Source of the DNA: Eledone cirrhosa
Taxonomy: Eukaryota
NCBI GenBank assembly: GCA_964016885.1
Contig: OZ024743.1
Span: 60,078,001 to 60,142,000 of the forward strand
DNA length: 64,000 bases
Direction of reading: 5' to 3'
A program made the position numbers and the translations under genes. This document shows, in pieces, positions 1-64,000 of the stretch. The number at the start of each line of letters is the position of its first letter. Position 1 is the first letter of the stretch. Below the pieces are notes generated by a model. It was given only the letters and a program-made list of their open reading frames with translations, ran no database searches and had not been told where the DNA came from.

Positions 1-61
<61 letters not shown>

Positions 62-64
62 GAG
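1..64. repeat. (AG)n microsatellite
   Basis: Direct dinucleotide run at the window start. Confidence 0.95.
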
Positions 65-394
65 AAAGAGAGATATTGATAATTGCGAAGGCAATATAAG
101 ATGGAATACCTACAACTGATTTTAGTATTTGGCATTATGTTATGTATACACCGCCATATGCTACTAAATCACATTTTGAAGGATACACATTTTGAGTGCT
201 TGAATAAAATTGCTCCATCGTTTACTGATTAGAGTACTGCAAACATACCTCGGTTGGTCAACATCCTTTACAAAAATTACATATATATATATTCAAATAT
301 GTGCGTGCGTGTGTGTGTGTGTGTGGGTGTGTGTGTGTGTGTGCGTGCGTACGTAGGTATAGTGGTAAAATCATTTGTTATTTATTTGACCGTA

Positions 395-934
<540 letters not shown>

Positions 935-1364
935 TTTTATCGCTCAACATGGCTGAATACAAGAAATGTTTTATCAGAGGGGTGTTTTATCAGACCCATC
1001 TAAACGAATACAAAGACTAAATGAACTAAAAGCACACTTACCTTAAGAGCCTTCCCACTTGAGATAATTAACAACGGAATAGACAGAGCATAACACGTAC
1101 ATTTTCATTAACTTAACAATCCAAAGCACAGAACCACGAACAGTGCCTTACCATATATATCCACATTCAACCCCAGAAACACTGAAATGTTCGATCACCT
1201 ACACAAAATCTCCCCATTCTATTTAAAAAAATCATAGTAAAATTCAAATATAACACAAAAAAAGATAGAGAGAGGGCTGGTGGAAAAATGAAACATGGAT
1301 TACAGGTTAAAGTGTAGTCTAGATAGATGTGAAACATAACGAAAATGTAGTTTATGGAACACCC

Positions 1365-1820
1365 AAATGATTTAGAACTCGACCTTAAGTAGGAGCAATA
1401 ACATTAAGAAAGACATGAACGATATCACAACACTGTTTTGAACATTTTGAAAGTAGGTTTATAAGTATGATTTTCTATAAAATGTTCGTATTTATCTCTG
1501 TGGCCTAGTGGTAGGTACTAGAGACGGTGGAGATGCTAGCCTTGGGTTCAATTCTGGTCAAGAGATACATGTAAACTGTTTCAGTTTTTATTTTACAACC
1601 AATAGAAGAAACTGAAAAGATTTACCGGAACACTACACACGATCAGAACCGAATTTCAGACCGGGAATCCTCCAACTAGGCCACTGCGATAGCTACAAAA
1701 GAATAATGAAAATGGATACTTATAAACCTACTTTCAAAATCAAATTTAAATATATGTGGTGTCGTTCATGATTTTCCTATAGCTATTAATAATATTTAGG
1801 GTCAACTTCTGGTCATTATT
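1365..1820. repeat. Degenerate foldback/MITE-like element with a tRNA-like segment
   Basis: aaagtaggtttataagtat (~1450) is the reverse complement of atacttataaacctacttt (~1716). A-box-like tggcctagtggt at 1501 and B-box-like gggttcaattc at ~1543; ctaggcca mirrored at ~1676. Confidence 0.45.
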
Positions 1821-2022
1821 GAAAGTCTCTGGATTTAGCAAAATACATAATATATCTTATTGGAAAAGGTAAGATAGTTTTACTCTTTTGCACTGTTTTG
1901 TTGCTACTTATGTATTTTCGAATTTTATAATTAATAATTATAAAAATAATAGGATAGCATTCTATATGTAGGTGAGCACCCATTCACCTCCTGGCAACCA
2001 ATATTTCAAGGACCCAGTCCAC

Positions 2023-2055
<33 letters not shown>

Positions 2056-2056
<1 letters not shown>

Positions 2057-2934
2057 GAGGTGTGTCAGCAAAGTTCCAGGACTGATGTCACAAAAGATTT
2101 ATTTCAAACTCAAACTTCACACTAAGAGTTTTCTCCTTCAAAGTAATGCCCCTGGAGTATGTAACTGTAATCTTAGCCCTCTGCAGTGATCAAACTTTTT
2201 TCTTCATAATTTTATATACATGTCCTCTGTTTCAGGTCGTCAAGCAATGAGCACAGAGCAACGAACAAATGTAAAAACTCCGTCAGAAGCACTGGGATTA
2301 GCTGCAGCAAGTGTATGGAGATGAGACAATGTCACGCTCACGTGTTTTTGAGTGGTGCAAGAGGTTAAAGAAGGACGGGAGGACGTGGAAGATGACCCAG
2401 GAGCGGAAGGCCCTCAACAACCAGGACTGAGGTCAACGTTGAGCGCGTCAGGCAGATGGTGCGTAGCGATCGTCGGCTGACTCTTAGACTGATGGCAAAT
2501 GAGCTGGGAATGAATCAGAACAGCGTCTGGAAGATTCTCACTGAAGATTTGGACATGCGGAAAGTCTGCGCGAATATGGTGCCAAAACTGCTGAACGATG
2601 ACCAGAAGGGTCGACGCATGCAAGTGTCGCCAGGACATCCTCGAGCGTCTTGAAACCGAACCAGAGTTGCTAGAGACAGTCATCACCGGTGATGATTCAC
2701 GGATCTTCGGAGTACGACCCGGAGGGACCCGTTTGAAGACGTTGACGACATCAAAAAGGCCGTGACGACGGAACTACGGAAGATCCCGGAATAATCCTTC
2801 CAGGACTGCATGCAACCGTGGCAGAAAAGGATGGAAAAGTGCATTAGACTCCAAGGAGAACATTCTTAGTGTGAAGTTTCGCTTTGAATAAATATTTTGT
2901 GATATCAGTCCTGGATCTTCCTGAGACAGGCTCG
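2056..2934 (+). mobile_element. Internally deleted Tc1/mariner (mariner-type) DNA transposon
   Basis: Imperfect TIRs (cgaggtgtgtcagcaaagttccaggactgatgtcacaaaa / ttttgtgatatcagtcctggatcttcctgagacaggctcg) after a TA. Frameshifted transposase: HTH region (VYGDETMSRSRVFEW, DRRLTLRLMANELGM), KVCANMVPKLL (WVPHEL-like) and VITGDDSRI (first catalytic D). Confidence 0.88.
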
Positions 2935-3253
2935 ATATATACAGTATCCCTTTAACAAAGACCTTTTGTTTTTCTTTTTCTATTTCTTTCTCCAAAAATA
3001 TTTCTCTGATCAATAAGACGCACACGTTCTTTTACTACCCTAATTTTGCCAATCCCATTCATCTCTCTCACCCATAGAATTTGTCTCTAGGCTACATTTC
3101 CCTCGTCGCCGACCCCATCTGAACTATTGACCCGTCCATTAACACAATTGAGATACATACACATATTTGAAGAACATTTCCCCTCTCCCTAAAAATAATT
3201 TTGTTATGTGGGAAAAAGTAAAACTACCACCACCGCAACAACTACTACTACTG

Positions 3254-3298
<45 letters not shown>

Positions 3299-3692
3299 GC
3301 TGCTGCTATGACTACCTCTCTGTTTATATATATATGATTCTATTTTAGATCAAGTCTTCTGAACAAGAAAGATGAATAAACCTGCCCCAACAATTAATTT
3401 TAAGTCTTTAATTTCTAATTAATTTTAAATTCTTTTTAATTGTAATACTCATCATTTGATGGGATGGATTTCACTGATAGATCGAACCGGTTACCTTTTA
3501 TTATATTTTATATTCATTCTAAAACTCCCTTTTTTTTTTTAAATGTACCTCTCATTTTTTAAATAATGTCACATTTACGAATCAAAGAAGAGAAAAAGAC
3601 AAAACAGAACCTTTAAATATATTTTACGTGCTATTTCCAATTCCAGTCTTTCTCTATAACCTCTGTTTTCTATAGAGCCTCACTCCTTTTTC

Positions 3693-3766
<74 letters not shown>

Positions 3767-3859
3767 ATATATACGTAGGTCCCGAGTTGAGTCGGGGATA
3801 ACCACAGTAAGTAAGGTACTCAATACATGGCAGAGTAAAATATATTTATTGTATAGAAG

Positions 3860-3912
3860 CAGCTTCTACAGGACTAGTACTGTTTCATTCAGATGAAATC
3901 TTCGGGAAGCTG
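3860..3912 (-). ncRNA. Type I hammerhead ribozyme in PLE pseudo-LTR (core variant CCGAAGA)
   Basis: Minus strand reads cagcttc-CCGAAGA-t-ttca-tc-tgaa-t-GAAA-cag-tactagtc-ctg-TA-gaagctg. Confidence 0.7.
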
Positions 3913-4573
3913 GGTGTCGTATTAAGTTCTGGTATTTATACATTTAGGTAGTGGTAAGGGAGGGATGGTGGCTGGGGGTGGGGGGCATTTTGAGGGTAGG
4001 ATGGTATTTAGATACACAGGACCACAACATGGCACAGACCGTTTTTTCTTTGGGGAGTGGTCAATTAGCCAGAGTGCTTTTGTAAAATAAAAGGAAAAGA
4101 AAAAGAAAAAGTAAATAAATAAGTAAATAAATAAGTAAATAAATAAATGAATAAATAGATAAATAAATAAATAGATAAAAATAAATAAAAACCCCAAGTA
4201 TAGTAATTCAACAGATATATAGTAGGGATATTTTTTTAGGTGGGTGGGTATTAGAAGATAAACAAGACCGAATCATGGCACAGACTGGGGTGAGTGGTCA
4301 AGTTAACATACAAGCTACAGGTGGGCAGGGTGTTTTTGTAGAATGGAAAGAATAAAATATATTTACATACTCACAACCACATACATAAACACTTACACAC
4401 ACATATATATATTCATATCTATACACATATATATATATAGTTAGAGAAGCAAAAAAGTGCTTATTGTAATCCAGTTTTGGTTAAGAAAGCCAGTTTCATG
4501 AATGGTTTCAACGTACGGTTAGGGGTAACTCCACAAGTTTTTAAGAATTGCGTTCAATCTTGGAGTATAAGTA

Positions 4574-4991
4574 TAAAAGAGAAAACACAGGTAAGCATTA
4601 ACAGAAGGATTTAATCCAGGTATTTACGACCGTTTCATTGGTAAGTGCAACCTTATGTTGCTATACTGCAAATAGCAGCCACCTCAATTTGTCATTCTAT
4701 TTCCTACCTCTTCCCCCTTCCTCTCTCTCTATACTATGCCGTCTGTCCTCTCACCTCCTGATTCCTCTCTCTCTATACTAGTAAATACAATTCCAAATAA
4801 ATGTTTTTCTCTATATATTAAGAACTATTTCAAGGGTAACTCACTATTTTGAAAATTTGGACTGTGAACAACAATTATAATTGAGTGGCTGCTATTTGCA
4901 GTATAGCAATATAAGGTTGCACTTACCAATGAAACGGTCGTAAATACCTGCATTAAATCCTTCTCTTAATGCTTACCTGTGTTTTCTCTTT

Positions 4992-4993
<2 letters not shown>
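4574..4993. repeat. Inverted-repeat element inserted in the PLE 3' region
   Basis: ~115-bp arms at 4574-4688 and 4879-4993; contains GAAACGGTC, an HHR 3' half-like motif. Confidence 0.75.
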
Positions 4994-5033
<40 letters not shown>

Positions 5034-5312
5034 AGAAAAAGCACGTACACACAGATATACACACACACGCATACACATACACACGCATATACATGCATAC
5101 ACACATATATATATATATATATATATACATATCTACACATATACATGTGTATATATACATATACATGTATGTATGTCTCTCGGTATAAACTATACTCTAC
5201 ATACATATACATACACATACACACACATACATACATATAGATACACACACATACATACACACATATACATATATACATATATATACACACATATACATAT
5301 ATACATATATAT

Positions 5313-5379
<67 letters not shown>

Positions 5380-5742
5380 CACACATATATGCGCACACGC
5401 ATACATACACATACACACATACAAATACATACACATAAACACATATACACATACACGCTCTCGTTCGCACACATACATGTATCTATATATATATATATAT
5501 ATTGGGAAAAAGTAGTGGGACAAATTATAAACTGAGCCTGATAGAAGATTAAAATATTTATTATCACTACTAAATTATTAATATTATCATCAAGTAATTA
5601 ATTATTATTTATTAATTCACTATTCATTACCTATCTTTTATCTTTCATCTATTCATTACTTAATCATTCACTTATTAATTAATAAATAAATGAATTAACT
5701 AACAAACAAACAAACAAACAAACAGATAAACAAATAAACAAA

Positions 5743-5773
<31 letters not shown>

Positions 5774-6054
5774 ATATATAAATAAATAGATAAATAAATA
5801 AATCTCGAACGTGTGCGTGTAGCAGTTCATAACTGCACGTATGCAAACATGAGCAGTTATATACATGAATTTGTGTGTGCCGCCACGGAACCTTACTCAG
5901 AGGCATACAACACAATATAAGACCTGGAGGGGAGGAAAGAAGGTAATAATGAGAGATAGAGGGGAGGAAAGATGGTAATAATGAGAGATGGAGGGACGGA
6001 AGTGGGATGGGGTACGGGGGTGGGGTGGTGATGGGGGGGGGCAATCGGGGGGCC

Positions 6055-7209
6055 GGGGGGGTCTGTAGTTTTTGTAATTTGCATAGTTCTTGTGCATGCA
6101 ATTAGGGGAGTGTTGCGAGATCTTGTTGAGGAGAGGGCCTTTGGCGAATAGAATCTCATAGCTATCGGAGATACAGAGGTCACAGCAATTATGGCCTCCC
6201 GTGTAAGATCGCGCTCTCTGGAGTAGTCTCCATTGGGTCTTGAAGGGGATGGAGTTCCTTTTAAGGTGCTAGATGTGGGCGGCGAGTGTTGTTTGGTTAG
6301 ATTTGTCTGGGCGCCGGAACGAATGTGTGTGGGCGTACCAGCGAGTCTTAAAACTGTTAGAAGTCATCCCGATGTACGAGTTTCTTTTTTCATCGGGGCC
6401 TGAGAGTACATCGCATATATAGACGAGATCTTTTTTAGACAGTTGTTGTTGAGGGGACAGGTAGTCTTATCAGGGCAATTGCAATTGCCATCGGTTGCTG
6501 GATGGGCTTCGGAAAAAGTAGACTTATTTAGCTTCTTGACGTTATTGTTGGCTAAGTTCCTAGCTAGATTAGGTGTGGTAGAGTAGGAGAGTCTAATGGC
6601 ATTCTTATTAAGGATTGTATAGTACCTATGTTGGGTGGGGAAGTGTTTTTGTAAGAGAGTGAAGAACATTTTAGCTACAGGTGTCGAAACTTCGCGGTTG
6701 AAGGGGGGGTTGTACCAGCTAATGTGCCTTCGCCTATTCTTCCTGGGTGGGCGTTGGGCTATACTGAGGTAGGTGATCTTATCTCTAAAGTCGCTGCGGG
6801 CCAGGGCCTCGTTGTAATAGGGGGCTGCTGCTCTAAAGATATCTTCATTGACGGCGACGCTAGATATCCTAATGGAGACACTTTTCACTAGGTTGTCTAA
6901 TATATGTTTGGGGTGGTTGGAATTAACGTCTATATATCTAAGGGATTCATTAGGTTTGTGGTACGGGTAGTAAAGGGAAGTTTCTAAGTCGAGGGTAACG
7001 TCTAGAAAGTTAGCTTTAGTTAAGTTCGAATCTGAGGTAATCCTAAGGCCTAAGTTTTTAAAGAAGGTGTAAAGGTTTTTCCTGAACCCATCCGTGGTCC
7101 TGGGGTTGATTTTGTGGAGGGCAAAGAGGCCGTCATCTCCGTAGAGACCGCCGGAGAGGCCCGTGAAGAGGGTCTTCAACCTGTGGAGGATGAACAGACC
7201 CACAAGGTT
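6055..7209 (-). pseudogene. PLE reverse transcriptase C-terminal half, linker and GIY-YIG endonuclease (frameshifted, internal stop)
   Basis: LYGDDGL (YRDD-like), [28 protein letters not shown], then in another frame VYICDV...[14 protein letters not shown] and a C-terminal CDLC. Confidence 0.9.
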
Positions 7210-7263
7210 GTGTATGTATTTGTATGTGTGTATGTGTATGTATACGTGTGTGCATATATGTGT

Positions 7264-7295
<32 letters not shown>

Positions 7296-7503
7296 GTGTG
7301 TATATATATGTATATATGTGTATGTGTGTATATATATATATGTATATGTGTGTATGTATGCGTTTGTGTGTGTGTATGTATGTGTATGTATGTATATGTG
7401 TGTATGTGTATGTATATGTATGTAGAGTATAGTTTATACCGAGAGACATACATACATGTATATGTATATATATATATGTGTATATACACATGTATATGTG
7501 TAG

Positions 7504-7563
<60 letters not shown>

Positions 7564-7616
7564 GTATGCATGTATATGCGTGTGTATGTGTATGCGTGTA
7601 TGTGTATGCTTTTTCT

Positions 7617-7673
<57 letters not shown>

Positions 7674-8177
7674 ATAGATATGCATATATATATGTGTGTG
7701 TAAGTGTTTATGTATGTGGTTGTGAGTATGTAAATATATTTTATTCTTTCCATTCTACAAAAACACTCTGCCCACCTGTAGCTTGTATGTTAACTTGACC
7801 ACTCACCCCAGTCTGTGCCATGATTCGGTCTTGTTTATCTTCTAATACCCACCCACCTAAAAAAATATCCCTACTATATATCTGTTGAATTACTATCCTT
7901 GGGGTTATTATTTACTTTTATCTATTTATTTATTTATCTATTTATTCATTTATTTATTTACTTATTTATTTACTTATTTATTTACTTTTTCTTTTTCTTT
8001 TCCTTTTATGTTACAAAAGCACTCTGGCTAATTGACCACTCCCCCAAAGAAAAAACGGTCTGTGCCATGTCCTGTGTATCTAAATACCATCGTACCCAAA
8101 AAATGACCCCCCCCCCCGCCACCTTCCCCCCCTTACCACTACCTAAATGTATAAATACCTGAACTTAATACGACACC

Positions 8178-8230
8178 CAGCTTCCTGAAGATTTCATCTG
8201 AATGAAACAGTACTAGTCTTGTAGAAGCTG
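8178..8230 (+). ncRNA. Type I hammerhead ribozyme in the inverted PLE pseudo-LTR
   Basis: cagcttc-CTGAAGA-t-ttca-tc-tgaa-t-GAAA-cag-tactagtc-ttg-TA-gaagctg: 7-bp stem I, intact core, GUA cleavage triplet. Confidence 0.85.
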
Positions 8231-8273
8231 CTTCTATACAATAAATACATATATATATATATAAATAAATATA

Positions 8274-8314
<41 letters not shown>

Positions 8315-8316
<2 letters not shown>

Positions 8317-11300
8317 GTGTAAATATGATAATAATGATGGCTGCGCGTTGCAAATGGTGGTGCATATGAAAAAGTAAGTCCTTCATCAGTGACCCTCCAA
8401 CCGTCCCAGGCATTTAATCGCTTTAAGGGCCATATGCCTCAGGTTGGTGCGAACAACGGCTAAAAAAGTCGTTGGGACACGTAAATAAAGGGGACGTTAG
8501 GGTAACAAACAACATGGTTTAAGCAACGGAAAGTGAGAAGGAATAGACAAGTCCCAGATCTCTATGAATATAAACTCGGTGAAATCGTGAACAAGAGACA
8601 AAAGACCATCAAACCTGGTTGAAATGTGAGCAAGGAAGGAATTTCGCACCGGTCTAACGGGGGGGGGGAAGAAGAAGAAGAAGAAGAAGAAGAAGAAGAA
8701 GAAGAAGAAGAAGAAGAAGAAGAAGAAGAAGAAGAAGAAGAAGAAGAAGAAGAAGAAGAAGAAGAAGAAGAAGGGGTCTGGTCTACGAATTCGGTAAACA
8801 TAAGTTTTGTGAAGTCGCAGACGAAAGAGAGAGAGAGAAAAAAATTCCATACCAGCTTGACCAAGACCGCGCGAGAAAAGAATTACACACAGGTCAAACT
8901 TGAAGGAGGAGGAGGAAAGAGGAGGAGGAGAGGTAGTGACAGAGAATGAGTGAGTGAAAGTTGAGGAGGAGGCTAACAGAGAGAGAGACTGCTACAAAGG
9001 GTAAAAGGTACAAAGAACGAGAAAGGGTAAAAGGTACAAAGAACGAAACAGACGGATGGCAGCAGAAGAAAAATTATGTGTAAATATGATAATAATGATG
9101 GCTGCGCGTTGCAAATGGTGGTGCATATGAAAAAGTAAGTCCTTCATCAGTGACCCTCCAACCGTCCCAGGCATTTCATCGCTTTAAGGGCCATATGCCT
9201 CAGGTTGGTGCGAACAACGGCTAAAAAAGTCGTTGGGACACGTAAATAAAGGGGACGTTAGGGTAACAAACAACATGGTTTAAGCAACGGAAAGTGAGAA
9301 GGAATAGACAAGTCCCAGATCTCTATGAATATAAACTCGGTGAAATCGTGAACAAGAGACAAAAGACCATCAAACCTGGTTGAAATGTGAGCAAGGAAGG
9401 AATTTCGCACCGGTCTAACGGGGGGGGGGGAAGAAGAAGAAGAAGAAGAAGAAGAAGAAGAAGAAGAAGAAGAAGAAGAAGAAGAAGAAGAAGAAGAAGA
9501 AGAAGAAGAAGAAGAAGAAGAAGAAGAAGAAGAAGAAGAAGAAGAAGAAGAAGAAGAAGAAGAAGAAGGGGTCTGGTCTACGAATTCGGTAAACATAAGT
9601 TTTGTGAAGTCGCAGACGAAAGAGAGAGAGAGAAAAAAATTCCATACCAGCTTGACCAAGACCGCGCGAGAAAAGAATTACACACAGGTCAAACTTGAAG
9701 GAGGAGGAGGAAAGAGGAGGAGGAGAGGTAGTGACAGAGAATGAGTGAGTGAAAGTTGAGGAGGAGGCTAACAGAGAGAGAGACTGCTACAAAGGGTAAA
9801 AGGTACAAAGAACGAGAAAGGGTAAAAGGTACAAAGAACGAAACAGACGGATGGCAGCAGAAGAAAAATTATGTGTAAATATGATAATAATGATGGCTGC
9901 GCGTTGCAAATGGTGGTGCATATGAAAAAGTAAGTCCTTCATCAGTGACCCTCCAACCGTCCCAGGCATTTCATCGCTTTAAGGGCCATATGCCTCAGGT
10001 TGGTGCGAACAACGGCTAAAAAAGTCGTTGGGACACGTAAATAAAGGGGACGTTAGGGTAACAAACAACATGGTTTAAGCAACGGAAAGTGAGAAGAAAT
10101 AGACAAGTCCCAGATCTCTATGAATATAAACTCGGTGAAATCGTGAACAAGAGACAAAAGATCATCAAACCTGGTTGAAATGTGAGCAAGGGAGGAATTT
10201 CGCACAGGTCTAACGGGGGGGGGGGAAGAAGAAGAAGAAGAAGAAGAAGAAGAAGAAGAAGAAGAAGAAGAAGAAGAAGAAGAAGAAGAAGAAGAAGAAG
10301 AAGAAGAAGAAGAAGAAGAAGAAGAAGAAGAAGAAGAAGAAGAAGAAGAAGAAGAAGAAGAAGAAGAAGAAGAAGGGGTCTGGTCTACGAATTCGGTAAA
10401 CATAAGTTTTGTGAAGTCGCAGACGAAAGAGAGAGAGAGAAAAAAATTCCATACCAGCTTGACCAAGACCGCGCGAGAAAAGAATTACACACAGGTCAAA
10501 CTTGAAGGAGGAGGAGGAAAGAGGAGGAGGAGAGGTAGTGACAGAGAATGAGTGAGTGAAAGTTGAGGAGGAGGCTAACAGAGAGAGAGACTGCTAGAAA
10601 GGGTAAAAGGTACAAAGAACGAGAAAGGGTAAAAGGTACAAAGAACGAAACAGACGGGTGGCAGCAGAAGAAAAATTATGTGTAAATATGATAATAATGA
10701 TGGCTGCGCGTTGCAAATGGTGGTGCATATGAAAAAGTAAGTCCTTCATCAGTGACCCTCCAACCGTCCCAGGCATTTCATCGCTTTAAGGGCCATATGC
10801 CTCAGGTTGGTGCGAACAACGGCCGAAAAAGTCGTTGGGACACGTAAATAAAGGGGACGTTAGGGTAACAAACAACATGGTTTAAGCAACGGAAAGTGAG
10901 AAGAAATAGACAAGCCCCAGATCTCTATGAATATAAACTCGGTGAAATCGTGAACAAGAGACAAAAGACCATCAAACCTGGTTGAAATGTGAGCAAGGAA
11001 GGAATTTCGCACAGGTCTAACGGGTGGGAAGAAAAAGAAGAAGAAGAAGAAGAAGAAGAAGAAGAAGAAGAAGAAGAAGAAGAAGAAGAAGAAGAAGAAG
11101 AAGAAGAAGAAGAAGAAGAAGAAGAAGAAGAAGAAGAAGAAGAAGAAGAAGAAGAAGAAGGTCTGGTCTACGAATTCGGTAAACATAAGTTTTGTGAAGT
11201 CGCAGACGAAAGAGAGAGAGAGAAAAAAATTCCATACCAGCTTGACCAAGACCGCGCGAGAAAAGAATTACACACAGGTCAAACTTGAAGGAGGAGGAGA

Positions 11301-11553
11301 AAAGAGGAGGAGGAGAGGTAGTGACAGAGAATGAGTGAGTGAAAGTTGAGGAGGAGGCTAACAGAGAGAGAGACTGCTAGAAAGGGTAAAAGGTACAAAG
11401 AACGAGAAAGGGTAAAAGGTACAAAGAACGAAACAGACGGGTGGCAGCAGAAGAAAAATTATGTGTAAATATGATAATAATGATGGCTGCGCGTTGCAAA
11501 TGGTGGTGCATATGAAAAAGTAAGTCCTTCATCAGTGACCCTCCAACCGTCCC

Positions 11554-11555
<2 letters not shown>
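8315..11555. repeat. Tandem array of four ~760-810-bp units plus a 95-bp partial unit, each full unit with a long (GAA)n tract (family C)
   Basis: Unit start atgtgtaaatatgataataatg at ~8315, 9076, 9871, 10678 and 11461. Units are near-identical apart from microsatellite length; (TA)n on both sides. Confidence 0.95.
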
Positions 11556-11618
<63 letters not shown>

Positions 11619-11638
11619 TATATGCGTGTGTATGGAAG

Positions 11639-11716
<78 letters not shown>

Positions 11717-13269
11717 ATATTAATGAGTATAAATGAAGAAGTTGCAGCTGCAAGCAGGTAAATTCGCATCCGATTGAATTTCGAAGACTGTAACGAAGCA
11801 CTCAGTGATAAAATAATTTAAAAAATGCTACCCAGGGTGCACACAATAAGTTAGGAAAGAGTGACACAATGTATAATGAGACCAAACGCATGTTGCCACA
11901 TTAATACTACAACAACGAACATACAGACAGGTTAAAGACGAACATGATCGATACGTATTAACCGACAAATATCTTCGATAGGTTTCTATATATATAGTAA
12001 TAATTAGTACAACCTCAAAGTACATACTAGAAACTACGCATCGAGTGCTCATTTTGGTAAACCAACACTAAGTTGACGTTACATTACCTGTATATATATA
12101 TATATATATGAAAAAAGTTAATGGTGATGGTGTTGATAGTGGTAATACAAGAAAAGAAAGACAAAAAACTAAATGTAAAAATGAATGGATAGGTGTGAAA
12201 TGTTAAGCTCATAATTCATTTGAATGTCCTCAATAATATTTTAATCTGAAATACTGTGCATGTTTCTTTTATAGTATGACCATTTATTAACTGTGATGGT
12301 TGATGACTGTTATATAAGGTGTGGCTATTGTTGTAAACTATATATGTAGGGTTAGAAAGGGTTAGACAGGGTTGGTAAGAAAAGCTACAGAAAATGAAGT
12401 GTGAACATTGACTAGAAATAAGACCGTATTATGATCTGAATTTGGTAAAATAACTTGCTTATACAACTGTGAATAAACCTGTATGAGAGGAGAGATGACA
12501 TTGAAGACAAAGGTTAAGAGTAAGAGTTTTAGTAATACAAATAGAACTGTGTATCGGAATCAACACCAACAATAACAACAGTCCTAGTGGTCATTAGAAG
12601 TGGTATTTACAATGAATTTTTAGTGAATGGCTACAATAAGTGGTTTAGATGTCCAGATGCATAATGGAAGTCTTTATGGTTGCAATCGTATTAGTGTCGA
12701 CAATATCATAAATAACAACAACTGTGACTGCAGCAACATAACCAACAACACCTATGGTACCAAGGGATGGGGATCAGGATCTGGCACGTTGATGTTGATA
12801 GTGGGCATAAAAATAGATAAAGTAAAATAATAATAATTACGAGACAAGTAATTAATTTACTTACTAGGGGAAGGTGTCGGCATCAGTGACAACAGCACCA
12901 CCAACAAGCACAATTTGTGCTCAGTGGAGGTATTTTGGGTATTTAAAAGAAAATTGCAATCCCAACAGAAGTACCAAACACAAAACCATGACTGTAAACA
13001 TTATTCTGATTCACAAACAGAACAGCGATATTTGGAATATAGCCCCAAATAGCATCGGCCCCAAAACCAACATTTCGAAGAACAGAAGTGGGCCCATGTG
13101 GTCAGATCCAGCGGCAATAACACCCAGAGGAAGTATAACAGGGATGAGGGTGACGAGAATGAGGATCCCAGCGCAGGAGGTACCGGCAAAACCGACATCA
13201 ACACCCATTACAGTAAAAAACATAAGCACCCAGACTGACGAAAGCAAAGACAAAACAGAACCAGGTATC

Positions 13270-13460
13270 GGCTCGTAACTTCGTTCAATGCCCCATACTT
13301 CAAGCTTGTGCGGACGAACAACCCGACTATCTTCTTCAAAGAATTAGACGAATCCTTCCCCCCGCAGCACAGGTACCAAAGACACTTCAATCCACATATG
13401 CTGAAGTATTCATACGCCATCACAACCAGCATCGAAGAAATCATATCTCTACCAAGGACA
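13270..13460 (+). pseudogene. PLE RT-EN linker fragment
   Basis: FNAPYFKLVRTN..TIFFKELDESFPPQHRYQRHFNPHMLKYSY resembles the linker in the 6055-7209 copy ([26 protein letters not shown]). Confidence 0.7.
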
Positions 13461-14472
13461 AGAATATTGACCTTCTCTCTGAATATGCTCCCACAACACT
13501 AATTGTGCTAACAGAGAAAGATGTATATATTCAACTTCCACTTTCGTAATAGATTTAGCCTCAATTGATAGTTGAAAGCGATACATAATGGATTCTCTAA
13601 TACACCATCAGATGGAAGGAAGTATTGCAACATTATTTTGACATATTACAATACATATAATACGATATAGATGCATTACTTATATAATATTCGTGCATGT
13701 TATACTTTGTAATTCAATATAAATTTCATCATTGATATGTAGGATAATTGAAGCCATACGTAAGAACATTAATGAAATCTGATAATCATATATTTGATTA
13801 TTTGATGTCACATACACTTTCTGAAATGGCTGATATATTAGCAACATTGTCCATAATAATATTTCTGCTTCGGATTCAATAGCAAGAATCTTTGTGGAGG
13901 ATATTATAGTGTTATACGCACTACATAAATTTATATTGTGTACAATTACAGCAACGGCACGTCAAGTTCTTAAACCTATTTTCAAGGAAGATACACTTCA
14001 GTTTCAAGATTATATCATATGTGTTCAGAAATATATTATAATTAGACACAGATATTTGATGCTAAGCTCAATATAATAATTATTGATATATAGGACTAAA
14101 AATATTATATTTAGTATCGATATCTAATCAACAGATTTGTCGCAATGACTGTGGTTCCTCCAATTCATATCACGTTAATCCATCTTGGGAGATTAGAAAT
14201 AAGATGAACAAGCTCGACTAATTCTAGATACATTATAAAAATAGTATCATAGGTAAGAATATATAATTACTGAGAATAGCAATTAACATTGAAAGCTAAA
14301 TAAACTGTTACTAATTCCAGATTTATCAGTATACTTCATCAATAAGACAGGCCAGCCAAGTTGTTCCAGCTCATATCACGTTTAATTAGACCATTGCGAA
14401 TTAAGCTATCAGTCAAACTACACAGTTTATGCCAAAAGTCACATTACAATTCCATGATGAAAATAGTTTATG

Positions 14473-14542
<70 letters not shown>

Positions 14543-14684
14543 GGATACTATTTATAGTTATGTATATTTTAAACTTTTTATAGTTATGTATATTTTAAAC
14601 TAAAAACAGGGAAGGTCAGTAATTTATTACTACCAGTAAGATAAATAGCTCAATGTAAGAACATCAGTTGTTCTACCGAGCAGT

Positions 14685-16696
14685 TATATAGAATTCACAA
14701 GAATCAAAGCTATGTTCAAAGCATTTATTCACTTACAATTGTTTCATCCAAACCTAGTCTTGGGGTCTGCGGAGCATTTTTCAATGCCTATACATATAAT
14801 TGACCCCCTATCCAACGCAAGGGACATACAGATACATATATATATATATTGATGTACAGTGGAGTGACATATATTATACGATACTATATTTGTACAGCAA
14901 TTCAAATTTAAAATCAAAATTAAAATACATGCGGCAGATAACACAGATAATGTAAGAGGATAGTTCCATAATCAGATCTAGTAGATAGTGTATGCGTTAG
15001 TCATATATGGTGCATGCAAGTGTGTCTCATTTATATACGAGTATTGTGTGGCAAGGTGTTACATGTAATGCAAGCACTTTAAGCGGGTAAGCAAGAGTAT
15101 TATGGTGGTTGTAATGGGAGTGTATTTTTTGTATAGATCAAAAAAATATGTGTGCAGGAAAATAAAAATAAAAAGAAAAAGAAAAAGAAAAATAAAAATA
15201 AAAATAAAAAGAAAGTTATGGTTTTCGCATCCACCACCATTTTCACATTCGGAAAAAGGAAGTTATAGTTTTCACATCCATCACATATGCTACGATGAAT
15301 TCGTATTGAATGTTTGATGTAGTAAATAATTGTAACGTATTGAGGCTCGGTGTTATTTAATCCATATTTATAGAATAGGTTCTTTCTGCTGCGAGAATTT
15401 ACAGTGGTTTATTATCCGGAAGTAGGTACGTAATTAAGTGGAGTTAATGCGTAAGGGGAGGTAACTAGATGATTCTCATAACTAAATTCATTGTTCTAAC
15501 ATATATTATATGGTGCCTTAATTGAGTCCCTTATATAAAAGGTTATATATTTATATTTAATTTCAAATACAGTCTACTCTCAAAACATATCAAAGGACCA
15601 ATTAGAATGTTGTCTACATAACCCCGGGTAAGCTATGGAGCAGCGTACGGCTGTTTTAATGATAAAATCAAATACATCTCTTAGGTAAACAAATACATCT
15701 CTCATTTACAATGTCATTAATCTATCCATCAATATGCATATATAATCCATATACAATTCATTGCACCACCCTGCATATAAGTTAGACATATCCCTTATGT
15801 TAATAAATTAATCCTATATATATCTGATGTTATTACTCTATACATTTAACTACAGATGCATATATAATTCACTGCCGTATCTAGTATTTAAAGTTTATAT
15901 AGACTGTATTATATTTTAATCCCTATATAATTATAAGTAATTAAAAGTAATTATATTAAAAGTTGGTGTTTATGGGGTTATTTCTAGGGTATAAAGTTAT
16001 AGATATATAGAATGATTTGTGTTGAGGAAAGGGTGGATCAGAGAGTGTGGTGTAGTGGTGGAGGGCAAGCTCTTGAGGTGCAGTATTAAAAGTGGTGATG
16101 AATTCAAATCTGACATTGTTATATACTAGGTTTAAAGCTTTTGAAGGAGTGTCTGAAGCGGTGCTGGCACGACGCAAACACTTCCGATTATAGTATGCGT
16201 CTCTAGTACACTAGGTTACATAATTTATTAGGTGGTTTGTACGATGACGCCTTACCTATCACTTCCCATTGAAGTGTATATTATCTATTTCTAGTTTTCA
16301 GATAGTGTATGTTGCTAGATAGTGAAGTGGAGTGGGCTAAACTGTGTTTTTTGAAAGAATGGAGATGTGAGTTGTATCTCGTTTTGAAGCAGTTCGAAGT
16401 AGAGCCTATATAGGTTTCAGAAGAGTTGCTAGTTCTGACCGTGCATGAGTAGATGATGTCCTTGATTAAGCAGTTTTTACCTGAATTGCTGTACAAATAT
16501 AGTATAGTATAATATATGTCACTCCACTGAACATCAATATATATATATATATATATGTATCTGTATGTCTCTTGCGTTGGACAGGATGTCAATTATATGT
16601 ACAGGCATTGAAAAATGGTCCGAAGACTCCAAGCCTAGTTTGGATGAAACAATTGTAAGGGAATAAATGCTTTGAACATAGTTTTGATTCTTGTGA

Positions 16697-16705
<9 letters not shown>
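14685..16705 (-). mobile_element. PLE remnant: GIY-YIG fragment enclosed by ~220-bp inverted arms carrying degenerate HHRs
   Basis: Arms 14685-14904 and 16481-16705 are reverse complements. GIY-YIG fragment CLIKDIIYSCTV..TYIGSTSNCFKTRYNSH at ~16200-16480. HHR-like CCGAAGA-c-tccaa..ttgga-t-GAAA-caattg-TA at 16620-16657. Confidence 0.75.
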
Positions 16706-16737
<32 letters not shown>

Positions 16738-16740
<3 letters not shown>

Positions 16741-16935
16741 TGTAATCTTAGTTTTACGAATATTGAAAATAATATTCGATTTGTTCCCAATTATGCAAAC
16801 TGCCACTTTTAAGCCATGTCAGTAGAATGAGCCCCTCATTCTTGCTCCTGTGTTGGCATGTAAACAGAAACTATAGACACTAAAGTTTCTGGGTGATTAC
16901 CCTTCATCGGTGCAGTTTAGTGTTCAGCTGCCAAC
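16738..16935 (-). mobile_element. Partial copy of family B with degenerate HHR
   Basis: Minus strand reads aaactgca-CCGATGA-a-gggt-aatc-accc-a-GAAA-ctttagtg-TC-tatagttt. Confidence 0.65.
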
Positions 16936-16936
16936 T

Positions 16937-16974
<38 letters not shown>

Positions 16975-17069
16975 GGGGGGGGGGTGTATGTGTGTGTCTG
17001 TGTCTGTGTGTGTGTGTGTGTATGTGCCTACGTGCGTGCGTGAGTGCGTGTATATATATATATATATAT

Positions 17070-17246
17070 AATTGTTTCTACTTTAGGCACAAGGCCAGTA
17101 ATTACCCAGTGCATTACTCGTACTTTATTTTATCGACCCCGTAAGGCTGAAAGTCAAAGTCAACCTCGGCGGGATTTGAACTCAGATCGTAAAGGGACGT
17201 AACTATGCTGGAAAGCATGGCGTCCGACCCTCTACCGATACTGCCA
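17070..17246 (-). mobile_element. tRNA-derived SINE (Meta/MESC-type central domain)
   Basis: Reverse complement of the 26637-27019 SINEs, with A box tggcagtatcgg and B box gagttcaaatccc. Confidence 0.9.
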
Positions 17247-17839
17247 TATATATAATGCGATATATATAATGGAGGTAAATATACGAGAGTCTCACTATGC
17301 ATGTTATGAGATGTGTTCATATAACATCTATTTCAGTTGCTGTTGAGAATGCCAGAAATAAGGCCCTGGATTTTACCTTCGTCATTCACATTTATACAGT
17401 CGATATTGAAAGGAGATTTGGCTAAACTGCATATTATTTTTGGGCAGGAAACATCACCTTGGTATTCACATTTGCATACGTGTTAGAGCAACTGCTAATT
17501 ACTCCTAGCTACTCTGGATCTCATTATATTGAAATGAGCATTACCAGCCAATCTTAGTTACATCCTGAGAAGGGAATACTAATCTGCATATCATTAGTGA
17601 TCATTTTGGTAGTTAATCTAAACATATATTCATTTGTGCGGTAAGAAACTGAAGTAAACAAAAAGGTTATATCTGCATATCGACAGAATAAAATCAGTCG
17701 TAAAGTTTATCAGCATGTTTTAGTATATAAGAATATAAACATACCAATTTCCTGTAAATTAAAAATGTGCTTTCTTTATTCTCTCTATTCTGTTCCTTGC
17801 TGGTAAACCTATCCACACACACATGTATATATATATATA

Positions 17840-19292
<1,453 letters not shown>

Positions 19293-19294
<2 letters not shown>

Positions 19295-19387
19295 GACAAC
19301 CTCTGAAAGAATCAACTTCACATTTACCTCACAACAAAATACCAAATTATACTATCTTCATATGTACATTCATTCAGAGGTTGTCTA
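19293..19387. mobile_element. 95-bp mini-MITE with ~19-bp TIRs (other copies at 21897-21991 and partial at ~22630)
   Basis: tagacaacctctgaaagaa ... ttcattcagaggttgtcta, sitting in (TA)n. Confidence 0.7.
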
Positions 19388-19419
19388 CATATATATATAT
19401 ATATGTATATATATTTGAA

Positions 19420-19471
<52 letters not shown>

Positions 19472-19714
19472 GTAAGTATGCATGTATACGTACATACATA
19501 TATGTATACAGACGTACAGTAGCATGCACATATATATATATATATACATATATACATACATACATATGCATACAGGTACACATACATATATGCACGTATC
19601 AGTTTAGCGGCGCTAACGTCGCTTTGTTCGTTTGTAAACAAACTGAACAGCCTGAATTTATGCCATACGGTGTTAAGGCAACCACGTCACCTTTTTGTTC
19701 AACACTGACACAGG

Positions 19715-19759
19715 AACGATGTACTAGTTTCAAGCTTGTTAGCTATCATCAGCACCGTT
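19715..19759 (-). ncRNA. Minimal type I hammerhead, family A
   Basis: aacggtg-CTGATGA-t-agct-aaca-agct-t-GAAA-ctag-TA-catcgtt, with palindromic ACTAGT at stem/loop III. Confidence 0.9.
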
Positions 19760-20184
19760 TACCCATCTGCCAGATAGTTGAACGTTAGAAAGTATATACT
19801 TTCCTTATGAAAATTAACGGCTGAGCAGCCTAATTTGCATATTGAGTGAGTTAAATCGGTCAGGCATACCGAAAACGATAAATTGAAACAAAATGAAAAC
19901 GAAATTTCATTTCTCACTCTTAGTATGGCACTTACTTAAATGTAAGTATGCATGTATGCGTACATACATATATGTATACAGACGTACAGTAGCATGCACA
20001 TATATATATATATATACATATATACATACATACATATGCATACAGGTACACATACATATATGCACGTATCAGTTTAGCGGCGCTAACGTCGCTTTGTTCG
20101 TTTGTAAACAAACTGAACAGCCTGAATTTATGCCATACGGTGTTAAGGCAACCACGTCACCTTTTTGTTCAACACTGACACAGG

Positions 20185-20229
20185 AACGATGTACTAGTTT
20201 CAAGCTTGTTAACTATCATCAGCACCGTT
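20185..20229 (-). ncRNA. Minimal type I hammerhead, family A
   Basis: Same motif; stem II variant agtt/agct keeps pairing through a U-G wobble. Confidence 0.88.
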
Positions 20230-21007
20230 TACCCATCTGCCAGATAGTTGAACGTTCGAAAGTATATACTTTCCTTATGAAAATTAACGGCTGAGCAGCC
20301 TAATTTGCATATTGAGTGAGTTAAATCGGTCAGGCATACCGAAAACGATAAATTGAAACAAAATGAAAACGAAATTTCATTTCTCACTCTTAGTATGGCA
20401 CTTACTTAAATGTAAGTATGCATGTATACGTACATACATATATGTATACAGACGTACAGTAGCATGCACATATATATATATATATACATACATACATATG
20501 CATACAGGTACACATACATATATGCACGTATCAGTTTAGCGGCGCTAACGTCGCTTTGTTCGTTTGTAAACAAACTGAACAGCCTGAATTTATGCCATAC
20601 GGTGTTAAGGCAACCACGTCACCTTTTTGTTCAACACTGACACAGGAACGATGTACTAGTTTCAAGCTTGTTAGCTATCAAAGCGACGTTAGCGCCGCTA
20701 AACTGATACGTGCATATATGTATGTGTACCTGTATGCATATGTATGTATGTATATATATATATATATGTGCATGCTACTGTACGTCTGTATACATATATG
20801 TATGTACGTATACATGCATACTTACATTTAAGTAAGTGCCATACTAAGAGTGAGAAATGAAATTTCGTTTTCATTTTGTTTCAATTTATCGTTTTCGGTA
20901 TGCCTGACCGATTTAACTCACTCAATATGCAAATTAGGCTGCTCAGCCGTTAATTTTCATAAGGAAAGTATATACTTTCGAACGTTCAACTATCTGGCAG
21001 ATGGGTA

Positions 21008-21052
21008 AACGGTGCTGATGATAGTTAACAAGCTTGAAACTAGTACATCGTT
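21008..21052 (+). ncRNA. Minimal type I hammerhead, family A
   Basis: aacggtgCTGATGAtagttaacaagcttGAAActagTAcatcgtt. Confidence 0.88.
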
Positions 21053-21477
21053 CCTGTGTCAGTGTTGAACAAAAAGGTGACGTGGTTGCCTTAACACCGT
21101 ATGGCATAAATTCAGGCTGTTCAGTTTGTTTACAAACGAACAAAGCGACGTTAGCGCCGCTAAACTGATACGTGCATATATGTATGTGTACCTGTATGCA
21201 TATGTATGTATGTATATATGTATATATATATATATATGTGCATGCTACTGTACGTCTGTATACATATATGTATGTACGTATACATGCATACTTACATTTA
21301 AGTAAGTGCCATACTAAGAGTGAGAAATGAAATTTCGTTTTCATTTTGTTTCAATTTATCGTTTTCGGTATGCCTGACCGATTTAACTCACTCAATATGC
21401 AAATTAGGCTGCTCAGCCGTTAATTTTCATAAGGAAAGTATATACTTTCGAACGTTCAACTATCTGGCAGATGGGTA

Positions 21478-21522
21478 AACGGTGCTGATGATAGCTAACA
21501 AGCTTGAAACTAGTACATCGTT
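21478..21522 (+). ncRNA. Minimal type I hammerhead, family A
   Basis: aacggtgCTGATGAtagctaacaagcttGAAActagTAcatcgtt. Confidence 0.9.
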
Positions 21523-21828
21523 CCTGTGTCAGTGTTGAACAAAAAGGTGACGTGGTTGCCTTAACACCGTATGGCATAAATTCAGGCTGTTCAGTTTGTT
21601 TACAAACGAACAAAGCGACGTTAGCGCCGCTAAACTGATACGTGCATATATGTATGTGTCCTGTATGCATATGTATGTATGTATGTATATATGTATATAT
21701 ATATATATATATGTGCATGCTACTGTACGTCTGTATACATATATGTATGTACGTATACATGCATACTTACATTTAAGTAAGTGCCATACTAAGAGTGAGA
21801 AATGAAATTTCGTTTTCATTTTGTTTCA

Positions 21829-21897
<69 letters not shown>

Positions 21898-21996
21898 AGA
21901 CAACCTTTCAATGAATCAACTACACATTTACCTCACAACAAAGTACCAAATCATATTATCTTCATATGTACAGTTATTCAGAGGTTGACTATATAC

Positions 21997-22032
<36 letters not shown>

Positions 22033-22037
22033 ATATA

Positions 22038-22549
22038 TATTGTTATACTTTGCGAGGGTCATGTTGCCAATAAGAAATACACGCAGATGCTTTACCTCCA
22101 ATTTATTATAAATTGAATTATAAATTTAAAGATTTATAAATTTATATATTTCCAGTTGGCTTGTTGGTTCCACAACCGGACGATTGTTCATATATTGTCA
22201 AAGTTCTTTCGTCACAGATTCTATTACCAATTCAGTGACTGGGGATCCTTTTCTTTGTTTTGTGGCTCTCCTTTGTTGAACACACACAAAAACAAGATGG
22301 CTAGGATATAACAAAGGAGAGGAACCTTACAAAGAAAAGAATCCCCAGTCACTGAAGAGGTCACAGAATGTGTGACGAAAGAACTTTGACAATATATGAA
22401 CAAGCGTCCGGTTGTGGAACCAACCAACCGGAAATTTATAAATTTATAAATTTTAAAATTTCTAATTTAATTTATAATAAATTGGAGTGAAAGTAACTGG
22501 TGCGTGTGTTTCTTATTGGCAACATGACCCTCCCAAAGTATAACAATAT
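22038..22549. mobile_element. ~510-bp foldback element with an HHR in its arms (family D); partial copy at ~45150-45230
   Basis: Arms 22038-22260 and 22329-22549 are reverse complements (attgttatactttgcgagggtcatgttgccaataagaaa...). Confidence 0.85.
22348..22390 (+). ncRNA. Minimal type I hammerhead, family D
   Basis: gtca-CTGAAGA-g-gtcac-agaatgt-gtgac-GAAA-gaac-TT-tgac; a degenerate mirror copy lies at 22197-22239. Confidence 0.75.
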
Positions 22550-25500
22550 CGGTTTCAATACACGTTTTCAGATAAAGAATCTTGCTAAACAAATTTAGAA
22601 ACGAAAAAAAAATATATATATATATTTATTAGACAACCTTTCAATGAATCAACTTCACATTTACCTCACAACAAAATACCGAAGTATACTACATCTCACC
22701 TCATTCAAAGGATCAAATACATTAGTAATATGTAATCACAGCAGAGAGACATTCACAGATGGGCTAAAGTCATTTTATGCCTGCTTAATTTCTTCGATTT
22801 TTCTCGTGGCAAACAGCCACGGGGAACACTGTAATGCGGTATTGTTCTACTTTAATTATAGGTCTTTTTTTTTTAAACTATGCAATGATCATAACAAACG
22901 TTATATTTTGCTTCCTTTCAGAGGTTCCAAACTTATTTGTTTCTACTTACAGGAAAGGCGTCGTATAGTGGCACTCAATCGGTTACGATGACAATTTTTC
23001 CATTTCATACCATCAACGGAACAGACTGCTTGTGAAATAAACGTGCAAGTAGCTGAACACTCTGCAAACACGAGCATCTTTAATGTGGTTGTCTCTGATT
23101 ATCATCATCACATAGTATGTGACAAGGCTGGCTCTTTGAATTACAGTTATAACGGATTTTTGGCCAGCTGAGTGGACTGAATTAACGTGAAATAAATTGT
23201 CTTGCTCAAGATCATATCGCGCCACCGGATATCGAATTCCCTAAATACAAAGTCATGTATTTTACACGGAGTGGGGTCGTACAAATATGCTAATTCTAAA
23301 TAAATATTTGAATCATACTTTTTTTTATCAATCTCGAAAAACAGTTAAGCATCATTGATTCAGGTGCCATTTGAACACAAGATATACAAATATGTAGCTA
23401 AAGCGTAGATTGCAGTTACACAGCATTATAACGTGCTAACATTCCTTAGTTGTTTATAGATCTTTCTATATATATATATTATAACATTGCCATATGGTAG
23501 TCACAATTGCATGGTAAATTAAATTCACCAATTATTTGGGGTTCCATGTATGAACTGTTTTGCATGTGATATTCAATAAACTTCGCATGAATGCATGATT
23601 ACTACATCATATCAGTTCTTATCTGCTATATCTGCCGGCATTTTCCGTTATACATTTTATTTTTGCCTTTATCTTATGTATTACATGCATTAACCGTTAT
23701 TTTGCACATCACATATCAAACCATCAAGTATCAAACCATCAAGTATTCTTAAATTCCATTTAGAAAAAGTTTTCTTTTCCAGTTAAACTTGAAGGAATGG
23801 CATATTCATGAATTTCCGATTTTATAATCAGAAATATTTGCATCTTCACAAGTACAACAATAACCAAGTTGAAATCTTTAATTTCTTTTTATCTGTCCTG
23901 GGGCAGTTGTTTTATATATTTATATTTCAAGGATTTAAGATGGCAGGAGACACAGCATGCATATTCTATGTTCATTTACTTTTGTCATCATTCTAATAGA
24001 TAGGATGCACCAAAGACTTGCATTCTTTATTATTAGATTTCGTAGATTGCAACCATTGGTAACCTTTTGAATTAACAACTAATATACTTGGCAAAATATG
24101 ACACTGTTTATATAGCTTGTTGCAATTAATCTAAATAAGGACTTTTAGACAAGATCGAGATGCCAAAATATTTGTGCGTCACATCTTATATATAATATAT
24201 ACATCAATAAATTGTTCAATAATCAGAATATAATTAGGGGTATTAATAATGTTGCATATTTTATTTTGATGTAGATGCAGCACAGTCGCAATCGACATCC
24301 TGGGTTCTATCCAACTCTGTAACATTTTGGGCGTCATTTACCACAAGTGTGTGAAATGGGATAGATGGTGACTGGCGTGTGTTTTATATTTCTAATTCAA
24401 ATGACCATTTTTGATACATTGTATCACGCTTAGCTCTCCTAAGAATACCTGATGGCTATCTGTGGAATAGTCAAATACTTGCACGTTAAATAAAAAGGCA
24501 AGCTGCTACATTGAAACCCTCATTATTGAAACCACATGTTTATTCCCTTCGTTTTCGATTTCCTACGTTGTCATGAAAGGAAATTCAGAGAAAACAGCAT
24601 TTCAGAACATTTTGCATAACTTTTAAAATACTCTATGTGTAATTTTTTTTTTCTTTTACGGTGAACCAATGTTCCTTCGTACGGAAAGCTATGGCATCTA
24701 TAGGCAGATGTGTGAAGCAATAAGCCTGATCATTTTTTCGACATACCCTTAGTTTTGATATCAAGAATATAGTAGCAAATGTTGATCTTCACCTAATGTT
24801 ACAGATACTTCACGTATCGGCGACGGCTTTCTGTAACTATCCCTGTCGGATACAAAGAATGTCACTGTTAATATAGCATTAAATAGGTACCTTATTATTG
24901 TTTTTTCCTCTGCCTGTAGGACAGCTGAAAACATCAGACATGTTAGCAGCCTATCATACTTGCGCTTAAATTTCGCATGCCTCACCTTCGTCTGTTGCCA
25001 ATAATAATTGCAAACGTCGTAGTCAATATTACACTCAAATTTCCATTGTTTGAAGAGATGGAGTTTCGCACTTGTTTGGCAATGCTTCTATATGAGCGTG
25101 TTTCAGTCTTTTCGTTTCTCAGCACAACTAAGTGTATTACTGGAATCACTCTCAGCAGTATTATTTTCTAAACAAATTGCAGTATTTTCACCAAAGAAAT
25201 ATCAGTATATTGCTGCAAACTAATTCTCTTCATGCTCTCCCTTTTTGAAAGAATTGAAAGTATTTGTGTAAATGGTTGTATCATTGATATACATCATAAC
25301 AGCCTATTCAGTAGAACAAAGTCCACGGGGCTATCTAAGCATATGTTAAAATAGTTTTCCCTTTGTGCAGCCACACCTTCTGTTTAACACTTCCAGATGA
25401 CTACAATCCATTAGAAACCTCTATTGTCCACGTTTGATATTTGACTAGCTATGGACTCATTAATTATAACCTACAACAAATTACTGTAATATATATGGAA

Positions 25501-25564
25501 ATACTTATTTGACTAATAAGTGTGATATATCTTCCACGTTCAGAGGTCCAATTTGCTATATACC

Positions 25565-25685
<121 letters not shown>

Positions 25686-25701
25686 TTATATACATATATT
25701 A

Positions 25702-25735
<34 letters not shown>

Positions 25736-26636
25736 ATGTGTGTATGTGTGTGTGTTTGTGTGCATGTGTGTATGTGTGTATGTGTATGTGTATGCAGGAT
25801 ATCCGTAGATGAAATGCTAAGGACGAAAATGCAAGTGAGATTATTGAGTACAATTACAATTTCATACACTGAACCTGTATGTGTGACGTTAGGTTTCGGT
25901 GTCCAGTTATGGCTAACCCTTTATCGTGTAGAAGCTGTTTCAATATTGGCCGCTTATCGGGGGCCAGGACTAAATTACGAAATAACCGTGAACCCATTAT
26001 ATGTGATTTTAATGCAGTGAAGAGATCGTCACAAGAACGAGGGATATTATTCCTGAATTCCGTACTTTTTAGTGATAGAAAATGTGAAAAGTGCGTATGT
26101 GGTATATGTGCATAACATACGTTATAAGATAAGTACCTAAAAAAATGATATACTTTAAAGAAGTTCGTTACAAATGGAGATTGTAGACTAATTTCCGTGT
26201 GCGCCCAAGGAAGGCTCCTCCACTATACGGTTGTGGCTATACATGAACCCCGAGACGTAAAGTTGCATGTGGATGTTAAGTGTATGAAATTTTAATTATA
26301 CTATATATATATATGGGAGGTGCGTGCGTGAATGTATGTTGATCTAGGTTTGCGGTGCGTGAAGGTTTAGGTTTTTGGTCGTGAATTCGATTCTGGCCGG
26401 TGAATTGTGGACTCGAGCAAGACATTCTATTGCATGCATCACAAGTCCTATCATCTTTTCGCTCACACTGCCACGCTGATGTTCCCTGAGAATTCTGTTA
26501 AATGTGCATGCGTCTTTTTAAATGAGCCCCCATTTGCACGTTAATGTCACACACACACATACATATATATGTATATGTGCACCTATGTGTGTGTGAGTGT
26601 GTGTCTATGTTTGTATAACATTATGAAGATGTATGC

Positions 26637-27019
26637 GGGTGGTGGATTGGCAGTATCGGTAGAGGGTCGGACGCCATGCTTTCCAGCATAGTTACGTCCC
26701 TTTACGATCTGAGTTCAAATCCCGCCGAGGTTGACTTTGCCTTTCATCCTTACGGGGTCGATAAAATAAAGTACCAGTAATGCACTGAGTAATTGCTGGC
26801 CTTGTGCCTAAAGTAGAAACAATTATGAAGATGTATGCGGTGGATTGGCAGTATCGGTAGAGGGTCGGACGCCATGCTTTCCAGTATAGTTACGTCCCTT
26901 TACGATCTGAGTTCAAATCCCGCCGAGGTTGACTTTGCCTTTCATCCTTACGGGGTCGATAAAATAAAGTACCAGTAATGCACTGGGTAATTGCTGGCAT
27001 TGTGCCTAAAGTAGAAACA
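26637..27019 (+). mobile_element. Tandem pair of tRNA-derived SINEs (Meta/MESC-type domain)
   Basis: Copies at 26637-26820 and 26839-27019, each with A/B boxes and gcctttcatccttacggggtcgataaaataaagtaccag. The 17-bp sequence attatgaagatgtatgc occurs at 26620, 26822 and 27020. Confidence 0.92.
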
Positions 27020-28329
27020 ATTATGAAGATGTATGCAGAACACAGCATATATAAAACCATTTAATCTAAATATGTTATAGTTATAGAATTAGAAGTCTCT
27101 CAGTGAACAGATTGGAGAGTAAACACACTTTTTTTTATTATTCCATATATACGTTTAGAAATCATGCTATAACATATATGAGTTTCAGAGAAGGATGTCA
27201 CAACATCATAAGTTAACTAAATTCATGATTCTATCTACAGCATAATTTTATATTGATCACTGTTTTTGCCAAGTACTGTGCAAAATTTAACATTAAAGGT
27301 CAGGATAATTTGCTCGCATAACCTGCATTCATTTTGCAGTGCAACTAATTAAATACAACATATTTCTGCAGATCGAAGCATATATTGGATGATGTGAAAC
27401 AGATTTAATGCAGATGTAACGATAGTTTTTGTTGGCTTTTTTTTTTTGCATCAAGAAACCTTGCTATGAAAAGTCTAATTTTTATCACAGATTAATATAT
27501 TTGACGTTTTCTGTATTATCAAAAATTAAAGACATAATATCGCAGATGTTCATGCACAACTTTACTGTAAAAAATATGTTTTCTTTAGATACATAAAATT
27601 TGTATTTTTTTTTTCTTTTTTGAGATAGTGAGGAAAATTATCAGAACAGCCTGATGGTAGATTTAGGGTTACCCTAATATGTTCAGCAATATTCTGAAAT
27701 ACTGACAGAGAAGGCACTGTGAACATTGTTTACGCCATTATAGCATAAACTAGTAATAATGCACACTGTAATTAATGTGTCCAATTAGGGGCTTAGTGAG
27801 GTTGAAAGTGGGAAAACAAGCAGTGAAGAAATTTGGGGAAAAACATAAATATTCGATCAAAAGATCAAGGAAATTAGTCGATCGTCGTATCGGACTAACA
27901 AGGTTATCTTTCCCTCATTCTTTTCATTACTGAGAAAAGACTCAGTGCTCTTTCTGTGACAAGAGTTTGGAACTTAGAAGACATAAAACCAGAACAGATA
28001 CCGCAAAATACCCCGCATGACTCTTTTATAATTCTGCTCATCCACCGCCCCAGGATTTTTATTTTATAGATTATGGAATGATGAAATGCAAAGGTAATCT
28101 CGGTGGGATTTGAACTCTCAACCCAAACCGACACGCTAACAATTCTGCAGATTCGATGCCCAGCAGAATAGTTGTCTAAATTAATAACGTAACGAGAAGT
28201 CTTCAACAATTCATTTGTAAGTCCCGTGTAGGTGAAATTTTGTTGAATCCCTTATTGAAGCAGTGGCTATTCTTCCAAAAATCTATTGTCAATCACACAT
28301 AATCAAAATAGTTTCACTGGTAGTGATGA

Positions 28330-29110
28330 TCAATAGTTCTACATGATGATCAATAGTTCTACATGATTAAATAGAATCAGTGAATAGAACAATATCCTTT
28401 GAGGGGAATGTTAATCATGTTTAGAAAGATAAAAATCAGTTAATCAGACTGTAGTAGTTTCATACAGAGAAACAAACGTTAGAGGTGTCTATTAAATGTC
28501 TCTCAATATAGGTATAAAGCGTTATCTTGTGATTTTATATTAGAACTGTAAAACAATTGGTGTGTAAAAAAATTGGTGTAAAAAAATAAATGTTGGCGGA
28601 GCAGAAAGGAATAAATGACTTAAGAAAAATGTTACATGGAAGGAAATTTAGGTGAATCCAAATAATAGGAAGGGAAGGTTTAAACATTATAAAATGATGT
28701 TCTCTAAAGTAAAGTATTTAACAGCTTAGATTAAACAAAATCGTTCATGGGCATAGCAGTAGTTTGCTGGTGGCAAGAAATATTGATAAAAAATTAAATG
28801 TAATATTAATGAGTTTGCTATCGAATGGCCAATGTACTGAAATAAAGAAAACTAATTTTCCATTACGAATATGATATGCTTGAAGAAAAATTGCCAACAG
28901 AATAGATTTAATTTTAGCAAATAATTATCAATAGCTAATGTAGTTAAATGAAATAGTTTGTCCCGAAGACAAGACAATATGTGGGAGAAGCAGAACGTTA
29001 AATTCAAATGGCACCTAGAATTATACGTTATAATGTTTCAGAGATTGTGAAATTTGGTGTGACAAAACTATTGATTTCTGGTATTGAAAAACTCGACAGT
29101 TTTCTGAGGA
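28330..29110 (+). pseudogene. Possible highly degenerate Ty3/gypsy-type pol (RNase H-integrase) remnant
   Basis: Scattered short peptides in the expected order (RREGLNII, KSFMG..WWQE, IVKFGVTKLLIS), with many stops and frameshifts. Confidence 0.3.
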
Positions 29111-30609
29111 CTGATATTATCATGAGAATACTCTAAATGCATTCAGTGTTTTTATAACGAACATGCATCAGTTCCGGCAATGAGTATTACAGTTGTTTCT
29201 TTTTTTATCTTTTTTTTTTGTTTTTCTTTCAAACGTTTGCTCATCTAATTAGCATTCAAGGGGTACATGTAATATTTTCTGTTAGGATCAGTATGCTACA
29301 TTATATAACAAGGTTGATTCTTTGAATTACAGTTATAATTCATTTTCCTAGCCGAGTGGACTGTAGAAATGAAAACTCGAGTGTTATTTTCAATGACAAA
29401 ACGCGTAACCGGGGTCGAACAGACGACACTTCGAGCCTAATCTCAATATACTAACAACTACACCACGCACCTGAGGACTTAATACATTAGTGCTACACCA
29501 GAGACAGGTTACATGGGAGATGAAAATTGAACACTGTACGTTTGTGTGGTTAGTATACGAATGTACGACAACGAAAATAACAGTATAGATTTAAATAGTT
29601 CACTAACGCACCAGAGTGAGGATCTGTATGGTATTCGGCCTGATATAAATATTAGCAACATCTTCATCAAATCATGGGCTATCGACTCAGAGAAAAGGGT
29701 ATATTGGGTAAGGTAGTTGGTGTACACTTATGGAACTCTCTTCATTTATGAGATTAAAACGCACTTGCAAGACCACGAAAACAGAACTTTTTTACCCTTG
29801 TACTCTTTTATCTGTTCCAGCCATCCGGCTGAGGCCATGCTTATATATTACTATAACAAACTAACGTGTTTCTGGTGTCGTTCAATCTTCAAGAAATAAT
29901 AACCAGATATCCATACGACAATACTTTAGCATTTTATAAAGAAGGGCATCCAGGATAATATATTTGATATATACTTATCCTGATAAAAAGTACAGTATGG
30001 TCATGATTGTATTAGCGAGTATAGAGAAACTTGAAACACAATAACAGCACAGAACAGACAACGCTAAACACGTAAAGGATATTTACAATGATCAGAGAAG
30101 CTTAAACGTCATATACTAGCCTACATCTGAGAATAATAATCTTTACAGATAGCCTAATAATCTCTTAAAACGATATGACGTTCACAGTCGTAACAGTTGG
30201 TGTAAATATAACAGCAACAAGATCATCACTAATATGAGTTATTTAAAAACCTTCTTTAAAATACGTTGAACTGTCGACCAGCTGTTTAGTTAGCTGGGTG
30301 TTTATGAAATGAAAGGAACGAAACATACAACACTACATTGATAAAGAGAAGGTCAGAAGGACAAGTAATATACGGTTGGTTAAGTAGACTGAGAATTAAT
30401 GAGTTATAACCAGAGAAAGTCTACAAATATCTAGGAGGAACAGACTATGACGGAATATAAAATTCCAAAAAGCAGGAGAAAAATCAAGCATGATTATTAC
30501 TAACGAACTAAATGAATATATAGAGAATCTGTAACTTTCAATAATAATAATAACAGCAACAACAACAAGAACAATAATAATAATAATAATAATAACTACA
30601 ACAAAAATA

Positions 30610-31370
30610 AATTACGCTGCATTCCAACAGTTGTCCTACCATTACTAAGCTACAATTGGTATGCAATAAACCAGAGGATAAATAAACACTGTAGAAGGCA
30701 AAATAGAAAAACGAATTACTATATTCCGAATGCATCAAAGCACATAGAAAAGTAGATTTTGACAGGTTATATTTACCAAAGGCAGTATGAAGAACTTGCA
30801 TAGTGAGAAGATTGCTATCAAGATAGATACTCTATGTTTGCATAAGTGCATGAAACAAAATTACATTAGAGAAATATATTTCGAAAACGGGAAAACTTAT
30901 AAGAAATTATACTTCATCCTAAATGAAGTTGACAAATATAACAATGTTTGTAGACGAAGAACAAGAAAACTAAAATGAATCCTTTGAAGAAGCCATATGA
31001 TTATGGAAATATAAGATAGAAGAAAAAATAGCTTGAGAGCATTATTATCAACAAATGATATAAAATATATGATCAATAACCTCTCATATTCTAAATATCC
31101 ACGAATAACAAAAGTGACTCCGAAGTTGAGATACAAAGATTTTAGAACGAATACATTTGTTACCTCGTCATGGTCGGGTTGTGTACATCATAAACTCGAA
31201 TAAAAAGAATATATATCAAAGAACAAGACAGGTGCCTGTAGACTATGTAAAATATATGAAAGAATGCAATGAGTAACTAGTTAAACTTCTGAATATGTAC
31301 AAAGAAAATGTTGCCAAAATCCTGATGTTAACACAAAACAAACGACATATGACGATACTCATCAGGCTGT
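30610..31370 (+). pseudogene. Very degenerate RLE-type (R4/Dong-like) LINE remnant
   Basis: VDFDRLYLPK and GACRLCK motifs match the order seen in the 49004-50061 element; follows an (AAT/AAC)n tract. Confidence 0.4.
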
Positions 31371-31554
31371 AAGCTGAATATAAAACATCTCTCTCTATCT
31401 ATCTATCTCTCTCTCCCTATATATATATATATATATATGACGCGTAGTGATTTCAATTACTGATGATTTACTGTGTTGGCCGTATCATTCACTGTTATAG
31501 CCGACACCGACTGGAATTGAATTCTGGCGATCAATTGGTTAGTGATTAGGGGAA

Positions 31555-31665
31555 ACGCGCTGATGAAGCCATATATACTGATTGTGAATCGTTGCATAAT
31601 AAATGCAAGCAGTGGATACTGTGCACTCTATTGCTGCATAATGTGGCCGAAACTCGTGTACGGGT
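31555..31665 (+). ncRNA. Candidate hammerhead with extended stem II
   Basis: acgcg-CTGATGA-a-gcca...(~78 nt)...tggc-c-GAAA-ctcgtg-TA-cgggt; stem I has one mismatch. Confidence 0.45.
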
Positions 31666-32922
31666 ATAGATAGAAGGTACCCACTTACATGTTGTATTGG
31701 AGAGAATAACTCTCTACTCTGGAAATTTACATTACCTATTAAGTTCACTGAGATGCAACCGGTACTAGCAGTTAAACCCATACAAATCCCGTCAACTCGG
31801 TATATATATACATATATATGTATATATATATATATACATAATATATATAAATAATAAATTTGAAGACTAAAATCCAAAGAGGGCTCGATAAGGATAAATA
31901 TATATCAAATATATAAGAACCGTAGTGCAAATATTTATTAAAATAACAGATTAAAGTTTAAGCAAAGAATCGCTGCTTTCACCTTTAACATGATCTTCTG
32001 AAACTAACAAAGTCAATCTGTAAACGCAGAAGTGGATATTTCAAAAAACGTTGCAACCGGAGGAAGACAGGAAAACAAAACTTTGGTTCGTGGAAACGTT
32101 CCCTGGCAAAGAACGGGAAAAAACGAATATAATACGTCATTAATAGGAGCGGTGAAAAACAATTACGCGCAAAGAAGTCGTAGACTAATGTTCTCTTAGG
32201 TGGTTCATAGAGACGTTTTCTGGCAATGAACGGAAAAAAACGAAGATAATACGTCATATGTGGGGCGTGGAGAACAATTGCACGCAAAGACAAACCACGT
32301 AAATGGTATACCTGAAGTCGCTTCAGAGTTAAGAAGTCGCTTCAGAGTTAAGAATAAAGTAAATAACATACAATACAGAGGTAATAGAAGTTAAATAAAT
32401 ACATACACGCATGCAAATACGTACATACACAAGGATACGCGAAAACACTTGCCATGGGTATACAAATCACGCACATATAAATATGTGTGTGTGTGTGTGC
32501 GTGTATACAAATAAATAATAATTAAATAAACGTAAATAAAGAAATAAATACGTACATAACAAGCGCGCACACATCCCTACATGTAAATACACAAATTTTC
32601 GGAGACGTAAGTCAACCAAAACATGAAGTACACATATAAACACACCCTACATACGTACGAACCTGCATACTCAGACAGACGCAAAACTCACCGTATACAC
32701 ATAACCAAACCATATGTGCCAGAATATATAAAACATTATACGCCATAACATATACAATCAAATATACGTACGAGAAAGTATACGTACCTACACAAACATA
32801 CAGGTAATATACTTACCTATGCAAATAAATAATGGTATAAACAAACATATACTTAGCTACCACATCAAGACGTAAAATATCCACGTATAGATCGTACTAT
32901 CCGTTAGGGTATAAAGTGGGCT

Positions 32923-33295
32923 TTAATACAGGAAAATTTGGTGCAATTTATGTTTACAAGCCAAAATTGCCTCAATTTTTTTGTTTAAGATGTGGTCTGT
33001 GGCGTAGAGTATTTCCAGGGCCTCAGCGGTGCAGAGGTCACATGGTCTTTTATTTCCGTTATACGATCTAGCCCTAGCTAGGATCTCCCAGTGTAACTTA
33101 TATTGGGTGTGGTTGTCTTTTAGACTCCAGATATAAGCTGAAAATGGCGGCATATTCCTTCTTAGAGGGTAACGAAAAGAATGGGTATGCATGTAAAGAC
33201 GCTGCTTGAATCTATTGGCGGTTAACCCTATGTAGGCCCTACGGGACGTGGGTGTTTCAACCTTACATTTGTAGACAATGTTACTAGAGAGGCAT
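32923..33295 (-). pseudogene. PLE GIY-YIG endonuclease fragment
   Basis: CLSSNIVYKCKV..RAYIGLTANRFKQR..PCDLC..EALEIL. Confidence 0.9.
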
Positions 33296-33344
33296 GAAAT
33301 ACTATTAACATTTCTTACTCTACGACTCCTAACCTTGCACATAA

Positions 33345-33828
33345 CATCACAGCTTCAAATTTAGCTAAACTACCTAGCCGTAGGAACACGTGCAACCCTG
33401 TAGTTAGTACTAACTGTAATTGTAGGAATCTGGTCGATTGCCCCCTTTTCGGGAAATGCCTCTCTAGTAACATTGTCTACAAATGTAAGGTTGAAACACC
33501 CACGTCCCGTAGGGCCTACATAGGGTTAACTGCCAATAGATTCAAGCAGCGTCTTTACATCCATACCCATTCTTTTCGTTACCCTCTAAGAAGAAATATG
33601 ATGTCACTTTCAGCTTATATCTGGAGTCTAAAAGAAAACCACACCCAATATAAGTTACACTTGGAGATCCTAGCTAGGGCTAGATCGTATAACGGAAATA
33701 AAAGACCATGTGACCTCTGCGCCGCTGAGGCGCTGGAAATACTCTACGCCACAGACCACATATTAAACAAAATATCTGAGGCAATTTCGGCTTGTAAACA
33801 TAAATTGCACAAAACTTTCCTGTATTAG
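33345..33828 (+). pseudogene. PLE linker and GIY-YIG endonuclease fragment (frameshift near 33598)
   Basis: TNCNCRNLVDCPLFGKCLSSNIVYKC..AYIGLT..PCDLC. Confidence 0.9.
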
Positions 33829-34792
33829 AGCCCCACGTTATACCCTAACGGATAGTACGATCTATACGTGGATATTTTACGTCTTGATGTGGTAGCTAAG
33901 TATATGTTTGTTTATACCATTACTTATTTGCATAGGTAAAAATATTACCTGTATGTTTGTGAAGGTACGTATACTTTCTCGTACGTATATTGTTATTGTA
34001 TATGTTATGGCGTATATTTTTTTATATATTCTGGCACATATGGTTTGGTTATGTGTTATACGGTGAGTTTTGCGTCTGTGTCTGTATGCAGGTTCGTACG
34101 TATGTAAGGTGTGTGTATATGTGTACTTCATGTTTTGGTTGACTTACGTCTCCGAAAATTTGTGTATTTACATGTAGGTATGCGTGTGCGCTTGTTACAT
34201 ACGTATTTATTTATTTATTTACGTTTATTTAATTATTTATTTATGTGTATACACGCACACACACACATATTTATATGTGTATGATTTGTATACCTATGGC
34301 AAGTGTTTTCGCGTATGCTTGTGTATGTACGTATTTGCATGCGTGTATGTATTTATTTAACTTATATTACCTCTGTATTGTATGTTATTTACTTTATTCT
34401 TAACTCTGAGGCGGAGATTCATTCGGTTTCCTAGTTAGAATTTTAGTTTACGACTTCAGCTATACCATTTACGTGGTTTTGTCTTTGCGTACAATTGTTC
34501 TCCGTGCCCCACATATGACGTATTATCTTCGTTTTTTCCGTTCATTGCCAGAGAACGTCTCTATGAACCACCTAAGAGAACATTAGTCTACGACTTCTTT
34601 TATACCATAAACGTGGTTCTGTCTTTGCGCGTAATTGTTTTTCACCGCTCCTATTAATGACGTTTTATATTCGTTTTTTCCCGTTCTCTGACAAGGAACG
34701 TATTACCACGAACCCACGTATCGTCTTCCTGTCTTCCTCCGGTTGCAACGTTTTTTAATTATCCACTTCTGCGTTTACAGATTGACTTTGTT

Positions 34793-34844
34793 AGTTTCAG
34801 AAGATCCCGTTAAAGGGTGAAAGCAGCGATTCTTTGCTTAAACT
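34793..34844 (+). ncRNA. Variant hammerhead (core CAGAAGA) at the PLE pseudo-LTR end; mirror copy at 31955-32005
   Basis: agttt-CAGAAGA-t-ccc-gttaaa-ggg-t-GAAA-gca-gcgattctt-tgc-TT-aaact. Same position, just before a terminal aataaa, as the HHR of the first PLE. Confidence 0.6.
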
Positions 34845-37800
34845 TTAATCTGTTATTTTAATAAATATATATATATCTGTATTTGGAATGCACATATTTT
34901 AATTACAAGTTCTTGTATGCAAAAGATATTATCCCAGTTATAGAAACAATGCATCCACATTAAAAAGAGCATCCTCTACAACCAATATTATCCAATAGAA
35001 TATTAATATCAATAAAAAAAACTCTGGTATAATGGCTACACAAGAGATTATTTTATAAATTTAACCAATCTCTACTACTACCAGAATCATTCCCCAAATT
35101 GTACAAAGCTGAAACACAGGTTAATTTTATATCATCCGTATATTATATTTATTCCCGAAAGAAAAGGAGCATTTATTGGATAGTTAGAGTTAAAACAGTA
35201 TAAGTTCCAATATTCTTACTCATAATCAAGAATAAATTTTTGCTATCAACTTGAAATTTAGTGCTTATTGAGTATTTGATTAGTCCACGTTCATTGTCAC
35301 ACGTAATTACTATCATGCCAACAAATATAGGAAAAATAATTAAATAGAAATTAAGAGAGTATTGAAGTTTGCTTGAAGCATTGTGGAATAATAAGGTAAA
35401 TTTCTTTAAGTCGTTTGGAAGCCTCGACAATGCAGATGGGTAAATCTCCGGGTAACAAGATCCGGTGGTGGAGAGAGAGATCTATGTGGGTGTACGTTGA
35501 GATGCGTGGCGTGTATAAGACGTGTAGAGGAATGAAGGAAAGAGCGTAAAGGATAAAAATAAAAAAATAAAAATAACAACACGAGAGAGAGTTACCTTGC
35601 GAGAGATTTAATTGTCCCTATATTTTTCGGATTCACAACCATCAACTGGGGTTTTTTTTCCGGGGGGGGGGGGTTTGTCTGTCGGATGGTGCGAAATATG
35701 ACCTCCACTGTTCGTTGTTTTGAATATCTGGGGTATTCAGCAGAGCGCGCGTGCGCGAGAAATGTGGTCGGTCAGGCAGAGGTCAGCGGCCAAAGTAGTT
35801 CTTTCAATTAGAAATTATGTAAAGCTCTATGGACAACGCTTGTAAATTCTCACACACAAAAGCAGACACGTTCATTATTTTATATGAGTCTAAGACCAGA
35901 TTTCTACACTTTACTGGGGTTTTTTCACATTACAAATGGACATGCTAGTGTGAGACCATAGCGCAGGGAAACGGTGTGTGGTAGGCAGAAGGAAGCAAAA
36001 TGTCAAGTGTTTACAGCAAAGATTCTTCATCACATTGAGCTTTACCTATACACATCTTTTTATATCGAAGATCAATTAACCAATACTGAACTTTAATAAT
36101 GAACTACAAATTCATCATGAATGTAATGCTCTGTTTTATATCTCAAGCTTAACAATGAAATTTTACTCTGAGTTTTCTACTAAAAATCCTACAAATAGGG
36201 TGTGTAAGCAGAATTTTTGAGCCCGGTTTAAATAATAGCAATTTATATATAACACTTTCTTTTTACATTTACAATGTACAGATATTATAGTAGATTACGT
36301 AAATGTGCGCTGGAATAATACTATTCCATTATGGATGCACATTTTACCGTCTACAAAATAGTTTACATTAAAAAAGTTGGAGATAAAATAATCCTTATCT
36401 ATATGTATGATGGATCCCAATGGGTCAGCTAATTGAAAGAGATACATTTTCAAAATGAGAAATACAACTCACAGAAGATACAATAAATAAAACAGTTGAC
36501 GTAAGAGAAACGACAAAATGCAAACAAGCCGAAGAACTTTATAAAGAAATTCATGAAAACCGATGATTGACCTAACACAAGTAAATATACAAAACAATTG
36601 AAAAGAAAGCATAAGTCAAACACTGGAACACTTACAGAGTTATGATCGGGAACAGAAGATAAAAGTGACCAAAGAACAGGGGAATAATCGGCTATATGAA
36701 ACGGTCTTAAGAATAGAAAATTCCAAATATAGAGAGTTTGCGTATTACAATAATATATAGCTTGAAATATGTAAGAAACTAAAATCGATAGTAGATATTC
36801 CTATGGAAAAATTCATTCTCTGACGCCGGCGTAGTAATGATAAAAGAAGAACATCAAAAAAATAATGAAAGACAGCAAACCCAGACTATGTATATTTAAC
36901 CGAAAGAGACGTGAACAACGATATCAAGTAATCTATACTAATCAGAAATGAAAGTGGATACCGTCACATACCTCTACAGAAAAATCTAAACTCAATCAAA
37001 CAATCTGGATACAGAGAATGTAAGAAAACCACAGAATTCCGCATTCAATCTAATGCAATCGCAACTGGAAACATATCAGAAATACAATATAACAGATAAA
37101 ATATCGCCTAAAACAACATATCCTCAATAAATCGCAAATAATCATTCGTTTCGAAAAACGGCAATGATAATTTAAACAAAGCAAAAGCTTAGATTAGATT
37201 TGACCAAGATAAAGCAAAATAGTAATGCAAGTTGTGTAAACAGCAAGAGAAGAAAATAATGTTTTGCGACGTGCAGGAATAACGACCATCTGCTCCGGAT
37301 GAGATTGTACGGTGTGTCATATGGATTATCGTAATGACTGGTGTTGGTTCAATCTCTATTTCAAGTTCAACATAAAAATAGGACCACTCCAAATCTGATA
37401 TTTTAAGTTGCTGATCTCCAGTGTGCTAAAGGGAATGTGGTTTTTTCACAGGCATATTCAATTGGATCTTGAATATTACAACTTCCCCGTGGGAACATCT
37501 AAAAATATCCAAACTGAATTAATATTAAGAATTCCTGGATTTTTCAACAGAGAAAAATACGGATGGATTCAACGAAAAAAATCAAGGGATCTAGAGTTTG
37601 CTAACTAATAACTCTCCAGCCACCAGATATACATTAATCAATCAACATTTATGTTTAGAAAGCAGGCTTCAGAATAGTGTGCAGCAAACACTATGTCAAG
37701 CTCAGAGGAATACAGCACGTGTTATTGACCAACCTTGCAAAATAACCTCAGATTTATGCATATATCAGCGACTAAAAAAAGGTACTATGAGGCTATGAAC

Positions 37801-37964
37801 GTGGTGTATGACACTTCGTAAAAAACACTAGATCCCTTTGAACAATGCAGAAAGACAAGTTCTAATCTGATATGTTATTCACTGAACCCTGAGAGGGGTG
37901 AAATATAAAGTTCAATCGGTGGGATTTGAGCTCATTGAGCCGCATTCCCTGATGAATCTGCCAA

Positions 37965-38007
<43 letters not shown>

Positions 38008-38071
38008 AGTATTTCTGTAGGAAAGGCAAGGGAACAAAGAGTCCTCTATGTAGGCTACATATCTTTTTTAC

Positions 38072-38151
38072 TTATGTAATAAACAACATGAGATAATTAT
38101 TTCATTTACCGAAGTTAAATGAAATAATTATCTTATGTTGTTTATTACATA
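38072..38151. repeat. Near-perfect 80-bp hairpin next to (TA)n/(TG)n
   Basis: ttatgtaataaacaacatgagataattatttcattta..taaatgaaataattatcttatgttgtttattacataa. Confidence 0.85.
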
Positions 38152-38161
38152 ACTATATATT

Positions 38162-38313
<152 letters not shown>

Positions 38314-39167
38314 TGTGTGTGATGTAGGCTGATACGGTGCGTGTGTAAGATAGAATGTTTTATATGAGATTTAGTGAGCTGAAAACTTTCAATTAACTAA
38401 AGTAATAGTTGCAAATTGAGCTGTTTGAAGACAGCCCGTCAGGCAAGATCCAATCTTAACTCCACTGTCCTTGCTTCTAAAAGCTTAATTGGTGTGAGGG
38501 TTATCATTGGTTACCGCTATTTAGATTTTGAGCACTGAGACATTGTGTTCTTGTCAATAAATTGTGAACCTCAGTCATGTGTAATTTTTCAATTCACTAC
38601 ATTTCATGTGTGAGAATCTATCGATTTTTGAGATTTTCCGATTTTCCCCTAAGCTTGCAAATTCATTTTGTGGAAATTGTGCTTTATTTATTGAAAGCAT
38701 CTATTTACTTTGAGAATCACTAAAATTACCGCTAGGTTTATGTTTTCCTTCATCAATTTAAGGGGAGAGTTCAACTGATTTAGTTTTGTTTTCTATTTGT
38801 TTATGTTGAGTAGGTCCTTCAGGACATCACCACTTAATGTTATATATTGTAACATTAAATACGTATGTCTAATCATATTTCTTTGTAAATGTTTCATACT
38901 ATTAAGTTACTTCTCTGTATGTTCTGAATCCATATAGGGCCAAGCAGTGAATCTGCCTTTCATCTCTTTGATGTTCCAAACATAAGTGCCAGAAATGTAA
39001 TATATTACCGTGAAATTAATAATGTAAAGCATGGTCTCAATGATTTGAAATCGTATGAAAAAGGTGAATAATATATATATGTGTGTGTGTGTGTGTATGT
39101 GTGCGCGCGCGCGCGCGTGTGTGTGTGTAGGTGTGTGTGTGTGTGTGTTGTGTCTGTGTGTGTGATG

Positions 39168-39212
<45 letters not shown>

Positions 39213-39217
<5 letters not shown>

Positions 39218-40286
39218 GCATTCTCGCAATATTATACACAACTGAATCATTCGCCTAATATAGGTGTTGCCTCCATTGCTGAACTCCACGTGGTGTCAGT
39301 AATAGCCACACTTATGTATAGCATTTTTGAGCAAAAACCCGTTGATAACACGGCTTCCTTGTTCAATCATCTTACCAGAAGCCCAACATTCTTTATGTAG
39401 GCGGACAGTACCTGAATTTGGAGTCGCAGAAACCAAATACTGGATTTTACCATCAGTCCAGGGTCCGGGTAAATTATCAACACATATTTTTATTGTTTGA
39501 CCCGAATTACTTGGTCGTTTGTGTTGGCTGTGCAGATGATCTGTTTAACCATCATCTAGTGTGTTTGGCCCTTAACGTATGTTGTAGCTTTGATTCACAT
39601 GAATCATTGAGCGCTTGCCACACATATCGGACGTTGATTTTCGTTAATTCCTGAGCTGAAATACGATTCTCGCTAATTTATATTTGTATTAATCTCCAGA
39701 GTCTAGCTATTGAGCAGTTAATTTTATTGATTTTTTTTAGTTGCTTCTATTGACTGTTGAATAGCTCTGTTATATTTAACCATTCTGTCGAGAGCTTTAT
39801 TCGATTTGTGATATTTTGCATTCTCGCAATATTATACACAACTGAATCATTCGCCTAATATAGGTGTTGCCTCCATTGCTGAACTCCACGTGGTGTCAGT
39901 AATAGCCACACTTATGTATAGCATTTTTGAGCAAAAACCCGTTGATAACACGGCTTCCTTGTTCAATCATCTTACCAGAAGCCCAACATTCTTTATGTAG
40001 TCGGACAGTACCTGTTTTTGGAGTCGCAGAAACCAAATACTGGATTTTACCATCAGTCCAGGGTCCGGAAAAGTATCAACACATATATTTTTATTGTTTG
40101 ACCCGAATTACTTGGTCGTTTGTTTTGGCTGTGCAGATGATCTGTTTAACCATCATCTCAGTGTGTTTGGCCCTTAACGTATGTTGTAGCTCTGATTCAC
40201 ATGAATCATTCAGCGCTTGCCACACATATCGGACGTTGATTTTCGTTAATTCCTGAGCTGAAATACGATTCTCGCTAATTTATATT

Positions 40287-40291
<5 letters not shown>
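39213..40291. repeat. Direct tandem duplication with a 600-bp period
   Basis: gcattctcgcaatattatacaca... at ~39218 and ~39818; about 475 bp near-identical; (TA)n on both sides. Confidence 0.9.
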
Positions 40292-40324
<33 letters not shown>

Positions 40325-40327
<3 letters not shown>

Positions 40328-40867
40328 GGAAAAAATGAAACGATATTTCATTTCCCACTCTTAGTACGGCTGTTACTTAAATATAAGTATGTACACGTAC
40401 ATACATATATGCATACCGACGTACAGTAGTATGTATATATATATATACATACATGCACACATATATATATGTACGTATGGATTCACCGAACATTTATTAT
40501 AATGCTCGGTGTGTTTGTAAACAAACATCCCGTATTAAGCCGTAGTGTCTAGCAACCACCGTTGCTCGTTTGTTCAACACTGACAAAGGAACGCTGTACT
40601 AGTTTCAAGCTTGTTAGCTATCGTCAGCAACGTATACCTTCCTGCCAGATTGTTGAACGTATATACTTATCTTATGCATATTAACGGCTGAGTAGCCCAA
40701 TTTGCATATCGAGTGGGTTATCGTTTTCGGTGCACCCGGCCGATTAACCCACTCGATATGCAAATTGGGCTACTCAGCCGTTAATATGCATAAGGTAAGT
40801 ATATACGTTCAACAATCTGGCAGGAAGGTATACGTTGCTGACGATAGCTAACAAGCTTGAAACTAGT
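40325..40867. mobile_element. Diverged family A copy with an inverted terminal segment
   Basis: Unit 40325-40720, then its reverse complement over ~40720-40867. HHRs at 40591-40633 (minus) and 40832-40867 (plus, truncated). Confidence 0.88.
40591..40633 (-). ncRNA. Minimal type I hammerhead, family A variant
   Basis: acgttg-CTGACGA-tagctaacaagctt-GAAA-ctag-TA-cagcgt. Confidence 0.88.
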
Positions 40868-41099
40868 TTTTCCTTTTTCTTCCCTTTTCCCTTCCGTTAC
40901 TATTTTTTCCTCTCTCTTCCTTTTTTTCCCAATAATTTCCATGAGTTATTGACGCCTTGGGGTGGGATATATTGTCTTTAATGCGTTGAAATATCCAGGA
41001 CCTCCAGCAGACAACAATGAAGGAAACTTTTCTCCTGTTCGTGCTTTCCTCTTATTTATAAGTAGACCTTATCCACCAGCAACACAGCCCCTGCTTATT

Positions 41100-41160
<61 letters not shown>

Positions 41161-41730
41161 ACATGTAATATGGAATTAAGTACGTATAGGATGCATACAT
41201 ATATATATATATATATATATATTTGCGTGTGTGTGTGTATGTGTGTGTGTTTAATGGTAGCTATGATGCTTCCATAGGCGGTATGCCAGTTGAGCACTCT
41301 ATGTTCTTACAGAGAAGAGTGTTATATAATATAAAACGAAAACTCAGTGATGCATCTGGACTCAGTTTATTGTGTGTTACAATTGTTTCGCCGGCGGACA
41401 GCTCGAGACACGACCATTGTATGGATCTGTCTGATTCTAGAACTGCAGGATCGTCGGACACTGGCAATAATTTCGTAACACATTTTCTCACTGGGGTGTT
41501 AGCTTCCGAAAACATCTTCCTCGCTTGTCCTGCTGTTGGCTGTTGTTTTTTTACGTCATCATAAATGCTGGCCAATAATTGCTGCCATACTGTCCATCAG
41601 CTACTTTCCTTCCGACACACTTCAATGAATTCATGCTGGGTTTGGTATTTCACAAGTCCACTCACACACATATATACACACATATACACACACATATATA
41701 CATACACATACATACACACGCGCACACATG

Positions 41731-41762
<32 letters not shown>

Positions 41763-41979
41763 CACATATGTATATATACACACCTATATACATATACACT
41801 CACACTCACAGGCGCACACACATATACACACACGCATACAAGGACAAACACATGCGTACGTGTACATCTACTCATATACACAAACACGTACAAACATATA
41901 CATAGACACGCACATGTACATACACACACCTGTCCATATAGAGAGGCACAATGACAGACACGCTCCCAAACACACATAT

Positions 41980-42030
<51 letters not shown>

Positions 42031-42037
<7 letters not shown>

Positions 42038-42475
42038 AAATATTTCGTATCTCCAAGGAAATACGGTTTTAGGAAGCCGTAGCTATGCAAACACCGGGGG
42101 GGCTAACGCCCTCTGGCGATGTCCAGCAGAAGCAAGGGGGAGAACCGTCTATGCATTTCAGGCTTAACTGCCCTTCGTCAGGACTGTCTCTCCCAGCGCT
42201 TACGACTGCTGGACGAGAATATAGCCGAGAAAATATACTTTTCTCGTCTGTGTAAATGAGGTGATTAATCTCACTTCTTTATGAAGCAGTCGTAGGCGGT
42301 GGGAGGGACCGTCCTGACGAAGGCCAGGTAAGCCTGAAATGTATAGACGGTCGTCCCCCTTGCTTCTGCTGGACATCACCAGAGGGCGTTAGCCCCCTCC
42401 CCCGCCCCCCGGTGATTGCATAGCTACAGCTTCCTAAAACCGTATTTCTTTGAAGATACGAAATAGTTATACATA
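42031..42475. mobile_element. GC-rich foldback element with an HHR in both arms (family E)
   Basis: Arms 42031-42210 and 42285-42475; located between (TA)n tracts. Confidence 0.88.
42307..42352 (+). ncRNA. Minimal type I hammerhead, family E; mirror copy at 42144-42188
   Basis: gaccgtc-CTGACGA-aggc-caggtaa-gcct-GAAA-tgta-TA-gacggtc; the mirror copy has palindromic ATGCAT at stem/loop III. Confidence 0.9.
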
Positions 42476-42510
42476 TTGTATAAAGCTATGCTTGAAGCGA
42501 AATCCTATTT

Positions 42511-42573
<63 letters not shown>

Positions 42574-42634
42574 GTGTATATGTACACACACATAAACGTA
42601 CCCACAAACAGTCCCTTACTCTATGTTAGGTGCA

Positions 42635-42671
<37 letters not shown>

Positions 42672-42907
42672 GCTCATATACATTCAAACAAATACGCGGC
42701 CAATTAGCTCCGTGCCCACGTACATCTACAAAGATACATACAAGCACACATATATCTCTGTCCGTACTCAACTGAGATATACTCACAGTCATATAAATCT
42801 GTGTGTGATTTAGTTACCTTGATTTGCTGATATAATTATGCCGTTAGAGAGCTAATCCCTTAGTAAATCAATGTCCCTTTCGTGCATTAACATACAAAAA
42901 CATTCTA

Positions 42908-43270
42908 CTTCTTCTTCTTCTTGCTCTCGCTCTCCGAGGCCGGGGTCATCCTCAAACAGCGATACCAAAGCATCATTATATCGAAAGCCGATCAGGTCCT
43001 CAATCCTGCTCCATCGCTGCCAGCTGCTCTGCATCCTACAAAGTTAATTGGAGCATCCCTAGATCTTATCCAGTCATCTGTTTTGTGGCCTGCCACGGGG
43101 CCTCTTCCAGCCTGCAGCCACTGAGTCGAACGAGCATAAGGCCCTGGTAGGAATGTATGGTGGAAAGTGGAGAACATGGCAGTACCAGTGCATGCTGCAG
43201 ATAGCTATAAGGTGGAAAGCTGTGGGCTGATGCCTGACACTTTGTTGGAAACGTGGTCTCATCCGATGCG
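42908..43270 (-). mobile_element. 3' end of an RTE-like LINE
   Basis: GWKRPRGRPQNR motif near the end of the reading frame, followed by a short 3'UTR and a (GAA)n tail. Confidence 0.55.
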
Positions 43271-43296
43271 TTTGAACAGAATACAGATAATTTATC

Positions 43297-43440
43297 CTTA
43301 TACTCAGATGATATATATAATTTATAAGGTATATATATTCTCAGATGCTATATGCCATGTATATGTATATATATTCTCAGATGTTATATGTCATATATAA
43401 GGTATATATATTCTCAGATGTTATATATCACATATAAGGT
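43297..43440. repeat. Minisatellite, ~33-35-bp unit, about four copies
   Basis: tatatattctcagatg(t/c)tatat... repeated. Confidence 0.8.
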
Positions 43441-44225
43441 AAAAACTACTCCAAGTCGCTATCTATTACTTTTATCAATAGTTGCCATTGAATTAGTATT
43501 TGTATCATTCACTCAGACCAGTGACTTCCCAAACTACTAACCCATACCATGACATGCTTGATCTTCATTCTACATACAGGTGTGCCAATGTGTGGCCATT
43601 TGTCTTCGTCTCACATATCTCGATTTTTTCTTCCTACTCTTGTATGGAATCTCCAGACCAGGGAATATAGTCTAACATTGTAGACAAAGCCCATTCGGCT
43701 CCATATTAGATTTATTGATATAACATTGCAAACCCAAGCAAGAAAATCAACGACTCCAAATGGAAATAGTAGCTGAAACCAATCAACAAGGCTTAAAAGA
43801 TTTAATGACAATTTGTATTGATTACTCTTGGCGTGATATGATGGCAAATATTGCCAGGAAGATTATAACTGCATTCTTGTTAATCGAATAAACATCAAAT
43901 CATAATAATATTTATTTTATGAAGGCAGAATAATGTATTCACAAATAAACTAAATAATAGAATTAAAAGTAAATATTCTAAGAGTTCAAATAAATTGAAC
44001 CATTGAGAGTGGATGAATCTGACCGTTTTAGAACTGAGCTGACCTGCCGATTGAAAGAAAATGTATATATATATATATATATAAACTAATAATATATTTC
44101 TTAATGTAGAGTGTCGTTTGGTTTGTTATTTCTGTCTGCCATTCCATACACCCGAGAAATTAATCATTTTATTCATCAAAACCAATGTATATACGTATAT
44201 ATATATACGCATATATATATATATA

Positions 44226-44963
44226 AATGGAAAAAAGGAAACGAAATTTCATTTCTCACTCTTAGTACGGCTGTTACTGAAATATAAGTATGTATACGTA
44301 CATACATATATGTATACAGACGTACAGTAGTATGTATATATATACATACATGCACACATATATATATATGTACGTATAAATTTACCGAGCATTTATTATA
44401 ATGCTCGGTTTGTTTGTAAACAAAAATCCCGAATTGAGCCGGACAGTGTTTAGCAACCATCCTTGCCCTTTTGTTCAACACTGACAAAGTAACGATGTAC
44501 AAGTTTCAAGCTTATTAGCTATCGTCAGCACCGCATACCTTCCTGCCAGAGGATTGAACGTCTGAAAGTATATACTTTCCTTATGCATATTAACAGCTGA
44601 GCAGCCTAATTTGCTTATGGAATGAGTTAATAGGCCGGGCGCACCGACAGAGGTAAATGGAAAAAATGAAACGAAATTTCATTTCTCACTCTTAGTACGG
44701 CTGTTACTTAAATATAAGTATGTATACGTACATACATATATGTATACAGACGTACAGTAGTATGTATATATATACATATATGCACACACATATATATATA
44801 TATATCAATATATAGATAGATATATATATATATATGTACGTATGGATTTACCGAGTATTTATTATAATGCTCGGTTTGTTTGTAAACAAACTTCCCGAAT
44901 TTAGCCGTACAGAGTTTAGCAACCATCATTGCCCTTTTGTTCAACACGGACAAGGGAACAATG
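44226..44963 (-). mobile_element. Family A tandem copy (about 1.6 units, 466-bp period)
   Basis: aaatggaaaaaa.gaaacgaaatttcatttctcactc at 44226 and ~44656. HHR at 44492-44534: gcggtg-CTGACGA-tagctaataagctt-GAAA-cttg-TA-catcgt. Confidence 0.88.
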
Positions 44964-45092
44964 TATATATATATATAATATAACTTAGAGTTTACACTCA
45001 ATGGGGTCATTTACAATTATTTCAGCTCAATTATTGAGCAGTATAAATTAATATATGATAAACATTTACATGTAAATGTTTATCATATATTA

Positions 45093-45150
<58 letters not shown>

Positions 45151-45249
45151 TTTCTGAATTCGTGAAAAGTGAAAGCAACTGGTGCGTGTGTTTCTTATTG
45201 GCAACATGACCTTCCCAAAGTATAACAATATATATATATATATATATAT

Positions 45250-45484
45250 AGTTAAACAAAACAAGACCACACATTTCACAAGGAAGACATTATTAAAAGA
45301 TTGTCTACATATTTTAGTTTGATGTAAGTAATATAGAGATTAATAATAATAATAATAATGTTAATAATAATAATGTCCGTTTACAATTTCGCTACTCCAT
45401 ATAATATTACATCAAACTAAAATATGTTGACAATCTTTTAATAATGTCTTCCTTGTGAAATTTGTGGTCTTGTTTTGCTTAACT
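45250..45484. repeat. Inverted repeat with ~90-bp arms around an (AAT)n spacer
   Basis: 45250-45338 is the reverse complement of 45395-45484. Confidence 0.8.
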
Positions 45485-45668
45485 AATGAATATTTCCAGC
45501 TCTGCGCACCTAACTTCTGCATGAACCCAGCCACCTAGTTGCTCTCCACTGCATATTGCACATTGAGCCCATGCCTTTACGCTTTGGCTTCTAACTAATC
45601 CACCAATCCCTCCTCTCCTATCTCCTCTCCTATCTCTATCTCTCTCTTTAAGATTGATTACTCTTGAA

Positions 45669-45771
<103 letters not shown>

Positions 45772-45784
45772 TATATACATATAC

Positions 45785-45911
<127 letters not shown>

Positions 45912-45932
45912 TAGATATATATGTATATATAC

Positions 45933-46071
<139 letters not shown>

Positions 46072-46104
46072 TAGATAGATAGATAGATATATATGTATAT
46101 ATAC

Positions 46105-46181
<77 letters not shown>

Positions 46182-46210
46182 TAGATAGATAGATATATAT
46201 GTATATATAC

Positions 46211-46258
<48 letters not shown>

Positions 46259-47505
46259 TTAATTATACTATTTAAGGTTATGTAAATACAAAAACCTTAT
46301 GCAGTTATAAGTATTTCTTATATACACACCCTAAATAGTGGTAGGCAGTAATGTATTACTACCTTATTACCAGTAAGTTAAGTAGCTCAATGTAAAAACA
46401 TCAGATGATTTACAGAGCAGTTATATATACATATCCAAATTGCAACAGAAGCCCCCTCAATTCAATCTAGATATGGACAAATTGACAATCATATTAATCA
46501 TGCATCTCCTATCTCATGTACTGTATGTAATTTTTGTATTTATTGGATATTTTTTGTGTATTTAATATCTGTGTTTTTTGTGTGGGGGGGGGGGGGGGAT
46601 TTGTTCCATATGATAGAAATACTATCTAGGTACCCGCCAAACTACACCCATTCATGCTGTAATTTACCTTCCGTCCTACTGTACGGTACTATCGTTCAGT
46701 ATGTAGATAATATACCTTTAACATTGATGCCCCTTTCCAAACTTCTTACTTAAACACCTCCCTACGTAGTAGATAGTATAGGTGCACATATTTTTTTTAC
46801 TCACTTCAATCTAGATTCTCACTTGTACATTCTGTTAATTTTAAATTTTTGATTTCTGATTTTCGATTTTTAATTTTTAGTTTTAATTTCCAACTCTCCA
46901 TTCATAATTTACACTGTGAAACCATAATACCTAGAATTAAGTATATGTTCTCTTAGAGGTTGATGGTCAATTCTACTGTCCATGCTTAATTGAGACCTAT
47001 TGATACTCACACTCTCCCAACCCCACTGTCTTTCGGCTGACTGCCACTGACAGGGTGGCTAGCAATAAGCTATACATTACAGGCCTGAATAGGTCATTGT
47101 TTGGTTGAGAAGGGGAACTGCCTAGGCGAATTTCATTGAATTCTGCGGTAGCTAATGGTCAACTTCTTTCGGAGCTGCGCCTGCGGGGTAAATTGGTACT
47201 CACAAGGGAACGTACGAAGAACCCGGGAGCACATACTTCGTCCATTCCCATGTCGATTCAATTTGGATTGCCTCGGAGACATAAACTTATTATGTAACAA
47301 GCTGTCTGAGGATGTCGCGGCATTGGCGCACGGAACAGTGTTGCCACTGTCGCAAATTGAAATATATCTCACAGCATTATTATTAAAGGACTTGAACATC
47401 TGAAACTACTTCGCATTTCCTTATTCGATATTTACTCCGTCACACCTATGTGGGATAAGTACGTAGAGTTCTTGAATTGAATTGCATCAACATTTGCCTT
47501 AATAA

Positions 47506-47566
<61 letters not shown>

Positions 47567-47568
<2 letters not shown>

Positions 47569-48190
47569 AAATATGAAAACATGGCCTGCTGCGTGGTTTT
47601 CTCTGTATCTCTCACTTCCTTTTACCCCCTCTACCAGTGACTCTCTCTTTTAGCCTCTTACTCACACTTTCACTCACTCACTCTCTGCTACTCCCTCTCC
47701 TACTTCCTCCCGTTTGACCTGTGCGAGATTCTTTCCTCACTCACACATCGACCAGGTCGGATGGTCTTTATTCTCTCTCGTCTACGATTTAACAGAACAT
47801 ATGTTCATCGAATTCAGGGACTTGACTCCTTCTTCCTCCCGTTTGACCTGTGCGAAATTCTTTCCTTACTCACATTTCGACCAGGTTGGATGGTCTTAAT
47901 TCTCTCTCGTCCACGATTTCACAGAACTTATGTTCATCGATTTCAGGGACTTGACTCCTTCTTCCTCACTTTTCGTGGCATTACCATCTTTGTTTGTTTA
48001 CTGTCTCGCTCGTCCCCCCTATTTACGTGTCCCAACGACTTTCTTTAGCCGTTGCTCGCACCAACCAGAGGTATATGGTCTTTAAAGCGATGAAATACGA
48101 ATGAAGGCTGGAAGATCAGTGATGAAGGACTAAATCTATTCATATGTAACCCATTTGCAACCACGCAGCACGCCATGTTTTCATATTTTA
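47567..48190. mobile_element. Diverged family C copy in opposite orientation, bounded by ~31-bp inverted termini
   Basis: aaaatatgaaaacatggcctgctgcgtggtt / aaccacgcagcacgccatgttttcatatttt. The interior matches the reverse complement of the 8315-11555 unit (tttacgtgtcccaacgactt, caccaacc.gagg.atatgg), with an internal ~128-bp duplication. Confidence 0.8.
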
Positions 48191-48614
48191 TATATATATA
48201 CATACATATATATATATATATTACAATTAAAAAAAATATGATCGACCTTCTCAGCATTCTGGCTCATATCCATGGCGCTAGAAATAACAGCCGTAAATAT
48301 GGGATTATGAATTCAGCTCTACCGAAGGAGCAGATTTATTTCAATTTAGTAGTCAATTACTATTATTAAGCTCTAAGAAAATACTTCTGGGCATTACATT
48401 ACAATTTAAAAAAATATGATCAACACTAATGTGTTTTTTTTGCAAAATGACAATAACTTTTTAGCCAGATAGAAATACCTTAATTCCAGTACATATAGTC
48501 CACCTGTATCGATCTAGAAAATATTAAATATTAAATCTATACTTACGGACGTAAAATGGCAACTGACTGGTGCCTTTTCTTAGAGATTAATAATTGTAAT
48601 TGACTACTAAATTG

Positions 48615-48690
<76 letters not shown>

Positions 48691-48935
48691 CTGTGTGTGA
48701 GTATGCGTGGCACGACATGCGTCTTCTTTCTTAGAAATCTATTAAGATGCCGCCTGTCATGAACACAAGATTGTCACACCAACACAACACATCATTCTAG
48801 AACTGTGCCTATTTTTACATGACTTTCACTGTTCCTTCATACACTAATCGGACGTACAATTACACATACAGACTAAAAAATAAGAGGGATATAATGGTGC
48901 TGGTGTTGTTGTTGTTGTTGTTCTTCTTCTTCTTC

Positions 48936-48997
<62 letters not shown>

Positions 48998-49003
48998 GTT
49001 GTT

Positions 49004-50061
49004 ATTCCTTGAATCTCAGTCATTGATGTTGGTTAACTGGAAAGTCCGTTGGAATGAATATCAAGCCACTACCTGCAGCCTCAGATATTCAGGACGTATC
49101 GGAGGGTTCTTGCTGTTCCAAGCAAGCATGCCTTTTGAAGCGTTCCAAAAAGCGTGACGGGGCCGATTTTCTTTAACCATCCCTGGAAACTTTTGGAGAT
49201 AGTCCCCAGTGCGCCTATGACAATCGGGATCACTTTGACTTCATGGCAGTTCCAAATCCTTTTCACCTCCCACTTTAGGTCCTGGTATCGGTTAATTTTC
49301 TCCCTCTCCTTCTCTTGCACTCTCGTGTCGAAAGGGCAGGCCACATCCACAATCAGACACGATCTTTTTTCTTTGTCCACAACCACCAGGTCAGGTCTAT
49401 TGTGTTCCAGTTTTTTGTCCGTCTGTATCCTAAAATCCCACAGCACCTTCACCTGATTGTTCTCCATTACCGACTCTGGCCTATGCTCATTCCATTTCTC
49501 AGAGTGTGGTAAATTGTTTACTTTGCACAGGTGCCAGTGGATCACCCTGCCCATCACATCGTGTCTCCAGCCTTTATAGTGGGTCTGGGCTAGGTGTTTA
49601 CACTCGGACACAATGTGAGCCACAGTCTCCTCTCTCTCTCTCCACAGATCCTGCACAGTGGGCTAGCCTCCTCCTTGTAAATATGGTGCTTCAACCATTT
49701 CGTTTTGAGGGCCTGCTCCTGCGCAGCCATTAGCATTCCTTCTGTAGCCTTTTTGAAGTCTCCTCTTCTCAACCAGTTCCATGTCTGTGGATCTCTAAAT
49801 TCAGTTTTCTCAAAGAAGGTACTATGAAAGGATTTTCCCTTAAGGCTGCTCTTCCTCCTTGATGTTATTTCCTCCTTGGACATCCCCTGGCCTACTGTCC
49901 CCTTCTTCAGTACAGTTCTGAGCATTGGCTCCTTACTATAGGTCACGTATTTGTATAGGTTGTTTTTCTCCATCTGAACACAGTCCTCTATGCTGATAAG
50001 ACCTCTTCCACCCTCAGATCTCCTTAGGTAGAGTCTATCGACATCACTCCTCTTGTGGAAC
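49004..50061 (-). mobile_element. 5'-truncated RLE-type LINE (R4/Dong-like) in (TAA)n
   Basis: DVDRLYLRRSEGGRGL, ATEGMLMAAQEQAL, CRIC..ETVAHIVSEC (CCHC), RHD and NRPDLVV..IVDVACPFD (PD..D nuclease); (TTA)n on both sides. Confidence 0.9.
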
Positions 50062-50127
<66 letters not shown>

Positions 50128-50128
<1 letters not shown>

Positions 50129-53100
50129 GACGACCTACGTAGTAAATCGTATCATCGTGAGCTCCGCAAAGGTTTGTTGTTTTCATTTGTTTAAAATTGC
50201 CATTTATGGAAAGTTTTTTTATTGTTAACTGTATATAAGTGCACATACATTGATTTCTGAAAAGGACACTCAAAAAGATTTAGGCCTTGAGCCTAAAATT
50301 TGAACTATTATAATTATTAAAAAAAAACTTTCTTTGAAAAAAACATGGACGACTCACAGCCACACGAAGCTGACAGCCTTCCTCACAAACTAACACCTCA
50401 CACCGAGACCATAATTGTAAATATTACTACGTTTGCCAACATTAAAAATATAAGCAGTACATATTTTAAATTTGTCTCAGGCAGACATTCATTAACCGCC
50501 ATTACCAATGACTGCATGTGTGAAAGCCGCCACCACCACCAACACTACCGCGACAACAGAAACGAAAGAAAAAAATAAATTAACCCGTGATATCGAAATG
50601 AATTCAACCAAAATGAACTCTTCCACACCGAACACCACTGACGCCACCACCACCACAACTGATACTAAAATTAATAATAACAAAAATAACGATAACAACA
50701 ACACCAACAAAGACATTAAGAATACCACCCTGAGTTTTGCCAGAGTAGCAAAACAGTGCGAAGCATTTCAGGTAACTCAGGAGGAATTAGAAGAAGCCAA
50801 AGAAATGGTAAAGAAAGATGGATACAGGGTCAGCCAAGATAATCTAAATAGCGAAAGAAAAGCAGGAGAACTGGTCTGGATCTGGGATGGAGCTCCTGAT
50901 CCAAGCGGACCAAAAAAGCATTGAGGAGATCCCAGAGGTAATAGACCTCACTGACGGCAGCCACCTCACCGTAATTGTCGAGGGCAGAAGGCCTAGGTGT
51001 GTCGTTTGAGGTGAAGGAACCCACCTAAGGGCTTTCTGCCCTCAGGCTAAAAGGTTGAGGCCACCTCTCCTACCCACCCCAGTGACTAAACCATCAACAC
51101 CACCAGCAGCAGAGATGGCAGCAACAAATGTAGCAGCAACAACAGAAGAAACTGTAACAGCAACAACCCCAGCAACAGTAGCAAAACCAACACCACCACC
51201 ACCCAACGCGCCAGAACTAGCACCCTCGCCAACACCATCAACAACGCCACAACCAAAACTAACGCCTGTGGAGGATTTTCCACTCCCCGGCCTATCACAA
51301 CTGGAGACAGATTGTGAAGACGAGGAGTGGGAAACGGTATCAGGAAAAATGAAAAAAGAAACCAAAAAAGAAAAAAATTCTCTTCCGTACCCCTCCAAAA
51401 ACAAAATACAGAGGGAAACAAATAAGCTATCAAACAAAAAAGTTAGGACAGATATGCCACCATCCACACCAGCATCACCAGCCCCATCACCCCAAACACC
51501 AACACGATCACCATCATTAACCCCAAAACCACAATCAACTACACCACAAAAGTCACCAAAAAGCGAAACAGAAACAAACTCACAACAAACGCAAACAAAA
51601 CAAAACAACCAAAACGATACACACTACACAGCATTAAATTTGAACAACAACCAATTATTACACTACATCCAACACAACACCAGCATCACAGAAAAAGACT
51701 ACACAACAACCCAAACTTCACACCACCTCCACACATACAAATCACTCGCATCGCACAGAAAACATACATGACACTAAAACAAAACTTCCCCAAAGGCATC
51801 GGAGACTTCCGACAAGCACTCTACAGGAGGATTTATAAGGACATCCTTCCTGAGGAGGTCACAAGCAGTGAAAATGATGGAGAAAGCGTCCTTCCTCTAC
51901 GAGAAGTAGGGTAAGTGGTCTTTCCCATCTTTTCCACACTATTTCAACATGAACTCACTCAGAATAGACAGCTTAAATACGCGTGGCTTGGGGTCGTCAT
52001 GGAAGCAGGGCCACCTGCTCAACGACCTCAGGCCACTAAACATAGATGTAGTGGCCATCAGCGAGACCAGAATCTCCGAAGCATTAGCCTTCGCACCGAT
52101 CTTCGCCGGCTACGATGTGTACGCATCTCCCAGCCGTCCGGGATCGGAGGGGGGAGTTGCTGTGCTTTTTCGGAGAGGTTTGGGTCTTACCATACGAGCC
52201 ATCTTCCTGGACCCAGAAAGTAAGTTGGTGGTGCTGGACGTGACCAGCGGAGACGGACAAGCTTTCAGGTTAGTGGCCGTCTATGTCCCGACAGGAACAG
52301 GGAGGCCTGATTTCTTCCGGCCTCTGGAGACCTTTCTTGGAACGTCCCGCTCTTTAGTGTTAGTGGGCGACTGGAACGGAATATTAGATGCACGCTATAC
52401 TGTGTGGGATTAGTGGATAGGAGAGGAGGGTGCAAGAGTCTCACCAACCTGCTCAGGCGTTTTCAACTGTCTGACAGGTAACGATTGGATTTCCCGAATG
52501 TGCCAATGTGGACTTGGACAAATCGCATAGTGTCATCCAGATCATATCTAGATATAGTATTTTGGGGGAAATAGATAGGTCTAGCATAGGTTGTCCACAA
52601 TTCAAGATAGTCAGCTACACGGACCACAAATTCGTGATGTGTGTGCTTGACTTAGATAGGCTTCATAGACGAGGACCCGGCTACTGGAAGCTAAACGCGT
52701 CCTTACCAGCGCGCAAGGCCTACAGATACCGGATTAGCGAACTAGTTAAGCGGGCGTTGACGGGGGCCATCGTCAACAACAAGTGGTGGTTTGCTCTGAA
52801 AAGAGCGATTAGAATAGAGTCCATTAGGTTTAGTAAGTCTTTAGTAATAGAGAAGAATAGAGCAGAGGGAGAACTAGTTAGAAAATTAGACGAGGCGCTT
52901 AGCAAAGGCATCGCGACCGACGTACTTGCGGCGAAATTGGCCCTTGACCAATTCTTCAATGCAAAGTACGAAGGCTGCGTTATCAGAGCTAGGGTGCGTG
53001 CTCTCAGATACGAAGGGGCGAAAGCCGTTCAATGGGCCCGAGTGGCGGAGGCGCGTCGTGGCATCAAAGCCACCATCCGGTCTTTGGTGGACCACGACGG

Positions 53101-55511
53101 GCGCATGCTACTCGATCCCGGGAAAATGTGTGAAGCTTTTCAGCGACACTTCGCTCAAATGTTCGGGGGCAGCGGCGGGCCGGATCGCGGGATGGACTTT
53201 AGTGTCTAGATCCACGGACTGCCGCGGCTCTCGGCCCCTGAGGCGGAGTGTTGCGAAAAGCCGATAACAGCCGCTGAAGTACGGGAGGCAATGACTGGCT
53301 GCACAAGGGGTAAATCGCCTGGTTTGGATGGTCTGCCCTATGAACTTTACGTACAAATGCCAGACTTGTTCGGAGTCCTCTTGGCGGACGTCTTCTGGGA
53401 CTAGCAACAGAACGGGAGAATTCCCAGCTCTGTGAGCCAAGGAGCGGTGGCGCTGCTGTGAAAGGATCCGAACAAGGCGGATAACATACATAATTTTAGG
53501 CCCATAACTCTGCTAAACACAGAGTTCAAGATTTTGGCCGAGGTGCTAGCAAAGAGGCTGGCGCTTGTCGTTGGTGGTTGTTCGGGAGAGGCGCAGACAT
53601 GCGCCATTCTCGACAGATCTATCAACGACAACCTCCACCTCATGTGAAACATCGTAGAGAGGGTAGCTAGTAACCTGGCACGGGTGGGTCCTTGATCAAT
53701 TTAGATCAGTCGAAAGCTTTCGATAGGGTAGACCATAGTTACCTAGCGGCAGTCCTGAGAGCGGCTGGCTTCGGGTCCGTCTTCAGAGGCTGGATCGCTG
53801 CCATGCACAGCGATATGTGGTGAGAGTGAACGGTCACTACGTATTGACTCTCGAGCCATTACTGCACAAACTGGAGACGTCGAGGGGGGTCCCGCGCAAT
53901 ACTAGGATGCGGAAGATCCGTGTCAGCATATGCGGACGATGTCACCGTAGTGGTGTCGAACGCCAAACACATCGAGGCGATTGGCACTACACTGGGAGAT
54001 TACGAAGCGGTGACAGGAATAATAATCAACCGGGAAAAGTCAGCGGGTCTGCAGCTCGGCACCTGGAGAGGCAGGTCCATGCCGTCCAACAGCGTCGTCG
54101 GGCGCTGGACGGACGGACCGGTTAAATTGCTAGGGGGTCTGGTTTGGTCCGGACCTCCAGACGGACAAAAACTGGGACGAGGTGACGAGCAGGGTGGCTT
54201 CTCTCACCCAGAAATGGGCGGAGAGGAAGCTATCCCTGAAAGGTCGAGCGGAGGTGGCTAACGCATACATCGCGTCCGTCATCTACTACCGCCTAACCGT
54301 CGTACCTTGTCCTAAGCCCCGCCTGACTGCGCTGGAGCGTTTGCTCTTTCGCTTTTTGTGGAAGGGACGCGCTCCGATGGTCAGGCGGTCCATCTGCTGT
54401 CAACACCCGCTACGTAGAGGGCTGGGCATGCCGTGGCTGATGATGCGCAGACACGCGGTCAGGCTACGATATCTCCACCTCTTCCTCGACGGTGATCAGG
54501 TGTGGTCGCCGTTTGCTAGACACGTCTTTCCCCAGCTCGTCTCCTTGACGAAGCTGCAGTCGCAGGTCAAGCGAAGACCGAGAGGGAACGCTTGGAGACT
54601 GGAATGTCTTCAGGCGCTCACAGCCCTCGGCCATTTGGGCAATATGATCGGTGGAAACTCCACCTTGGCGTTCTATAGAGGATTAGTGGAGGGGAAGAGC
54701 GACGATGTACTTGGAGAAACTCTAAGCGTCGACGAAAATCAACTAGCCATTCCCTTCGGACGGACCTTTGGGCCGAGGCCTATGGACAACTTCCAGAAAT
54801 CTCTGGCCTGGCAGAGCTACCTGGGTGGTTTGCCAGTTCGGGATAAACTCTACAGGCATGGAGGTGCCGTCAGCCGGGCATGTCCGAGATGCGCGCAGGG
54901 CGACGAAACCGTCCTGCACGCACTCGTCCAGTGTCCGAGCATTGTGACTTGTGGGGTTATGTCGAACACCTGCTGTCACGTGTAGGACGGATCCGGCTAT
55001 CAACTGAGTCCATCGTGAGGATTTCCCCACCCCCTTCCTTTAGCCGGGAAGGGCAGGCAGTTTTTATCTGTCTGGTGGCGAAAGAGATAGTATGGTGGAC
55101 ACGTTTGAAAGGGCTGAAGACGAGCACTTACCTCTTCGGTGATGCCCTGATTAACTTTTTCAAATTTCATTTGAAAAGGAAAATCAGGGTAGAGAGTGAA
55201 GTGCTCTCTTCCCAGCATTTTGTTGAAATATGGGTGAGAGAAGCAAGTATGGCCCGAGTGAATGAGCCTACTCTGAGTATGTGTCTGTAAATTAAAGGTG
55301 CAAAACTGGGAGAGGGCACTTGCCCTGGTGATCAGGGTCACTGTGGTCTTTTAATGGGCTTTCTCCACAAATGTCTCTCGGAATTTTTCTTTGTTATTTT
55401 ATTACATCCTCTGTTTTTTTTACACGCAGAAATGCCCATTTGTACCGTCCTGTATTGTCCTGTACTGTCCTTAATGTTTACTTTATGTAAACCCTTTTGG
55501 TTAATAAAGAA

Positions 55512-55545
<34 letters not shown>

Positions 55546-55556
55546 TTATTATTCTA
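50128..55556 (+). mobile_element. Near full-length decayed Tx1/L1-group LINE (copy 1)
   Basis: ORF1 remnants (~50508-51915, with a CCHC knuckle VEGRRPRCVV*GEGTHLRAFCP) and ORF2 (51949-55290), then aataaa at ~55503 and an (ATT)n tail. Confidence 0.93.
51949..55290 (+). pseudogene. LINE ORF2: APE endonuclease, RT and zinc-binding domain, disrupted
   Basis: SLNTRGL, AISET, LVGDWN, YTDHK, GPGYWKLN, KSPGLDGLPYE, NFRPITLLN, LDQSKAFDRVDH, AYADD, CPRCAQGDETVLHALVQCP. Confidence 0.93.
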
Positions 55557-56844
55557 ATAAGAATTAAGATTGAATATCAATATTACCATTAGTGATTCAT
55601 AAATTATAGCAATGCGCTTACTGATTGTCATTCAAAATTCAAAGATCAAAATTCGTTCATATATGAACGAATTGCTTTCTTCAAACAACAACCGCAACAC
55701 AAAATACCTGAATGAGTCAAGTGCAACCATTACACTAGCCTCAGCACTTTTGCTTAACGCACATTGTGTCAGATCTTTCATCACAGCATTCCTTCTTTAA
55801 TCCTAACTGTGACCTCATCACGACAAATCCCACTTGGAGGGCGACATGGGGGTGTGAAATCTTATGATCTTCAGCGTGGATAGGTTGAAATTGCCATTTT
55901 CATTCATAATACCTTTACGGTAGAGGCAAATGCGATCATTTTCGATGCATAATATAGCCAGTGATGTAGCTGTTGTTTGGCTCTACAGGCCGTTTGAAAT
56001 CCCCCTAATATACTTCAACAGATGCTTCAAGAGGTTTAAGTGTCTTATACAGCAGTGCTATTCTTGTAACGTTCTAATGATGTGCGATTTCAGCCTCCTC
56101 TCTCTGGATTAGTCTACAAACATATTGATGTCAGGTATTTCCATCTCAACTCCTGACAAATTAGCAGTATAGCCACTTTTCCACTTTATTGATGCTTTTT
56201 TCCTGTCTCAACTTATGCCACATCAAAAATCTGTCAGAAGACATTTTGAACCTACTATTTAGTAACAACATCAGCCAAATGTTAAATCCAATTAGCACCC
56301 TCCGTCCAGCACATCAATATGATAACAGAAATCTTCATAATGCAATCACTCATGAAGTAATCACTCATGAACTTTCATAAATCAGGTTCTGGTTCAAACA
56401 CGCACACATCCTTCACCAACATGAAAACCACTTGTCAATATTTGTAGATACTGTAACAAATATCTGCGCAAAACATACCCCATTTTTATAACCCAGTTTT
56501 ATGTGAAGAAAACGAATTGTAGGATCCATGAATTTAGAAAAGCAATTATTATCAAAAACTCAACCAACTAAACTACTGTCAAGAGTGACACACCAATTTT
56601 ACTGGTTGAAAGCATCACAAAATCAGAACCTTCAAAATGACATGATGTGCATCACCAATAACTAGTGCAAACCTCAGAAGGACTGGATAATTGAGAGAAT
56701 TAATTTCAGTCACGAAGTCGCCTTTGAATTTTCTAAAAACACGAGATTACTGTCCCACTATTGGCCTCTGATTGCTGAATATAACACTCTCCATGATGGC
56801 GCTAAGCGTATGGGTAAGATACAATTATATAGTCTGCTATATAA

Positions 56845-56950
56845 GTGTTTCTACTTTTGGGACAAGGCCAGCAATTATCCCAATACGTTACTGGTACTTT
56901 ATTTGATCCACCCCTTAAGGATGAAAAGCAAAGTTAACCTCGGCGGGATG
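56845..56950 (-). mobile_element. 5'-truncated SINE
   Basis: Reverse complement of the SINE 3' domain (ctggtactttatttgatc..aaggatgaaa.gcaaagttaacctcggcgggat). Confidence 0.75.
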
Positions 56951-57576
56951 CTTTGTGTTCAGCAATCAATAATGTTAACATCCAATGCACTATATCCAAC
57001 ATGATAAAAACAATTACGTACAATTCAGCAATAGGCCCTGATGGTTTCCCTGCTCGTCTCCCAAAGGAATGTCGTAATCTAACTTGCTGTAGGTAATCTT
57101 TGGAGGAACACTGGATACAAACTATATCCCTGCTCATCCTCCCAGTTTTCAAAAGAGAAACAAATCCCTTGCAGTGAATTACCGTCTCATCGCACTCACC
57201 TCTCATATCATCAAGTTACATGAGAAGGTGGAGAGATCACAAATAACACTACCGTGAAAGCAACTGTCTGCTGAACTCCAGACAGTATGGTTTTCACGAT
57301 AGCAGCGACAGCGTAACGTAGCTTCTGCAACACTTGGATGACATCCTTAAGGCTTTGAGAAAGGTTGCCACACGGATATTATTTACCTTGATTTCAACAA
57401 GAACTTTGGTAGGATTGATAACAGCATTATTTTAAACAAATTATCCAGCACTGGAGGGTGTGGAAAGTTACCAGAGTGAATTAAGCATTCTCTCCTGAAC
57501 ATGAGTGAAGTATATGGTGGTCGAAGACAGTAGGGGCATCTAGGAAGGGACTGTGCAAGACAAACGTCTCTTCATT

Positions 57577-57760
57577 TAGCAGTACCGGTAGAACAGAGGG
57601 TCGGACACCATGCTTTGACGCATAGAGTTACGGCTCTTGCCATTCTGAGTTCAATCGCGCCGAAGTTAACTTTGCCTTTCATCCTTACAGGGTCGATAAA
57701 ATAAAGTACCAGTAATACACTGGTTTAATTTCTGGCCTTGTGCTAAAAGTGGAAACAATT
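57577..57760 (+). mobile_element. tRNA-derived SINE
   Basis: Same family as 26637-27019; splits the RT remnant. Confidence 0.85.
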
Positions 57761-57861
57761 ATTTGTATCAATGATATTATAGACGTCATCAAACACAGAA
57801 CAATATGAATTTTCGCAGATGATTCCTAGCTACAGAAGGTAATCAACAATGTAAACAAATT

Positions 57862-58264
57862 CCAGGGATTGTCCGGCCTTCTCCTCTTTGCACCGGTCGC
57901 CGTCGAGACCTCAGGCGTACTTGGACCCCGTACTGCCGAGCTCCTCTGCAAAACCGGAGCGTTGGTGGCCCGTCTGAGCAGGGAGTCTCGCGAGGTTGGG
58001 TGGCTGTTGCCGAGGATGTCATTGGCAACGGTCCGCGGGAATGCTTTTGCCGTCTTGTCCGCGGAGTGAAGTACTTCTCCCTTCATGCCCTAGACCCAAA
58101 GCCCAGTCACCCTCTCCCTTCACCCCTCCCCTCTCTTCTGCGACACCAGAGTTCTTGCCATCCTCTCCCCTTCACGGTCTTCTCTTTCTTTCTCTCTTTT
58201 TCTCTCTATATTTCCCTATTCGTTCTTCCCTTTTGCATCCCTTTTTTATTATTGCTATCATTAT
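57862..58264 (+). mobile_element. 3' fragment of a CRE-like RLE LINE
   Basis: FAPVAVETSGVLG...RMSLATVRGNAFAVL*, a typical CRE-type C-terminus, then a pyrimidine-rich UTR and a (TTA)-like tail. Confidence 0.7.
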
Positions 58265-61200
58265 GTGACAGCGATCTCAGCACCACCAGCAGGACCAGTA
58301 GCAGCAGCAATAGTGGTGCTGCTGAAAAAGGGACCACTTCTTTTGCAGGTTTCGCCCGAAATTTCGAAACAGAGGAGGAGATAGCAGTCGCAAGGTCCAT
58401 GGTGACAAGAAACGCCAATAGAGTTTCCTTGAAACATCCACCCGATTTTTTCAAGGCCCAGCTGCTACGGACGGTAACTTACCGCACCGTAAGCAAAATG
58501 TCACATCGGGTGGAGAGAGCCACGGAGGCTAACATCAAAAAACCCTTGGGGTGCGTCTGGGCACGCAAAACCGACATCACCGAAGCAGAAAGTACGCCAC
58601 AGTAGACGTACTTTTCGCAATACCCCAAGAAGCGAAGTCTCACTCTTTGGAAACTCTAAAGAATGAGGAGATAGTCTTGGTGCCCTCCTACTTCGGGCAG
58701 AAAATTGTGAGGGTCAAAGTGACCCAGGTCACACCCGACGTGCCCATTCCTTGGCTGGCTGCGTCTGTCCTTGCTGGAATCGAGAACAGGACGACCATGC
58801 TGCAAGTAGAGAACATAGGGAGAGAGAACTCGTTAGGTATAGGCATGCAAATGCTTATACAAACTGACCAGGAATGTGTCGACGCTATCCCCGTTATCAT
58901 AGACATCGAGGAAGGACTCCAACCCCCTATAAGCGTGGAAGAAGACGGCCAATATGTTATCTCTGTGGGTCAAAGGGTCACCTCAGGGCCTTTTGCCCGC
59001 AGAAGACAGTGAAGAAGAAGGCTCCTCTCTTTCCAATACCTGGTCCGCTGCTACCAGGAGTAGGGCAGGCAACCAACGTAGAAGCCCCTTCCACGGTGAA
59101 TAGGAGAGAACGTCCGTGACACACGTACCAAGGCCACGAAGAACTAAAGCAGCAGCATCAGTGGCGACAACGTCAGTAGCTACATTTGCAGTAACTGCAA
59201 TAGCAACAAAATCGCCGGAGATGCTCACTACCACCACTAACAGCCGTGGATCCCATACCTCACCCAGACGCCACGGAATCCGACATGGAGTCTGAGGCGG
59301 GAGTGAAGTGGCAAACGTTCTGCCACAAAATACAAAAAAAAACTAAAAAACCCTTAGCTTCAACCTTCTAAAGCGAAGGCACACAAAGAGGGGTAAAGGC
59401 TGCAAGGAGACTTGCAGCAACACCACCATCAACACCACAACACCACAAGTACCACGAATCAACACCACAAGCACCACCGCCAACAAAAACCACACCACCA
59501 CCAGCGTCACCAAAAACACCAACAACGCAAACAAAACAAAACACACACACCAAACAGCAACAAGAAGAAAACAGCAACAAAATCACCCATCCTCCCAAAA
59601 AGTACACATCCATAAACCTGACAATAAAGAACTCATACAATATATAAAGCAGCACACAGACATCACAGAAAACAACTACTACACCCCACCAACACCGAGT
59701 ACTCTGCCGACAAACATAAGCATCACTGATATCAAAATAGAACAGTACAAACTTTTAAAACAAAAATTCCCCAACGCAGTTGGAGACTTCAGAGGGTCAG
59801 TTACCAAGAGGATATACACTGACATCCTCTTGGAAACCCCCATGACCAGTCAAAGGGACGGTTCTACTGTCCCTTCAACACACGATCAAGTTAAGTGACC
59901 CCTTCTCATAGCATCGTTTCTCATCCAGCATGGCCGTACTTAGAATAGGCAGTATAAATACACGTGGCCTGGGGTCATCTCGGAAGCAGGGTCACCTGCT
60001 CAACGACCTCAGGTCACTAAACATAGATGTGGTGGCCATCAGCGAGACCAGAATCTCCGAAGCACGAGCCTTCGCACCGATGCTCGGTGGCTACGATGTA
60101 TACGCATCTCCCAGCCGTTGAGGATCGGGGGATGGGGTTGCCGCCCTTTTTCGGAGAGGCTTGGATCTCGCCATACGGGCCATTATTATGGACCCAGAAA
60201 GTAAGTCGGTGGTGCTGGACGTGACTGGCAGCGAAGGCAATGCTTTCAGGCTAGTGGCCGTCTACGCCCCAACTGGGGCAGGACGACCAGATTTCTTCAG
60301 ACGTCTAGTGACCTTTCTTGGAATGTCCCGCTCTCTGGTGTTAGTGGGCGACTGGAACGGTATCTTGGATACACGCTGGGATTGTGTGGGGCTAGTGGAT
60401 AGGTGAGGAGGGTGCAAGAGTCTCACCAACCTGCTCAGATGTTTTGAACTGTCTGATAGGTATCGACTGGATCACCTGAATGTGCCAATGTATACATGGA
60501 CAAACCGCATCGGGTCATCCAGATCGTATCTCGATAGGGTATTCTGCAGAAAACTAGATAAGGCTAGTATGAGTTGTCCACAATTTAAAATAGTCGACTG
60601 CACAGACAACAAATGTGTGATCTGAGATCGACATAGACAAACTTCATAGACGAGGACCCGGTGATTAGAAACTGAACGCGTCTTTCCTGGCGCACAAAGC
60701 CTGCAGAGACCGGATTAGCGTATTGGTTGAGCGGGCGTTGACGGGAGCGGTCGTCAACAAAGCCACAATTCGGTCTTTATCTGACAAAAACGGGCGCGCA
60801 TTGCTCGAACCCGAGCAGATGTGTGAGGCTTTTCAGCAGCACTTTGCTGAATTCTTCGGGAGCAGCGGCGGGCCGGATCGGGGAATGGACTTCAGTGCAT
60901 ACCTCGACGAACTGCCGCGGCTCTCGACGACCGCAGCAGAGTCTGGCGAAAAGACAATAACAACCGGTGAAATATGGGAAGAAGCTAGCTAACTGCATGA
61001 GGGTTAAATTGCCAGGTTTGGAGGGTCTGCCCTACGAGCTTTATGCATTTATGTCAGACCTGTTCAGTAACCTCTTGCCAGACGTCTACTGCAACTGAGA
61101 GCAGAACGGGAACATTCCCAGTTTTGTGAGACAGGGAGCGGTGGCGCTGCTGAGAAAAGACCCAAACAAGGGGGATGTTATCGATAACTTCAGGCCCATA

Positions 61201-63368
61201 ACCCTGCTAAACGCAGAGTTCAAGATTTTGGCTAAGGTGTTAGCAACGAGGTTGGCGCTTGTCGTCGTGAGAGAGATCAGATATGCGCCATTCCGGACAC
61301 GACAACCTCCACCTCATGCGATACCTCCTAGAGAGGGTGGTTATGGAACCTGGCACGAGTGGGGCCCTGATCAACTTGGAACAATCCAAAGCATTCGATA
61401 GAGTCGACCATCGGTACCTGGCGGCGGTCCTCGAGGCAGCTTATTTCGGGCCAGTTTTCAGGGGTTGTATCGCTGCGATGTACAGCGATATCTGCTCAGT
61501 TGAGAGGGTGAACTATCACCTGTCGCAGCCGTTCATCATCATGCGCTCGGTCCGCCTGGGTTGTCCCTTCTCGTCCCTCTTGTACGTATTGGCTCTCAAG
61601 CCGTTACTGCACAAACTGGATGCGATGAGAGGCGTCCCACGCGAACTTGGATGCGGGAAATCCGAGTCGGCTTACGCCGACGACATCACCATTGGGGTGT
61701 CGAGCACCAGAAACGTCCTGATGCTCGGCACCGCTCTCAAGGAATACGAAGCGGTGACAGGAGCAAAGATAAACCAGGAAATGTCGGTGGGCTTGCAGCT
61801 CGGCACCTGGAGAGGCAAGTCCATGCCTTCCGACAGCGTTGTGGGGCGTTGGACTGACGGACCTGTTAAATTACTCGTGGTCTGTTTCTGACCGGACCTC
61901 CAGATGGAGAAAATCTGGAGCGAGGTGACGAGCAGGGTGGTCTTCCTCACCCAGAAATCGACCGAGAGGAAGCTGTCCCTGAAAGGCCGGGCAGAGGTGG
62001 CGAATGCGTACATCGCATCCGTCATCTGCTACCGCCTCACCGACGTCCCTTGCCTCGACACTACTCTGACCAAAATGGAGCGCCTCCTCTTCCGCTTTTT
62101 TTGCAAGGGACGCGCTCCCAAGGTCAGACGATCCATCTGCTGTCAACACCCGTTGCGTGGAGGACTGGGTTTGCCATGGCTGATGATGCCCAAATATGCG
62201 CTGAGACTGCGACACCTCTGGTGCTTCCTTGACGGTGAACATGTGTGGTCGCCGTTAGCCAGGCACGTTCTCCCACAGCTCGTCTCCTTGACGGAGCTGC
62301 AGTCCTGGGTCAGGAAAAGACCGAGGGATAGCGCTTGGAAACTGGAATGTCTCCAGGCACTCACCGCCCTCTGCCAGCTGGGCACCAGTATCGTGGAACA
62401 TTCACCTCGGCGTACTATAGAAGACTAGTGGAGTGGAAGAGCGACGACGTTCTCGGAGAGATCCTGGGCGTCGAAGAAGATCAGCTGTTTGCTTTCTTCC
62501 GTAGAACATTCAGCCCAGGGCCTATGGATAACATCCAAAATTCCCTGGCCTGGCAGTGCTACCGGGAAGCGTTGCCGGTTCGAGATAACTCTACAGGCAC
62601 AGAAGTGCCGTCAGCCGAGCCTGTCCGAGATGCGCGCATAGCGACGAAACTGTAGTGCACGCACTCGTTCAGTGGCCAAGCATTGCTGACTTGTGGAGTT
62701 ATGTCGAACAGTTGCTGTCGCGTGTAGGACTGATACGGTTATCGACTTAGTCCATTGTGAATATGTTCTCGCCCTCTTCCTTCGAGGGGAAAAGGGCTGG
62801 CGGGTTTCATCTGCCTCGTGGCCATAGCGAAAGAGATTGTGTGGTGGACAAGGTTGAAAGGGTTAAAGACAGATACTTTCCTCTTCCCGAATCCCCAATT
62901 AACTTTTTTAAGTTTCACTTGAAGAGGAAAATAAGCGTGGAGAGGCAAGTGCTGCTTTGTAGCAAGTTTGTTGAAAGGTTGGTGAATGTAGCGAATGGTC
63001 CGAAAGAACGGGACCGCTCTGAATATACGCCTTTATTTTGAGAAATGGAAACACTTTAGAGAGGGCGCTTGCCCTGGTGGTCAGGGTGGCCATGGTCTTT
63101 TGTTTGGTTTTCGCCACGAGTAACCTTCGGAGGTTTCCCCCTGTTGGGAATTTTTAATTGTTTCAATTTTCATTCTTATTGTTTATATATATATATATGT
63201 TTCTATGTCATTTTTTTTCTTTTCTTATATAAATAATAAAAATCTTTACACGCACAAAACCCACATCGTACCGTCCTGTACCGTTCTGAGTCATCTGTAA
63301 TGTTTTTCATGATGTCAGCCCTTGTGGCCAATAAAGAAATCATTATTATTATTACTATTATAATTATT
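58265..63368 (+). mobile_element. Decayed Tx1/L1-group LINE (copy 2), 5'-truncated
   Basis: ORF1 with CYLCGSKGHLRAFC knuckle; ORF2 from 59930 to ~63040 homologous to copy 1 (SINTRGL, NFRPITLLN, AYADD); aataaa at ~63330 and an (ATT)n tail. Confidence 0.92.
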
Positions 63369-64000
63369 GAGTCTGAATGGACGTATTTTTGTTCGCTCCC
63401 GTAAGTTTATTTATTTACCTGTCAAAACCTATTTATTGAATGTTTGGTTGTTGTGTAAGGCATACATACAAGCCCTTGGACTTTGCCCTGTGAAGGGGAA
63501 AGAATAATATTTGGGCCTTTTGACCCCAATATTTGAACTCTTTTACATTTTAAAAAAATTATCGAAAAAAATACAAAAATACATGGCTAAGCCACGCCCC
63601 CAGCGATATGTCTGCTGTCGTGCGACAACGATGTACAAGTTGAGAGGAGCGCTACGGCGAAATTAACAGAAATTGATACAACAAACACCACCACAAACAA
63701 TGTGAACAAAGACAGCAATGTTAACAACACTGAGAACTCTAATTTTGAAAAAAATGACAGTAACAGCGACAAGGAAAATACAGATAACAGATATAAGGAC
63801 AAATTCAACAACAATATCAACACCAATAACAATGAAAACAAATAGCGACAACACCAACAGCAACAATACCAACTGCACTGAGAACAACGGCAGCACCAAA
63901 GACAACAATGATAACAGCGACAGTGATAACAACAACACCATCAAGAACAACGACAACAACAACAACACCCCCAATGACAACAAGAACAGTTTCGCTGCCG
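63369..64000 (+). mobile_element. 5' end of a third Tx1-like LINE, running off the window
   Basis: Starts directly after the (ATT)n tail of copy 2. AT-rich 5'UTR, ATG at ~63583, Asn/Thr-rich segment ending ..NSFAA, like the N-terminus of copy 1 ORF1 (..LSFARVA). Confidence 0.65.

Follow-up and report, generated by a model that had tools for sequence, protein, structure and literature searches.

A tandem repeat of Eledone cirrhosa with a conserved RNA fold built on a rearranged hammerhead-like core, predicted to self-cleave

We have analysed 64,000 nucleotides of the Eledone cirrhosa genome (GenBank assembly GCA_964016885.1, contig OZ024743.1, positions 60,078,001 to 60,142,000 of the forward strand), called here the window, whose own numbering is used throughout. 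It contains a tandem array at 8318-11555, recognised as a (GAA)n array in a first-pass annotation made from the letters alone. Blastn of one unit against the window, together with inspection of the sequence, resolved it into four units of 761-807 bp and a 92-bp remnant that retains only one block of the core described below (block C) and the neighbouring strands (Table 1). The units are 95.6-100% identical to one another and differ mainly in the length of an internal (GAA)35-50 run, which reads (UUC)n in the RNA sense. Three other members of the family lie in the same window, all of them at (TA)n runs. The minus-strand string quoted by the first-pass annotation is indeed found at 9125-9196, and the copies at 17.9 and 48.1 kb bear the variants it listed. 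The change of C3 to G in the 48.1-kb copy (family B) is private to it, other B copies reading CUGAUGA; for this reason we dropped the readings that CTGATGA and GAAA co-occur by chance and that GUGAUGA is the sequence of this family. Arrays of 470 bp, also in this window, match the Rfam model HH9 weakly.

Table 1. Features of the array and of the other family copies, in window coordinates; strands refer to the inferred RNA sense and the fold to the reference unit unless stated.
Feature	Position	Strand	Basis and remarks
Microsatellite (AT)38	8241-8316		TRF; adjoins fixed end of array (target and/or tail)
Full units	8318-9078, 9079-9873, 9874-10680, 10681-11463	-	blastn, sequence
Partial unit, 92 bp	11464-11555	-	blastn of unit against window
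Microsatellite (AT)83	11556-11720		TRF; adjoins truncated end of array
(GAA)46 within unit	9430-9568		TRF
(GAA)n runs of the other units	8668-8773, 10225-10375, 11028-11160		TRF
Hammerhead-like domain, 101 nt, reference unit	9139-9239	-	RNAalifold, covariation
Same domain, other full units	8378-8478 (G12 to U), 9934-10034, 10741-10841	-	
H4, 5' strand GUCC	9236-9239	-	RNAalifold; pairs with GGAC 9139-9142
H1, hairpin of 7 bp	9215-9235	-	double changes at 4/7 pairs
PK2, 5' strand UCGC (junction strand)	9210-9213	-	pairs with GCGA 9179-9182
H2, 5' strand CCAACC	9203-9208	-	pairs with GGUUGG 9158-9163; double changes at 5/6 pairs
Putative k-turn, bulged strand	9164-9169	-	3-nt bulge 9167-9169, G-A 9165-9166, 3b 9164; opposite U-G-A 9200-9202
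H3 (putative stem III), strand 16.5-16.1, GGCAU	9195-9199	-	pairs with AUGCC 9170-9174 (15.1-15.5)
PK1 (putative stem I), 5' strand 1.1-1.7, UGGCCCU	9187-9193	-	pairs with AGGGUCA 9151-9157 (2.7-2.1)
U11.1, then G12 A13 A14	9175-9178	-	sequence
CUGAUGA (C3-A9)	9144-9150	-	directly 3' of stem I strand 2.1
Predicted cut, A (H17) / U (1.1), AUA-U	9194/9193	-	analogy with hammerheads
Equivalent predicted cuts, other units	8433/8432, 9989/9988, 10796/10795	-	
Single diverged copy, family G, between (TA)n runs	17843-18325	-	domain 17900-17999
Old decayed copy, family X, ends at (TA)n	40925-41101	+	core decayed to CAAUGA
Single copy, family B, between (TA)n runs	47569-48190	+	domain 48029-48130

The family is young, very abundant, dispersed and non-coding. 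A first-look search gave at least 2297 candidates genome-wide for unit positions 1-347, and the 40 scored matches covering this segment over its whole length are 98-100% identical and spread over many chromosomes. The pattern GAAAU-N22-CUGAUGA occurs 14,653 times in the genome against 44 for the reversed control (ca. 330-fold); within the window, with up to one mismatch, it was found six times against 0.17 expected from shuffles (ca. 35 times chance). CTGATGA by itself is barely above chance there (17 against 8.6 expected). A DNA search with the 17.9-kb copy as query gave no match, the copy itself included.

Copies border on (TA)n at either side, one end being fixed and the other truncated, and tandem as well as inverted arrangements occur. 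All 16 outer fixed ends examined adjoin (TA)n, and so do 14 of the 17 variable ones. The latter (the non-inverted ends drawn from the 30 best-scoring loci) are scattered over unit positions 50, 59, 71, 92, 226, 373, 436, 557, 561, 568, 568, 571, 652, 720, 747, 749 and ca. 795, and inverted partial copies begin at unit position 47 or 3 (loci L010, L018, L019 and L025). Family B has the same pattern of fixed and truncated ends, again with inverted copies. These ends, together with the excess of G-U over A-C cells in the helices described below (62 against 17), lead us to infer that the RNA sense of the array is the minus strand of the window; the fixed 3' end would therefore lie at 8318, and truncation of the 5' side would have left the end at 11555. 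A bias for (TA)n, 5' truncation, partial tandems and an adjacent inverted truncated copy are all found here, as in Naiad-type mobilisation, and the array reads as one insertion in the style of the Penelope/Naiad elements.

Three alignments of 32-38 family members (A1, A2 and A3, the last taking in the old X families) point to a common structure in the RNA. Unaided, RNAalifold predicts the helices H4, H1, H2 and H3, and with the pseudoknots PK1 and PK2 the structure has six helices. All of them covary, though for H4 this is seen only when the old X families are compared by hand. In A1 the structure leaves 95.0% of the cells paired against 87.8% in shuffles, with double changes at 17 of the 30 pairs; none of 500 shuffles, a control that makes no correction for the kinship among the aligned sequences, reached its score, and controls slid along the alignment gave 28-51%. 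The figures for A2 are 93.8% and again 17 of 30 pairs, and those for A3 91.8% against 79.1%, with a covariation score of 0.441 against 0.200. Folded as single sequences, family members were no more stable than their shuffles (z = -1.16 and -0.79). Families that diverge elsewhere are most alike in the folded domain, which is no further than ca. 160 nt from the RNA 3' end.

The helices vary in how they change. In the main families H4 does not vary at all, and its support therefore comes from the hand comparison of the old X families, in which it reads UGUCC/GGACA, UUUUCC/GGAAAA or UUCCC/GGGAA. Since GGAC comes one purine after A9, H4 would take the place of the distal portion of stem II. The GCGA strand of PK2 sits directly 5' of U11.1-G12, and within the helix C-G is replaced by U-A in 10 of the 38 sequences, while in the X families U-A gives way to A-U. 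H3, probably stem III, has double changes at two of its five pairs, the pair U16.1-A15.1 being invariant. PK1, which we take as stem I, is 89.1% paired against 81.4% in shuffles, has double changes at five of seven pairs and was not equalled in score by any of 500 shuffles. Between H2 and H3 the consensus may be read as a k-turn, a match at the level of sequence pattern, with a C stem, a 3-nt bulge, tandem G-A/A-G pairs and a non-canonical stem. Its letters are well kept (G149, A150 and G184 in 37 of 38 sequences each, A185 in all 38), and position 2n is U in families X2 to X4. A k-turn in a helical arm would allow the apical loop to bend round and base-pair beside the foot of the arm; k-turn-mediated pseudoknots of loop and junction occur, e.g., in the SAM-I riboswitch. 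By this architectural analogy, with no kinship of sequence or function implied, H2, k-turn, H3 and PK1 are plausible together in their geometry.

Every letter of the hammerhead core stands at the helix junctions in the correct polarity. CUGANGA (columns 201-207) follows the PK1 strand (columns 194-200) with no spacer and is itself followed by (R)GGAC. The C3-A9 heptamer is intact in 34 of 38 sequences, two of the remaining four differing at N7 only, and at the level of subfamilies variation is confined to N7 (C in family D, A in family X2). After G173, A174 and A175 comes A176, whose partner is U155 (UA in 38/38), and U16.1 is likewise present in 38/38, figures in which the invariance of the selected letters is partly by construction, since the members were chosen by patterns containing GAAAU (A1, A3) or GAAAU plus NUGANGN (A2). 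Among 57 copies of families A and B anchored on H1, independently of the core, GAAA is kept in 53. At H17 (column 156) 30 of the 38 sequences have A, the other 8 have C (as in family E) and none has G, in agreement with the NUH rule. One letter counts against a hammerhead: nucleotide 10.1 is A in families A and B.

Going from 5' to 3', the blocks of the core are S (columns 151-163), G (172-180) and C (194-212). Covariation backs the counterparts of stems I and III (PK1 and H3), and that of the substitute for stem II, H4, was found by hand comparison. Between the strands beside GAAA and CUGANGA only U172 and R208 can pair, columns 167-171 pairing instead with 137-141 and 209-212 with 109-112; block G is thus interrupted, as its 11.x strand has no pairing to 10.x. 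By analogy with known hammerheads, the fold is predicted to cleave itself after the A of AUA-U. Copy ends show no special enrichment at this place: the region of column 157 adjoins (TA)n 135 times (control 31), compared with 103 times (control 2) for a control site and 307 times (control 79) for the site at column 172. The latter had been suspected as an end hotspot and was discarded, its excess being only about twofold.

All this bears out the suggestion of the first-pass annotation that the minus strand hides a hammerhead-like motif, permuted and non-canonical, or else some other structured RNA that is new, with CUGAUGA and GAAA set between covarying helices. The details that it attached to the motif fared differently. 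It had called the motif type II-like, which does not hold because the order of the blocks is S-G-C rather than G-S-C. Its CUG triplet gives way to the AUA-U (AUC-U in one family) implied by the structure, 24 nt further 5' in the RNA, and the insertion of ca. 9 nt that it required in stem II is not needed in the covarying structure. The compensatory change from C-G to U-A in its hairpin is real (A1 columns 186-197: UA in 26, CG in 6, other in 6) and is better explained by the 7-bp pseudoknot PK1. It is also correct that the array ends close to the cleavage site it implied, unit position 92 lying 2-3 nt away, but this is one of many scattered ends, and mapping of copy ends, one of the checks it had proposed, gave an array boundary unrelated to the cut site.

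No Rfam family reached its gathering score over the whole window; no hammerhead or other ribozyme matched the array at E up to 10, nor did any ribozyme match a stretch of 182 nt at the same limit or nine loci of the family at E up to 0.1. Both the C-G-S circular order and a match to the models of hammerhead types I, II and III (RF00163, RF02276, RF00008, HH9 and HH10) are missing here.

In our view the array is probably a young insertion of a non-coding retroelement into (TA)n, with a 101-nt fold near the RNA 3' end that carries the hammerhead core in the order S-G-C and is predicted to self-cleave. The element would have been copied from minus-strand RNA into a (TA)n run. In the fold as modelled, the k-turn and H2 would connect the distal end of stem III with that of stem I, and stem II would be replaced by a four-way junction in which GGAC (10.x) and GCGA (5' of G12) pair with opposite sides of a bridge, the segment GUCC-hairpin H1-UCGC. 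Transcripts, multimeric or of unit length, would cut themselves, and the cut RNAs would likely form circles, on which a Penelope-like reverse transcriptase of the Naiad type would then run for repeated rounds. A nick in the (TA)n target would supply the primer, annealing where the RNA has AUAU (unit positions 1-8 and 47-51), and tandem arrays with random 5' truncation would result. We would go further only with even odds: that this is an active self-cleaving hammerhead with a wiring new to print, the long-missing ribozyme of Naiads and of their parasitic repeats, making unit-length circularisable RNAs for rolling-circle reverse transcription into (TA)n.

An unlikely alternative is a real hammerhead-derived fold that no longer cleaves and serves as a 3' recognition module, by which a Naiad-type reverse transcriptase would choose its template, much in the manner of the 3' stem-loops of stringent LINE/SINE pairs. 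The concentration of conservation in a domain so near to the RNA 3' end would suit this role, and so would the ordinary frequency of copy ends at the predicted cut, the irregular stem II and the presence, judged by eye, of the same module at the tails of published Naiad consensus sequences. Protein binding by itself, though, gives no reason for keeping C3, G5, A6, G8, A9, G12, A13, A14, the pair A15.1-U16.1 and a non-G at position 17, with change at N7 only. Cleavage and recognition are compatible with each other.

Very improbable, we think, is an element that moves as DNA, be it a MITE that targets TA or a rolling-circle element resembling Helitrons, multiplied as a satellite and with conserved hairpins that would act in the DNA. 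Insertion into TA repeats would fit, the 26-nt complementary termini of the 48-kb family B copy resemble terminal inverted repeats, and the tandem multimers, fixed at one end, are reminiscent of one-ended rolling-circle transposition. We dropped both ideas because of the polarity of truncation, with one end fixed and the other at scattered positions in both families, and because of the inverted arms, head-to-head partial copies that resemble twin priming. The bias of G-U over A-C, which favours one strand only, and the pseudoknots and k-turn, which are features of RNA, also speak against it.

The complete model of the first-pass annotation, i.e., type II-like with CUG as triplet, a ggac..gtc hairpin as stem I, the 9-nt insertion in stem II and a cut ca. 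3 nt from 11555, is hardly tenable in spite of the strings, the base change and the array end that it described correctly. Its pairing scheme leaves 80.6% of the cells paired against 80.9% in shuffles and has a double change at one of 13 pairs; the loop of its hairpin is the 3' strand of the covarying H2, while the stem letters belong to the G-A pairs of the k-turn and to PK1; a G at position 17 breaks the NUH rule, stem III is missing, and the array ends of other copies are scattered. Finally, a plain satellite, with CTGATGA and GAAA together by coincidence and no structure under selection, could draw on the near-chance count of CTGATGA alone and on the lack of Rfam matches, but its probability is negligible given the excess of the combined motif in window and genome and the six covarying helices (H4 by hand comparison only).

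The element in the window has no ORF and is therefore non-autonomous, and it counts against the preferred reading that the following searches found no autonomous partner in this genome. None of 30 GIY-YIG loci is similar to the unit (the endonuclease is C-terminal wherever the ORF could be read, 26 of 30), and neither is any of six loci with long ORFs of Penelope-like elements (PLEs). Eight upstream regions contained no PLE ORF; the ORFs upstream of motif copies yielded only an unrelated LINE-type reverse transcriptase, Pfam found no PLE in 27 and then 29 upstream ORFs, one ORF search gave no homologue, and a 20-mer from the tail of a published octopus Naiad has no match in this genome with up to one mismatch.

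If the self-cleaving retroelement is real, a family of animal retroelements carries a related wiring more than 10,000 times, rearranged ribozymes live in cellular genomes, and standard covariance models overlook a whole branch of hammerheads. It would also account for the apparent absence of a hammerhead from Naiad elements. A defined RNA of about 101-120 nt would become available for probing how much rewiring the hammerhead core tolerates, and the fixed AUAU start points, tandem units and inverted arms make the retrozyme route through circular RNA and rolling-circle copying testable.

To our knowledge, non-circular permutations of a ribozyme have been the subject of one report only, and an interrupted block G departs from all the hammerheads that we know to have been described, type SGC included. 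According to that report, the type-SGC hammerheads (HRIMA-1 and variants) cleave in vitro at the analogous site, the permutations came from environmental RNA of unknown hosts, and its authors state that neither type SGC nor type CSG turned up in the genome of any known organism (Eckert et al., 2023, PMC10085705). As described there, the 5'-to-3' order is the same, S (16.x-H17-1.x), G (GAAA-15.x) and C (2.x-CUGAnGA-10.x), the interleaving of stems I and III gives a pseudoknot, and all core letters are kept; the linker from stem I to the strand before GAAA is short in both (3-4 nt here, "typically three" there). In type SGC the blocks are uninterrupted, the GAAA-side strand pairing with the CUGANGA-side strand as stem II, whereas here the strand 5' of G12 would pair with an upstream junction strand and 10.x with a second upstream strand. 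This would turn stem II into a four-way junction that includes hairpin H1, and the k-turn and H2 would extend stem III. The carrier also differs, being here an animal genomic retroelement in more than 10,000 copies. Cleavage is predicted here and has been demonstrated in vitro there (PMC10085705).

As to the mode of spread, the Naiads are described as preferring (TA)n, with 5' truncation, tandem and inverted copies, and as elements that "lack canonical HHR" (Craig et al., 2021, PMC8557442); in the metadata table of that paper cephalopod Naiads are marked "(TA)n", one of them with "HHR_half_core". By eye, the 3' ends of its consensus sequences Naiad_Obim and Naiad_Ovul have the same S-G-C layout as the fold described here, with different letters in the helices. 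On this description the element of the window resembles the Naiads in its bias for (TA)n, in the strong truncation of its 5' end, in its partial tandems with a truncated, inverted copy alongside, and in lacking a canonical hammerhead. It differs by having no ORF, and no Naiad with this tail turned up in this genome in the searches run. The other relatives to consider are the metazoan non-LTR retrozymes, which according to the published accounts used here carry type I hammerheads (Cervera and de la Peña, 2020, PMC7229834; Li, Clavereau and Pollet, 2026, preprint). Compared with these accounts, the units here are larger (about 500-800 bp), with an internal microsatellite, and their hammerhead, which the Rfam models fail to detect, would not be of type I. 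Like the retrozymes, they are non-coding tandem repeats dispersed in an animal genome with a hammerhead core, and in both cases mobilisation by Penelope-like elements by way of circular RNA has been proposed (PMC7229834).

The array consists of four full units of 761-807 bp and a partial one, with pairwise identities of 95.6-100% and an internal (GAA)35-50 run as the main difference among them. A decayed fourth relative lies at 40.9 kb. The whole genome (3.0 Gb; the window is C4:60078001-60142000) holds at least 2297 first-look candidates for unit positions 1-347, and the 40 whole-length scored matches were 98-100% identical and spread across many chromosomes. Family B, the 48-kb type, has at least 2216 candidates and shows the same insertion behaviour as the array family (A). 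The termini of its copy in the window are complementary over ca. 26 nt (ATATGAAAACATGGC.TGCTGCGTGG facing its reverse complement), so that a long hairpin would span the joint between units if the RNA were tandem or circular. Family A has mostly lost this complementarity. Directly upstream of the copy of an old relative, family X, there is a near-perfect inverted repeat whose arms measure ca. 120 bp.

A 16-mer common to the diverged copies had 7221 genomic matches (one for its reversed control), and these provided an unbiased sample that yielded further families, C to H. Three alignments were built in the RNA sense (minus strand): A1 (38 sequences), A2 (35, rebalanced) and A3 (32, including 21 old X-family members). 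RNAalifold, unaided, gave four nested helices on A1 with double changes in 11 of the 22 pairs, to which two pseudoknots (PK1 and PK2) and one closing pair were added by inspection. The full six-helix structure was 95.0% paired in A1 against 87.8% in shuffles, with double changes in 17 of 30 pairs and a score reached by none of 500 shuffles, a control that ignores the kinship of the sequences; slid controls, which are free of this weakness, were 28-51% paired. PK1 alone was 89.1% paired (81.4% in shuffles), with double changes in five of its seven pairs. PK2 has C-G replaced by U-A in 10 sequences and, in family X, U-A replaced by A-U. A2 was 93.8% paired, again with double changes in 17/30 pairs, and A3 91.8% against 79.1% in shuffles, its covariation score being 0.441 versus 0.200. 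In family X3 all the H2 pairs are altered with complementarity retained, and H4, invariant across the main families, becomes UGUCC/GGACA, UUUUCC/GGAAAA or UUCCC/GGGAA in the X families (by hand comparison). The folded strand is the minus one, since G-U cells exceed A-C cells there (62 to 17). Between H2 and H3, G149 A150 lie opposite a bulge of three nucleotides that precedes G184 A185, each letter present in 37-38 of the 38 sequences, and by eye these letters fit a consensus k-turn. The single-sequence fold was not more stable than shuffles (z = -1.16 and z = -0.79).

The strings quoted in the first-pass annotation, which had taken them for a permuted hammerhead-like motif, are indeed there, on the units' minus strand as well as in the 17.9-kb and 48.1-kb copies, and so is the tandem array. 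The 13 pairs of that annotation's folding scheme did not hold up on the 38-sequence alignment (80.6% paired against 80.9% in shuffles, double change in just one pair). A permuted hammerhead-like core on the minus strand survives in spirit, with other helices and another predicted cut site.

All the elements of that core are present with the correct polarity: 16.1, H17, stem I, G12-A14, 15.1, C3-A9 and 10.x. H3 (stem III) ends at the invariant pair U155-A176, directly preceded by G173 A174 A175, and a single nucleotide at column 156 separates it from PK1 (stem I), being A in 30 sequences of A1, C in 8 and G in none. The 3' strand of PK1 leads without a gap into CUGAUGA (201-207), followed by one purine and the GGAC of H4. 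Members of A1 and A3 were chosen by patterns containing GAAAU and those of A2 by GAAAU...NUGANGN, so the invariance of these letters there is partly by construction; among A/B copies anchored on H1, GAAA is found in 53 of 57, and the four window copies, found by homology, retain GAAAU. N7, the sole free position of the hammerhead core, is also the only one that varies at subfamily level (U in most, C in family D, A in family X2). Among single copies, the one at 40.9 kb has lost CUGAUGA, which now reads CAAUGA, and a C3-to-G change is private to the 48-kb copy. Stem III extends via the k-turn to H2, and the 3' strand of H2 continues directly into stem I. Hairpin H1 is flanked by the upstream strands of PK2 and H4, so that a four-way junction may be read as standing in place of stem II.

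Features of the window and helices of the 101-nt fold (reference domain 9139-9239, minus strand; helix positions are A1 columns, helix letters those of family A)
Feature	Position	Strand	Remark
(AT)n flank of array	8241-8316		
Full array units (starts)	8318, 9079, 9874, 10681		
Partial array unit	11464-11555		92 bp
(AT)n flank of array	11556-11720		
Predicted cut, reference unit	9194/9193	-	AUA/U
Predicted cut equivalents, other units	8433/8432, 9989/9988, 10796/10795	-	
470-bp unit array	19467-20680	-	ca. 2.5 copies
470-bp unit array	20679-21834	+	ca. 2.5 copies
Hammerhead_HH9, sub-threshold	19704-19766	-	Rfam
Hammerhead_HH9, sub-threshold	21471-21533	+	Rfam
198-bp unit repeat	26620-27036		2.1 copies
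Inverted repeat	40600-40860		
Family B copy termini	47569-47600, 48160-48190		
LINE-type remains	51010-55290	+	
Exo_endo_phos	51910-52413	+	Pfam
RVT_1 and zf-RVT	53848-54985	+	Pfam
LINE-type remains	57823-62428	+	
Second RVT_1	61271-61891	+	Pfam
H4	109-112 with 209-212		GUCC / GGAC
H1	113-119 with 129-135		hairpin
PK2	137-141 with 167-171		UCGC / GCGA (137-140 with 168-171); A141 opposite A167, unpaired
H2	142-147 with 187-193		CCAACC / GGUUGG
H3	151-155 with 176-180		GGCAU / AUGCC
PK1	157-163 with 194-200		UGGCCCU / AGGGUCA

From this core, self-cleavage is predicted within AUAU, before its last U. In the first array unit the core G12 is changed to U at 8412-8418 (GAUUAAAU against GAUGAAAU in the other units), and, were the motif a ribozyme, this unit would be expected to lack activity. 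With the gathering score as threshold for the whole window, an E of up to 10 for the array and for 182 nt, and an E of up to 0.1 for nine family loci, the Rfam ribozyme models had no match on either strand. Genomic copy ends were not enriched at the predicted cut, with (TA)n abutting the column-157 region in 135 cases (control 31), to be compared with 103 (control 2) at a control site and 307 (control 79) at the column-172 site, which agrees either with templates that are circular or multimeric or with a ribozyme that is inactive. The last site, immediately 5' of (A)UGAAAU, has about twice the genome-wide abutment of two comparison points, and three genome copies (L128, L135, L139), 5'-truncated or inverted, are broken right there; this site could be a favoured microhomology or a place where the reverse transcriptase stops.

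Copy ends were mapped in the 30 best loci (ca. 21 distinct places), a sample biased to copies retaining unit positions 1-347. One end of each array lay at a constant place, unit position 1-3 (47 in a few of them), and in 16 of 16 cases the outer fixed end adjoined (TA)n. The opposite ends were scattered (50, 59, 71, 92, 226, 373, 436, 557, 561, 568, 568, 571, 652, 720, 747, 749, ~795), 14 out of 17 adjoining (TA)n, and four places (L010, L018, L019, L025) carried a head-to-head inverted partial copy with its outer end at position 47 or 3. This pattern, with one end fixed, random truncation at the other, inversions that resemble twin priming and (TA)n as the target, points to a minus-strand RNA copied by target-primed reverse transcription, with ...CAUAU(UA)n as the expected sequence of its 3' end. 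Given these scattered ends and this style of insertion, the end of the array (11555, unit position 92), previously taken for the putative cut site, is simply one truncation point. (TA)n microsatellites are extremely dense in the whole window and in all the loci examined.

Other repeats coexist with the family. A 470-bp unit forms two head-to-head arrays with CTGATGA in every unit and weak Hammerhead_HH9 matches (18.5 bits, E 0.36), and looks like a canonical-order hammerhead retrozyme. The 198-bp unit, with a tRNA-like 3' half (…GAGTTCAAATCCCGCCGAGG…), is probably a tRNA-derived SINE, and its sequence also flanks family copies at two loci (L010, L023). The window also has broken remains of LINE-type retrotransposons.

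The insertion anatomy is described in the same terms for Naiad-clade Penelope-like elements (PLEs), for which Craig et al. (2021, PMC8557442) report pronounced 5' truncation, partial tandems, a truncated copy lying inverted alongside and a strong (TA)n bias, without a canonical hammerhead. Their supplementary table lists cephalopod Naiads with (TA)n preference and labels Naiad_Ovul and Naiad_Esco 'HHR_half_core'. By eye, the consensus 3' ends of Naiad_Obim and Naiad_Ovul have the layout of our fold, with quite different helix letters: 16.x strand, A, stem I strand, junction-paired strand and C-GAAA, followed by 15.x strand, bulge and GA, H2 strand, stem I strand and CUGAUGA. A 20-mer from the published Naiad tail had no match in the genome at up to 1 mismatch. 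There are more than 10,000 GIY-YIG candidates in the genome, and the endonuclease was C-terminal in all 26 ORF-readable loci of the 30 top ones and in 6/6 long PLE ORF loci examined; neither set shared sequence with the unit, and eight regions upstream of old-family copies had no PLE ORF. The examined C-terminal-endonuclease PLEs end ca. 230 bp past the stop codon, beside (TA)n or (CA)n runs, and 10-kb regions around PLE copies contain dozens of (TA)n runs. Because insertion style and consensus tail layout agree, we consider a Naiad-type enzyme a well motivated candidate for the mobiliser of the family in this genome.

Full-text literature searches on non-circularly permuted hammerheads found only the work of Eckert et al. 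(2023, PMC10085705), and among the papers listed none appeared, by title or abstract, to report one in an animal genome or retrotransposon. In their account, which defines the blocks S (16.x-H17-1.x), G (GAAA-15.x) and C (2.x-CUGAnGA-10.x), the type-SGC hammerheads taken from metatranscriptomes were shown to cleave at the analogous site, and none of their RNAs was found in known organisms' genomes, with one bacterial type-GCS candidate as the exception. Along our RNA the blocks also run S, G, C, and here too a short linker (3-4 nt) lies between stem I and the strand preceding GAAA. Unlike in type SGC, the partner of that strand is an upstream junction strand (PK2), and a second upstream strand pairs with 10.x (H4).

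Follow-up and report, generated by a model that had tools for sequence, protein, structure and literature searches.

Within the 64,000-nucleotide stretch of the Eledone cirrhosa genome analysed here (the window, in which all positions below are counted, + and - denoting strands), copies of a hammerhead ribozyme motif differ substantially elsewhere and keep their core. Is the ribozyme under selection while the repeat that carries it, family A, propagates in the 3.0 Gb genome of this animal, or is the family simply too young to have lost it?

Hammerhead copies in the window and their fold

The copy at 40.6 kb (40580..40648, -) has the core CTGACGA at 40621-40627 and GAAA at 40603-40606; it is of type I with an extended stem I, and belongs to a lineage with a U.G pair in that stem. 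Stem I (ACGUUG/CAGCGU), extended through an internal loop plus two further helices, is followed by CUGACGA, U, stem II (AGCU-AACA-AGCU), U, GAAA and C-UA-G-U-A, where stem III, two pairs closed by a loop of two bases, lies within the palindrome ACUAGU. From the motif, the cut is predicted after GUA, between 40597 and 40596. The CUGANGA, GAAA and NUH elements are thus present in a three-way junction with an open stem I, as in type I hammerheads, and variation supports the stems, though independent double changes are few.

The family A unit around this motif (40323..40740, -) has its 3' end at the second of two fixed sites described below, joined to (TA)n at 40281-40322. An inverted arm of the same insertion (40720..40867, +) carries a hammerhead core at 40838-40844; this copy ends at 40867, one base short of the cut site, so that its stem I is without the 3' strand. 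Another type I hammerhead, of a G.U lineage, occupies 44481..44549 (-; core 44522-44528) in an insertion of about 1.7 units (44224..44965, -), whose 3' end is fixed site 2 plus (TA)n and whose 5' end roughly coincides with the upstream unit's cut site. Here TT in place of TA in loop III breaks the ACUAGU palindrome, a change that is not a lineage variant. The third insertion is a head-to-head array: the left arm of 470-nt units (19468..20679, -; cores 19746-19752 and 20216-20222) ends in fixed site 1 plus (TA)n, and the right arm (20679..21833, +; cores 21015-21021 and 21485-21491) in fixed site 2 plus (TA)n.

We aligned the seven copies from these three insertions (19752-, 20222-, 21015+, 21485+, 40627-, 40838+ and 44528-), the window units being 75-87% identical by blastn. 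As the preliminary description had stated, CTGATGA versus CTGACGA is the sole difference in CUGANGA, GAAA and GUH; the flip of a stem I pair that it reported is real (acggtg/catcgt, G.U, against acgttg/cagcgt, U.G), and the remaining changes do lie in loops or create wobbles (loop II AACA/AATA, loop III TA/TT, stem II C>T, 2.6 A>G). An alignment of seven copies, drawn from just three insertions, is too small to establish selection by itself, and it is the genome-wide tests that carry this point. By way of illustration only, the sites varying at 10% or more within 40591-40633 in contigs of one DNA sequencing run (X1, possibly the assembly's own sample; its two tabulations differ by one site) were 1.3, loop II, N7 and 2.3, the last with two alternative letters; runs X4-X6 gave 3-14 contigs each.

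Pair 10.1-11.1 is U.U in 96/113 copies and C.A in 13/113, the usual G-C closing pair being absent. In the available parts of PMC4209133, G10.1-C11.1 is given as highly conserved in hammerheads, yet outside the catalytic core letters, and hammerheads with a tiny stem III of this form are described as active only as dimers. Rfam returned no hammerhead in the window at gathering score, and none among 131 weak matches in 40300-45000, where its models may not cover this motif type; hence class membership is based on motif and variation. Judged by core and fold, the family A motif is a hammerhead without the usual G10.1-C11.1 pair, and its cleavage is predicted.

Identity of family A

The exact hammerhead core pattern has 27,500 matches genome-wide (control pattern, 0) and a 17-mer anchor in the flank has 32,427 (control, 1). 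Family A loci are solo copies, tandem arrays and inverted arms; at 56 of 158 loci at least two hammerheads lie on the same strand, in tandem non-coding units. GC in five monomers is 0.36-0.38. From the sequence, family A is confirmed as a non-coding mobile repeat bearing a type I hammerhead motif in every unit. Its high copy number, dispersal and low GC are those of retrozymes, and no RT plus GIY-YIG ORF between pLTRs, as in an autonomous Penelope-like element (PLE), was found for it. We accordingly assign it on these features to the non-LTR retrozymes, a known element class of which it is a new member. A search of the main texts of mainly open-access literature gave nothing specific on a published cephalopod retrozyme, on covariation in retrozyme subfamilies or on 10.1-11.1 mismatches; the supplements of retrozyme and PLE papers may contain similar motifs or family A. 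Four classes are 9-22% apart, with a diversity of 4-7% within classes, and three of them occur in the window. An older lineage (L188-L217) has a GUU site and C.A at 10.1-11.1, and shows tandem hammerheads in 6/31 loci versus 22/44 and 21/51 in the two youngest classes.

As far as the available parts of PMC7229834 and the preprint 10.64898/2026.07.22.740005 describe them, metazoan non-LTR retrozymes are, like family A, non-coding tandem repeats with GC under 45%. Both have one type I hammerhead per unit, occur as dimers to long arrays, have a predicted circle that is highly self-paired and leaves the ribozyme free, and share the genome with PLEs. The cut-to-cut monomers of family A are somewhat longer (410-540 nt versus 170-400 nt), and its two fixed (TA)n ends and head-to-head arms do not appear in those parts of the retrozyme descriptions; circular transcripts, characteristic of the class, are for family A a prediction. 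With the hammerheads of PLE pLTRs (PMC4209133, in part) it has in common the CUGANGA/GAAA core, a tiny palindromic helix III and predicted action as a dimer. In contrast to them, it is without an ORF and without the conserved G10.1-C11.1, and has a 6-bp stem I plus extension and a 4-bp stem II where theirs are of the minimal type.

Lineage-shared and private variants

For the core test, one unit per locus was taken at 113 loci, from 282 units spanning the region; this sample is biased because most loci were found by BLAST with window copies or L121 and by the core pattern, and a separate set comprised 38 loci found by the flank anchor alone. An allele was regarded as shared if present in at least 8 loci, or clustered in at least 4, and as private if present in at most 3, the counts being of alleles and not of mutational events. 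Lineage-shared variants were found in 0/11 core columns versus 84/294 outside columns (p=0.027), and in 0/15 columns when the four stem III palindrome columns were included (p=0.0075); the anchor-only loci gave p=0.031 and p=0.009, respectively. Private mutations were as frequent in the core as in the flanks (1.1% versus 1.4%, p=0.53), so that only shared variants are informative. Comparing shared with private counts in the 11 core columns alone gave no significant difference (p=0.08; anchor-only, 0.10). A core mutating like its flanks had been named beforehand as the observation that would speak against selection: this is what private, post-insertion mutations do, and what lineage-shared variants do not. 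Within the ribozyme, the shared changes are all of tolerated types (N7, loop II, GUA/GUU, wobbles) except for U.U to C.A at 10.1-11.1.

In one lineage N7-G8 is a CpG, both transitions of which should arise equally after insertion. G8 is catalytic in hammerhead ribozymes. The G8C result in PMC11167929 agrees with this. Genome-wide, 299 matches carry the tolerated transition, N7 C>T, and 140 the damaging one, G8>A; over the span of the first 100 T matches listed, C1 and C2 together have 84 distinct loci for T and 36 for A. When 40 loci of each variant were retrieved and sister units compared, two or more units had T at 11 of 25 multi-hammerhead loci (every unit at 10), against 2 of 26 for A (p=0.003). 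Since T is common to sister units and A rarely is, many T would already have been in the template, and A would nearly always have come later. As exceptions, A also occurs in a small number of arrays and in one inverted pair, and the T variant could alternatively come from recombination with other lineages. The avoidance of the core by shared variants and the N7/G8 contrast indicate selection in propagation, not after insertion, and the latter is direct genomic evidence of core integrity filtering what propagates.

Pairing in the hammerhead domain was tested on 112 copies (75 distinct) with a structure set a priori. Of all cells, 96.8% were paired, and 35 had changed on both sides (0/500 shuffles), a count that the relatedness of copies inflates; the both-sided changes are confined to 3 pairs, no more than in shuffles (291/500), and independent events are hence few. 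Pair 2.3-1.3, the stem I pair whose flip is described above, is G.U in 68 copies, U.G in 35, A-U in 4, U.U in 3, other in 3 and G.G in 0 (n=113); among the U.U copies, L106 is placed in the tree between the G.U and U.G groups and L114 elsewhere. Another pair, located in the extension of stem I, changes from A-U to U.G, and A.G copies are also present.

Over the whole unit, as judged on the folds of three natural monomers, shared variants kept pairs in 19/41, 14/29 and 16/29 cases (46-55%), where private variants did so in about 23-24% (p=0.004, 0.004 and 0.0006), a test that leans somewhat favourable because the structure derives from family members. The same comparison with a different alignment gave p=5e-6 to 4e-4, and slid controls kept pairs in 4-11%. 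Changes involving G.U account for 8-13 of the 14-19 kept pair states; outside the ribozyme, roughly one in two shared pair states was scored as broken, partly from shifted hairpin registers. Since pair-keeping changes span the entire unit, the flanks are not neutral, being themselves constrained by structure. Five monomers are predicted to fold as branched circles (z -7 to -12); the consensus that RNAalifold derived from 60 copies was weak and different (covariation term -1.84), and this fold was not recovered.

Selection on the ribozyme during propagation, proposed earlier from the window copies, is thus borne out by the lack of lineage-shared core variants, the N7/G8 asymmetry with its sister-unit sharing, and the pair-keeping changes. 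As read from the copies themselves, selection acts on the core letters and the fold, and we infer that its target is cleavage activity. The catalytic core is untouched by lineage variants, and individual copies decay without constraint; the ribozyme is therefore likely needed for spread, as would be expected of this known kind of element.

Insertion ends and the spread of family A

The 3' ends lie within one 30-column zone in 119 of 147 cases, 105 of which continue with TA, and 209 5' starts are scattered over the unit. Two fixed 3' ends, 56-59 nt apart, account for 18 and 56 ends, plus 6 and 33 in further loci; each of the 7 head-to-head insertions in which both ends can be seen, the 19468/21833 array among them, uses one fixed site on one arm and the other site on the second arm (p=5e-4). 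We read fixed ends joined to (TA)n, together with tandem and head-to-head arms, as a Penelope-like pattern. Penelope elements have two internal start sites and a tail (PMC11167929 and PMC8557442, each in part), and insertion of Poseidon PAc (PMC11167929) and of the Hydra clade (PMC8557442) resembles that of family A in having this tail at one end, an AT-rich or (TA)n target, 5' truncation and an inverted arm. The tail is 56-59 nt in family A versus 30-40 in Penelope elements, and family A is non-autonomous. Its core appears to be needed for the spread of lineages, whereas insertion of PAc in vitro was independent of the hammerhead: mutants of the hammerhead in this lizard element did not weaken it (PMC11167929). 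Other roles for PLE hammerheads could not be excluded by the authors of PMC4209133, in the part available.

A young PLE with intact 713-aa ORFs is present in the genome; the protein has RWR, DKT and CxCX5C motifs, is Hydra-clade-like and gave no match in a Pfam search. The family counts 87,058 first-look candidates and likewise ends at two sites in (TA)n, the target of the Hydra clade (PMC8557442, in part). Family A lies within 1 kb of 6/79 loci of this PLE (3 upstream, 3 downstream), always on the same strand. In one direct junction (L229, -) a family A hammerhead is fused at GAAAC, five bases before the cut site, to a 5'-truncated PLE ORF, possibly by a template jump onto a cleaved RNA end. 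The GAAAC junction is present twice, 450 kb apart, which is probably one event and only a hint as to the helper. Further Hydra-like and other PLE families exist in the genome, so the 713-aa element is a candidate helper, and the evidence for a Hydra-clade helper is weak. At L230 (and L219-L237) the pLTR of the 713-aa PLE is without a canonical hammerhead and carries CAGAAGA-U-CCC-GUUAA-GGG-U-GAAA about 40 nt before the first fixed end, with U.U as in family A and a misfit in stem III. Penelope-like RT-thumb/GIY-YIG fragments occur in the window at 5900-7200, 16143-16592 and 32918-33833, the last being an inverted end of the abundant 713-aa Hydra-type family.

Family A probably spreads as a retrozyme that uses a Penelope-like RT and endonuclease. 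Its multimeric transcripts would self-cleave at GUA/GUU, as dimers formed via the ACUAGU palindrome, and the monomers would be ligated to branched circles; the Penelope enzyme would nick (TA)n and reverse transcription start inside the unit, at two points that lie upstream of the cut site by about 155 and 210 nt, and then pass through the cut site to give arrays. New lineages would be founded only by templates with an intact core. Since the fixed ends are far from the cut site and copies read through it, the template is either a circle or an uncleaved multimer. That an uncleaved multimeric transcript is the template, with no circles formed and the selected hammerhead serving as a fold or elsewhere in the cycle (freeing the RNA from host transcripts, or cleaving late with the help of protein), seems to us unlikely. 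It would account for the scattered 5' starts, the non-canonical 10.1-11.1 pair and the fact that 3' junctions do not accumulate at the cut site (no excess, 102 matches versus 178 and 46 in controls), and uncleaved RNA is the dominant in vitro substrate of a Penelope element (PMC11167929, in part). Against it speak the closed branched fold maintained over the unit junction, the palindrome columns free of shared variants, a weak surplus of 5' ends, noted post hoc, in the cut-site columns 269-272 (5/14, p=0.016) and the circles known for mussel, coral and axolotl retrozymes (PMC7229834, in part).

It is less probable still that family A is the pLTR of an autonomous PLE, with selection acting on that element and arrays as by-products, as might be suggested by the common signature of two ends, TA target and inverted arm and by the derivation of retrozymes from pLTRs in 10.64898/2026.07.22.740005 (in part). 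Units adjoin directly in arrays, however (180 cut-to-cut monomers, tallied over overlapping loci), the PLE fragments next to family A come from several families, with TA-run joins in the three loci examined, and similarity to the pLTR of the 713-aa Hydra-type element is within the range of shuffles, a comparison covering one PLE family only. A satellite spreading at the DNA level by unequal crossover and hairpin template switching, its core conserved merely because the family is young, appears highly improbable. Long arrays with shared decay (C4 351.9 Mb; a G8A array at C5 83.3 Mb) and lineages only 9-22% apart would suit it; the dispersed insertions, whose fixed ends lie in (TA)n, the prominence of G.U-involving changes among kept states, and the N7/G8 asymmetry with sister-unit sharing do not, and the shared-variant, fixed-end and sister-unit tests largely refute it.

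Returning to Penelope-driven spread of a retrozyme, a joint reading of all these data can be offered only tentatively: a natural, genome-scale experiment in which the core is required in vivo though dispensable in vitro, with an unusual ribozyme swapping U.U and C.A at 10.1-11.1, a circle fold evolving by compensatory steps via U.U and A.G intermediates, and a Hydra-clade enzyme copying from two fixed internal sites. The results bear on the part, if any, that hammerheads play in the mobility of animal Penelope elements and retrozymes, where they are weak and depend on dimers, and family A supplies a testable set consisting of a monomer, two start sites, a (TA)n target and the young, intact 713-aa candidate helper.

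Other repeats were observed in the window. A ~795-nt tandem repeat with GAA runs (8300-11560) has a CTGATGA in each unit and no GAAA within 70 nt downstream. A third inverted repeat family with internal 33-nt repeats (18440-19230, also 380-800 and 16740-16930) contains a CTGATGA...GAAA motif at 18819-18825 (-), which is only a putative hammerhead. The second hammerhead family forms an inverted pair at 42030-42465 (cores 42175-42181, -, and 42314-42320, +), with arms 78% identical, a palindromic stem III (AUGCAU/AUGUAU), an AUA site and TA flanks. Decayed LINE fragments with RT and endonuclease domains lie at 49081-50060, 51910-55290 and 60669-62655.
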